A stretch of DNA of 63,666 nucleotides, filler included, from Reclinomonas americana ATCC 50394 (GCA_048213135.1; 12 parts of 12 records of this genome joined end to end with filler, not necessarily neighbours in it), one strand, 5' to 3'. Positions 1 to 63,666 are shown, numbered from the whole stretch's first letter. The notes: generated from the letters alone by a model not told the origin. Program-made: numbers and translations.

Positions 1-11775: not shown

Positions 11776-12851
11776 ATGTCCGTTGCGCCTCCATCTCTCC
11801 CTTCCCGACGCCTGCATGGACACCCTAGCGATGTCAATTGCGTCGCAGTCACTCCCACTGGCCAGCATGTGGTGACTGCGAGTGAATCCAGCGTGCGAGT
11901 GTTGTCTGTGGCGAGTGGAGAGCAGGTGCTGCACTTGCAGGGACACACAAGTAGGCTGAAAGCCACTCCCGACAGTGAGCACATTGTGAGTGGAGCGGTT
12001 GATGGTACTGTGTGCGTATGGGCTGGCGAGCGGAGAGGAAGTGCAGCGTGAAGATAGACAAAGCTTCAGTGCGTTGTGTTGCTGTCTCTCCGGATGGTCA
12101 GTGCATTGTGAGTGGGGGCGGTGATAAGAGTGTGCGAGTGTGGTCGCTGGCGAGCGGCGAGACAGTGCAACGGCTGGAAGGGCACACTCGTACCGTGTTC
12201 TCTGTTGCCGTCACCCCCGACGGGCAGCTCGTTGTCAGTGGGAGTGCGGACAACACAGTGTGCGTGTGGTCACTGGCGAGTGGAGAACAACTGCAACGGT
12301 GGAGAAGTCACTCGGCAGCCGTTGCCTCTGTCGCAGTCACTCCCGACGGTCGGCACGTGGTGAGCGGGAGCTGGGATAGGACGGTTCTAGTATGGTGCGT
12401 GGAGAGCGGCGAGGAAGTGCGACGGATTGATGGACATGATGACGACGTGTACTCTGTCGCCATCACTCCCGATGGTCGTCACGTGGTGATTGGCAGCCTG
12501 GACAACAATGTGCGAGTGTGGTCCATGGCGAGTGGCGAGGAAGTGCAGCGGTTGGTAGGGCACACTGGGCGAGTGGACTCTGTCGCCGTCTCCCCCGATG
12601 GGCAACTCATCGTAAGTGGGTCTAACGACAAGACAGTGCGCGTGTGGTCCACGCCTTCCGGCCTCGCTCGACAGGAGCTCAACACTGCGCGCCTGGCCAT
12701 GCAAGCGATGCAGGAGATGCAGCGAGAGGATGAAGGGGAAGGCGACCCGGATCCGCGTTGCCTGGTGGAGATTGTAATGCGCTGCTTTCTGGTGGAGGAG
12801 GCCGAGGTTGTTGTGCATCGCTGTTTTGCAGACAGCAGCCTGTGTCTGTGA
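11776..12851 (+). pseudogene. WD40 paralogue D, frameshifted near 12020-12050
   Basis: WD40 consensus passes through three frames around 12020-12055; shortened repeat 2; 3' repeats and tail intact. Confidence 0.72.
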
Positions 12852-13037
12852 CGTTGGGGGGGGGGGGGTGGGTGGGGGGGGCGGCGGTGGCGGGGAAGGA
12901 GAAGGTGCATGGGTTGAGAGTTCGTCTTGTGTTGTCTGTGGCTTTCTCTTCGATAGATGGTCATCCTGACGGCTGCTGTTGCTTGTTTTGCTGGTGAATG
13001 AAGGGCTGTCGTTTGTATAGTCGCAGATGCAGACAGC

Positions 13038-13709
13038 ATGGTGTCTTCGAGGCACACAAACGTCGACACGTGTATCGTCCTCCATTACATCTCAGCGACG
13101 GGCAAGGAAGAGCGGCGGTTGGTGGGACACACCGACGGCGTGCTCTCTGTCGCCGTCTTCCCCGACAATGTGCACGCTGTGAGTGCGAGTTCTGACTCGA
13201 CAGTGCGCGTGTGGTCGCTGGCGAGTGGAGAAGAAGAACGGCGGTTGGAGGGACACGCAAAGAGAGTGTTTTGTGTCGCTCTCACCCCCGATGGTCGGCA
13301 TGTGGCGAGCGGCAGTGCAGACAACACACTGCGCTTGTGGTCAGTGGCGACTGGCGAACAAGTGCGTCGATTTTATCATCACACTCTCGGTGTGCTGTGC
13401 GTCACCGTCACGCCCGACTGTCAGTACCTTGTGAGCGGCAGTCATGACAGCACTGTGCGAGTGGTGTCGGTGGCGAGTGGTGAAGAGGTGCGACGGTTCG
13501 TGGGTCACGTTGGCAGCGTGTATTCTNNNNNNNNNNNNNNNNNNNNNNNNNNNNNNNNNNNNNNNNNNNNTTAATTAATTAANNNNNNNNNNNNNNNNNN
13601 NNNNNNNNNNNNNNNNNNNNNNNNNNAGATCGTGCTGCGCTGTTTCCTGGTCGAGGAGGCAGAGGTTTTCGTCCATCGATGCTTCTCGGAAGAGAGTCTC
13701 TGCCTGTGA
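13038..13709 (+). pseudogene. WD40 paralogue E, 5'-truncated, interrupted by a gap
   Basis: WD repeats 13090-13526; tail IVLRCFLVEEAEVFVHRCFSEESLCL* at 13629-13709. Upstream motif abuts a partial repeat and the normal N-terminus is absent. Confidence 0.6.
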
Positions 13710-13923
13710 CTTCAGCGGGAGGTGGGGGAGAAGGTGGAACTCCTAGCCATCGAATGATCCGTGCCTCGATCTTCATCGCAGTTGTCGGTGACAGAAGAAG
13801 AAGCTTTTCATAAACCCTCTTGTTTCCTTGTGGCCATCTGCCTGTCTCCCTCCCACCCTGTGTGGAAAGTCATGCAGACCGCCTTACGCCTTCAAGTCTC
13901 GTCACAGACGTCGACAAAGGTAT

Positions 13924-13943
13924 CGTCCTACTTGAAAAGGACA
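13924..13943. promoter_or_regulatory. Dyad CGTCCT-N8-AGGACA upstream of WD40 F
   Basis: Arms retained in a more diverged paralogue; spacer acttgaaa. Confidence 0.45.
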
Positions 13944-13985
13944 GCGCATTCAACCGTCCTTCTCTCCCTCCCTCTCTCACGCATC

Positions 13986-15122
13986 ATGTCCTCCTCCCCT
14001 CCCTCGCTCCCAAGCATCTGCCTGCGCGGCCACACCAACGCCGTGCATTCTATCGCTATCACTCCCGACGGCCAGCGCATTGTTAGCAGCAGCAGTGATG
14101 GAACAGTTCGCGTGTGGTCACTGGTGACTGGTGAAGAAGAGCGGCGGTTGAACGGTCGTCCCAACTTGATGCTGTCTCTCGCTGTGACACCCGACGGTCA
14201 GCGCGTTGTCGGCGGGGGTGCTGATTCGACGATTCGAGGCTGGTCATTGGTGCACGTGAGCGGAGAGGAGGTTCTCCACTTTAATGGTCACACCCTGGCT
14301 GCGATGTCTGTTGCTGTCACCACCGATGGGCAGCATGTGGTGAGCGGGAGTGCAGATGACACCGTGCGAGTGTGGTCACTGGCGAGCGGCGAGGAGGTGC
14401 GACGATTGAAGGGACATAAGCAGCGAGTTTCCTGTGTCGCACTCACGCCCAATGACGAGTACATTGTGAGTGGAAGCCTAGATAAGACCGTGCGAGTGTG
14501 GTCACTGACGAGTGGCGAGGAGGTACGACGGTTGGAGGGACACACGGGAGGTGTGTACTCTGTCGCCGTCACACCCGACGGCCAGCACGTTGTGAGCAGC
14601 AGTAGTGTCACAGTGCGTGTATGGTCGATGGCGAGTGGGGAGGAGTTGCGACGGTTGGAGGGACACACAGGCTGGGTGATGTCTGTCGCCGTCACTCCCG
14701 ACGGTCAGCACGTGGTGAGTGGCTCCCATGACAAGACAGTGCGCGTGTGGTCACTGGCGAGTGGGGAGGAGGTGCGACGGTTGGTGGAGCACACGGATTA
14801 CGTGCTGTCTGTGGCCGTCTCCCCAGATGGTCAGCACATTATCAGCGGGAGTCGGGATCGCACCGTGCGCGTGTGGTCCACGCCGTGCGGCCTCGCGCGG
14901 CAAGAGCTCAGATGCGCGCAGTCGGCCATGTGCGCGGTGCAGGAAATGCAGCGAGACGTGGATGAGGAAGATCCTGATCCTCGCTGCTTGGTGGAGATTG
15001 TCATGCGGTGTTTCATGGTCGAGGAGGCCGAGGTCGTCGTCCATCGATGCTTCTCGGATGGCAGCCGTTGCATCGTACCATGTATGATCCAAGAGCAGCA
15101 GCTTAGGGTTGTGACTGTGTGA
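13986..15122 (+). CDS. WD40 protein F (7 repeats plus tail), intronless
   Basis: Start MSSSPPSLPSICLRGH matches paralogues; seven WD repeats; tail TPCGLARQEL...DPRCLVEIVMRCF. Confidence 0.9.
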   Translation: MSSSPPSLPSICLRGHTNAVHSIAITPDGQRIVSSSSDGTVRVWSLVTGEEERRLNGRPNLMLSLAVTPDGQRVVGGGADSTIRGWSLVHVSGEEVLHFNGHTLAAMSVAVTTDGQHVVSGSADDTVRVWSLASGEEVRRLKGHKQRVSCVALTPNDEYIVSGSLDKTVRVWSLTSGEEVRRLEGHTGGVYSVAVTPDGQHVVSSSSVTVRVWSMASGEELRRLEGHTGWVMSVAVTPDGQHVVSGSHDKTVRVWSLASGEEVRRLVEHTDYVLSVAVSPDGQHIISGSRDRTVRVWSTPCGLARQELRCAQSAMCAVQEMQRDVDEEDPDPRCLVEIVMRCFMVEEAEVVVHRCFSDGSRCIVPCMIQEQQLRVVTV

Positions 15123-15389
15123 GGAGGATATCATCCAAGTGCGTCAAGTCACCACGCTTATGCGGTGAAGATCGCAGTTCTCGACTTGTTCGGAGCTCCG
15201 AGAGCGAACACACACACAAGAAACCTGCTGCTGCCTCAAGATTGGTGTCTGTGTTGATGTTTTGGATGTGGTTGAACTTGGTCATCAAGACAGCTGTTGC
15301 TTGTTTGTTGGTGAATGAATTGTTGTTGTTGTTCTGTGTTTTTTGTCAAGCAGCTTTGAAGGAGAAAGTGAAGCTCTTCTTATTGCGGA

Positions 15390-15750
15390 GAAGGAGGAGA
15401 TCGAGAAGGAAGATATCGAGTTTGCTGCTGTGGAAGGAAACAGTAAAGCTTCTCTTCGCCAACAAGAGGCCACTGGTCATCGATGTTTTCGTGGGCAGCA
15501 GCCTCCGTATGTGATTGTGGAGGAAGAGGAGACTGAGAAGGAGGATATCGATATCTTGCGTTCAGTATTTGCATGTACTTCTCGAGCTGCTGTGGAAGGA
15601 AAAGCAAAGCTCTACTTCGCTGCAAGAGGCCACCAGCCACCGATGTTTTCGTGGACAACAGCCTCCGTCTGTGACTGTGGAGGAGGAGGAGGAGGAGGAG
15701 AGAAGGAAGATATCGATCGATGTTTTGTGTTCAGTATTGGTATGTATTCG
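15390..15750. repeat. Degenerate tandem duplication (about 165-bp unit, about 2 copies), intergenic
   Basis: Repeated gctgctgtggaaggaaa...caagaggccac...gatgttttcgtgg...gcctccgt...gatatcga. Confidence 0.7.
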
Positions 15751-15906
15751 AATTCATCTCTCTCTCGGGCTGGTGCAGCGCTGAGTGAAGGAGGAAGAAA
15801 AAGGTCTTCTCTTCTCTGCACTCCCTCCATGTCTCACTCACTTTACTCACGCTTCTTGGAAGAAACCACCAACCAATCAATCACTGTTTACTTGTGAGAG
15901 AGCGCA

Positions 15907-16039
15907 ATGATCTCTCGCATTCACTCATGGTCGGAGGCTGCGCGACTGGCTGCACATGAGCGCCGGCATTTTGCGAGAGTCTATCGGTGTGAGAGATGAG
16001 AGAGAGAGGAGAGTGCAGAAGCCTTCTATCTCTCTCCTT

Positions 16040-16080
<41 letters not shown>

Positions 16081-19000
16081 CTGTCATCTCTCTTCTGCCC
16101 CTTACTTGCTGTCTTTCTCTCTCTCTTCTCCATCTCTCTTTATCTCTGTTCTTCACTCTCTTCTCTCTCACTCTTCTCTCTCTCTCTCACTCTTCTCTCT
16201 CTCCTTCTCTCTCTTTGTGTAGGCCTGTGCGTCGCGATGTGCAACTGCAACCGCGCGCCGCGCGCTTTGTCGACTGGCGATATGTGGATCGGACCTCGGT
16301 GAGTGATGCGCAGAGAGACAAGAGAGAGAGAGAGAGATAAAGATAAAAGAAGAAGGAGCAGAGAGAGAAGAGGCTTGCTGGGAGCTGAAGCAGCAATGAT
16401 AGTGACAAAGCCACACTCAGACTGAGTGAGGAAGCTCGTTTCCCACTGAGCAAATGAGAGAAAGAGAGAACGAGACAGACTCAGGCTGAGTGCGGAGGCA
16501 GACTGAGAGAAAGAGAGAGCACAGAGAGCAGAGAAGAGACTTGCAGTCTGGCAAACAATGAGAGAGCTTGCTGGGAGCTGAAGCAGCAAAGATGGAGACT
16601 CAAACTGACCTAGAAAGAGAGAGACAGAGAACGAGACAGACATAGACTGCAGGCCGGGCAATGGCAGCAACGCACACCAGAAAAAGAGACAATCGAAGCT
16701 CGCACAGCACCAGCGGAGACACAGCATGCACCAGCACGCACACACAAGACACAGAGAGCTGTCGAGTAAGAAAGCAGTTGAAGCTTACCCTTCCCCCCTC
16801 TTCTCCCTCCCTTCTCCTTTAGTCCGGCAAAACCCCCGTGGTCCTCTCACCCGTGATGGCCGGCGCCGATCCGTACGTCTTCAACCTCACCCCCTTCAGC
16901 GCGGACTTTTGCGAGGCGCTGATGGAGGAGCTGGAGAATTACCTGGCACACGGGTTGCCTGCGAGTTGCGGCTCCAGCTCCTGCGGGAATCTTCTTCCCT
17001 CTCTCTCTGCTCATCCCCTTCTCGCAGGCTCCGAGATCGACCTCGCGCAAGACCTCGCCTTTCCTCCTTCGTTCTTTGACGAGCTCTGCACGCACCTGTT
17101 CCCCGTCGTGCAGCATTTGGCGCGGCCGCGACGCGAGCTCTTTGGCGGCGCCAATGAGATCACCATGCGCGCCGTCATTCGCTGGCGTCGGGCGCAGTGG
17201 GACGACACGTTTCGCGACTCGCCCAGTGCGGAGGCGCCTCCGTGCAGCGTTTTCACGGCCGACGACGCGTTGGTGACGGTGTGCGTGTGCCTCGGTGGTT
17301 CGTTTCGCGACGAGACCGCGGGCGGCGTCGAGTTTTGTCGCCCGATTGTGATGGGTCACACGGGCGACGACGATTTGTCGGTTCGCGGCAGTCATGTGTA
17401 TGCGCATGTGCCGCATTTGGCGGTGGCCCATGTTGCGTTGGGAGGGGGAGTGAAGGGAAGGGCGGGAGAGAAAGAAGGAGGAAAGGTCGTGCTTTGTCTC
17501 AACCACAGCTTGTCTCTTCTTCCATCATGCAGCTCGGAGATGTACGACACAGATCGCTGCCATTGCGCAGTGGCTTTTGTGCGACGCTGCACATGTTTTT
17601 CGAGCGCAAGACGCCAATGGAAGGTGAGCTTGATGTGACGAATCGATCGTCTATCCTCATCCTCTTTTCTTGCACTGTGTCTTCTTGCTCGTCTTCATCC
17701 TTCCCATATTCATTGCTCGCTTCTCTTTCGCTTGTTCTCTTCGTCTCTTGCTGCGTTCCGTGCCATTTCTTCTGTCTATTCTTCCTGATTGTTTTGTCTT
17801 CCTATGCTTATTGCTCGCCGTGTTGCCTCGTCGTTGCCTTCTTATGTTGGTGCTCTCCGTTCCTCACTCTCTCTCCCCTGTTCGTTTCTCTCATGTCTTC
17901 TTGTTCTCTTTCATTCCTGTCCCTCTCGTCTCTCGCTCCCTCCCTCCCTTCCCCTTCCCCTTGTCCTCGCTGCCCCTTGTCCTCACTTCCCCTTGTCCCC
18001 ATTCAGTACATCTGATCAAGTTCCGCGACGCTCCCTCCCCCGTGTTGAGATTACGTGAGGTCGACGCGCGGCAGGAGGAGGCCACACTGTGGTGCGCTCA
18101 CTGCAATCACGTCCCTTTTGTTTTTGCTTCTGCTCTCTCCACTCACCGTCGACTCCCACCAGGGGCCTCTGCGAATACGCCTTTGTGCACATGCTCTCAT
18201 ACTTGAGCACGCCGTGCGTGGTCAAGCTCAGTTCTGTGTGCGGTCGGCTGCGAGTGGTGAGCTGGCACCGTCTGTTTTTTGTGAAGTACCGTCGCCCATT
18301 CCATGCTTCCAATGTTGTTCGCAGCGTGTCAATCGCGTGCTCCGACTGCGGAGCACGCTGGACTTTTGCACAGGTGTCCCCGAGCGTTGCATGTTTCGGC
18401 TGCCCGACGCCGCTCTCCGACAGATATTATTCGTGCGTGACCCTTCCTCGGTGTTTGCATATTCCTCTGTGTGTTTGTGTGTTGCTCATTCTCCCCTCGC
18501 GTGCAGCACTGCCAAGGTGACGACGAGCTGAAACGGAATTCATGTATCGCTTGCTTCCACTCAACAATCGTGTGTGCATAACAGATACTGTGCGGCACGT
18601 GGTGCTGGATGGATGCAGCGGCCCGAATCTGTCACTCGATGGCATCGTGCAGGCGGCGGCACAGGTGCGCACACATCGAGTTGTCTGTTTTGTTGCGTTT
18701 CTCTGACCACAACAGTGGTACAGTGCCCTCTGTTGCAGTCCATCTCCATCCGACAAACCCTCGAACTCGGCCAGCATCGTCACCTGGTTGCCGCGCTCCA
18801 AGCCTCGCTGCCACGAGTCACCATCTACGACGGTCCCGTACAGGTGCTGGTCACGGGCCTCGGCGATCTCGGCTACTGCCGCGTGTGGTCTTTCGCCAGT
18901 CTCACGGTGGACGAGTTCAAGTACTTGTTGGAGATGCAGGTGTGAGAGGGAGAATGTTCTCCCGCGCCACTCTCTATGTTGATAGTCTGCGATGCAGTTT

Positions 19001-20229
19001 GGGGAGCTGCGCGATCGCATGCGTATTCGCTTCCGCGAGCACTGGCTCGCCGACGGCAAGACTCTGCGTGACTACGCGATTGGGAGCTACGAGGATGAGC
19101 CACTGATGATTGTTGTGCGAAGACCGCCGCCTCTTTTGGAGCCAGGTGTGGAATAGGAGAAGGGAGTGAGGTGGAAACGGGAGAAGGAAGATGAAAGGAC
19201 AAATAGTGGGAAAGAGCGAAAACACACGGGTTAGCTCTCNNNNNNNNNNNNNNNNNNNNNNNNNNNNNNNNNNNNNNNNNNNNTTAATTAATTAANNNNN
19301 NNNNNNNNNNNNNNNNNNNNNNNNNNNNNNNNNNNNNNNCTCTCTCTGCTCGTCGTCTCGCTGCTCCCTCTCGCTGCTCTCTCCTCTCGCTGTTCTGCTC
19401 CTCTCGCTGCTCTCTCCTCTCGCTGTTCTGCTCCTCTCGCTGCTCTCTCCTCTCGCTGCTCTCTCCTCTCGCTGCTCTCTCCTCTCGCTGTTCCGCTCCT
19501 CTCGCTGCTCCTGCTCTCGCTGCTCCGCCTCTCGCTGCTGTGCTCCTCTCGCTCTCTCCCCCTCTTGCTGTTCTGCTCCTCTCGCTCTCTCCATTTCTCG
19601 CTCCTCCTCCTCTCGCTGCTGTCCCCTCTCCCTTCCGCTCTCCCCCTCTCCCTTCCCGCTTCTCCTTCTCTCTTGCCCACCCTTCTCTTTTGCAGGCGCC
19701 TCCCCGCAGCAACTCCTGGCTGTCTACGACTCGCTGAGCGACGCCAGCGCCCAACCACCGGCCGCCCTTGCCGCGCGAATGGCGCAAGAGAGTCGCGCGT
19801 GGCCCTCCGTCGGTGACACTGATGGCTTGCGGCTGGAGATTCTGCCCACCAACTCTCGCTGCGTGGCGGGTCGCATGGAGGTGTTCCTCTACGAGATTCG
19901 CGCTTCCATCTGTACCCTTCGCTCACTTTCCCCCCGTACCATCGGCTGCAGCTCGATGACCACACGGAGGAGATACGAATGGTGCTCTCCGACGACTATC
20001 CGTGGTCGCCGCCGCTCATTCGCGTTGTTTCCGATCTCGATCATCCCTCCATTGACGCTGACACGCGCCTGTGGCTCAACTATGACAAGTTGGCGCCTGT
20101 TTGGTCACCGTCGTTCCTGTTGATGCAAGGTGTGAGTGTGCGTCGACGGTGAGTGTGTGGATCATGGCTGATTCATTGTATTGCGCTGCAGTGTTGGCAT
20201 TTGTTCGCGACGATCTTGGAACACGATGA
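15907..20229 (+). CDS. Multidomain protein: OGFOD2-like 2OG-Fe(II) oxygenase fold (probably inactive), F-box, LRR, ubiquitin-like, UEV (E2-like)
   Basis: Phase-consistent exons encode PFSADFCEALMEELENY and DDALVTVCVCLGGSF..GGVEF (oxygenase); LWGLCEYAFVHMLSYLSTPCVVKLSSVCGRLR (F-box); VRHVVLDGC and CPLLQSISI (LRR); TVDEFKYLLE..LADGKTLRDYAI (Ubl); DDYPWSPPLIRVVSDLDHPSI..WSPSF (UBC fold, no catalytic Cys). Crosses gap 19240-19339 in matching phase. Confidence 0.68.
19340..19620. repeat. Intronic minisatellite (ctcctctcgctgct-like units)
   Basis: Visible tandem repeats next to the gap. Confidence 0.8.
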
Positions 20230-20533
20230 TGTGGGCAACGGAGACGGTGAGTGTGGCAGTTGTGAATCGCCTTGCTTTGCATGTTCTTTTGACAATAGGC
20301 CCGCAGATCGCCTCTCTGGAGTTAGCCTGAATTGCATCAACTGCAACCCGTCCGGCGGTGAGCAGAGTTGAATCGCAAACGTGACGCAGGTGCCGACAAG
20401 GCCAGCGAGAGGTTGGTGAGTCAATCAATCTCCCCCCTTGCGCTCATTATCCGCTGTCTGACTCCTCTCCTTCAGTGCCTATGAACAAGAAAGAATACAC
20501 TATAGGGTCACACACATGATTATCTCGTCTCCG

Positions 20534-23126
20534 TTACACGCTCTGCTCAACTGGCAGGGCGTTCGTCGTCTTGACGCGCCGGCGCACATTGATGTGCGGC
20601 TTGCCATTCTCGACCTCCGCCGCCACCACCACCTCCGCAGCCACGTCCTCCTGCTTCTCATCTTCCTCCTCCCCCTCCTCGTCGCTGCTCACGCTTCCCT
20701 CACTTGCGCTTGCGCTGCTGCTTCCGCTGTCGTGCTCGACGAGCACCGGTTCCGGATTGGTGGCCTTGATCCACGAGGTGTACAGCTTCTTCTCGTCGGA
20801 CAGATCGCCCGACAACTCACGCAGCACCTCGTGCAGACCGCCGCGCCGCAGGAGAATCGAGCGCACCACACACGGCGCCAGTGGAAGGTGCGGCTTGAGC
20901 TTGGCCAGCACTTGCTGGGCGTCGCCGGGATCGGCAAAGTGCCGGGCCACCAGGGCGGTGGCCTCCGGGAGACTCATCAGCGGAATCTCCACCTCCAGAT
21001 CGACACGGCCGCGGCGGCGCAGTGCCGGGGGCAGCTTGTCGCGGTAGTTGGTGGTGAGGATGTAGACGATCTTGCCTGGGTGGTCTTCCTCCAGGATTTG
21101 TTGCACGCTGTGCACGATTTTGCTGCGCGGAGAGAGGGAGAAGGTGGGTGAGGAGGGAGATGAGGGGAAGAGTAGGGGAAGGGGAAGGGGGATAATGGGA
21201 AAGGAGAGGATGAAGGAGGCGTGGAGAAACGAGCTGGGTTGGGTGCAACAGAGTGGAGACAAGCAGAGTGGAGACAAGCAGATGAGACAAGCAGATGGAG
21301 ACAAGCAGATGGAGACAAGCAGAGCGAGACAAGCAGAGCGGAGACAAGCAGAGCGGAGACAAGCAGAGCGGAGACATGCAGAGTGGAGACATGCAGAGCG
21401 GAGACAAGCAGAGCGGAGACATGCAGAGCGGAGACACGCAGAATGGAGACACGCAGAGTGGAGACATGCAGAGTGGAGACATGCAGAGTAGAGACAAGCA
21501 GAGCGGAGACATGCAGAGCGGAGACACGCAGAATGGAGACACGCAGAATGGAGACATGCAGAGTCGAGACAAGCAGAGTGGAAGCAGATGAATAAGCAGA
21601 GTGAAACGCGGAGAGCGGAATGTGCAGAGTGAAGACAGGCAGAGTGGAACAGGAAGAGTGGAGACATTCAGAGTGGATGCCGAGTGAGCCAGCGAGAGTG
21701 GACAAAATCACACGGTAGAAAATGACGAAGGGAGTATGACGTGAGAGTGAAACGAGGCAGCAGGGAATACGAGGTGTGAGTGTGCGACAACTGCAAATAT
21801 CTCTCTCTCCCCCCTTCCCTCTCCCCCCTTTGCCCTCTCCCCCTCTCCCCTTCCCCTTTCCCCCTTGCCCTTCACCCCCTCTCCTCCCACCTGTTGTCAA
21901 GAATCACATCGATATCGTCGAGCAGGATGATGGTATCCTCCTGGCACACGGGCGGCGTCATGCTGGACTCGAGCGCCGAGTGCGACAACGCAATGACGTT
22001 CATCTGTGGCGATGGAGGTGAGCGAAAGAGGCATGAGATGTGTGAATCGTGATTTCCCGCACCTGGTACTTGTGACTCAGCGTCCACACGAGCTGTGCGC
22101 ACACAATGTGAGTACTCATTTGTCGTTGCAAGTATGCGCACGTTATGTTTCACTCACCGTTGTCTTGCCCGTTCTGCACGCAGAGAGAACACAGCCGGTG
22201 AGCAACTCGCTTTCATCTCCCCCTCCCTCGTGCAACTCGCACTCACCCTGGAGGTCCATGCAGCAGAATGCCCGTGTGCTTGCTGTCGGTCTGATTCAAG
22301 TCGAGGAAGGACTCCAGGTGATTGCAGACTCGTTCCCACACCTCTGGCGCGTACACAGAATTCGCCTGTGGCACACGGCGAGGATACACGGAGCGATTGC
22401 TGTGGAGGTACGTCGAGCGACTCTGGTGCTTGGCAAGGAAGCGCTGCAGGCGATCCAAGTCGAGCAGCACGCCTGTGAGGCGGAAATTGGCACTGACACG
22501 AGCCGCCGAGCCGTCCACACTGCGCATCGCCCAAGAGGTGAGAAGACAAGAAGAAGTACAGAAAAGTTGCGTGCTTCTGCTCACCGTCGCACCGCGCTTC
22601 CAGCCTTCTCGCCATTGTCGTACGTCAGCCTGCGGGGGAAGAATGAAGGTAAGAAGGAGAGACAAGGTGATCGCCACTTCGTCGCTGACGCACCACGCCG
22701 GCATGCCCTCGATCCACAGCATCTTGCTGAAGTTGTCTTCGGTGGAAATAGTGACGCGGGCCGGCTTGCCACCACGCGCCGGTTTCATCACCATTGGCAT
22801 CGTGGATCGGCTGACACCGGCCTCGGTGACCAGTGCCTTGACGGCGCGTCGCAGCGTCTTGAAGTGCTTGTGGCCCTGCCGACAACGGAGTCAGTGCCTT
22901 TCCCCCTGGCCCATACGCGGTGCGACGCAACTGCATCAAAGGTGTAGGTCCGTACAATGCGTCGCAGCGGGAACAGTGCAATGTCCAGCAGCCAGTTCAG
23001 CAATCGATGGAATGCACCCTGTGCCACCGTGAGGAAGAAGGCCAGCATGGTGCCGAAGATGATCTGCGACATGAGCGTCGACTGCGTCGCCTCGGCTGGT
23101 GCGTGCTGTTGAAGTAGTGGGTCCAT
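20534..23126 (-). CDS. BCS1-like AAA+ ATPase, multi-exon
   Basis: N-terminal TM segment; GILLHGPPG|TGKT Walker A split by an intron; IILLDDID Walker B; ILTTNYRDKLPPALRRRGRVD SRH; acidic tail. Confidence 0.85.
21248..21600. repeat. Intronic 15-bp minisatellite (gcagagYggagacaN)
   Basis: More than 20 tandem units in the last intron of the AAA gene. Confidence 0.85.
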
Positions 23127-24268
23127 GTGTGATGTGTCGTTGTCTTGGCTCACGCCACAAGGGGAATATCAACAGCTGCTGTCCAAAAAATGCAGAAATA
23201 ACACAACGACGACGGGCTGGACGTGACTGAAAATGCGACGAAAACGCCAGGGGGTGCTGGAGGTGGAGTGGCGTGTGGTGGTCGGTGGAGATATCTCACG
23301 GAGGAAGAAGGGGCGGAGGAGGATGGGGGGAGGAGGAGGAGGAGGAGGACACCTGTCTGGTGATTTGTCGTGTTCGTCGATCACGACTCGTAAGTGCTGC
23401 AGGAGCGGGAGGGGGACAATTGTTACATGTTTGGGCAGGGAGAGAAGGGCGAGGACTCTGCCTCACATCGGCACGGATTGCAGGCTGGTTGTGGATTGTC
23501 GTCGACAGTAGACAAATATCGAAATTGCATCGAACATGCGGTCGTTCGAACAGCGACTTGCCCGCCACACCTTGCATTCACATCACGAGGTGCAGGAGGG
23601 ATGCGCACAGAGGGTGGCGAAGGGGGAGACTGCAGGTCGTCCAGAAGCGCGTGGGCAGTCGGGGCCAAAAATGGACACATGTACAATTCTCGTGCGCTGC
23701 ATGGTGAAGGGGCGTGATGGTGCAGTGGGTGGGTGTCATCAGTGATGGTGCTGAGTTGTGTATATCACTACGTAGTGCAGCAGGTCCAGTCGCTCGTCCC
23801 CCAGGAGCTCGAGATGATGACAGATCTAGAGTGCTCGACGTCGAGCCAACCGGCGTCCACGGTCGCCAGAAGCGCATGTGGCTGCCAGTGTCTCTTCATG
23901 CAGGAGGTGAATGCAGGGCCGCTTCGAAGCCATCTTGTCACACCAGTTCTCAGTGACGTCGACGTCGACGTCTTCATTCTGTTTGAAAGCAATTCTCTCA
24001 ATGAAGGGTTTCTTTTAGTGGTGCCTAACCTGCACGCTCTTGCACCCTCAGTGATGGTCCCACACGTCTCCCTCAGTTTGTGCACAAACAGCTCGACGTC
24101 ACGTTGTCCCGCAGTGAAACCCCCACCGTTCCCGACGCGCACACGCACAACCACCCAGCCCACCTTGTAGCGCATCGCCTCCCCTCCCAGGTGCACTTCA
24201 CCACACTCAACAAACACTCGCACAAAACAAGCTGCACGTCCCCAAACACACAGGACACGAAACCAAAA

Positions 24269-26924
24269 ATGCGCCGACGCGGAGGCAACAAACAGGTTGT
24301 GATGCCCTCTCCCTGCCTTGCACTTGCACACACACATGCCCATGCACTGCTGCCTCTCATTACCCGCCTGCCTCTTAATTTCCCCACAATATTTTGGCAA
24401 TCAGTCTCTTGTTGATGAAGATGATGATGATGGCGACGATGATAAGAAGAGAGGAAGTAAGCAGCAGCAGCAGCAAAGGAGACTGAATTTGCGGATATTA
24501 CGAGCGCCTGCGCTGGTTGGCGCGTGGCGATTGTTGAGAGGGATAAAGTCGGCGCAGGCGGCGCAGGCGGTGTGCTTCTTTGGAGGGAGTTGGGAGGCGC
24601 GACAGGTGGCGGTGGGAGTGGAGGGGGAAGGAGGAGTGTGAGTCATGGGGGGAAAAGGGGAAGGGAGAAGGGGAAAGGGAAGGAGGAAGGGGAAGTGAGG
24701 GAAAGGCGAGAGAGAGAGAGAGAGTGTGAAAGAGAGAGAAGAGAAGGAGAGAGGATAGGAGAAGAAGAGCATGCCTTTTGCTGATGTTGTGAGAGAAAGG
24801 GGCTGAGGTGCTTCAAGGCTGAGAGGCAGACTGCTGAAGAGCAGGATTCGAGAGAGAGACGGAGAAGGGAAGGAGAGAGGCAAGAGAGAGAGGATAGGAG
24901 GAGAAGAGTGTGCCTTTTTGCTGATGTTGTGAGAGAAAGGGGCTGAGAGACAGGCTGTTGAAGAGCAGGATGAGAGAGAGAGAGGGAGAGGAAAGGAGAG
25001 TGACTGCAGAGAGAGAGAGAGAGACGCATGAAAGATAGGAGGAGAAGAGCATGCCTTTTGCTGATGTTGTGAGAGAATGAGCTGAGAGGCAGACTGTTGA
25101 AGATCAGGATGAGAGAGATAGGGAGAGGAAAGGAGAGTGACTGCAGTGAGAGAAGGAGAATAACTCCTCTTTTGTTTCCGAGCTCATTTCCTTCTCTTGG
25201 CCCTCCCAGATCCCTCTGCGACACACACGACGAAGACAGTGATTTGCGCGCCACCTCACTGACCAGCAGCGTGCACGTCATGGCCAGTGCGCGTGACGTG
25301 CTCTTCGTCGCGAGCACTGCCGGATCGCTGTCGATGCTCCGCGGTGACGAGGAGACAACAGTGCTGGAGATCGACGCCGACAAGAGGAAGCACTCGATTC
25401 GCGTGAACAGTTGCGTGCCGCGCTCAGGTTTCTTGTTGTGAGTTTCTCATCACGGTTAACAAAACACGCAGGCTTGAGTGTGACGCGAGATGGATCGCTC
25501 GTCGCCATGGGTCTGCAGACGGGCGCCGTGCGAGTAGTGCAGGTGGCCGGCGACGGACTGGGGAGCTCAGTGACTTTCGGCGTGCACAAGTCGGCAGTGA
25601 CCAGTGTTGCGCCACGTTACTCTCTTGCCTCTCTCACTCTTCCCGTATTCAACGCGTATCACAGGTCGCCTTCAATCACTCTGGCTCTCATCTCGCCTCC
25701 TCGTCCCTCGACGGCGACGTGTCTATGTGGCCGCAGCATGCGTGGGAGGAGAGCCAGTTGAGTCGGAGGAGTCTGGCCAGCCATGGTGATGACGGTGATG
25801 ACGAAGATGAAGACGACTCTGGTGTCACGCCGCGGGTGCTCACCTCCTGCTCACCGACCTCCACACGCCGGTGGTGCGCGGCGGCAGCGTGGAGCAGCGA
25901 TGATGAGAGGCTTGCCGTGGCCTCGAATTCGCTGGTTTGTGGGGGTGGGAAGGAAGAGGAGCTGAGGCGAGGGGGAGGGAGGGGACAGGGGGGCAACAGA
26001 CGCAGACAAGGGAGTGATGCAGAGGGAAACGAGGGGAATGAGACAGGAAGGGTGCGGAAGAGGAGTGAGTGGGTGTATTTAGAGAGCAATATCTGGTAAG
26101 AACAAGGAAAGGAGGGAACAGAGCACAAGGGGTAGCAAGAGAGATCGCCTCTCCGCCCCTCCTCTCTTTCACTCTTCATTTTATCACTCTCTACTTCGTA
26201 CCATCCCCATTCCGCAGTCCAAGTCTCACAAGTCCTTTCCAACCTCTCCTCTCCACGTGCTGCCGCTTACAGTTTCGCTTCTATTGTCTTCTCTTCTGCG
26301 ACGACCCCCTTTCCGTATTCGTCTCCTTTCCCTCCCTTCTCTCCTCTAATCACCTCTCTCTCCCCCTTTGCCCTCCCCTCCCTTCGCCTCCCTTTGCAGG
26401 TGGACGACGACACGGTCGACGTGTGGAACGTGAGCAGCGGCGAGCTGGAGGGCAGCGGGGTGGGCCACTCGGCCGAGATTGTTGCGCTCGGCTGGTTGCT
26501 GTGCAGTCGACTGGTGGCATCGTCGGCCGAGGATCGCACGCTGCGCGTCTGGGATGCACGCAACATGGAACTGCTATACACGTTGCCAGTGTGCGCGGTG
26601 CCCATGGCGGTGTCGCCGCACGGGACGCACATTGCCGCAGTGGATAAGGCCGCCGGAGTGCTGCGCGTGTACAAAGCCGGTGACCCAGGTGCGCCGCCGT
26701 GCATTGTTCCAAGTATCTTTGATGTAGTGTTTCTAGTATTGAATACTGCTGCAGTGTGGGTGCTCCTGGACGAGGAGCTGAGCTGCGTGGAACGATGCAT
26801 GGCCACCCTGATGAAGGGTCGCACCTTGCCTAGCCACGGAATGCGACGGACATTGGTGTGGAGCGTGCTGTATGGCTGTCTGTGGAAGGAGGCATGTGGG
26901 AGGTTAGCCAGAGTGAATACATGA
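24269..26924 (+). CDS. Divergent intron-rich WD40 protein with the same C-terminal tail
   Basis: Exons MRRRGGNKQ|SLVDEDDD...; WD motifs GVHKSAVTS and GHSAEIVALGW...SSAEDRTLRVWD; tail LLDEELSCVERCMATL...RRTLVWSVLYGCLWKEA. Confidence 0.68.
24745..25145. repeat. Intronic degenerate repeat, about 140-bp unit x3
   Basis: Recurring gccttttgctgatgttgtgagagaa...gctgag. Confidence 0.7.
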
Positions 26925-26976
26925 CAGCAATGATTACAAGAAAACAAGGCCACAAAGGCATTCACTGTGGCACATA

Positions 26977-29900
26977 TTAGAAAGGAGCATTGAGTTGAAC
27001 AAGTGCGAGGAACTCGTCGTACTGCAGTTGCATGGTGGTGAGATGATTTCGGATGTACAGTGGCGACATGACAACTCACCTGCGCCAGCAGCTCGTCGTT
27101 GGACTCCAAGTGCTGCATGCGGAGATCATGATGAGCGCCATGCGACGAGTGCAGGTGGCGAAAGGGACACCTCACCTCCAGCTCGGCGAGAGCTGTTGTC
27201 TCGGAATCGTGCTGCAGGCAACGAAAGGCAGATGAGAACACCCACATGAATGAGCATCTACCGCGATCTGTCACACATCTCGTGTGGTTTACGAAGAAGA
27301 CTGTTTAAGCAGGTGGTCACTTCTGTTCTGAATCTGCCTGTTTGTCTGACGTTCATTGCACACATCAGTGCTCTCCCTCTGCATTCTCACTTCCTTTCGT
27401 CTCTGAACCTGCCTATCCGTTTGCTGCTCTTGTTCACATCCGTGCTCTCCTTCTGCCTTCCCCCCATTCCTTTTCTTCTCAGAACCTGCCTATCTGTTTG
27501 CTGCTCTTATTCACACACGCCATCTCCCACTGCATGCGCACTCTTTTCATTCTGAACCTGTCCTACTGTCTGTCTCCAGTTGTGCCTGCTCGACAAACCC
27601 GTCAATGACCTCTTCACGTCTACATTTCTTTACTTCCCTTTTCCCTCAATGAACTCCTCTCGTCTGCATCTCCACTCCCCTTTCCCTCAATGACCTCCTC
27701 GCGTTTGCATCTCCACTTCCCGTTCCCTCAATAACCTCCTCTCGTCTGCATCTCCACTCCCCTTTCCCTCAGTGACCTCCTCACGTCTACATCTCCAGTT
27801 CCCATTCCCTCAATAACCTCCTCTCGTCTGCATCTTCACTCCCCTTTCCCCTCAATGACCTCCTCCTCTCCACTTCCCTTTCCCTTCCCCCTCACCTCGG
27901 TGTACGCCGCCGCTTGGTAGTACAGCAGATCGGTGAGCTCCTCGTTACCCTCGTCGGTTAACACGCTACCACTGTCGACCTGGGTCAGCGATGTGATGGC
28001 GACACCGTCGACAAAGGCGCGGTGGTCCACGGCGGCGGCGTGGTCGACCAGTCGCTCGGCGGCCTGCAGATGCGCCAGGGTGGAGAGCATGGAGCGCAGT
28101 GTCTCTGTGCGGGGAGTACAAGTGAGGAGCGTGACAGAAACGAGCCGACGTCATCCACGGCACACCTTTGGTTTCTGCGATGCAAACAGAGAATGATGAG
28201 GAAAGAGAAGAAGAGAATGAGATACAGCGCCACTCGAACCTTTCCTGTCGCTGCGGCTGGTGGCAACAACTGCAGGCAAAAGACGTCAACACCGCGAACG
28301 AGAAATGAGTGCGCAGTGATACGCACTCTGCTTCTTCTCCACTGCAGCCGCACTGGCGCTTGCCTCCCGCTCTCCCTCCTCCACATGCACCGGCAGAGCA
28401 ACGTCGTCTGCCGCAATTCATGTGAGTCATAAGCACCAACATTCCCCTGAAGCGACGATCGCAAACCGCTTGTCTCTTCGTCGAGCGTCACCTCAATCGC
28501 TGCACCGTGCTGGTGAGTACGGTCACTGACACACGAACGTCGTCCACCACTGCTTCTCACCTCGGCCTTCAGGAGATCCCGACAGCGCCTCCACTGTGGG
28601 CATTGGATCGGCGACCTCGGCATTCTCCTGCACTGTCGTCTGGCCACCTGCAGTATGACATGTCAGACACCAAGAATATGCTAATCTCCCCCTTCCACAT
28701 GCAAACACGCAACTGATGACAACTGGTGGCTCCACTTGCGGCGCATCGGAACCCGGAGGTGCCGGCTCCACTTGCGGCGATCCATAGCCTGGCGGCGCCG
28801 GTTCGACTTGTGGCGATCCATAGCCCGGAGGCGCCGGTTCCACTTGCGGTGAGCCGTAGCCTTGTGGCGCCGGCTCCACGGAAGGTGAGCCATAGCCTTG
28901 CGGTGCCGGCTCCACAGAAGGCGAACCGTAGCCGAGCGGTGCAGGTTCGACCGACGGTGAGCCGTAGCCGAGCGGTGCCGGCGCCACCTGCGGCGACCCG
29001 TAACCAAGCGGTGCGGGCTCAACCGACGGCGTGCCGTAGCCGAGCGGTGCAGGCACCACCTGCGGTGAGCCGTAACCCTGCGGAGCCGGTTCCACCTGCG
29101 GAGTTCCGTAGCCCTGCGGCGCCGGTTCCACCTGCGGGGTTCCGTAGCCTTGCGGCNNNNNNNNNNNNNNNNNNNNNNNNNNNNNNNNNNNNNNNNNNNN
29201 TTAATTAATTAANNNNNNNNNNNNNNNNNNNNNNNNNNNNNNNNNNNNNNNNNNNNGGACTCGGGCCGGGGCCTGGCGGCTGTGGTGGTGATGGCGGTGG
29301 ATCGGCATTGGGCGAAGGTGGAGGTGGGCCGATGGGTTGCAATGCGCCGGGGCCGTCGGGGGCGCCGGGTGTGCCGGGCGCGGGCACCGAGGTGTCCTCT
29401 TCGAGGACCTGCACGGTGTCGGTCACATCACCGACGCTGCCAATGGGGGCGAGGTCCTCGCCGTTGACCGTGGTGGGGGCTGCGGATGTGGGGAAGGCGG
29501 CAAGAGAAGGGGATTAGGGGAAGGCGGATATGGGGAGGGCGGCAAGAGAAGCGGGAATGAAAGAGGGGAAGTGGGAAAGAGGAAAGAGGAAGAGGGAAAA
29601 CAGGGAAGTGAAGGATGAAAGGACATGAGGCAGAACGAGTGGAGTGAGTTGCTGGGCGAAGATAAAGGTGCAGTACGAATGAGAGAGGGAGAGAGAGGAA
29701 GAGGGAGAAAAAGAAAGAGGATGCACAAGGAAGGGAATAAAATGAACAGAAAGAACGAAAGCAACAGAGCAATGAGAAGACGATCTGCGGTGAGATGATC
29801 ACATGAACAGATATGAAACGATCGAGGACACGACAGTGAACGAGGAAGTGCAAAGTTGGTGATAACAGAACAAGGACAAACAGTGCACGGGCAATGATAA

Positions 29901-30440
29901 GCAAAGAGCGAAGAGACTCATGCACACGACACGCTCTGCATCTTGCTGTGAATGATGACACACCAGTGGCAACTTCTTGGAAGACGCCTGGAGATCATCG
30001 AATGAGTGGAAATAGTGACAGAGATGACAGCAGACAGAGTGATGCAACTGTCGCTGGCTTCGTCGACGCCTTCGGCCAGGGCGGCCACTGTGTCAGACGA
30101 TAGATGTTGAGAGATGGAGAAGACAAGCATCGACGGAAGGAGACAGTGCGAGGGTACCGTATTCCGACAGCTCCGTGGGCTGATCTGAGAGCTCGGCGAA
30201 CGACAGCAGCTGTGCGTCGTCAGCGGTGGGCGAGGTGAGGAGCTGGAGAGGCAAAAGAAGAGTGAGATGAAGAGGGCAAAACAAGAGCGAAAATTAGCAT
30301 CGCAGCACAAGACCTGCGGCACACGCCGTGTGCGGTGGAACTGAGCGACGGTGAACAGATCAGCGATTGTGATTAAACGGGGATGACGAGGAGGAGGAGA
30401 GGTTAAAAGACAAACCTTCTGGGCGGTGTTGGCTGTGAAT
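26977..30440 (-). CDS. Hypothetical multi-exon protein with Pro/Gly/Tyr tandem repeats; 5' end uncertain, spans a gap
   Basis: GC-rich exons with GT-AG flanks on the minus strand (HLQAAERLVDHAAAV, TDTVQVLEEDTSVPAPG); last exon YDEFLALVQLNAPF*. Confidence 0.5.
27603..27880. repeat. Intronic 41-bp minisatellite, about 6 copies
   Basis: caatgacctcctctcgtctgcatctccactcccctttccct units. Confidence 0.85.
28727..29156 (-). repeat. Coding 36-bp tandem repeat (VEPAPxGYGSPQ), about 12 copies, runs into the gap
   Basis: ORF 28523-29131 translation; synonymous variation between units. Confidence 0.85.
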
Positions 30441-31439
30441 GGAGAATGAGAGAAGTGAGTGGTTGGGGAGAGGAAAGGGGAAAGAAGGGAGGAGAGGGGA
30501 GGAAAGGAGGGAAGGAGAAGGGACGGGAAGGAAGGCGGAATGCAACAAAGAGGAACTAGTTGTCCAGGAGAAAAACGGAGAGCGGAATGCAACGAAGAGG
30601 AGACGTGGTGTGAGCATAAAAGAGGGGGTAAGAACACAAGAGCGAGAGAGAGAGGGGAGAGGGAAAGGAAAGTGCAAGGAGAGTGCAATGGAAGGAATAG
30701 ATGTATCGTAAGCTGAGAATGAAGGAAGGAAAGAGGACAGCGACAGAAAGAAGAGTGGCTCTCTCATGAACGCAGTGCTTTCAAGACTCCAGTCTCAGTG
30801 AGTATTGAGCGAGAAGAAAGGGAAGAAAGAGTGGGACGAAAAGGGAGACCGAAGAGAGCAGGAAGTGTGCAATCGGAAACAGAGTGTGTTGAGTGGGAAG
30901 AAAGGAGGGAAGAGAAGGAAGCGCGCAGTCGGAAACAGAGATTGCATTCAAGACTCCCTTCTCGGAGTGTGTTGAGCGGGAAGAAAGGGAGAGGAGAATG
31001 GAATGAGTGGTGGAGAGGTGAGACAGAGAGAAAGAGAGAGAGAGAGAGAGAAGAGCGAGTGAAGAGAGATTGTTGTCTCTGCTGTGCAAGTGCGCTAAAG
31101 ACACATACGTCAGTGTGTTTTGAGTGGGATGAGAGGGAGAAGAGAATAAGAGAACAGAGAGACACACACAAAGAGAGAGGAAGTGTGTGAGGGGAGGAAG
31201 AGACAGAGAGAGACTGAGAGAGAAAGAGCAAGGGAGAGAGACGGAGAAAGAAAGCATGGTGTCTCTGCTGTGAGCGCTCAAGACACACTCCTCTCTGTTG
31301 TGTTGAGTGGAGAGGGGAGAAAGAAGAGAGAGAAAAGAGAGACTGAGTGTGTCCACGCATGAAAGTTAAGCCCTCTCTCTCTGTCTCACTCTCTCACTCA
31401 CTCACTCTCGCTCTCTCTATCTCTCTCTCGCTCTTTCTC

Positions 31440-31481
<42 letters not shown>

Positions 31482-31860
31482 GCACGCAACGCTTGATCAA
31501 CATTATCTCATTTTCATCATCGCCTCTCAGTGGCACACTCAGCGCAATGACCGCAGACAGTAACACAGCCAGCAGCGCACATAGCACAAACAGGTGTGCG
31601 GCTGTGCCACTGCCTCTGTCACGCATTCTCTCTCAGTGAGAAAGAGAGGAGATGGATATCGCGAGCACTTGAGAGGACAATGCGCAAATATCGACAAAAC
31701 GAGGCGCGAGAGTGAGAAAAGTAAGAGTTGCAAAGAACAGTACGCACTATCGCGATCGTTTCTCGGAAGCGGAGACTCGGGGCAAGCAACGAAGGCGAGA
31801 GAGATATAGATATTAGTGTAATATCGGACGTAGTACATGTTTGTCGACAACGACGATCGC

Positions 31861-32155
31861 TTTGCGAATCCCAACGGCAACACAGCTGCATGATGATCAC
31901 CATCTTGAGTGAGCACCGGAAACTGAGGCAGCGGTGAAGCGGCAAGAGCTAAAAGTAGAAATGTCCGATACTGGCGAATCTGCATGAGAAACCACGGCTC
32001 ATGACATTTGCGAATCCCAACGGCAACACAGCTGCATGATGATCACCATCTTGAGTGAGCACCGGAAACTGAGACAACAGAGAGGCAGCAAGAGAGAAAA
32101 GTAGAAATGTCCGATACTGGCGCCGGCGAATCTGCAAGAGAAACCACGGCTCATG
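31861..32155. repeat. 146-bp tandem duplication of a dispersed repeat
   Basis: Two copies starting at 31861 and 32007; a related copy lies at 52342-52452. Confidence 0.8.
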
Positions 32156-32632
32156 ATGACACGCATGGATTTGACGATGAATTCCATAGAAACATCAACT
32201 AAAACGCCAGTCTTGAGGGCAGCAGCAGGTTTCTGTCTATTTGCCCTCGAAGCTTCAAATTCGAACAAGTCGAGAACTGCGCATGCGATCCTTCCGTGGT
32301 TGACGGTCGACCTGGTTGACCAGTGGATTTCACCCACTTGCACAGGCGCTCAGCGCCTACTGCAGTCGTACACGGCACATTCAGTCTCGGGAAAAAAGTC
32401 AGGCATGCGCAAACAAAGCACATCCGGATCCGTGTGGCAAGCAGCATTTGAGCTTCAAGTGCCAGAAACAGCACCGCATTTGTGCTGCGGTGACAGGTTT
32501 CACGTCCTGTCTCGTGGCGTGGTGGTTTCACGCAAATAAACACCCATGCAATAAGACAAATCCGACGCATAAATAGTCCTCTGTCCGCCTGCCAGTGTTC
32601 GAATTTGATTTTGCGTCGAGAGCAAGAGAGAC

Positions 32633-33392
32633 ATGATGTTGCGTGCGTGCGTGTGCGTTTATGGGAAGGGGAAAAGATCCAGGCATCGTCCTCTCTCTCT
32701 CTCTTTCTCCCCACTGTGCATGATATCTGTTTTCGAATCTCCGTCTCTACCCCCTCTCCCACTCTCCCCTTTCCCCCCCCCCCCCCCCACTTCACCCCCT
32801 TCCCTTCTCACACAGGAACGCCCCAGTCGATGTGGTCCCCGCCTGGACCTTGGCGCACCGCGGCGACCTGCCCGCCCTCCAGCAACTGATGCACGACCAC
32901 GGCGCCGGCATTCTCCTGCAGCGCGCACACATGAATGGCTTCGGTCAGTCGGTGTATTACATCGCAGCTCGCAAAGGCCACCTGCAGATGTTGCAGTTCC
33001 TGCGCGACTGCGAGGTGGGCGACCAGCTGGCGGCACTGCTGAGCGACGAGAACTGGACGCCGTTGACGGGCGCGGCGTGGAAGGGCCGCGAGGAGGTCGT
33101 GCAGTGGCTGCTGGCCGAGGAGCGCCGGTGCCCACGTGCGGTGGTGCTCGCTGTTTCGCGAGACCACGCCAACCCGGCACGAGCGACGGCCCTGCATTGT
33201 GCGGCACTTGGCAACCGCGTGGAGATTGCCCGGCACATCGCCACGGCCTATCCCGAGCTGCTCGATGTGCGCGATATTGACGGCGACACGGCCGAGGAGG
33301 TGGCACGCGGTGAAGGGCACGACGAGCTGGCCGACATTCTACAAGTCATGCGCGAGCAGCTCGCGCAACGCGATGCCAACGAGAATGACTAG
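32633..33392 (+). CDS. Small ankyrin-repeat protein
   Basis: GQSVYYIAARKGHLQMLQFL, WTPLTGAAWKGREEVVQWLL, ATALHCAALGNRVEIARHI, DIDGDTAEEVA; short first exon inferred, main exon from 32816. Confidence 0.85.
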
Positions 33393-33434
33393 AGAGGGAA
33401 GGAGGAAAGGGAGAGCGTGTTATATATTAGAGTG

Positions 33435-34498
33435 TTATACACGAGTGTGACGGTGAGGGTGAGGGTGCGCGGGTGCTGGCCCCCGCCGCCGCCTCTGCGC
33501 TGAGCATGTCGCTGGGTGGTGTGGTTAGTGAAGTGTCAATGTCGTCCTCCATGGCCACGGAGAGAAGCGAGGTGGGCAAGCCGTCGCGGCGGGCGCGCAC
33601 CTGGCGGACGGCGTAGTGGAGGAATTCGGTGATGCCGTCGCCGGTGGCGCTGGAGCAGCAGTGGATGGGAGGGCACTGAAAGAGGGGGGAAGGGGGAAGG
33701 GGGGAAGTGGGGAGGGGGGATTAGGGGGGAAGGGGGGAAGGGGGATTAGGGGGATAAGGAGAAGGGGAAGAAGGAAAAAAGAGGGAGACGGGAAAAGGGG
33801 AAGAGGAAGGAGGGAGGAGGAGGGAAGGGAAACAGATGAGAGGAAGGAATAGAGAAGGGCAAAGGAAGGTGCGAAAGAAAGGCAGTTCTAGAAGCGAAAG
33901 AGGGAAAGCAGATGTGGAAAAAAATAAGGCAGATGTGGAGGAGAGGCGATCGTAAAAGTGGAAATGAGAAGGCAATTAGAAAATGACAGAGACAGGCAGG
34001 CGGAGCAGAATGCTGAATGACGGCAGGCTGCTAGAGGAAGAGAAAACAACGGGCGATGGCGGCGAACATGAGCCAGAAGAGACAAGAAGCAGAGAAAAAA
34101 GCGGAAAGGAAAAGTTGCAAAGTAAGATAATCCGAAAGCGATGATGCAGAAGAGGAGAGCAAAGCAGACAACCAGGAGCAGAGTGGAATGAAACAGTGGA
34201 CGAGATCCCAGAAACAAGTACTGCTCGAAGAAAAAAGTTCGATGTGCACACTGGCACCCCCTTCTCCCAACCCGTTTCCCACTCACATGCCGATTCTTGC
34301 TCAACAGCTCCTTCACCTCCGCCACCGTGGTCTCCCACTCGAAGCGCGGCCGATCGACCTTGTTCACCACCACCAGCACGAGGGCGTCGTCGAGGCCAGT
34401 GCGGCACTCTAACCGCCACCACAGGCCGCGCAGGAACTCAATGGATGTGTAGTCGACGACGCTGAGCATGAGGACAAAGGCGTCGGCGGCGGGGAGCT
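33435..34498 (-). CDS. Ras-superfamily small GTPase, 3' part (5' exons in the gap)
   Basis: ADAFVLMLSVVD; LVVVNKVD (G4); CSSATGDGITEFL (G5). Confidence 0.75.
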
Positions 34499-34664
34499 GT
34501 GAGAGGGGGAAGGGAGGTTGGAATGTTGTGCCAAGAAAAAGAAGAAGAAGAAAAAGGGAAAAGGNNNNNNNNNNNNNNNNNNNNNNNNNNNNNNNNNNNN
34601 NNNNNNNNTTAATTAATTAANNNNNNNNNNNNNNNNNNNNNNNNNNNNNNNNNNNNNNNNNNNN

Positions 34665-37400
34665 GACGCTGTGTGTTGGACACACCATGCGCTCACTCGC
34701 TTACCGCCTGCAGTGCACACTTGATCAACGCCGAAGTCGCGTGTCGCGAAGAAGGTTGTGCACCTGCGACGTCAATGGCTACGAAGAAGAAAGTCACACA
34801 GCATCAAAAGAAGCAGTTCAAAAGAATCAAGGTGCGACGCTTTTTGTCAGCACACATTGCCGCTTGTATCGACTGCTGACGGAAGTGTGAACATGCAGGT
34901 GGCTTGTCCACATTGTCGTTGCCCACTGGTCAGTCAGTGTGTGTTGCTTGTTGTGGGTGTTCATGATCACGGCGGTGCCTGACGTTGATGTCTGCCGTGT
35001 TGTTAGACGCTTGGTCAGTATTATGCTGAGCATGCCATGAATGAGTGCTTGCACCTCTGCGACGGATGCGATGCACGCTTGCCCCTCTGTCACATGGAGG
35101 CACACGTATGGAGCGATTGCCCGCGTGAATGCCCATTCAGGTGTGGAGAGCGTGTGTGCCTGCGCGACATGGCGGAGCACTCAAAGGGCGAGTGCCGGCG
35201 GCCGTGTCCCCGGGAGGGGTGCGGGCAGCGGGTGTGCGTTGGTGATCTTGCTCGACATCTTGGTGAGTCAGTCGTCGAGGGATGAGGAGAAAGAAGAAGG
35301 GGAGGTGGTGAAGGAGCTGGATGTGAGGATGAAGACTGGAGGAGAGAGAGAGAGAAGAAAAAAAGAACAAGAGCGTGGAGGAGGAATACGTGAGGAAGGC
35401 ATTCCCTAGTTTCTCAATCTACATTGTAGGTTCTTTTCTCTTGCCGTTGTTTTTCGCTTCCTTCCTCCCTGACTTGTCTCATCTCGTCGTCATCCTCTTC
35501 ATTGTGTTCCTCTCTCATACGCTTCCTCTTCGCTCATTTACGTGCCGTGTTGCTGACTCCTTGTTACTTTTCTTTCTCTGCATCTTTGTTCAGCTTACTT
35601 AATGCCCCCTTTGCATTTGCTTGTTCTCTCACTCGTCTTCCGCGTCAGCTTGCACTCCAGTGCACGCTTGGCGCTGCTCATCTCCTCTCTTTTTCTCTCT
35701 TCTTCCTGTTCTCTCCTCTCCCTGTCCCTGTCCCTCTCCCCCTCCCTCTCCCTCTCCTTTCCTCTCCTCTCCCCTTCCCCCTTCCCCCTTCCCCTCCCCT
35801 CACCCTTCTTATTGCACACCGCGCAGGAGAGGACTGCCCCGCTCGCCCCGTGCTGTGCACCGTCCATAATTTGGGCTGCCCGTGGCAAGGTGTACACGCC
35901 AGGTTGGAGGAGCATAGACAACAGTGCCCGGTGATTCCCATAGCTCATACCGTGTGCATGGTGAGATGAGCGCTCCCCTCCCCCCCTCGCTGCGGTATCA
36001 ACCACTCACTTGCGTACCAGGTGCTAGCAAGAGTCGAGCGCGTGTACCGTGACCTCTACCAACCCATAAGTGACCTGGAGACAGGGCTTGCTGCTAACGA
36101 CACCCGTGTGGCAGCCGAGCGATACAATCGCCTGCGACTGGGGCGCGATGTGCAACGGGAGCTGCAGGCCAGAGATCGCGAAATCGCCAGATTGCGCGAC
36201 GCGATCGAGAATCAGACTCGGGAGTCAGCTAGCCAGCGCGAGACTATTGACGGTCAGGCTCGAGAGATCGCCATTCGGCGCAAGACAGCAGATGTTCAGG
36301 CTCAGGAGATCTCGAGACTGCGTGAGCTGGTTGAAGCTCGCGCTCAAGAGATCGCCGCCCAGCGCACGGCAACTGAAGAGCAGGCTCAGGATATCTCCAG
36401 ACTGCGCGAGGAGAATGCGCGATTGCAAGAGAGAGTCGTGTGTGCTGACGAGCGGCTTGCGCAGGTTGGCATTGCCCTAGCTGAGGTTTGTTTCACGCAT
36501 TGTCACTTGCAATTCGTATCGTTCTCCATCGCTAACCGTCAGTGTGCTTACCCTGTGTTGCAGTTGCAAAAGACTGTGGCCGTTCTTGCAGAAAGCGAGA
36601 GAGAACGCATGCGTGAGCAACGAGAGAGGGAGGAGGAGGCGAGGCAGAATGCTGAACGTGAGGCGCGTGAGCGTGCCGAGCGTGAAGCCTTCGATCGCCT
36701 GCCAACGCAACTGCTGGGCAACAATAGCCGGGAGCTGCTGCTGCTCTGGCTCGCCGACGCAATGCCTCGCCGGCCTGAGGACGGCGGCTTGCTGTCGGTG
36801 ACCCCTCTGTTCCGGGCTTCGCGTGACGGGTTTCTTGCAGCAACCTTCCGCCAATTGTGCAACGGCAAAGGGTGAGTGGCTTTGTCTGCAGCAAGAGAGA
36901 TAGAGAGAGAGAGAGAAAGAAAGTGTGCTGAGAAGATGGGTGTGCTGCGCAGGGCGACGGTGACCATTGTGAGAACAACTGAAGGGCTTGTCGTCGGTGG
37001 CTTCACGTCGGTGCCCTGGCAGTCTCCGCCTGCCCCGACGCAAGTCACTGACTTCAGCAGCTTTATGGTCTTCGGATCGCCGGGTGGTGGCGATGCGCTG
37101 CTCAAGTGCGAGCTGATTCCTGGACAAGAACAGTTCGCCGTGTTTCATGACAGCGACATTGGGCCAGTGTTTGGCTCTGGTTCCAGCAGCAACCTGAAGG
37201 TTAATGACCGATGCAACGAACAAGGCGGTTCGCAGTACGGCTTCAACGTCGGTGACGTGTATCGTTGCCAGCTGGCCATGGGGGTGGCACTGGCTCCTGC
37301 TGTTGGTGGGAATGTGCAGGCTCCGTTTGTGCCCGTCGGGTGCAAGTACTTTACGGCCACCGAGTGGGAGGTGTTCCAGGTGGGGTGGCGGAGGGAGTGA
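34665..37400 (+). CDS. (RING)-TRAF-type zinc fingers, coiled coil, TLDc domain; 5' partial
   Basis: Cys/His fingers CPRECPFRCGERV..MAEHSKGEC and CPARPVLC..GCPWQG..LEEHRQQC; long coiled coil; TLDc motifs LFRASRDGF, GGFTSVPW, GPVFGSG, WEVFQV. Confidence 0.85.
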
Positions 37401-37632
37401 AGGGAGTGGAACGAATCGGATCCGGAATGGAGGGTGGAGAGGGATGTACTGCGTACTGCTTGTCTCACTTGATCACCGTACGTATACACACCACCAGGTA
37501 CTCGGCAAGTACTCGCACCGCCACAGCACAGCTGCCTGTGCTCCCTTGCCTTGTTCACCCAGGAATCAAGTCTGACAACACACGTACACCCGTCAGCAAC
37601 CATGTGCAAGCACAATACAAAAACAACACGAC

Positions 37633-38400
37633 TCATAGGTATGTGCACACCAACTGCGTCTGCGACAGTGCCACCGAGAGAGCGAGCCTTGTTTCTAAGA
37701 GCCTTCGCCAAGAGGACCTTTGCTTGCATTTCATCGTCCTCTGTGTCAGGTTTGCTCTTGTTGCGCTGGAGATACTCCAGCAACCATCCGGCTGCTGTTT
37801 CACGGATGCGTTTTGGTCAGAACCCTGGAGTCGGGTGTGGCCGAACAACAACAACAAACTGCATGGAAACGCAGAGCACACACCTTGTGAGGCGTTCGTT
37901 TTGCCGCTAATAAGTGTCTTCCTCAGCGCCACCCTCAGCAACAAGTCATAGCCTCTGTCGTAGGCCTTTCTCGAGATGCCGGCAATGGGAATGGGCTGGC
38001 CATTGAGGACGATGGTGCACACACAGGCCGCACAAAGTGCGTCCAAGTAGATTGATCCACCTGATGATGATTGTTGAGACTCATCACTCATGATGGGTAC
38101 CGCAGCTGTGTCCGTCACCTCCGCCACCGCCTGGGTGGGTGTTGCTGCTAACGCTGGTGTTGTCATGTCGTCGAGATGCCGTGCGCTGTGCTCCAGACTC
38201 CACAGCGCTCGCCTGACCTCCTCCAGTGCTTGCGTTGTGGACTCGAGCTGCCGCTGGAGGGTCTGTTCTACCGCACGCAGGCGCCGACATGCGTCCTCCA
38301 CATGTTGCTGCTGCGAGTCTTCGGGGCCCAGCAAGAAGTTCTCAGTGAAAGGGACCGAAGACGAGCTGCCCCACATTAGCGCAGCGCATGCACAGCACAA
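37633..38400 (-). CDS. Hypothetical protein with coiled-coil segment; boundaries uncertain
   Basis: 255-aa non-repetitive ORF (RLRAVEQTLQRQLESTTQALEEVRRAL); possible further exons nearby. Confidence 0.35.
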   Translation of the reverse strand: MCCACAALMWGSSSSVPFTENFLLGPEDSQQQHVEDACRRLRAVEQTLQRQLESTTQALEEVRRALWSLEHSARHLDDMTTPALAATPTQAVAEVTDTAAVPIMSDESQQSSSGGSIYLDALCAACVCTIVLNGQPIPIAGISRKAYDRGYDLLLRVALRKTLISGKTNASQGVCSAFPCSLLLLFGHTRLQGSDQNASVKQQPDGCWSISSATRANLTQRTMKCKQRSSWRRLLETRLALSVALSQTQLVCTYL

Positions 38401-39779
38401 CTGCAGCGTGTGTGTTTTTTGTTCGTCGAGTTGGGGTCAATATTCTTTCCAGTTCATGGTCAGCTGCAGTTTATCTTGAAGCAGCACGCACCTCGACCAG
38501 TGGCATGTATATGATGACGGCCGCTGGTACTCAGCCGACACGCGATAGATGACGACGCACTGGACCGGAGACACACTTTTTATTTGTTGTCGGAAGAATG
38601 TTGAATTATTGTTTCCTTTATAATTTATAATTAATTCTTTTTTCTTCACGACGACACAATATGCAAGGACACAAAACACTTCATTCACCACATTCCAATA
38701 ATGCGACAAATGTCCACAAATCCCTTGCCAATAGTGCCACCGCCGGCCACGAATCAGCACCTAGGCAACACCTACCCATGCCCGGGTGACGCCTACCCAC
38801 GACCAGGTGATGTCCACCCACTACCAGATATCGTGACAGTCGTGTTGAATTATTCAGTTCTTTGGAGAGCAGCATGAGTGGTACTACTAGCGGACCGAGC
38901 TTTTTGGGTGACGTTACTGAGCACGCGGCGTCGGATGCGATGTTCGGTGGTGCCACCGGGGCCTTGGCCGGCGGTGTTGGAGCAGTTGAGCACTCACCTT
39001 AGTAATCATGACCGAGAGTGGTGTCATTTCTCTCACATGCCTGCTTCTCATCCACTTCCTGAACGACCTCTTGCCCCTTAGGTCCCCGGTGCTCTTGTTG
39101 GCGCCCTCGGAGGCGCCATCCAAGGGGCTTGCGACTACGTCTGGAGCAGCTTTTAAGACGTCGCCATCGCGCGCTGCATGCGCAGCGTGTTACCACTGGC
39201 ATGTTCAAATTGTGTGTTCGATTTTGCTGCACGCTTGAACGCATAAAGGACTGCACAGTGTGTAACGTTTGTCGTTAGTACATGTCCGAGGAAGTCGTAG
39301 GCTTGGGGAAGAGGAGAGCAGCAAATACGAAATAGATTCAACCATGTTCCCCGTTGGTGCTCACTGTCTGCTGACTTTGTGCAAGGATGGAGGTCGTGTA
39401 TCGTCGGCAACGATGATGCGCGTTCTTGGCGGAAGCAGTCTCTTTATCAAGTCTTGCATGCTGCCCGGCTGCTTGTCTTCGGACGGCGGCCACCCTGAAA
39501 ATCCTCTTGAGCACTCGTTGGCTCGGTGGTGCACCTGCAATCGGGAAAAAGATTCAACCATGTTCCNNNNNNNNNNNNNNNNNNNNNNNNNNNNNNNNNN
39601 NNNNNNNNNNTTAATTAATTAANNNNNNNNNNNNNNNNNNNNNNNNNNNNNNNNNNNNNNNNNNNNTCCCCTTCCTCCCTCCCTCCTCTCTCTTCATGTG
39701 AACCATCCCTCGTCCATCTCCTTCCCTCTCTCTCTGACAACTCATCGTTTCACGGCATGCACAGTTCCCCTCCTTGCAA

Positions 39780-40928
39780 GGCGTCGACGTGCGCACATTA
39801 CGCACGCCGTTTGTGTGCGACATGGAGGATCGCATTGTGTTGCGACTGCAGCAGCGGGAGGAGGAGAAGGAGATGCGCACGATTCTGGCGGCGTTGACGC
39901 TGGCGTCGCCGGCTAGTGGTGGTGGAGCGGCAGCAGCGGGGGCGGCAACGGATGCGTCGTCACGGCAGGAGCAGCAGCAGACAGCGCAGCAGCACAGGAG
40001 ACCAAGTAGGCAGCCGGAGGAGGAGATGTTGCGTGAAGGGGGAAGAGATGGGCAAAGGAGGTGGTCGGCAAGAGCAATTTGTGATGAGAGAGAAGTCTCA
40101 ATGCATGTCTCCTAGATAGTGGGTGAGCCTGCTCTTTTATCACGAACAAGAGAACTCTTTCTTGGTCTCTCCGTCCGCGCTCGTTTTGTCTCCTTGTCGT
40201 TGTCGAACATCTCCCATGTGCACTCTGCATTGCGTCTTTTATGACAGACTGTATTCGCGTTTCCCCCCGTTTTAGTCTCTCCTTGTACTCTGCGACTGAG
40301 TAGGTTTCTCTCTCGCTCTCTTACCTGTCTCTTGATTTGTTGCTGTTACCGCACTGTCCCCTCTTTGTTTTAAGAGAAAGAAGAGACTACGCGACTCATT
40401 CTTTTGTTTTCCCCTTTTCCCTTCCTCTTTTACAGCTGCCCCATCGACCTCGTCGAACTCGACAACGGAACCCCCGTCACCCGACTACCCTGCAACCACT
40501 CCTTCCACTCCTGCTGCCTCGCTGAATGGTTGCGCGAGCAGTGCGTGTGTCCCGTCGACCGCAGTCCTGTACCGAAAAAGATTTTGCGCTCGCTCGGGAT
40601 CACCGACTCTGAAGTTGCGCAACTCTTCGATCATCAATCTCAGCTTGCTCGCTCACCGCTGCTTCCCCATTTATAGCAAAAGAAGAAGGAGAAGCCAGTC
40701 AGCGAGATGGAGTTGGAGGACGAGGCGATTGCGCTGAGGATGCAGTTGGAGATGGTGTCCGGTCGTTGCGTCTCTGTTGTTGTGGTAGCGTGGTTGCTTG
40801 CCTCTCTATGTCGCTCACGTGTCGAGTGTGCAGGCGAAAGGCACAAGTTGGTGGAGCGGCTCAAATTGGTGGAGTCCAAGTTGGAGAAAGAAAAGGCGCG
40901 GTGGCGGTCAAGCTCGAGTTCCATGTAG
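39780..40928 (+). CDS. RING-H2 finger protein, 3' part
   Basis: CPID..RLPCNHSFHSCCLAEWL..CPVDR exon at about 40436-40612; EDEAIALRMQ (ubiquitin-binding-like helix); coiled-coil end. Confidence 0.75.
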
Positions 40929-41370
40929 TCTATGTGTGTTGTGTGGAGGGGGAAGTGGGCGGGAGGAGGGGGTTTTTGTTTGCTGGTTTGTTGAAGGAGG
41001 GGGGCGGCGAGAGGGAAAGAGTGCAACAATGGGTGGTGTTATTAATTGTGGGAGGAGGGAGGGAGGGGATGAAGGGGAAGGGGGAGGGAATGAAGGGGAA
41101 GGGGGAGGGGAAAGGGGAAGGGGGAGGGGAAAGGGAAGGGGAAGGGCAAGGAGGGGGTGGGGGGTAGCAGGGGCAGNNNNNNNNNNNNNNNNNNNNNNNN
41201 NNNNNNNNNNNNNNNNNNNNTTAATTAATTAANNNNNNNNNNNNNNNNNNNNNNNNNNNNNNNNNNNNNNNNNNNNAGGTCACCCCTCTGCTCCCTCTTT
41301 CTCTCCTATCGGACCTTTCTCTATTCCTTGGAGCATGTCAGAGATTGCAGTGGATAGAAATTATTCACTG

Positions 41371-43015
41371 TCACCCCTTGGCCTGGTTTCGAATCCACAC
41401 GCACAACTCATCAAGCCCTTCCCCCGTCACGGCACTGACGCGACATACGGCGCATGGGCCGCGATTGATCTCCGAAAACTCCACTTGCAGCATGTCTTGC
41501 AGCTCCGTGGGATCGACAAGCGAGTCGCAATCGCTGTTGCCCAGGTGGTGTGAGCAAAAGGAGAAACGACAAGCGAAGAGATGATGGCGACGCACCTCTT
41601 GTTAAAGACGACGACGGTTGGTCGCGCGGGGTCGTGTATTCTCAAGAATTCGACCACGGCCTCGGCCACCGCCGTGTGGTTCGTCAGGTCAATTACGTAC
41701 TGCGGGAGAACGGGAAAGGTGGATAAGGTGATGCGGCGGACAAGAGCACACGGTCCGCGCAAAGGCTGACTGTCTCTCGCAAGGCTGACTGCCTCTCGCG
41801 AGGCTCGCTGTCTCTCGCGAGGCTCGCTGTCTCTCGCGAGGCTCGCTGTCTCTCGCGAGGCTCGCTGTCTCTCGCGAGGCTCGCTGTCTCTCGCGAGGCT
41901 CGCTGTCTCTCGCGAGGCTCGCTGTCTCTCGCGAGGCTCGCTGTCTCTCGCGAGGCTCGCTGTCTCCGCGAGGCTCGCTGTCTCTCGCGCGGCTCGCTGT
42001 CTCTCGCAAGGCTCGATGTCTCTCGCATGACTCGCTGTCTCTCGCAGGACTCGCTGTGTCTCACATGGCTAGCTGTGTCTCAAATGGCTCGCTGTCTCTC
42101 GCATGACTTGCTGTGTCTCACATGACTTGCTGTCTCTCGCAAGGCTCGCTGTCTGAACCCATCTCCTCCTCCTCCTCCTTCTCCCCCTCCTCCTCCCCCT
42201 CCTTCTCCTCAAACTCACCATCAACGACCGACAATGCGGTAACCTATGCTCCCACATGACCGTAAACGTGCCGCCAATCTCCCGCATCGTACACGTAAGA
42301 CCACCACCACAGTGCACCAAAGTCGGACCCATGCCACGCTATAAAGCAGAGAAGAAGGACGTGAGAGAGAAAATGAGAAAAAAGGCCAGAGAAGATAGGA
42401 TGGACGTAACAGTGGCAAAGTACTCTTCCTTGGCCGCGTTCAACAGCGGTTGACCAGTGCACAGAGCTGGGGAAAGAAGGCAATAATGAGAGAGGAAGCA
42501 AAGGATCGTGCTCTCTCTCTCTCTCTCACTCATTCACGCAGTTCACCCGTCTCTCTGTCTGTCTCTCTTCCTCTTGCTGTCTCACCTTCCTTCCTCCCTC
42601 CCTCTCATCTCTCTTCTCCCAACCTCTCTCAACCTCTCTCAGTCTCACTCAGTCTGACTCAGTCACTCAGTCTCTCATTCTCTCTCTCAGTCTCTCTCGG
42701 TCTCTCTCTCATTCTCTCTCTCAATATCTCTCAGTCTCTCAGTCTCCCTCATTCTCTCTCTCTCAGAATCTCTCAGTCTCTCCCACATTCTCTCTCTGTC
42801 TCTGTGCATCTCCTCCTCAGCCTCTTGCTTTCTCGCCTTCTCTCTCTCTCTCTCAGTCTCTCTCTCTCTCTCTCATTCTCTCCTTCACTCTCACTCCCTC
42901 TCTTCTCTCTCTCCCTCTCTCATCACTCACCCTCCAGTTGCTTGATTAACAGCGACTTGCCACACTTGGACGAGCCAACCACCAACACGTCATCGACCAA
43001 CGGCGAAGAAGTCAT
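41371..43015 (-). CDS. ARL16: ADP-ribosylation factor-like protein 16-like GTPase
   Basis: VLVVGSSKCGKSLLIKQL; REIGG (ARL16-type G3); YVIDLTN; VVFNK; SAVTGEGLDEL, across GT-AG exons. Confidence 0.8.
41790..42150. repeat. Intronic 19-bp minisatellite (aggctcgctgtctctcgcg)
   Basis: Near-perfect tandem units, degenerating at the edges. Confidence 0.9.
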
Positions 43016-43165
43016 TGTAAGAAAGTCAAAGACGAACAAGAGCGTCGCGTTGTGTCCTCCATGACACTCTCTTTCATTCTCCCTGATTGGAAGAGCCGCG
43101 TGAGAGCAAGTCGACTGTGTGTAAGAACAAGTGAGAAGCTGCAGCAAAACAAGTAGCAACGAAGC

Positions 43166-44211
43166 ATGTCGGTGAGTGACATGATGCTTGTGCTGTCACT
43201 CTTCTCTCTTCTCTCTCCGTCTCTTCTCTCTCTCACTCTGTGTTAGTGAGCGTGCGTCTCTCTCACACACACGCTCTCGGACTCTCTATCTCTTATCATA
43301 TCTGTCTCAATTCACATACAGACACACTCTTTTACGAACCCTTCTTCTCTCTGTCTTTCTCTCACTCTCTTCCACGCACACATGCTCTATCTCTCTCATT
43401 CATTCACTCTTTTTTATCTTCTCATCCCTTTCTTATCTCAGTCTATCACTTTCTCGCTCATTCGGATATTCAACCACACTTCCTTGCACTGCTTTGTTCT
43501 CCCACTTGTTCTCTCCCACTTATGTGATCTCTCCCACTCCCCCTCTCTCATACGTTCTCAGTCTTTCTGTCTCACTCTCTCTCACGCACACAAACAGTCT
43601 CTGTCTATTTCTTCTCGCCTTATCATTCACTTGCTCTTTTATCTTTCCCTCACTTTCCTCACTCTCTCTCCCTCCCTGCCTCTCTCTCTCGCCCCACCTT
43701 TCCTCTCATTCACTCGCTCTTTTTATCCCCCCTCCTTTTTCACTCTCCCTCCCTCCCTCACTTCCCCTCCCTTTCCACTCTCCCCCATCTCTCTCTCCCT
43801 CTCTCTTTCTCACTCCTTCCCTCCCCTCCTCCACAGTTCTCGGTGCACGTGAGCGCGGCACACGATTCGTTGCTCTCGGTGCAGGTCGACGGCATGTCGA
43901 TCGCATCCACCCTCGCCGACTTGCTGCGCGAGGCCACGCGCTTGCTGCGTGCGAAGAGTGGAGATGGAGAGATGCAGATTGTGGGAGTGGAGAAGCCGAG
44001 TGCATTCAGCATTGAGGAGGGCGGAGGCATTCCGTTGCGCATTCTCGGCATCAACTCGTCCACTCACCTCGTCGTCCGTGTGAACCTTCGCGTGGTGGCG
44101 CTGTCGAGTGGNNNNNNNNNNNNNNNNNNNNNNNNNNNNNNNNNNNNNNNNNNNNTTAATTAATTAANNNNNNNNNNNNNNNNNNNNNNNNNNNNNNNNN
44201 NNNNNNNNNNN

Positions 44212-44273
<62 letters not shown>

Positions 44274-47200
44274 CCCTCCTTCCTCCTTCTTCACTCCCCC
44301 TTCTCCTTTTTCATCCTCTTTCCCCCTCCTGCAGAATGATCAACTCGCAGCGCATCAACATGGCCTTCGAGGCGGTGGAGGAGGCCGTTCGTCTGCGCTG
44401 TCAACGCTCACTGGCGCAATTCAGTCGCGATTACCCCGACTTTGATGTGCGCGCGTGGGTGCCGACATTTACCCCCGCCGGCATGGATACAGCGGCTGTG
44501 AAGGTGTGGCGAGAGCGACATGCTCCGCTCCAAACGGGACGAGTCGCCCTGTTCAAGGAGAAGCGGGCTGTGGCACTGGCCTGGCGCGCTGCCTTTGAAG
44601 CCGATCCCTCGTCCGACCCCCCGTGTGACGGTTTCGACACGACGGCACTCACCTCCATCATGTTGTACGGTGGCCTTGTGCAAGATGATGGTGGCAAGCT
44701 GCTGCTGATTGACGACACTGATGAACGCATGGCGGTGGAGGAGCTGAACGAAGTGAGAAAGGGGTTGGCGCACAAGGACTTGGTGCTGACGGATGCCAGT
44801 GTGCAGGAGTACCTTGGTGACGGCGGTGTCTTCCTGTCCATCCTCCTACTGCTGCAGGTGACGGCCGACGAGCATGCTCGATTATCAACTCGCATCTACG
44901 ATGCTCGTCACGTTCAGCTCACCGTCAGTACATTCGAGGAGCGTCTGCATCGACTGGCTGTGCGTGAAATAGCTTACTATCACGAAGACGAGAGTGTGCG
45001 CAAGGACATGCAGATGTATGTGCCACTGCTGTGTTCACGTGATCATGACGGGTCGCCGAGTGAGACGATGCCGGATCTCTTGTCGGAGGTGGATGTTTTC
45101 CTCTCCGACACCAACACCACACAGCGTGTGCTGGTGCTCTTCGGCAACAGTGGCGCAGGCAAGACCACCACCATGTCCGTGTTGGCCGAGCGAGCATGGA
45201 GACAGTGGCAGACGAGGGAGAGCAGGCGTGTGCCTGTGCGTGTGCCTCTCGGCGCTCTGCGCAACGCAGATGAGCGACTATTGGAGGAGGCATTGGAGCG
45301 ACTGTCGCCCGAGTTGGGATTCAGTGAGTCGGATGTGCGACGGCTGAAGGAAGAACCACTGCTGTTGTTGCTTGATGGATACGACGAGTTGTACCGTGGT
45401 GTGAATCTGTTTTTCAAGAACCAGCTGGATGTGTGTCGGAAAGTGAAGGTGATTATCACGTGTCGTGAGGATTACGCACTGACGGCGCTGGGTGGTGTAA
45501 CGCAGTATCGACGGTACTTTGCACCGGTGGATGCACGCGGCCAGTTGCGCATGCAGCAGCTGACGGAGCGACACATTGCGCCATTTGACAAGGAGCAAAC
45601 TGCGCAGTATTTTGAGCGACTCGTGCAACGGGATGGTGATGATGATGATGATGATGATGCCGATGATGAAGTGCGATGGTCGACTGCCGAAGAGTACATG
45701 CGTGCGTTGAAAAATGTGCGTGGACTGGACGCACTGGTGTCGAATCCGTTCATGTTGTCGGTGGTGGCTCGCGTGCTGCCGCAGTTGGTGGCGAGCGGAG
45801 TGCACCGACCGACTCGGTGTGATGTGTTTGACAAGTTTATTCGGCAGTGGATTGCGCGGGAGCAAGAGAGGCAGACGTGCCTCGGTGCGGAGCGTGTGCC
45901 AAATGAGGACACCTGTCTCGCATTCTGTGAGGGGCTGGCACGGTTGATGCACGAGACAAAGGTGGTTCGCGTATCCGTGACGGAGAGTCGGTCGGGTGAT
46001 GAGGAGGATGACTTTGGTGGCGCACCACTTGCCATGCGTCGACGAGTGGAAGAGGGACCATTTGACAAGTTCCTCGGTCACAAGAACCAGCATGTGCGAG
46101 TTTGCTGTCCGATTGTACGACGGTATGCGACGACGCAGTGGGGCTTTGTGCATCTATCGTTGCTGGAGCACTGTGTGGCGCGGCATGTGTTTGCGTGGGA
46201 CACGTGGGATGAGGAGAGGAAGATGACGATGCAAGATGTGCAGCAGCATGTGTTGGCGGTGCGACTATTGAACGACAGACCGTCACTGGTGGAGCAAGTA
46301 GCCGAGGTGGTGCGACGGTCTCATGCATTACAGGGGAGACTGTGGGAGGTGATTGAGTTGTCACGGGAGGTGGACAGTCGGCGAGTCGTGACGGCAGCCG
46401 CGAATGCAGCAACGGTGCTGTGCGCAGCGCAAGTGTCGTTCAGTGGGCGCGACTTGTCGGGAGTGCGAGTGAGGGGTGCGGATTTGAGAGATGCGGTGAT
46501 GCACAGGACGGTGTGGAGAAAGGCAGACCTGCGTGAGGTGAATATGTGCATGGCGTTTGCAAAGGAGGCGGATTTCCGAGGGGCGGATGTGACGGGAGTG
46601 AAGTGGCCGAGGAAGCCGTTGGTGGAGCACAGTGATTCGATCAACTCTGTCGTCGTCTCGCCAGATGCGCAGCACGTGGTGAGCGCAAGTGAGGATAAGA
46701 CGGTGCGAGTGTGGTCGCTGGCCAGCGGGCAGGTTGTGCACTTGTTGGAAGGACATGCTGGCGGGGTGCGTGCTGTGACCATCACTTTCGATGGCCAACA
46801 CATTGTGAGTGGCAGCGAGGACACTACTGTTCGAGTTTGGGCCATGGAGAGTGGACAGGAAGTGCAACGATTGGAGGGACACACTGCTACTGTGTGCTCT
46901 GTTGCCGTCACTCCTGACGATCAGTTCATTGTGAGCGGAGGTGGCGACAAGACCGTGCGAGTGTGGTCATTGGCGAGTGGGGAGGAGGAGCGACGGCTGG
47001 AGGGACACACCGGGTGGGTGTGGTCTGTCGCCGTCACCCCCGATGGTCAGCACGTTGTGAGTGGAAGCGGTGACAAGACTGTGCGGGTGTGGGCGTTGAC
47101 NNNNNNNNNNNNNNNNNNNNNNNNNNNNNNNNNNNNNNNNNNNNTTAATTAATTAANNNNNNNNNNNNNNNNNNNNNNNNNNNNNNNNNNNNNNNNNNNN

Positions 47201-48309
47201 TCGCGCGTCGCGGCGAGCTCGTCGTGAGTGGAAGTGAGGATAGAACGGTGCGTGTGTGGTCGCTGGAGAGTGGCGAGGAGGTGCGACGGGTGGATGGACA
47301 CTCTGGCTATGTGTCTTCCGTCGCTCTTACTCCCGACGGCCTGCACGTTGCAAGCGCGAGCGAAGACAAGACCGTCCGTCTGTGGTCGGTCGACAATGGT
47401 GAGGAGGTGCGGCGGTTGGATGAGCACGCCAGATCGGTGCGGTCGGTTGCCGTCTCTCGTGATGGGAAGTACGTGGCGAGTGCGGGTGGCTACGACAAGA
47501 CTGTGCGTGTGTGGTCCGTAGCGAGTGGAGAGGAGGTGATGCGGTTGGAGGGACACACCGACGCAGTGATGTCGGTCGCCTTTACTCCCGACGGGCAGTT
47601 TGTTGTGAGTGGCAGTTATGACATGACTGTGGGTGTGTGGTCACTGTCGTCTGGCCAGGAGGTGCGTTGGCTAAGGGGGCACACGGGTGAGGTGAAATGT
47701 GTTGCCGTCACTGCCGATGGCCAGTTTGTCGTCAGTGCATGTCAGGACAAGACGTTGCGAGTGTGGCCGTTGGCGGCGGAGAGTGGTGAGGGCGAGGTGC
47801 GACGGCTGGAGGGGCACACTAGCGTGGTGTGGTGTGTGGCCGTCACTCCCGACGGTCAGCAGACAGTGAGCGGGAGTCATGACAAGACTCTGCGGGTGTG
47901 GTCGCTGGCGAGTGGAAAACAAGTGCGGCGGATGGACGGGCACACCGGGTTCGTGCAGGCTGTTGCCGTGACCCCCGATGGTCGACGCGTTGTGAGTGGG
48001 AGTGAGGATCGCACAGTGCGGGTGTGGTCGCTGGCGAGTGGCGAGGAGGTGCTGCGGTTGGAGGGACACGGTTCGTGGGTCTGGTCAGTCGCCGTCACCC
48101 CTGATGGGAGGCACGTGGTCAGTGCGAGTGATGATCGGACGGTGCGGGTGTGGTCGCTGGAGGTGGAGGAGGGAGAGGGGGGGAAGGGGAAGGAGGGGGT
48201 GGGGGTGGAGGGGAAGGAGGAGTGTGTGAGGGGAGGTTTGCTTGAGCGTGTTATTGGGTCGTTCTTTGTGGCGGACTTTACCGGTGTGCGGTATGGAGAA
48301 GAAGAGTAA
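43166..48309 (+). CDS. NLR-like protein 1: Ubl - HEPN - NACHT - pentapeptide - WD40 (two internal gaps)
   Basis: Micro-exon ATGTCG|gtgagt at 43166; Ubl exon from 43837; large exon from 44335 with FDTTAL..RKGLAH, GNSGAGKT, LLLLDGYDEL, IITCR, NPFML, pentapeptides (RDLSG/ADLRD/ADLRE/ADFRG) and at least 12 WD repeats. Confidence 0.85.
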
Positions 48310-48697
48310 TTGTGACAAGGCAAGGGATTTGGAATGTGGTGGTTGGCAAGGGTTTTGTGGTCGGAGAAGAGTAAATGAGTGCCTAGACATTGGTGGTGTG
48401 GTCAAGGTCATTGTTGGCAAGGGATTTGGAATGGGTGAAGTCTGAACGAAGTAGTGGTTGGAGAAGAGAAAGGCAATGTGGACAATTGTTGCATTGTTGG
48501 AATGCGGTGGTTTGGAGAAGAGTGTCTGTGTGTGCTTATATCTATATCTACATACCTTGGTGGTGATGTGCCAAGGTCATTGTCGGTAAATGTGGTCATG
48601 CGTGACGTCGGAAAATTCAACGAGGCGGACAATAACTGTCGCTGTGCACTGAGACGGTGCTGTCTCTCTGTGCGCTTGTGAGGCAGTGACTTAGACT

Positions 48698-48923
48698 CTT
48701 CTTCTTCTTCTTCTTCTTCTTCTTCTTCTTCTTCTTCTTCTTCTTCTTCTTCTTCTTCTTCTNNNNNNNNNNNNNNNNNNNNNNNNNNNNNNNNNNNNNN
48801 NNNNNNTTAATTAATTAANNNNNNNNNNNNNNNNNNNNNNNNNNNNNNNNNNNNNNNNNNNNCTTCTTCTTCTTCTTCTTCTTCTTCTTCTTCTTCTTCT
48901 TCTTCTTCTTCTTCTTCTTCTTC
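48698..48923. repeat. (CTT)n microsatellite on both sides of a gap
   Basis: Direct observation. Confidence 0.9.
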
Positions 48924-48947
48924 TAGATCTGCTTGTCGTTTTCTAGC

Positions 48948-51900
48948 ATGAGTGCCTATGACAAACGTCAAGCTCGACTGCAAGCCGAGGCTGCCCTTCT
49001 GCAAGCCGCCGCTGCTGCTCAAGCTGCTACTGCTCGCCAACCTGCTGCCTCCGTCGTTGCCTCCGATCCTCGCCTTTCCATCGGCGACGAGGTGATTGTG
49101 GTGGGCGAGGCGCCGCATGTGGAGCGCTTTGCGTTCCGCTCGGTGCTGGCGATGAATCGTCGACCCGCGGATGATGCTGCTGGCAGTGCACCGCCTGTGT
49201 ACATGGAGCATGTGGTGGAGGAGTACCGCAAGACAGCGGAGGACTATCAGTGTCCAGTGTGCATGGTGAGTAGATGGAGAGAGAGAGAGAGAGAAAGGAG
49301 AGAGAGAGAGAGAGAGAGTGAGTGAGATGACATGACAGGACGATATCACGGAAACGAGGGAAAGTCAGCCGGAGATGGGATTAGAGAGCTCGACTCAAAG
49401 CAGCAAGTCCAGGGCAGTGAGACCAGGAAAGACACAGATAGGCAGAACATGCTGACTCGCACAGAGCGAAAGAGGAGAATCACAATGCACATGAGAGTCT
49501 GACAACAACCGATTGCAGCAGGAGCTGTGCCAGCCTGATTTTGTCGTGTGCTCCAACGAGGTGCATCACTTGTGCCGGTGAGTGTGTTTCACGGATGCGT
49601 AGCTGAGTGCGTGATGGCGTGCTGACGAGAGCTGCGAGCAGTGCGCACATGAGTGAGGCACCGCAAGGTAAAGATTGATGCGGGTGCGGAGTGACATCTG
49701 CCGCGACAGCTTTGGAGCCCATTCGGCGGCTTAAGCTGACTTACGAGAACCTGGAGGTGACGTGCTCACAGATGGCGGTGCTTTTCTCTCGAAAGCCGTT
49801 GTGCTGACTGAGTGTGTCACAGATACTGTGCCCCAAGTGTCGACAGCGAATGGTTTGTGTGTACAGCACTCTGTCTCTGATATTCTCCTTTCCTCTCGTC
49901 TCTTCCGCCCCTCTCAGTTTTCCTTTCCTCTCACTTCTTCTCTTTTCGTTTTCTCTCCCCTCCATTTCTGTTCTCTACTTCTTGTCTTTTCAATACTCAT
50001 CTCCGCTGCCTCGTCTCCCTCGCCGCCTCTCCACTCGTCTCGTCTCAGTTCCTTTCCAAATCTCCGTCACTTGCACTTCTTTCTGCCCTCTCCATTTCCT
50101 CTTCCATTCTCGCGTGTCTGCTGTTCCTCTGCCCATCACCTCGACTCGTGTGGTCTCAGTTCATTTCGATTCGTCTCCGCCGTTTCTTCGTCATCTCCTC
50201 TTCTCTACTCTCTCCGCCTTCTCCCATCTCCTCCCGCCTGTTGCGACTCAACTTTTCTCCCTCTTCCTATCATGTCGTCACGATTCCATCCCTTACTTTC
50301 CTCTCTTCTCATCTTCTCCTCTTCTCGCCACTCCCTTCTCTTTGACTCATTCATGTCGTCTTCTCTTCTTCTTTTTCCTTGCTCTATTTTCTTCCCCTTG
50401 CCTCCCCCCTCACACATCCTCTTTGCAACAGACTGTCGGCGACTACTACCGCACGCACGCTACCTCGGCGTGCCTGTACAGTTGCGACGTGTGCAAGGCG
50501 AGCATGCCCTTGAACCGCACGGCAGAGCACGCGTGGAGTGCACGTGAGTGTCTGCGCGAGTGTCCGTTTGCGTGCGGCGTGCGGGTGCCGATGCGCGAGA
50601 TGGCGGAGCACAGTCGCACTGGGTGTGTGCGCACGTGCCCGCGATGCGGTGTGAACTCCACGCTTGCCAACATGCGCCAGCACCTAGGTGCGTATTTGAC
50701 GAGATGATTCGTGAAATCGTCTTCACCTCATGTGAGTGAGAATAGGGCGAGTGCGCGATGAAACCGGTGGCGTGCCGTGCGGCGGATCTTGGGTGCACGA
50801 CGCGCGGCCCGCAGCGCGACGTGCAACAGCACGAGCAGCAGTGTGATTTGCTGCGTGTCGAGAGGCCTCTCCGAGAGGTGAGATGCACGAGGAAGAGCGG
50901 TTATTGCGACGTTACTCTTTACCCCTCTGCCTCACAGCTGCATGCCCGTGTGAGTACGTTGACGGAGACCGTGGTGCGTATGGAGGAGGTATCACGCGAG
51001 AAGGAGCTGCGTCATGCGGAGGTTATGATGCAGTTGCAAGAGCAGCGCCGCCGTGGAGAAGAGCAGCAGAATCGCGTCGACGCGATGCTGGCGGCGTTTG
51101 AGCGGCAACAATTGCGGGTGACGGAGATGGAGCGGCAGTTGCTGGTGCAGAGTCGGCAGCTGCAGGAGGAGACGGCAGCCATTGACCGACGGCTGCGGAA
51201 CGGCGACGAGCAGACAATCAAGGTGTGCTGGTCTTTGATAACCACTTACTGCAGTCCGCTTACTTGCATCCGCGGCAGCTTATGCGTGCCGTCAATCCAC
51301 TGCTCGTCGAGGCAGCCGCGCGCGAGCTCGAGGCCGAAATGAGACAGCGGGAGGTGGCTGCGCGAGCCGAGGAAGAGCGTCGCCAGCGTGAGGGAGAGGT
51401 ACTTCTTTTCTGCTGAGTTCTGGCTTGGTGTGATTTGGTGCTAAATTGGTCCAACGTGCAGTATGCTGCAGCTGGTGAGTGAGTTCTCAATCACGTAAGA
51501 GAACTTAGAATGACAGGTCGTAGTTGTCGTTTTGCTGTTGATTAATATTATGTCGATGGCTTGTGCATGCCAACTTGCATGGCCAACTGGCTCTCTCTGT
51601 TGGTGTCGCTCCCCTTCTTACTTCGTGTATCTGTGTGTACTTGTGTCTTGATTGTTCTGTGTGGTCAGCGGATCGCCGCGAGGTCGTGCGCGCCTGGAAT
51701 GAGCTGCTGCAGACGTGTACGACCATGAGCATAGGGTTCACATCTGGTCAAGTACCGAGAATTCGTGCCTGCCCCGTTTGCTACCATATTCAAGGTGCGA
51801 TCTAGTCTCCGTTCAACGTGCGGCACAATTTGCTTACCCGACTCTCGCGATACTGTAGAGATGGCTGGCCCCTGCAAACACATGGCTTGCCAGTCGTGCG

Positions 51901-52078
51901 GTGCCAACTACTGCTTTCGCTGTTTGCGTGGCCAGCGCATTGGCGCTTGGCAGTTGCGTGCCCGCTGCACTGTGCAACATAAAGGCTGCTCACTAAACTA
52001 ATACTGGAAATGTACCACAGATGCGGTTCGTATCAAGACTCGTGCGACATCGCGCCTCGACAGACTTTTCCCGAGTGA
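48948..52078 (+). CDS. RING, TRAF-type zinc fingers, coiled coil, isolated RBR RING2 (Rcat)-like domain
   Basis: YQCPVCM..CSNEVHHLC; CLRECPFACGVRV..MAEHS; coiled coil; RACPVCYHIQEMAGPCKHMACQSCGANYCFRCL..WQCGSYQDSCDIAPRQT*. Confidence 0.78.
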
Positions 52079-52341
52079 CTGTGCATCCCTTTCGGAGATG
52101 CTTTGTAGTTTCTACTTGTTTTCTCCTGTCTTCCTCTACATGCCTAGCTTTGTTTTTGTCACAGATCGGTCCTCGTCGGTGATGCACCTTCACACAACAA
52201 TCAGTGAACTCCCGATGACAGATCACATATGCCTTAACGTTTATGTGTCTCTCACTGCAGATATGCCACAACAGAAACAACAACACAAAAACAAACAACA
52301 ACAACAACCTCAATAACCAAAACAACAGCAGCTCCTTCACT

Positions 52342-52452
52342 GCAACACAGCCACTACCATGAGCGAGCACAAGAAACAGAGATATCACGGAAAACAGGGA
52401 GAAAGAGTCGAGATGGCTAATGCTGGCGTTTCTGTAAGAGAAACCACGGCTC
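52342..52452. repeat. Diverged copy of the dispersed repeat at 31861-32155
   Basis: Shared blocks gcaacacagc, accat..gag.gagcac..gaaac.gag, ctggcg, agagaaaccacggctc. Confidence 0.6.
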
Positions 52453-52768
52453 GCGACAATCATGGAGTAGACGCCGACTTCCACATAGGTATGCAGAAAG
52501 ATAGCAAGAGGTGTTGGTGTCAGAACACATAGAAAACCCAACAAAGCCAGGCAACGTGCAAGGAAGTCCGGGAAGGAGCAGACGGGAGTTGTCACTAGCA
52601 CTGCCGACTGAAAATTCTGTCAACAGCACCACAGTGTGCTGACCGGATGCAATGGTCGTGGCGCGCGGCACAGCTGCACTGCAATCACCGCGAAGACCCT
52701 CTCTGCATTCTGGTGCTGACCAGCAAGCTGTTTAGATTGGTTGTTGTTGTCGTCGTCGCTCACCCTAT

Positions 52769-53899
52769 TCACCACTCCTCCGCACCGCGCTCAATCACCT
52801 CAGCATCCTCCAACACAAAGCACCGCAGCACAACGTCCACGAGAATCCACTCACGGCGCTTATCCTCCTCCTCCTCACCAAGCAGCTCATGGACGGCCGA
52901 CACAGCTGCCTTTGCGGCCGCCATCTCCTGCCGAGCGAGACCCCGCGCCGACGACCACACTCGTATCCTCTCGTCTCTGCACCCGCTCACAATGTGCTGG
53001 CCGTCGGGGGCGACGGCAACGGAATACACCGCCGCTTCGTGGTTCTCCAACCGTCGCACCTCCTCGCCGCTCTCGAGGCACCACACGATAATGCTTTGGT
53101 CTTGACTGCCACTCACAACGTACAGACCGTCGGGGGTGACCGCGACAGACCACACCGCGCCAGCGTGACCCTCGAGAATCCACCATTCGTCCCCACTCTC
53201 GAGAGACCACACACGCACCGTCTCGTCTCTGCTTCCACTCACCACGTGCTGCCCGTCGGGGGTGATGGCCACCGACAACACCGCTCCCGTGTGCCTCTCC
53301 AACCGCCGCACCTCCTCGCCGCTCTCAAGAGACCACACTCGCACGGTGCAGTCATCGCTGCCGCTGACAATGTGCCGCCCGTCGGCAGTGACGACGACAG
53401 ACCACAGTTGGTCCGTGTGGCCTGTCAAGCACAGCACCTCGTCGCCACTCTCGAGGGACCACACGCGCACTGTCTTGTCGCGACACCCGCTCACCACGTG
53501 GAGGCCGTCGGCGGTGACGGCCACCGACATTACCCCTGCGCCCACCGCAAGTCGCTGAACTTGTTGGCCAGTGGTCGCGCACCACACTCTCATCGTCAAG
53601 TCTTGACTCCCGCTCACGATGAATCGTCCGTCGCGGGTGCAAGCGGCACTCCACACCCAGGAGGTGTGGCCCTCCAGGCGGTGCAATTGGTGCCCACTTG
53701 CCAGCGATGACACGAGCACGGTCTTGTCGAAGCTGGTGCTGATGATGTGATGGCCGCGGGGGGTGAGGGTGACGGAGGAGATGGAGTGGTGGTGGTGGTG
53801 GTGGTGGAGGGTCTGTGGGGGGTGAGGGAGAGGGTGAGGGAGGACGGGGAGGGGGAGGGGGAGGAGAGGGAGGGAGGGAAAAGGAACTTTGCTCGTCAT
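52769..53899 (-). CDS. WD40 protein G (7 repeats plus tail), intronless
   Basis: 376-aa ORF; same repeat consensus; tail GLARQEM...WILVDVVLRCFVLEDAEVI. Confidence 0.9.
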   Translation of the reverse strand: MTSKVPFPSLPLLPLPLPVLPHPLPHPPQTLHHHHHHHSISSVTLTPRGHHIISTSFDKTVLVSSLASGHQLHRLEGHTSWVWSAACTRDGRFIVSGSQDLTMRVWCATTGQQVQRLAVGAGVMSVAVTADGLHVVSGCRDKTVRVWSLESGDEVLCLTGHTDQLWSVVVTADGRHIVSGSDDCTVRVWSLESGEEVRRLERHTGAVLSVAITPDGQHVVSGSRDETVRVWSLESGDEWWILEGHAGAVWSVAVTPDGLYVVSGSQDQSIIVWCLESGEEVRRLENHEAAVYSVAVAPDGQHIVSGCRDERIRVWSSARGLARQEMAAAKAAVSAVHELLGEEEEDKRREWILVDVVLRCFVLEDAEVIERGAEEW

Positions 53900-54061
53900 G
53901 TCACATATGAGGTGTTATGTGAACAAAGTTGCTCGCTGCATGTGTGATTGTCACATATCTCTTGAAGAGTATCGCGAGAGTGCACTGTGAGGCAAGTCCT
54001 TTGGCGACCTACGAAGAACTTCAACAACAGCAAATACAGCAACGAAGAACCTGCAATAAGA

Positions 54062-57000
54062 ATGTCGGTGAGTCGCGTGTTATTGAGTGAGTGGGGGACG
54101 CGACACCGAACAATTTCTGGGTCTCTCTCTCTCTCTCTCTCCCTCTTTCTTCTCTCTCTCTCTCTCTCAGACAGACACACGCTGATGTTTGTCATATTTG
54201 TCATGACAGTTCTCTGTCAAAGTGACTGCGGCGCATGATTCATCGCTGGCGGTGGTGGTGGAGGGCTTGACGACCATATCCACTCTCGCGGACTTGCTAC
54301 GCGAGGCCACGTGCTTGATGCGTTGGAAGAGTGGGGATGCGGAGATTGAGATTGAGGGAGTGGTGGAGCCCCTGCCATTCGACATTGATGACATGAGCGG
54401 AACGAAGCTGAAAGCATTAGGCATCAGCTCGTCCACCCAACTTGTTTTCCGCGTGAGGCATGGCGGGACATCGCTTTCAAGTGGCGGGTGTGTGTGTGTG
54501 CGCGTGTGTGTGTGTCAATGCTTCTGCAAACAGCACTCTGTTTGTGAACTCTAGAAGTCAATAGTAATCCATATGCCGTTGCGCGCGTGCAGGAAGCGGC
54601 CTGCTGAGTTGCCAGCATTCAACGAGTCTCGCACAAAGCGTCGGAGAACAGAGAATTCTGTGAACACTGCCGCTGCGGTGCCAATGGATGACGACGATGA
54701 TGCAGCGTCTGGTACAAGCAGTGGAGCCTCAATGGACGATTCCACCATGTGCGAGCGCGGGAGCGATATGCCGGAAGTTGATAGCGGTTCACGTGTGGAT
54801 GTGGTAAGTGCAGATTTGTCGGTGTTGATGTCAATTATTGTCAGACGCACTGCGTTTCTTGAGCACCTTGTTGATATATTGTGCTATAGGAAATTGGACA
54901 CGTCAGAATCGGCAACAAGCCTGTGATTGCAATGGATGACAGGTGCTGTAGTGGAGACGGTGCACGCACGCCTCATTTTTTTTTGGCGAGATCATTGATT
55001 CATTGCTAATTGCAGCTACTTTAAACTTGCTGTTGGTGGACTGTTGTCTGCTGGTCCGGGAACCGCGCCTGGCGTAAAGGAGGAGGCTGACACGGCGACG
55101 GTGGCGAGGTGAGTGTTTGGTTGTAGTTTGAAAGAATCGCTTATATGCACTGACTTTGGACGACAGGAGAATCAACTACAACCGCATGAGTATGGCTTTC
55201 GATGTAGTGGAGGAGGCCGTGCGTCATCGCTGCCAAAGCGCACTGGCACAGTTCAGTCGCGACCATCCCGACTTTGATGTGCGGGCGTGGGTGCCGAGTT
55301 TCACGCCTGCTGGCATGGATACGGCGTCGATAAAGGCATGGCGTGAGCGGCATTCTCCACTCCGATCTGGACGAGTTGCTCTGTTCAAGGAGAAGCGGGC
55401 TGTGCTGTTAGCCTGGCGTACTACTTTCGACACCGATGCCTCATCTGACCCTCCGTGTGACGGTTTCGACACAACGGCACTCACCTCCATCATGCTGTAT
55501 GGTGGCTTCGTTATGGATGACGGTCGCAAGCTGCTGCTGATTGATGATGTTGATGAGCGCAAGGCGGTAGAGGAGCTGAACAAAGTGAGAAAGGGATTGG
55601 TGCACAAGGACCTCATGGTGACGGGTGCCACTGTGCAACTGCACCTTGGTGACGGTGGTGTCTTCCTCTCCGTCCTCTCACGACTGCAGTTGACGGTGGA
55701 TGAGCGTGCTCGATTCTCCGCTCGTGTCTGCGAGGCGCGCTGTCTCGATTTCAGTGTCAGCATATTCGAGGAGCGGTTGCGTTGTCTGGCTGTATGTGAG
55801 CTCTCATTCTACCAGCATGACGAGAGTGTGCGCAAGGACATGCAGATGTATGTACCACTGCTGTGCTCCCGTGAGCGTGACGTCTCCTCGAGTGACAAGA
55901 TGACGGATCTCTTGTCGGAGGTGGATGCTTTCCTCTCCGACACCAACACCACGCAGCGTGTGCTGGTGCTCTTTGGCAACAGCGGGGCCGGTAAGACCAC
56001 TACCATGTCGGTGCTGGCTGAGCGAGCATGGCGGCAGTGGCAGACGAGAGAGAGTCGGCGCGTGCCTGTGCGTGTGCCTCTTGGTGCACTGCGAAATGCC
56101 GACGAGCGACTGTTGGAGGAGGCGTTGGAGAGATTGTCACCCGAGTTGGGATTCAATGCAGCGGATGTGCGACGGTTGAAGGAGGAGCCGTTGCTGTTGT
56201 TGCTTGACGGGTACGACGAGTTGAACCGTGCTGTGAATCTGTTCAACAACCAATTTGACGGATTTCGCAATGTAAAGGTGATTATCACCTGTCGCAGCGA
56301 TTACGCACTGACAGCACTGGGTGGTGTGACGCAGTATCGACGGTACTTTGCGCCGGTAGATGCACGAGGACAGTTGTGCATGCCGCAGTTGATGGAGAGA
56401 CACGTTGCACCATTCAACAAGGAGCAGATTCAGGAGTACTTTGAGCGATTGGTGCAATTGGGTGGTGATGATGTTGATGAAGTGCGATGGTCGACTGCCG
56501 AGGAGTACATTCATGCACTGAAGAGTGTGCATGGACTGGATGCACTGGTATCGAATCCGTTCATGCTGTCTGTGGTGGCACGTGTATTGCCGCAATTGGT
56601 GGCGAGTGGTGTGCAGCGGCCGACTCGGTCTGATGTGTTTGATCGCTTCATGCGACAGTGGATTGCAAGAGAGCAAGACAGGCAGACTTGTCTTGGGGCG
56701 GGTCGTGCGCCGAGTGAGGAGACATGTCTGGCGTTCTGTGAGGGACTGGCGCGATTGATGCATGAGAGGAATGTGGTTCGCGTGTCTGTGACGGAGAGTC
56801 TGTCGGGAGATGAGGAGGACGAGGGTGAATTTGGTGGCGCGCCACTTGATCGTCGTCGACGGGTGGAGGGGTGGCCATTTGACAAGTTCTTTGGTCACAA
56901 GAACCAGCATGTGCGAGTGTGCTGTCCAATTGTGCGACGGTATGCGACAACGCATTGGGGATTTGTGCATCTGTCGTTGCTGGAGCACTGTGTGGCACGG

Positions 57001-59262
57001 CATGTGTTTGCGTGGGAGATGTGGGATGAGGAGAAGAGATTGACGGTGCAAGATGTGCAGCAGCATGTGCTGGCAGTGCGCCTTCTGAATGATCGACCAT
57101 CGTTGGTGGAGCAGATGGCCGAGGTGGTGCGAAGGTATCCCCGACTACAGGGCAGACTGTGGGAGGTGATTTGGTTGTCGTGTGAGGTAGATGAGGAGCG
57201 AGTGGTGACGGCAGCAGCGAATGCAGCGACGGTGCTGTGCGCAGCGCAAGTGTCGTTCAGTGGACGAGATCTGTCGGGTGTGCGAGTGAGGGGTGCGGAT
57301 TTGAGAGATGTGGTGATGCATGGAACAGTGTGGAGGGGAGCGGATTTGCGAGGGGTGAATCTGTGCATGGCATATGCGAGGGAGGCAGATTTCAGGCAGG
57401 CGGTTATGTCAGGTGTGAAGTGGCCGAAGGAGCCGATGAAGGGACCCAGTGAGTCGTTGGCTTGTAGCATAACGGTCACTCCCGATGGCCAGTACATTGT
57501 TTGTGGAGGAACAGACGGTACAGTGCAAGTGTGGTCACTGGCGAGTCATGTGAAAATGCCGCCGTTGGAGGGACATACAGTAGCGGTGCGCTCGATCGCT
57601 GTTTCTCCCGATGGACGGCATATTGTGAGTGGCAGTGATGACATGTCAGTGCGAGTGTGGTCACTGGCGAGTGGCGAGGAGGTACGACGACTTCAGGGAC
57701 ACACTCGTGGGGTGACTTCTCTCGCTGTCGCACCCGATGGACAGCACATCGTGAGTGGCAGTGGAGACAATTCGGTGCGAGTGTGGTTGCTTGCGAGCGG
57801 AAAGGAAGTTCGACTTCTTGAGGGTCATACTCACGCCGTGCTGTCCATTGCTATCACTCCCAACGGACTGCACATAGTCAGCGGAGGTGAGGACAGCACA
57901 GTGCGTATGTGGTCACTGGCGAATGGGAAGGAGCTGCAGCGTTTTGATGGACACGGAGGTAAAGTGATCTCTCTCGCTGTCACCCCCTGTAATGGATACA
58001 TTGTGAGCGGAAGCGACGACAAAACAGTGCGACTGTGGTCGCTGGCAAGCAGGGCGGAAGTGGGACGATTCGAGGGACATGCTGGAGGGGTGCGAGCTGT
58101 CGCTGTGGCTCCCGATGGTCAGCAGATCGTAAGTGGGAGTGAAGACATGACAGTGCGAGTGTGGTCGCTTGCGAATGGAGAAGAAATTCGTCGATTGGAA
58201 GGCCACACTGAGTCGGTGCTTTTTGTTGCCGTCACTCCCGGGCCCGATGGTGAGCGCATCGTGAGTAGCAGCAAGGACCAGTCAGTGCGAGTGTGGTCGA
58301 CGGCAACAGAGAGTGGCGAAGGAGTACGACGGTTGGGGGGGCATACCAACTCCGTCTCTTCCGTCGCTGTCACTCCGGATGGTCAGTTCATTGCGAGTGG
58401 GAGCTTCGACATGACTGTACGGTTGTGGCATTTCGCGAGTGGAGAAGTGGTGCGATGTTTTAAGGGTCACACTAGAGATGTGTGTTCTGTCGCAATCACT
58501 CCTGATGGTCAGCATGTTGTCAGCGGAAGCCGTGACACTACCGTGTGCCTGTGGTCTGTGGCCAGTGGAGAGGCACTCCGGCGATTAGAGGGACATGCGG
58601 GACGAGTATATTCGGTCGCCATTACTCCCGACAGAAAGTACATTGTGAGTGGGGGGGACGATTTGACCGTGCGCTTGTGGACTGTCGAGAGTGGAGAAGA
58701 AGTGCGACTGTTAGAGGGTTTTGTATGTGGATTGTGGTTTGCCACCATCACTCCTGACTGTGCTCATCTTGTTTGCGGGGATCATGACCGGACAATGCGA
58801 ATACTGTCGATTGCTAGTGGAGAAACGCGATGGTTGGAGGGACACACAGATGCTCTGTCATCTGTTGCTGTGACTCCAGACAGTAAGCACGTTGTCAGTG
58901 GCAGCAAGGACAACACGGTGCGAGTGTGGTCCATGACTACTGGCGAAGAAGTGCGGCGATTAGTTGGACACATCGATACCGACGGAGTACGGACCGTCTC
59001 CGTAACCCCCGACGGTCTGTTCGCCGTAAGTGGCAGCTATGACGACACGGTGCGAGTGTGGTCTCCCTCACGAAGAGAAGAACTGCGACTTGGAACGCGA
59101 TATGACCGCGCCAATTCTTCAGCTGGCACTGCCGTCACTGTCGATCATACCGTTCGAGTGTCCGGGAAGTCGATTTTCGTGTTTCAGCGACACAGAGAGG
59201 GAGAGCTGCTTGAGAGAATTTTTGGTTCATTTCACCCCAATTTTACCGACGCATTGTACTAA
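54062..59262 (+). CDS. NLR-like protein 2: Ubl(GG) - NLS - HEPN - NACHT - pentapeptide - WD40 (13 plus 1 degenerate repeats); complete model
   Basis: Phase-consistent exons 54062-54067, 54210-54487, 54593-54803, 54890-54942, 55016-55108, 55167-59262; RKGLVH 55588-55605; Walker A GNSGAGKT, Walker B LLLLDGYDEL. Confidence 0.88.
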
Positions 59263-59399
59263 GTTGTTAGATGCGCTTCGCTCATGTGTTGGGAAGAGTT
59301 TGCACACCTCTTGCATTTCTGACAAAAAGCTGTCGGGCGGCGGACAGAACCTGTCACATATTTCCGTCCCGCACCACCTCACTCTCTGTCTGTCTGTGA

Positions 59400-60000
59400 A
59401 TGACACGTGTCACCATCGCCGCACTGCTGCTCACGCTGCTCTTGCTGCTCGCCATCAGCGGTGAGTGAAAACAACAAACGCACTTAGTGTGTGTGTGTTC
59501 CGTTTTGCACGCACACACTGACGCAATCACTCACACACAGTGCGCGCCAACGAGGACGCACCAGCAGGAGAGGAGAGCGTGCAAGTGGAGAGTGAGAGTG
59601 GTGAGTTGGGGGGGCGGGGCGGAGAGAGTGAGTGGGAGGAAGACAAAGTGTGCAATGTCTGACTCGTTTGGTTTTTGTGTTGTTAGCGCCTGCTGGAGAC
59701 GTTAGTGAGGATCATGTGCTTGCGGGTGAGTGGGGGGAGGGAGAGAGGAGAGAGGGAAGAGAGGAGGGGAAGGAGTGATGTGATGAGTCAATGTGTGTTG
59801 AGATAAGCACGCACACACACATGCAGAGAGAGAGAGAGAGAGAGAGAGGAGGAGAGAGAGGAGGAGAGAGAGAGAGAGAGAGANNNNNNNNNNNNNNNNN
59901 NNNNNNNNNNNNNNNNNNNNNNNNNNNTTAATTAATTAANNNNNNNNNNNNNNNNNNNNNNNNNNNNNNNNNNNNNNNNNNNNCGCTCTCTCTCTCTCTC

Positions 60001-60038
<38 letters not shown>

Positions 60039-60365
60039 GCTCTCTGTCCTTCTCGCACTTCCACACACTAATTGTGATTCGTTGATCGTCTTGTTTTTCT
60101 CAATTCCTCACCCTTCCCCTCTTCCCTCTCTTCCCTACGGCAGGCCATGGAAGAAATCGACCGCCTCCGCGCCGAATCCCAGGCCGCCACCGCCCAATAT
60201 ATGGACAACAACAACGACGCGCACCGCATCAGCAACACCCAGACCTTCAACTCCGACTCTGACGACTTTTACAACCACCCCGACGTCAAGATTCATCGCG
60301 GTGGCCCCGGCGGCTCCAAGAAGAACAAGAAGCGCGGCGGCCGCGGGAGGAAGGACGAGCTGTGA
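59400..60365 (+). CDS. ER-lumenal hypothetical protein (signal peptide plus C-terminal KDEL), spans a gap
   Basis: First exon MTRVTIAALLLTLLLLLAIS|gtgagt; last exon ends GRKDEL*. Confidence 0.6.
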
Positions 60366-61101
60366 GCTGGTGAGAGAGAGGCCGGGTGGGAAAGGAGTGA
60401 GCGAGTGAGTGAGTGAGTGAGGGCAAAGCTGAAATGCAAGGTGACTTGAAATGTTTTGTGATTTTGGTGAAGAGAGGGGGGGTTCTCTTTGACGGAGACT
60501 CATGCTAGCCCCACTCTGCTTGTCCTTCACCTTCCTTCTCTTCGCCTCGTTGATTAGTTGCTGTCGCTCCCTTCACTCCTCATTTTGCCTCTTTGCGCCT
60601 TGCTCCATCCCACGTTCATTCATTCGTTTGCGTCAGAGATCGTGCCATTCTGAATCCTTTATCCCTTCCCCCGCTTTCGTTCCCCTCCACTCGCCGTTCC
60701 CTTCGCCTCGCAGAGACTCTCCCGCTCCTTTCTCGACCTCGCTCATCCTCAATTTCTTCTCACGCTCACTCTTTCTCCACTTTCTTGCTCTGCTTCACTC
60801 TCCTCTCCCCTGCACACCTCGCCCTATTCTCTCTTTGTCCCTTCCTCTCCATCCATCCACCCTTTCCACCATGAGCGCACTTTCATTTCTCTTCCTCTGT
60901 CCCTTCCGCTGTCTCTTGCCCTTTCCCATTTCCCGTTCCTCAATCTCTTCCTCTCCCACCCTTTCCACCATGAGCACACTTTCCTTTCCCTTCCTCTCTC
61001 CCTTTCCCTCTATCCCTCCCTCCCTCCCCCTCCCTCCACCCTTTCCCACCTTCGCGCAGTTTCATTTCCCTTCTCATCCCCTTTCCCCTTTATATCCCTT
61101 C

Positions 61102-62268
61102 TCACCACCCCCGCGCCCTCCACACCACCACCTGCGCCTCCTCCACCATGAAGCACCGCATCACCACCTCCACCAAACACCTCTCATTGTGCGGCACCGC
61201 GCCACCTGCGCGCCCCCACCTCGGCATCATCGCCTGCACCGCCTTGCGGGCCTGCTCGGCGGCCGCCAACTCCCTTCGCGCCAGCGCCAACTCACTGGCC
61301 CACATGGTGATGGCGCCGGCGGCGTCGCCTGCCACCACGTACTGCCCATCGGGCGTGACATTCAGCGTCTGGTAACGCGGCGACGGCGCCGCCTCCTCTT
61401 CTTCCTCCTCCTCCTCCTTGTCAAAGACGGGCGTCAACTCGTCTCCGGTCTCCAACGACCAGCGACGCACCGACCCGTCGCTGACGAGCGCACAGAACGA
61501 CCGGCCGTGCGGCGTCATGGCCAGCTTCAAGGCGCGCACCGGCCACCGGCGCACCCTCCGCCCGCTGCTCAGCGACCACATGCACACCTCCCGGTCGCTG
61601 TTGCTCAACGCGTGCTCGCCGTCGGGCGTCACCACCACGTCGTGCTTGACGTGCCGATCGCCTCCGTACGGCCTCCCCTCCTCGTCGGCATCGTGCAGTC
61701 GCCGCACGAGGCCACCCGTGGAGGCCGACAGCACATGCACCGTCGGCTGCCCGACACAGCGGACAAGCACGTACTTGCCATCCACAGTGGCCGCCAACGA
61801 ACTGACATACCACGTGCGACTCGAGGTCATTACGCGCTGCCCGCTGGCGACCGACATCATATGCACGCAATGGTCGGTGCATCCGAGCAGAACGCGCTGT
61901 CCGTCGGCCGCCATGCACATGGCGGCATCGAACACCAAATCCGTGCTCACGCCCAACTCGAACTCGCGCAGGATCTGTCCGCTCGCAAACGACCACACCA
62001 GCACCTTGGCGCCGGGTCGGAAGCTCCCGCCAATGACGCACTCGCCGTCGCTGGTGCAGGCGACGGCCACCACCGGCTTTTTGTGGCCGTGATAACGGCG
62101 CCACTCGAGGCCATAATTGGCTCCTGTCTGGAGAAGGGACCAGGCGCGCACGAGGGCGTCTTCGCCGCCAGAGAGAATGTATTGCGAGTCGGCAGTGATG
62201 GTGAGAGCGAGAATGGCGCCGGTGTGAGCATGGAACGTGGACGATGATGACTGCTCCGTAGAGGTCAT
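61102..62268 (-). CDS. Divergent WD40 protein H with conserved tail, intronless
   Basis: AHTGAILALTITADSQYILSGGED and GHKKPVVAVACTSDG; tail LALARRELAAAEQARKAVQAM..ERCLVEVVMRCFMVEEAQVVV. Confidence 0.85.
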   Translation of the reverse strand: MTSTEQSSSSTFHAHTGAILALTITADSQYILSGGEDALVRAWSLLQTGANYGLEWRRYHGHKKPVVAVACTSDGECVIGGSFRPGAKVLVWSFASGQILREFELGVSTDLVFDAAMCMAADGQRVLLGCTDHCVHMMSVASGQRVMTSSRTWYVSSLAATVDGKYVLVRCVGQPTVHVLSASTGGLVRRLHDADEEGRPYGGDRHVKHDVVVTPDGEHALSNSDREVCMWSLSSGRRVRRWPVRALKLAMTPHGRSFCALVSDGSVRRWSLETGDELTPVFDKEEEEEEEEAAPSPRYQTLNVTPDGQYVVAGDAAGAITMWASELALARRELAAAEQARKAVQAMMPRWGRAGGAVPHNERCLVEVVMRCFMVEEAQVVVWRARGW

Positions 62269-63134
62269 CAATCGGAATAAGAAGGGTCTTTTTTTGGGAC
62301 TTGATGTGGGACACGGGAGAAAAGGGGGAAGGGAGAAGGGAGGGAGGGGATAAGGGAAGGGGAGAGAGGGAAAGGGATGGGACTAAGAGGCGAAAGGTGT
62401 GAGTGCGAGGTGAGCTGCGACGTCGACGTCTGTTCGGTTTTGTATGTTGCTGGGGAAGAGGTGTTGCAGAACATGTAATTAATGTGGGAAACACGAAAGA
62501 GAGCAAGCGATTGAAAACGAACAGCTGCGGATGAGAAAGGACTGGAGGAGGTGACTGAGCGTGGAGAGAGAGGCATGCGCAAATATCAACACTCAGCAAT
62601 TTTGCAGAACAACTGGGGAAAGTAGGAGAGGAAAGAAAAGAAATGGCACCCAACGAGTTGAGCGAGGACCACAGACGAAGGCGGCAGGCGACAGGGAGAG
62701 GATGGGAAGAGGACATCTCCATGAGCAAGCGACAGAGGAAAGAATCGAGCTGCAGAAGAGGGCGAAAGATGCGAAGGATCATGAGAGACATGCAAATCTC
62801 AGCACTGAGTGAGCATAGTATTCGAGCAGAAAGCAGCCCATGGTGTGATAGGAAATGTGCTCGGGAGGTGACCGCGAGGAAATCTCAACAGCACGCGTAT
62901 TAGGAGGAGGAGAAGGAGGAGGAGAGAGAGAGAGAGAGCGCGCGAGAGAGAGAGGGAGAGAAGAGAAGAGAACAAGCAGTACTCCAGGAGAATAAGTGAG
63001 GACCACAGACGAAGGCGATAGGAAGGGGAGACAAACAAACTCTCAGCATCCAGCCTACTTGCAGTACAGCTGAGCAAAGAATCTTTCCTCTCGACTCTCC
63101 ATTCACAGAAGCACCTTGCTCATCGGCATGCCCT

Positions 63135-63450
63135 TCACTCAGACACCACAATTCGGCTGATGTAGTACATCGTCTGCAACGACTCGTGCCCAATGTCCAG
63201 TCCGCCGCACGTGGACTTCTCCAGCCGGTAATATCTGTGGGGAACGAGGGAGGGAGATGGAGAGGGAGAGGCAGAGACAGAGGCAGAGGCAGAGGCAGAG
63301 GCAGAGGCAGAGGCAGAGGCAGAGGGAGAGAGAGAGAGAGAGAGGGAGGGAGGGAGGTAGGGTGAGAAATGAGCTGCGCACTCAGCAACAACGTATTCGA
63401 TCGTGCGGCGAACCTGGTCTCCAAGAATTCCACCACCGTGCAAAAGTAGC
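63135..63450 (-). CDS. Probable last exons of a gene starting beyond the window
   Basis: Two GC-rich GT-AG-bounded segments; frame ambiguous. Confidence 0.3.
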
Positions 63451-63666
63451 TGCGAGCGACACAAGCATTGGAGTGAGATCAAGACGCGACTCATGAATAC
63501 TCTCACTCCCGTGCTCTTTCCTCTCTCATTCACTCTCCTCTGCCTCATTCACACGCATTCTCATCGTTTTATCTCTCCCCTATTCTTTTCCTTTCCCTGG
63601 CGTCTATCTATGTTCTTACTCTCACTCACTTTCATGGTTTCCTTCTTTCTTTTTCTCACTCACTCT

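Follow-up and report, generated by a model that had tools for sequence, protein, structure and literature searches.

Two NLR-like paralogues with a conserved NACHT half and strongly diverged WD40 arrays: a probable recombinant mosaic

How do two NLR-like genes that resemble each other closely from their first exon to a pentapeptide-repeat block come to carry WD40 arrays whose repeats cannot be paired? The first-pass annotation of this DNA had answered that both genes share the same effector and switch, with a different specificity generated by repeat turnover. To address this question, we analyzed the whole stretch of DNA that holds the two genes (63,666 nucleotides, filler included; hereafter the window), a eukaryotic scaffold interrupted by 11 gaps, each built as 44 N, TTAATTAATTAA and 44 N. 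Gene A (43166-48309) is carried by three contigs (41277-44111, 44212-47100, and 47201-48762), and a single contig holds the entire gene B (54062-59262). The exon models of both genes were predicted from the DNA sequence only, and give the following features:

43166..43171, plus strand: predicted exon 1 of gene A, an ATGTCG micro-exon with a GTGAGT donor next to it (this 12-mer is otherwise found only at 54062)
43172..43836, plus strand: predicted intron 1 of gene A, 665 nt, CT-rich, GTGAGT...CCACAG (the gene B counterpart has 142 nt)
43837..44111, plus strand: exon 2 of gene A, beginning FSV, a candidate ubiquitin-like domain (57% identity to the gene B exon)
44112..44211, no strand: scaffold gap in gene A, which may conceal equivalents of gene B exons 3-5, or nothing
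44335..45097, plus strand: first part of the gene A large exon, an orphan N-domain of ~255 aa, predicted all-helical, with RKGLAH at residues 141-146 (73% identity to gene B)
45098..46405, plus strand: gene A NACHT NTPase followed by a helical/winged-helix region (PF05729, 40.5 bits; dS 0.64 and dN 0.08 against gene B)
46406..46615, plus strand: gene A pentapeptide-repeat block, with GVKWP at its end (PF00805, 26.3 bits)
46616..47100, plus strand: gene A WD40 blades Aa1-Aa4, reaching the end of the second contig (PF00400, E=1.3e-44)
47101..47200, no strand: scaffold gap inside the gene A WD40 array, in which one blade has at least about 23 of its residues hidden
47203..48153, plus strand: gene A WD40 blades of the third contig, from a partial Ab1 through Ab8 (PF00400, E=2.9e-88, 8 stretches)
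48154..48309, plus strand: gene A C-terminal tail, a Gly/Glu/Lys-rich low-complexity stretch and then LLERVIGSF, with the stop codon TAA at 48307-48309
54062..59262, plus strand: gene B, the comparison paralogue, with predicted exons 54062-54067, 54210-54487, 54593-54803, 54890-54942, 55016-55108, and 55167-59262

All five predicted introns of gene B are GT-AG, and its array comprises 13 WD40 blades and a 14th that is degenerate. Exons 3-5 of gene B have no counterpart elsewhere in the window, and exon 2 of gene A reaches the end of its contig, stopping 2 bases into a codon.

The two genes share their front half exon by exon. The 12-mer formed by the micro-exon and its donor, ATGTCGGTGAGT, occurs twice in the window (43166 and 54062, both on the plus strand) against 0.04 expected, and none of 100 shuffles gave two or more occurrences; the second occurrence is the ATG of gene B. 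The FSV exon lies directly 3' of a CAG in both genes (at 43837 and 54210) and reads open over 91 and 93 codons, and the pattern CAGTTCTCNGT has three matches in the window against 0.26 expected, two of which are these exon starts. The large exon begins at 44335 in gene A and at 55167 in gene B, and in both it opens with the base that completes a split codon, so that the preceding intron is in phase 2. The first-pass annotation had listed a common micro-exon, a common FSV-starting exon, a common phase-2 acceptor, and long identical NACHT stretches, all of which were confirmed: 611 of the 753 aligned residues of the NACHT half are identical (81%), with longest identical runs of 75, 37, 27, and 26 residues, although the exact nucleotide match is no longer than 35 nt despite the 75-residue run. 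A (GAT)n poly-Asp insert is present in the NACHT region of gene A, near 45630-45670.

The NACHT domain was recognized in both genes (PF05729, 40.5 bits in gene A and 46.5 bits in gene B; cut-off 26.7), as was the pentapeptide block (PF00805, 26.3 and 30.9 bits, respectively; cut-off 20.2); the WD40 matches likewise exceeded their Pfam cut-off. Both genes fit the motif patterns applied to the NACHT domain (Walker A, GxxxxGK[ST]; Walker B, hhhhD[GA]xDE), with an identical Walker A (GNSGAGKT, residue 270) and an identical Walker B (LLLLDGYDE, residue 343). Synonymous divergence is uniform along the front half (dS of 0.57 in the FSV exon, 0.61 in the N-domain, 0.64 in the NACHT region, and 0.66 in the pentapeptide block), and this half is under purifying selection, with a dN/dS of about 0.26 in the N-domain and 0.12 in the NACHT region, and a dN of 0.33 in the FSV exon. 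The NLR-like architecture, as set out in the available part of Dyrka 2014, consists of an N-terminal domain, a NOD, and C-terminal superstructure-forming repeats (WD, ANK, or TPR). Genes A and B have this NLR-like/STAND layout, with the N-domain, the NACHT domain, and at least 12 (A) or 13-14 (B) WD40 units. Judged by sequence, gene A would be a real and apparently intact paralogue of gene B.

What lies in front of the NACHT domain is harder to name. The Pfam Ubiquitin_4 model matched the gene B copy of the FSV exon below its cut-off (13.8 bits, E=0.062; cut-off 22.8) and gave no match to the gene A copy. An AF2 model of the exon showed a b-b-a-b-b-b-b order at a pLDDT of 43.7, which is too low for fold assignment and was obtained from a two-sequence alignment, and Foldseek returned nothing for this model at E<=0.001. 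The named Atlas clusters for the exon are all ubiquitin families (0.88-0.90). These three concordant leads weakly suggest that the FSV exon is ubiquitin-like.

The N-domain had been labeled HEPN in the first-pass annotation. The HEPN superfamily has a conserved Rx4-6H motif, and an Rx4H motif is kept at residues 141-146 of both paralogues (RKGLAH in A, RKGLVH in B), although further Rx4H strings are present in these proteins and a 6-residue motif alone is weak evidence. An Atlas feature match also pointed to the HEPN_Swt1 cluster (0.79, under the lead threshold of 0.9). Against the label, Pfam at E<=10 gave no family, HEPN included, for either N-domain or its sub-fragments. Neither did PDB sequences at E<=10 give a match for the N-domain, and the sole PADLOC match, to mad8, was a weak one of the generic P-loop kind and of no use here. 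The AF2 model of the N-domain is all-helical, with a mean pLDDT of 35.9 from a two-sequence alignment, too low for fold assignment. A phmmer search of the N-domain against 1.84 billion representatives gave a lone match; since the target, from a bacterium, carries 10 Big_12 Ig repeats in tandem, whose weak matches are summed over the repeats, we discarded it as spurious. Neither the FSV exon nor the N-domain's first ~130 residues had a detectable relative among these representatives. We regard the N-domain as a presumed effector that is possibly HEPN-like. Of the shared effector and switch proposed by the first-pass annotation, the NACHT switch with identical Walker motifs and the common N-terminal region stand, and the effector role of that region is presumptive.

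The similarity between the two genes breaks at about 46570-46620, immediately past GVKWP and at the 3' end of the pentapeptide block. Nucleotide identity is 92% over 46390-46479, 64% in the next stretch, and then 57%. Across windows of 50 residues, amino acid identity goes from 0.75-1.0 down to 0.46-0.66 past GVKWP. Beyond this point the WD40 arrays have saturated dS values of 1.72, 1.61, and 1.72 in three registers, and the C-terminal tail, which is not made of repeats, has diverged as well, with a pS of 0.80 over 21 codons.

The claim that the repeats cannot be paired blade by blade after GVKWP was borne out by shuffling the order of the blades. The best register of Aa1-4 against gene B scored 0.671, which was equalled by 1964 of 5000 shuffles, and that of Ab2-8 scored 0.641, equalled by 3532 of 5000; hence no register pairs the blades of A with those of B better than shuffled order does. 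The WD-only genes W1 and W2 of the same window, used as a positive control, do pair (0.894, equalled by 2 of 5000 shuffles), and all six W1 units match the W2 unit at the same position at 87-95%. Repeats clustering by position across genes A and B were not seen either: the nearest neighbor is a gene B unit for only one of 11 gene A units (Aa2 to B6, 71%), and it sits at a differing position. The same holds for pairings in any order. We took as a reference the pS of the front half in 42-codon windows (mean 0.423, sd 0.108, n=102). The A-by-B blade pairs have a mean pS of 0.644 (0.585 within A), and only one of 120 lies at or below 0.423, indicating that the blades of A and B are not one set reordered. 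At this length pS is noisy, and 26 of the 120 pairs fall below 0.576, the 95th percentile of the front-half windows.

Within the arrays, blades share a mean amino acid identity of 61% in gene A (45 pairs) and 52% in gene B (66 pairs), with 81% for the most similar pair; at the nucleotide level the best identity between blades of one array is 79%. A comparison of blade i with blade i+7 in gene B for propeller-level duplication gave identity at background only. The WD40 framework positions are nearly invariant, and the variation between blades is concentrated at canonical top-face positions; the variable unit columns are 16, 17, and 19, in an x-V-x that follows GH, and 35 and 37, in an x-D-x.

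The turnover proposed by the first-pass annotation would involve a whole-gene duplication followed by blade-by-blade turnover, in which WD40 units are duplicated, lost, and shuffled within and between the arrays, which would erase the positional match and create a new specificity. All WD40 genes of the window have a strong 42-residue consensus, and any two blades are 52-61% identical, compared with 10-20% in ordinary WD40 proteins according to the available text of Paoletti 2007; this indicates that the family arose by blade amplification. A and B differ in the spacing and number of their blades, Aa2 and B6, which sit at different positions, are each other's best match, and an ESGEG insertion is common to Ab6 and B8, at non-collinear positions, a hint that certain blades share ancestry and that blades were gained or lost at some point. 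However, reshuffling of one set would leave orthologous pairs at a pS of about 0.42, where a single pair is found, and recent duplication predicts near-identical blades, well above the within-array maxima. Turnover would also leave unexplained a diverged tail that is not made of repeats and a drop in identity that takes the form of a sharp step at a domain junction. So, of the first-pass proposal of different specificity by repeat turnover, the difference between the arrays stands, and turnover as its source appears unlikely.

We think it quite unlikely that the pair are STAND NTPases acting as a housekeeping or signaling scaffold, with WD40 differences due to relaxed constraint and not to immunity. 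An N-domain outside any recognizable effector family would suit such a role, but both copies have open frames and intact NTPase motifs, and blade variation is concentrated on the top face over a nearly invariant framework. Moreover, the cluster of expanded WD40 genes around the pair is typical of diversifying recognition families, and the architecture fits the definition of fungal NLR-likes in the available part of Dyrka 2014. A scaffolding artefact, in which contig 47201-48762 would hold the 3' end of some other gene of the family and the array would be partly chimeric, is in our view very unlikely. It is true that the gap at 47101-47200, whose true length may differ from that of the filler, sits inside the repeat array, that many similar WD40 arrays occur in the window, and that the blades of the second contig are barely closer to those of the third than to gene B (about 68% versus 66% nucleotide identity, hand means). 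Yet the third contig keeps to the same strand and carries the WD40 frame on, and a (CTT)n tract at its 3' end continues past the next gap into the gene B contig. It also bears the NLR-type tail motif: a six-frame search of the window for L[LIV]ER[IVL].GSF had two hits and no more, one at the end of A (48238) and one at the end of B (59206), whereas the six WD-only genes have another tail. Finally, Aa1-4, on the NACHT-bearing contig, are already unpairable with gene B without the third contig, which is likely to be part of gene A.

Given the gene anatomy, the stepwise rise in dS, the lack of blade orthology by position or otherwise, and the intact NTPase motifs, we favor as reasonably probable that the A/B pair is a recombinant mosaic, in which the 3' half is the older one and the exchange point lies where the pentapeptide block meets the WD40 array. 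Over the segment that opens with the FSV exon and closes with the pentapeptide block, A and B would have had their last common ancestor at a dS of about 0.6; in the WD40 array and tail (dS about 1.6), they would be no closer than any two blades of the genome's WD40 family. This difference suggests that either the entire 3' half of one gene came from a family member more remotely related to it, or the genes are an old duplicate pair whose 5' half was homogenized by a long conversion tract. The encoded proteins would run from a ubiquitin-like head through a helical N-domain, the NACHT switch, and the pentapeptide spacer to a WD40 double propeller of 12-14 blades, the presumed ligand sensor, and a family-specific tail. 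By analogy with the wider family, a ligand may bind the top face of the propeller, where the variable columns lie, and NTP-dependent oligomerization may then activate the N-terminal effector.

The Pfam set of NACHT, pentapeptide, and WD40 was also found in homologues from Mortierellomycota fungi, a Glomeribacter, and a Streptomyces (25-31% identity, E down to 4e-48). The closest in layout are a Gryganskiella hypothetical protein (P0004) and a Glomeribacter 'WD40 repeat' protein (P0005), from Mortierellomycota fungi and Burkholderia-related endosymbionts, which like A and B have a NACHT domain, a pentapeptide spacer, and a long WD40 array. They align from just before the NACHT domain through the pentapeptide block (27-31% identity, E of 4e-48 and 1e-36), but their N-terminal parts are unrelated, the alignments beginning at query residues 134-264, and A and B reside in an intron-rich eukaryote. 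No close relatives of the A and B proteins were found in very large protein collections.

The HNWD/NWD genes of Podospora anserina (het-e, het-d, as well as het-r; Chevanne 2010) likewise combine a NACHT domain with 42-residue WD40 units, and in their paralogues, too, the front is conserved and the array varies, as described in the accessible parts of Paoletti 2007. Codons 7/9 and 25/27 of the NWD repeats are listed there as positively selected (Paoletti 2007), and the variable columns of A and B match this pattern of two pairs 18 apart, flanking a conserved V and a conserved D. The same portion of Paoletti 2007 gives up to 100% identity between repeats within and between genes, reflecting concerted evolution; in contrast, A and B carry no sign of exchange since the divergence of their front halves. 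Actively turning-over repeats of fungal NLRs are recognized by more than 85% identity over at least 100 aa (HiC; available part of Dyrka 2014), a level above both array means and the best pair here. Unlike HNWD proteins, A and B have a pentapeptide spacer, and Pfam scans of their front halves found no HET domain. A DZIP3-like HEPN head before NACHT is common, and expanded, in cnidarians and molluscs, according to the portion available of PMC8260672; the proposed domain order in A and B is alike, with HEPN indicated by the Rx4H motif and the Atlas match only. Small ubiquitin-clan heads of Crinkler type occur at the extreme N-terminus of fungal NLRs (Wojciechowski 2022, available text), resembling the small candidate ubiquitin-fold N-terminus of A and B. 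No Crinkler or ubiquitin Pfam model exceeded its cut-off in A or B, where the assignment comes from predicted strand/helix order and embedding leads.

The modularity of a conserved front and a variable sensor is already known in fungal, plant, and animal immune receptors; the A/B case is ordinary in kind and not unexpected to specialists in NLR evolution in these groups. It adds a NACHT-pentapeptide-WD40 NLR-like family from a eukaryote lacking close protein relatives in the large collections searched, and offers a clean, quantifiable case of a switch half and a sensor half of differing ages, bearing on how recognition repertoires are built through domain-level recombination beyond repeat turnover alone. 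It is conceivable, but in our judgment highly improbable, that the WD-only and NLR genes form one exchange pool, in which a conserved chassis of Ubl, effector, and NACHT parts receives whole sensor cassettes by swaps at the junction of the pentapeptide block and the WD40 array. If so, this would be templated, cassette-level diversification of an innate receptor in a eukaryotic lineage not yet sampled, one that would also carry an effector domain not seen before.

As for the other genes of the window, their arrays were searched for a donor of the gene A array (324 comparisons, mean 0.633, sd 0.028; true paralogous blocks score 0.82-0.90). The best collinear 4-blade block, Ab4-7 against blades 4-7 of W5, scored 0.704, and no donor was found within the window. 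The 121 other ORFs scanned (46 + 75) matched only WD40-type families and one GETHR repeat. The six WD-only genes are propeller genes, and one of them lies head-to-head with gene B.

Among the predicted genes of the 63,666-base window, a eukaryotic scaffold with 11 gaps, all modelled from the DNA sequence alone, the NACHT-WD40 NLR-like gene A and its paralogue gene B are laid out as follows:

43166-48309, plus strand: gene A, spanning contigs 41277-44111, 44212-47100 and 47201-48762
54062-59262, plus strand: gene B, paralogue of A, lying whole within one contig
54593-54803, 54890-54942 and 55016-55108, plus strand: small predicted exons 3-5 of gene B, lying after the FSV exon and before the large one

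Our analysis confirmed the common front-half anatomy described in the first-pass annotation. The shared micro-exon is visible as the 12-mer ATGTCGGTGAGT at 43166 and 54062 (two occurrences in the window versus 0.04 expected), and the following intron ends in CAG in both genes, just before the TTCTC(G/T)GT that encodes FSV. The reading frame of this FSV exon stays open over 91 codons (A) and 93 codons (B), and the two copies are 57% identical. The large exon begins at 44335 (A) and 55167 (B) behind a common phase-2 acceptor, its first base finishing a split codon in both. NACHT and Pentapeptide domains score over the Pfam cut-off in both genes, with WD40 repeats downstream, and the front half of the large exon matches between the genes at 611 of 753 residues (81%); the longest of the identical NACHT stretches covers 75 residues and spans the P-loop region. 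No exact nucleotide match there is longer than 35 nt, so the identity reflects purifying selection rather than recent conversion, and the large-exon dN/dS of 0.12-0.26 likewise shows purifying selection on both genes. At 45630-45670, a coding (GAT)n microsatellite yields DGDDDDDDDADDE in A, the counterpart in B being GGDDVDE.

All predicted introns of gene B are GT-AG. Its exons 3-5 (54593-55108) form a phase 2-2 cassette encoding an acidic linker with KRRR, with no counterpart in the visible sequence of A or the rest of the window. The equivalents in A would either lie within gap 44112-44211 or be absent; the FSV exon of A runs to the edge of its contig and breaks off there after the second base of a codon, a phase also compatible with splicing directly onto the large exon.

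Just past GVKWP, at the end of the pentapeptide block, the identity between A and B falls abruptly: nucleotide identity is 92% at 46390-46479, 79% over the next 90 nt, and then 64% and 57%. Across this break, 50-residue windows go from 0.75-1.0 to 0.46-0.66 in amino acid identity, and identity at third positions declines from ~0.7 to ~0.45. For blade comparison, the WD40 arrays were divided into 42-residue units, giving four units (Aa1-4), a gap and eight units (Ab1-8, the first partial) in A, and thirteen units plus a degenerate fourteenth in B (B1-14). Two of the six genes that encode only WD40 blades served as the control; each of the six carries a single propeller of ~7 blades, a short MS(A/S)SPPSL head and a common helical tail (GLARQEL...DPDPRCLVEIV.RCF), unlike the NLR tail:

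7128-8612, plus strand: WD-only gene
8916-10082, plus strand: WD-only gene
10386-11258, plus strand: WD-only gene
12003-12851, plus strand: WD-only gene
13758-15122, plus strand: WD-only gene
52769-53914, minus strand: sixth WD-only gene

The A-by-B matrix has no diagonal, in agreement with the earlier view that blades cannot be paired one by one: units are 55-78% identical in nucleotides between the genes, and the same range is found within A and within B. The best register of Aa1-4 against B (0.671) was matched by 1964 of 5000 shuffles of B order, and that of Ab2-8 (0.641) by 3532 of 5000. Only 2 of 5000 shuffles equalled the score of the control genes 7128-8612 and 8916-10082, which pair unit by unit at 87-95% nucleotide identity, indicating that the register test detects positional orthology where it is present. 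Similarly, a B unit is the nearest neighbour of only one of 11 A units (Aa2 to B6, 71%, at a different position), versus 6/6 matches by position in the control. Aa4 (46967-47092) is closer to 14625-14750, blade 6 of the WD-only gene 13758-15122, than to any B blade (85% nucleotide identity, pS 0.33, pN 0.09; both consensus-like), a likeness that could be due to chance among many comparisons or to a short exchange tract.

Divergence, estimated by the Nei-Gojobori method, separates the two halves. Across the 2.9 kb of the front half, which takes in at least two introns, dS is uniform (FSV exon, 0.57; N-domain, 0.61; NACHT, 0.64; pentapeptide, 0.66), versus 1.6-1.7 for the WD arrays in every register tried; the non-repeat tail is saturated as well (pS 0.80, over 21 codons only). 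Diversifying selection does not raise dS. The simplest reading of these sequences is that the pair is a mosaic whose 3' half (array and tail) is older than its 5' half, the two meeting where the pentapeptide block gives way to the WD40 array. Either one gene would have gained a foreign 3' half through ectopic recombination, or the 5' half of an old gene pair would have been homogenized; both histories fit. No donor for the A array was found in the window, where the best collinear 4-blade block scores 0.704 versus 0.82-0.90 for true paralogous blocks.

The first-pass annotation had attributed the difference to repeat turnover behind a conserved effector and switch, generating a different ligand specificity. 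This interpretation is supported in part: the shared front half and the differing arrays stand, but turnover as the cause is unlikely, as too few blade pairs lie near pS 0.42 and near-identical blades are missing. A whole-gene duplication at dS 0.6 followed by mere reordering of blades predicts about ten orthologous blade pairs near the front-half value (mean pS 0.423 in 42-codon windows, sd 0.108, n=102), whereas A-by-B blades average 0.644 and only one of 120 pairs lies at or under 0.423. Recent blade birth, in turn, predicts near-identical neighbors, but the best within-array pairs reach 79% in nucleotides and 81% in amino acids. An ESGEG insertion in the loop preceding VRRL is shared by the non-collinear Ab6 (47767-47901) and B8 (58297-58428), and unit spacings differ between the arrays, which suggests blade gain or loss at some time.

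Gap 47101-47200 might conceal the point where A ends and a third paralogue begins, but even then Aa1-4, on the NACHT-bearing contig, by themselves already fail to pair with B blades. Contig 47201-48762 is probably part of gene A, judging from its sequence: it carries on the WD40 frame on the same strand and closes with the tail motif L[LIV]ER[IVL].GSF, whose occurrences in the six-frame translation of the window are confined to the ends of genes A and B; all six WD-only genes have the other tail. Its 3' (CTT)n resumes beyond the next gap, in the contig of gene B. Each of the 11 gaps is exactly 44 N + TTAATTAATTAA + 44 N (100 bases), the mid-gap insert being a six-frame stop linker in all of them. 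The (CTT)n on both flanks of gap 48763-48862 (48698-48762 and 48863-48924) and the (TC)n opening the contig after gap 44112-44211 (44212-44270) suggest that at least some gaps are microsatellite breaks between true neighbors. Ahead of the shared tail motif, the place of the degenerate fourteenth blade of B (59062-59163) is taken in A by purine-rich, low-complexity sequence encoding Gly/Glu/Lys (48154-48237).

All WD40 blades of the window, from NLR and WD-only genes, share a strong consensus (~TVRVWSLASGEEVRRLEGHTxxVxSVAVTPDGQHIVSGSxDK) and a mutual identity of 52-61%. For ordinary WD40 proteins, the figure quoted by Paoletti (2007) is far lower (10-20%); the family was therefore built by blade amplification, which on sequence divergence is older than the A/B front-half split (depth dS about 1.5). 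Mean within-array amino acid identity is 61% (A) and 52% (B), under the criterion of 85% over 100 aa given for fungal NLR repeats evolving in concert (Dyrka 2014). Variation between blades is centered on unit positions 16, 17, 19, 35 and 37, corresponding to x-V-x after GH and x-D-x in the tight turn. These are the same two variable pairs, 18 residues apart, as codons 7/9 and 25/27 of Podospora NWD repeats, reported as positively selected and ligand-facing (Paoletti 2007); by analogy, the pattern supports a recognition role of the propeller surface, not recent turnover.

The N-domain (~255 residues, 73% identical between A and B) is predicted to be all-helical, its model being unusable (pLDDT 36). 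It has no Pfam or PDB sequence match at E<=10, and front-half homologues align only from residues 134-264 onwards. The sole match among 1.84 billion representatives was judged spurious. A HEPN identity, which rests on the conserved RKGL[AV]H (Rx4H) motif and an Atlas feature match to the HEPN_Swt1 cluster (0.79, under the lead threshold of the tool), has roughly even odds, and the domain is not filed as a member; HEPN-NACHT fusions are described as common in cnidarians (PMC8260672). Three weak but concordant leads make the FSV exon a candidate ubiquitin-like domain: a predicted b-b-a-b-b-b-b order (pLDDT 44), Atlas neighbors that, where named, are all ubiquitin families (0.88-0.90), and a sub-threshold Ubiquitin_4 match in B only. 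Foldseek with this model gave no match at E<=0.001. Ubiquitin-clan heads have been reported on fungal NLRs (Wojciechowski 2022).

In the search for relatives, 7999 candidates were scored and seven proteins reached E<=0.001; the nearest relatives have the same NACHT, pentapeptide and WD40 set and belong to Mortierellomycota fungi, a Glomeribacter endosymbiont and a Streptomyces (25-31% identity). By domain composition, the pair belongs to the NACHT-pentapeptide-WD40 class, and A and B, as predicted receptors, would work in the manner of a fungal-type NLR; unlike HNWD-type families, they lack high internal conservation. According to Dyrka (2014), there is ample documentation that NLRs evolve in modules, the NOD being conserved while the repeat domain diverges or is exchanged, so the pair is ordinary in kind; what it adds is an orphan N-domain and a cleanly measurable mosaic.

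Among the WD-only genes, 7128-8612, 8916-10082 and 12003-12851 are recent duplicates (dS 0.18 between the first two), and 10386-11258, which loses the WD40 frame part-way, looks frameshifted. The gene at 52769-53914 (minus strand) lies head-to-head with gene B, about 150 bp separating its ORF start from the ATG of B (54062), and the two may have a common promoter region. A Pfam scan of 121 other window ORFs found a single non-WD40 match, a GETHR pentapeptide repeat in ORF 21176-21592 (plus strand; E 2.6e-13), and the remainder of the window has no recognizable domains. Finally, the 3' end of the window carries a more divergent WD40 gene with weak WD40 Pfam matches (61105-62382, minus strand) and about 29-35% identity to B blades by tblastn.

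Follow-up and report, generated by a model that had tools for sequence, protein, structure and literature searches.

HEPN domains are four-helix up-down bundles with a motif that ends helix 3, and they act as metal-independent, dimer-dependent RNases. Fungal receptors of the HET-E/NWD type join NACHT to a long WD40 array, occur as clustered paralogues and carry a variable N-terminal effector. Bacterial NACHT proteins have been described as following a tripartite effector-NOD-sensor logic, with pentapeptide or beta-propeller sensors already in print and N-terminal domains that are highly interchangeable within the NACHT family (Kibby et al., preprint). HEPN-NACHT and HEPN-STAND fusions are listed by Anantharaman et al. 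2013 (PMC3710099), whose Table 1 includes DZIP3/hRUL138 HEPN-NACHT expansions in Nematostella, oyster and Capsaspora. Because HEPN-NACHT and NACHT-pentapeptide-WD40 proteins are thus both published, the receptor design discussed here is broadly known, and the novelty that a sequence-only reading of the locus had seen in its domain combination was overrated.

The locus lies in a window of 63,666 nucleotides from Reclinomonas americana ATCC 50394 (GCA_048213135.1), the whole stretch of DNA that was analysed. Judged by its domains, the encoded protein is a eukaryotic NACHT-pentapeptide-WD40 STAND/NLR-like receptor whose effector position is taken by an additional domain (Table 1); its product from the first ATG (55186) to the stop (59262) has 1358 aa, and its layout matches the tripartite logic. 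The NLR-like assignment made earlier was confirmed by Pfam, with NACHT (PF05729, 46.4 bits, cut-off 26.7, profile positions 1-163 of 167), Pentapeptide (PF00805, 30.8 bits, cut-off 20.2) and WD40 all above their cut-offs. Walker A (G-x4-GK[ST]; GNSGAGKT, aa 264) and Walker B (hhhhDG-x-DE; LLLLDGYDEL, aa 337) are both intact, and in a 13-sequence alignment (A2) the columns G67, G69, K70, D141, G142, D144 and E145 are invariant. By eye, the WD40 array contains 13 full units and one partial unit (about 14 blades), likely forming two 7-bladed propellers. The long reading frame was found where it had been reported, as were the two strings quoted from it, CDGFDTTALTSIML at aa 91-104 and AVEELNKVRKGLVH at aa 127-140, both upstream of Walker A.

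Table 1. Features of the receptor locus and of its tandem paralogue (positions in the window; aa counted from the ATG at 55186)
Feature	Coordinates	Strand	Basis or remark
Putative exon 1, ATGTCG then donor GTGAGT	54062..54067	+	direct reading of sequence
Putative exon 2 (81 codons; ubiquitin-like only in its sequence pattern)	54210..54452	+	acceptor cag, donor GTGAGG at 54453
Putative exon 3, basic (RKRP..KRRR, which we take to be bipartite-NLS-like) then acidic linker	54555..54803	+	donor GTAAGT
Putative exon 4, 53 nt, weak donor GTGCTG	54890..54942	+	least secure exon; sets phase in model
Putative exon 5, 93 nt, strong donor GTGAGT	55016..55108	+	coding or 5'UTR; no ATG inside
Open frame, 1376 codons	55132..59262	+	stop included
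Main exon: N-terminal domain, NACHT, pentapeptide, WD40	55167..59262	+	first ATG 55186; stop included
Lineage-restricted N-terminal domain, aa 1-205, effector position	55186..55800	+	helical in low-confidence model
Candidate HEPN(Swt1)-like core, aa 86-145: FDTTALTSIML helix and ..EELNKVRKGLVH motif	55441..55620	+	hhalign
Candidate catalytic motif R135-x4-H140 (RKGLVH)	55588..55605	+	invariant in paralogue
Pre-P-loop segment, aa 206-257, part of NOD module	55801..55956	+	alignment to bacterial relatives
NACHT NTPase, aa 258-422	55957..56451	+	Pfam PF05729, E 5e-12
Pentapeptide repeats, aa 704-743	57295..57414	+	Pfam PF00805, E 2.1e-7
WD40 array	57496..59064	+	Pfam WD40, E 1.4e-128, 12 stretches
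Tandem paralogue: exon 1, exon 2, assembly gap, NACHT-pentapeptide-WD40 ORF	43167..48309	+	
Paralogue exon 1, ATGTCG then GTGAGT	43167-43172	+	similar upstream 'cagcaacgaag' in both loci
Paralogue exon 2, 81 codons	43837-44079	+	

Over aa 200-770, the NACHT, winged-helix, pentapeptide and WD40 parts are collinear with those of NACHT-pentapeptide-WD40 relatives at 25-28% identity. Among 8000 scored candidates, 71 proteins matched this region at E ≤ 0.001, including a metallophosphoesterase-NACHT-pentapeptide-WD40 protein from a Nitrospirota MAG (P0004; 28% identity, 96% coverage, E = 1.3e-39) and a fungal protein of Entomortierella parvispora (P0005; E = 6.5e-34); relatives were also confirmed in 286 of 547 candidate genome stretches. 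The likeness includes aa 206-257, which match the stretch directly upstream of the P-loop in bacterial relatives and share with it Y[VI]PL; an F-x-H-x-S-x-x-E motif is also common to the receptor and these relatives. The fronts differ. The closest genome loci (for example L001-L005) have ARM-like, short or phosphoesterase fronts and further protein matches have PNP_UDP, TIR, caspase or HTH fronts, whereas that of the R. americana receptor is without detectable likeness to any of these. Unlike the bacterial and fungal relatives, the gene has introns and sits inside a eukaryotic WD40-rich cluster. With the HET-E/NWD type as outlined above it shares NACHT with a long WD40 array, clustered paralogues and a variable effector front, but it has a pentapeptide segment between NACHT and WD40, its WD40 units are 63-72% identical at the DNA level rather than near-identical, and it lacks a HET, HeLo or PNP front.

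The tandem paralogue, whose locus is interrupted by scaffold linkers at 44113-44211 and 47101-47200, has the same domain order and the same C-terminal tail (LLER[IV].GSF). The blastn matches between the two loci set in at the acceptors, at 54206 and at 55171, and the position of the main-exon acceptor is homologous to that of an acceptor (pyrimidine tract and cag) at 44335 in the paralogue. Synonymous divergence is similar for exon 2 and the NACHT exon (dS 0.58 and 0.64); the duplication took in exons 1-2 along with the NACHT exon. The N-terminal domains (aa 1-205) are 74% identical and have evolved under purifying selection (omega 0.24).

Exon 2 is a real conserved coding exon: it is 60% identical in amino acids to its paralogue (omega 0.53 over 54210-54455), only the frame of the model lacks stops, and its codon log-odds are +18.7. 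Its earlier designation as an N-terminal ubiquitin-like domain fared less well. Pfam Ubiquitin_4 stayed below its cut-off on this exon (13.9 bits, cut-off 22.8, E = 0.056) and gave nothing on the paralogous exon, and a PDB profile search returned no ubiquitin-like chain among its matches. An AlphaFold2 model (pLDDT 51) shows strands and one helix and had no Foldseek match at E ≤ 0.001, while ubiquitin clusters found in the Atlas at 0.88-0.89 are leads only.

The six-exon model that would join this exon to the receptor (54062-54067 to 55167-59262) could be reproduced, with GT..AG borders at all introns and a joined CDS of 4740 nt with a terminal stop only. As the main ORF can also be reached from the ORF at 54555 by 49 in-frame single-intron GT-AG paths, splicing in phase, to which the sequence-only reading had appealed, does not go beyond chance and is weak evidence. 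It is the donors and the duplication that argue for one gene: within 54000-55200 there are only five consensus-like donors (GTRAG[TGA]), four of which stand exactly at exon ends of the model; exons 1-2 are kept in the paralogue, having been duplicated jointly with the NACHT exon, and the latter begins at a conserved acceptor and not at promoter-like sequence. For exon 3, the frame used by the model has codon log-odds of +9.2, both remaining frames are interrupted by stops, and there is no Pfam match. We consider that the ubiquitin-like exon and the basic/acidic linker probably make up the N-terminal end of the NACHT protein. That exons 1-3 are instead a separate gene of 206 aa, ubiquitin-like with a basic/acidic tail, is a real possibility, though not the one we favour. 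Such a gene would read through intron 3 to end at a TGA (54924-54926), an ORF that is indeed open up to this stop, and the NACHT gene would start at the ATG at 55186, with 55016-55108 as its 5'UTR exon and an intron of 58 nt in between. The alternative in-frame paths are compatible with this arrangement, as are the weak donor of exon 4, the missing codon signal in exons 4 and 5 (+2.2, a value that is uninformative for exon 4, and +0.9), the lack of an ATG in exon 5 and the lack of a blastn counterpart of exons 3-5 in as much of the paralogue locus as is assembled. The intergenic gap would, however, be only about 90 nt. In favour of two genes, neighbouring genes are very close here in general, a divergent WD40 ORF ending about 150-160 nt from the ATG at 54062.

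For the N-terminal domain of about 205 aa, the tandem paralogue is, by sequence comparison, the only homologue across all searches made. Pfam, NCBIfam and PDB gave no match to aa 1-205, no true match was found among 1.84 billion representatives, none of 1983 candidates reached E ≤ 0.01, and the Atlas and a metagenome scan were both empty. AlphaFold2, run on the two-sequence alignment, did not model the fold reliably (pLDDT 36.7); in this low-confidence model R135 lies at a helix end and H140 in the next loop, which is where Anantharaman et al. 2013 (PMC3710099) place the Rx4H motif. The stretch S86-G107 is the longest invariant run between the paralogues in aa 1-205, and conservation within the domain is highest in the motif core (84% amino acid identity, omega 0.21).

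The sequence-only reading had taken this domain for a hidden HEPN RNase, and a very diverged Swt1-like HEPN domain is the most likely identity that we can propose for it. Both motifs fall in register with Swt1-like profiles, although no Pfam HEPN family reached its threshold: the receptor had no Pfam HEPN match at E ≤ 10, whole or in fragments, and a fragment of the paralogue (aa 88-155) scored 12.7 bits against PF18731 (E = 0.16; cut-off 27.5). We aligned a two-sequence N-terminal query (receptor and paralogue) by hhalign to profiles built here from Swt1-like HEPN domains of bacteria that are bona fide members of the family. Profiles of 12, 40 and 160 sequences gave scores of 22.2, 26.1 and 26.5 (P = 0.011, 0.0012 and 0.003), and a single alphaproteobacterial subfamily gave 27.0 (P = 0.0035); the alignment is weak. 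In every run R135 and H140 fell on the R and H of the family and FDTTAL on its D-x-[AT]-x-L-L helix. A P-value near 1e-3 would not hold if about 25,000 families were scanned blindly; it counts here only in that HEPN had been proposed beforehand and fits the context, and that proposal was itself made after seeing the same motif.

The controls bear on the opposite reading, in which the 205 aa are a helical module peculiar to the lineage that acts as effector or adaptor, for instance by membrane targeting or through a death-like fold, has no relation to HEPN and carries motifs that resemble HEPN by chance; ligand-induced NACHT oligomerisation would be kept and the signalling would be different. 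Column shuffles never reached the observed scores (0 of 300 and 0 of 120); the reversed query, the reversed profile and the remainder of the same protein scored 11.0-15.7, and all shuffled, reversed and same-protein controls stayed at or below 21.9. In a 40-sequence HMM scan over the 1015 six-frame ORFs of the window, which is unbiased, the paralogue ranked first (E = 0.022) and the receptor third (E = 0.49), with both matches in the same region. Three HEPN_Swt1 profiles, each built in a different way, match both motifs in the right order, at the right spacing and in register, which speaks further against chance. On the other side, one of 118 real N-terminal windows of bacterial NACHT proteins reached 23 or more, and this one exception, which comes from unrelated ARM repeats, equalled the receptor with a score of 26.8. 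R135-x4-H140 conforms to the Rx4-6H pattern of HEPN and occurs in both paralogues. Chance alone, however, would give 0.48 Rx4H motifs per 205 aa at this composition, and with paralogues that are 74% identical its retention says almost nothing about conservation. Only about one third of the domain aligns to HEPN (47-72 of about 150 columns, 55-72 of about 205 residues), with no convincing counterpart of the first HEPN helix and WW motif in the alignment of aa 1-205. The want of a curated model at threshold and of any homologue beyond the paralogue would also suit an unrelated module, as would the ready swapping of N-terminal domains in the NACHT family (including Kibby et al., preprint). We consider an unrelated effector possible but somewhat doubtful, and descent of aa 1-205 from HEPN suggested, by a narrow preference, by the motif register and the controls.

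A lysine follows R135, as the sequence-only reading had cautioned, whereas this residue is typically polar (N, D or H) in HEPN (PMC3710099). The caveat weighs less than feared: two bona fide family members (L103 and L104) read R-K-x-W-A-H, one of which (L103) is matched by Pfam at E = 1.7e-25, so that the lysine is not disqualifying; other bona fide members have R-G, R-A, R-T or R-D. A HEPN-derived but catalytically dead domain, retained for RNA binding or dimerisation as proposed for eukaryotic Swt1, is unlikely: the lysine, the absence of the helix-4 arginine that most comparators have about 11 residues past the histidine, and the inactive Swt1-clade HEPN domains described by Anantharaman et al. 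2013 (PMC3710099) would agree with it, but R135 and H140 are both present and invariant in the paralogue, R-K occurs in bona fide members, and the core is more constrained than the remaining domain.

Compared with Swt1-like HEPN proteins (PF18731), the candidate domain has the same position N-terminal to an NTPase, an arrangement that is the norm among the bacterial HEPN comparators (fusions to DUF499 AAA+ or SNF2), and the same succession of a D-x-[AT]-x-L-L helix, about 35-40 residues and E-L-x-x-[VI]-R-x-x-x-x-H. It differs in reading R-K-G-L-V-H where R-N-x-W-A-H is common, and in exceeding the family model of 115 positions by about 60-90 residues. CXorf38-type HEPN-NACHT proteins of animals likewise have HEPN N-terminal to the NTPase. 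The animal DZIP3/hRUL138 type is similar in concept, with a HEPN effector on NACHT and lineage-specific expansion, a likeness at the level of published description; Pfam scans at E ≤ 10 gave no match to the DZIP3/hRUL138 family and no HEPN match beyond the weak one to PF18731.

Our best explanation, held tentatively and close to evenly balanced, is a tandem-duplicated NACHT-pentapeptide-WD40 receptor with a diverged Swt1-like HEPN front, for which a ligand-triggered RNase function is plausible. As we infer its activity from the domains, the WD40 propellers would bind a ligand, upon which the NACHT module would exchange nucleotide and oligomerise. Oligomerisation would bring the N-terminal domains together, and a composite HEPN site of R135 and H140 may then form and cut RNA. 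In R. americana, such cutting would lead to arrest or death of the cell, or to the destruction of invader RNA.

The frame at 55132..59262 (+) runs uninterrupted for 1376 codons, and its first ATG at 55186 yields the 1358-aa protein P0002, from which residues are counted here. Pfam recognized a NACHT domain, pentapeptide repeats and WD40 repeats (Table). Both the Walker A (GNSGAGKT, aa 264) and the Walker B motif (LLLLDGYDEL, aa 337) are intact, and by eye we counted 13 full WD40 units plus one partial unit, enough for two seven-bladed propellers. Residues ~206-257 align with the segment directly before the P-loop of bacterial NACHT relatives, with which they have a Y[VI]PL motif in common. Therefore, the unexplained domain comprises aa 1-205. 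The two strings quoted in the sequence-only reading were located within it, at aa 91-104 and aa 127-140.

Table. Coordinates of the target gene, its second copy and neighboring features (nt in the window unless marked aa)
Feature	Position	Strand	Support
Putative exon 1	54062-54067	+
Putative exon 2	54210-54452	+
Putative exon 3	54555-54803	+
RKRPAELPAFNESRTKRRR in putative exon 3	54588-54650	+
Putative exon 4	54890-54942	+
Putative exon 5	55016-55108	+
NACHT exon	55167-59262	+
NACHT	aa 258-422		Pfam E 5e-12, 46.4 bits vs cut-off 26.7
Pentapeptide repeats	aa 704-743		Pfam E 2.1e-7
WD40	12 stretches		Pfam E 1.4e-128
Second copy	43167..48309	+
Second copy, intron 1	43173-43836	+
WD40-rich cluster	7128-15119	+
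WD40-rich cluster	52772-53914	-
WD40-rich cluster	61105-62382	-
Ankyrin-repeat ORF	32724-33389	+	Ank_2 E 1.4e-15
Ubiquitin-binding zinc-finger match, weak	49808-50704	+	zf_UBZ E 6e-4, under cut-off

Of 8000 candidates scored in a search of 5.8 billion proteins with aa 200-770, 71 reached E<=0.001. The top match was a Nitrospirota ‘metallophosphoesterase’ (E 1.3e-39; 28% identity at 96% coverage), followed by a protein from the fungus Entomortierella parvispora (E 6.5e-34); NACHT, pentapeptide and WD40 are present in each of the two. According to precomputed Pfam lists, the fronts of further full-length matches are PNP_UDP, TIR, caspase, HTH or Mrr-type. When 185,579 prokaryote genomes were scanned, relatives were confirmed in 286 of the 547 candidate stretches. 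Judged by comparing E values of the NACHT-pentapeptide part, which is not a tree, the closest lies in a Gammaproteobacteria MAG (L002, E 6e-53), with further close relatives in MAGs of Chlamydiae (L001 and L003, E 9e-51 and 1e-37), Nitrospirae (E 2e-49) and Legionellaceae (L005, E 2e-40). Some of these carry ARM-like repeats or a phosphoesterase at the front, others next to nothing. For the most part, these nearest prokaryotic relatives belong to lineages known as intracellular associates of amoebae. E values of the Chlamydiae, Legionellaceae and Gammaproteobacteria relatives span 1e-37 to 6e-53, against 1e-8 to 1e-18 for many actinobacterial and myxobacterial ones, and the title of the Legionellaceae record itself mentions a Naegleria. 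Since the relatives are collinear and have varied fronts, the target chassis follows the effector-NOD-sensor design of bacterial NACHT proteins. The available text of the Kibby et al. preprint describes this same layout for bacterial NACHT proteins, with sensors that include pentapeptide repeats and beta-propellers, and with effectors that differ even between close relatives.

By tblastn of the target protein against the window, a second copy was found from 44354 onward, its identity to the target being 74% for aa 1-255 and 83% from NACHT through the pentapeptide repeats; no NACHT beyond these two paralogues was found in the window. The paralogue ORF is interrupted by two linkers, and the C-terminal tail LLER[IV].GSF is common to both copies. 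Between the two N-terminal domains, omega is 0.24 at a dS of 0.64, indicating purifying selection. Within the domain, conservation is highest in the motif core (84% amino acid identity, omega 0.21), with S86-G107 invariant.

For the N-terminal domain, neither a Pfam family nor, in a profile search, a PDB chain was found at E<=10; NCBIfam offered nothing beyond YaaA at E 0.2, and the Atlas no usable match. None of the 1983 word-sharing candidates was a homologue of aa 1-255 at E<=0.01, and PADLOC gave P-loop-level matches only for the same residues. A metagenome scan resulted in 291 pattern matches and no relatives, and an HMM of alignment A1 run against 71 bacterial N-termini matched the pre-P-loop linker and nothing else. 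A single protein matched among 1.84 billion representatives. It is bacterial, 995 aa long and built of tandem repeats, aligned in 10 stretches, and was rejected as spurious. AlphaFold, given the two-sequence alignment, produced an all-helical model that was unusable (pLDDT 36.7).

The sequence-only reading had taken this domain for a HEPN RNase on the basis of its motifs. By itself, Rx4H (R135/H140) is worthless as HEPN evidence, because it is expected 0.48 times by chance in 205 residues of this composition, and its retention in the paralogue is uninformative in a copy that is 74% identical. In a Pfam fragment scan, aa 88-155 of the paralogue resembled HEPN_Swt1 (PF18731) at E 0.16 (12.7 bits vs a cut-off of 27.5), spanning the motif; the target fragment had no match. 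For profile comparison we gathered HEPN_Swt1 domains from prokaryotes, with matches in 12 of 401 genomes of one phylum and 27 of 351 of another; two places, L093 and L120, were excluded as under the Pfam cut-off. Seven collected proteins re-scanned with Pfam gave E 3.2e-41 to 3.6e-6, and in each of them HEPN lies N-terminal to a DUF499 AAA+, SNF2 or FHA module. Little diversity was gained by a protein search with alignment A3, whose best 120 matches were one solo subfamily.

The two-sequence alignment of target and paralogue was compared to these profiles with hhalign and scored 22.2 (P 0.011, aa 90-143), 26.1 (P 0.0012, aa 86-145) and 26.5 (P 0.003, 72 columns) against profiles of 12, 40 and 160 sequences, and 27.0 (P 0.0035, aa 125-161) against one alphaproteobacterial solo subfamily. 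The runs placed FDTTALTSIML on the HEPN_Swt1 D-x-[AT]-x-L-L helix, and every run placed EELNKVRKGLVH on E-L-x-x-[VI]-R-N-x-W-A-H. P values near 1e-3 would amount to noise if about 25,000 families were scanned blindly, and the HEPN hypothesis was picked after the motif had been seen. Alternatively, the domain would be an orphan front end and not HEPN, making the target one more NACHT-WD40 paralogue. In its favor, no curated HEPN threshold is reached, the similarity is limited to a third of the domain, the match to the first HEPN helix is unconvincing, and the helix-4 Arg common in HEPN comparators is absent from the target. However, the register is consistent across profiles, with both motifs in place, and the controls stayed clean: scores were 11.0-15.7 when either the query or the profile was reversed and for two further 255-aa stretches of the target, and column shuffles never reached the observed scores (0/300, maximum 21.9; 0/120, maximum 18.8). 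Among 118 real 255-aa N-terminal windows of bacterial NACHT relatives, one scored >=23, an ARM-repeat region at 26.8; the windows were taken from 71 loci, out of 80, in which >60 aa precede a P-loop, and regions <150 aa were skipped. The 40-sequence HMM, run without bias over 1015 six-frame window ORFs (>=40 aa), gave first rank to the paralogue, with E 0.022, and third rank to the target, with E 0.49; the two matched at the same place.

The context, too, fits the HEPN reading: the domain occupies the effector position ahead of a STAND NTPase, a position for which PMC3710099 documents HEPN fusions; Table 1 of that source joins DZIP3 and CXorf38 HEPN to NACHT in animals and Swt1-clade HEPN to STAND ATPases in bacteria. 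In the low-confidence AF2 model (pLDDT 36.7), R135 lies at a helix end and H140 in the following loop, where the portion of PMC3710099 that treats the HEPN motif also puts it. The Lys after the Arg, earlier held against catalysis, weighs less given that bona fide members L103 and L104 read R-K-K-W-A-H and R-K-T-W-A-H; other HEPN_Swt1 members have G, A, T, D or C there. Of the two members with Lys behind the catalytic Arg, the Pfam-checked L103:1501-2820 carries its HEPN joined to an FHA domain. On balance, we lean slightly toward HEPN ancestry of the N-terminal domain. That it is an active RNase is possible, falling just short of probable.

The sequence-only reading also placed five small exons upstream. 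All six exons were rebuilt exactly, with every intron GT..AG, and the joined frame of 4740 nt has a terminal stop only and adds 221 aa before MSMAFD. In-frame joining by itself says little, since 49 other in-frame paths with a single intron are available. Stronger support comes from the donors: 54000-55200 holds only five consensus-like ones, four of which end exons 1, 2, 3 and 5. The ATGTCG/GTGAGT micro-exon and the 81-codon exon 2 both recur ahead of the paralogue, and similarity between the two loci starts at acceptors 54206 and 55171. In exon 2, the model frame is the sole open one (codon-usage fit +18.7; omega 0.53), and its dS of 0.58 is close to the 0.64 of the NACHT exon. On the weak side, the donor of exon 4 is poor, exons 4 and 5 lack a codon signal, and the assembled paralogue locus shows no equivalent of exons 3-5, with a gap (44113-44211) exactly at that place. 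In the paralogue, intron 1 is 664 nt long and nearly pure CT-rich low-complexity sequence; that of the target is 142 nt. Exon 3 holds RKRPAELPAFNESRTKRRR, which we take to resemble a bipartite nuclear localization signal, followed by an acidic DDDDD run. A further weak point of a fused gene is that ‘intron 3’, when read through, gives a self-contained 206-aa ORF that would be separate from it. On balance, we slightly favor exons 1-5 and the NACHT exon forming one fused gene. Kinetoplastid-style trans-splicing, an idea from the pyrimidine tracts before AG, was rejected in view of consensus GT donors at ORF ends and fragmented window ORFs.

For exon 2, support for the proposed ubiquitin-like fold is thin. 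Ubiquitin_4 matched under cut-off (E 0.056, target only), and ubiquitin clusters appear among the language-model neighbors at 0.88-0.89, as leads only. The AlphaFold model shows a strand/helix pattern (pLDDT 51); with it, Foldseek returned 0 matches at E<=0.001, and the PDB profile search gave no ubiquitin-like chain.

The window DNA looks eukaryotic (50-60% GC). It contains 11 linkers of the form N44-TTAATTAATTAA-N44, that is 22 N-runs (e.g. 44113-44156 and 44168-44211; 59884-59927 and 59940-59983), and therefore consists of 12 contigs joined by six-frame-stop spacers, which do not give the spacing between contigs. At least 7 further ORFs have strong WD40 matches (PF00400 E down to 8e-74), several stopping at linkers, and the WD40-rich cluster is listed in the Table with an ankyrin-repeat ORF and a weak zinc-finger match. 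The divergent WD40 ORF at 52772-53914 (-) ends just ~150-160 nt away from the putative ATG at 54062, so that the genes here seem compactly arranged, with very little upstream sequence shared between the two. (CT)n, (GA)n and (CA)n tracts are frequent between ORFs across the whole window.

Three observations agree with the picture of STAND immunity in the available text of Kibby et al., where genes pass repeatedly from bacteria to eukaryotes and effectors are swapped rapidly: the two copies stand in tandem, the window has a WD40-rich cluster, and the nearest relatives sit in intracellular bacteria. Taken as a whole, it is unlikely that a single protein of 1579 aa serves a microbial eukaryote as an immune or cell-death receptor that cuts RNA under ligand control, possibly in the nucleus. 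Such a receptor would combine a Ubl, a basic/acidic linker for nuclear targeting, an active but cryptic HEPN RNase diverged beyond standard profiles, NACHT, pentapeptide repeats and two WD40 propellers, on a NOD-sensor chassis common with Chlamydiae, Legionellaceae and Nitrospirota that would hint at gene exchange between intracellular bacteria and hosts. The five-part combination, thought unfamiliar at first, was not found described in the keyword-searched HEPN, NACHT and pentapeptide literature, a kind of search that cannot prove absence from print. The portions of that literature covered already report HEPN-NACHT fusions and, as a separate matter, NACHT proteins with pentapeptide or propeller sensors. 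Its HEPN-NACHT part describes the receptors from sequence analysis, and no biochemical test of one was found there.

The main points are an orphan, possibly cryptic-HEPN effector and a chassis common with intracellular bacteria. If the HEPN reading is false, an orphan front end sits on a NACHT-WD40 paralogue, which is ordinary for the class. If it is true, HEPN-NACHT receptors would reach another eukaryotic lineage beyond animals and bacteria, and the effector would have drifted under the reach of curated profiles with its catalytic motif kept, making it a useful test case for hidden effectors of NLR-like proteins.
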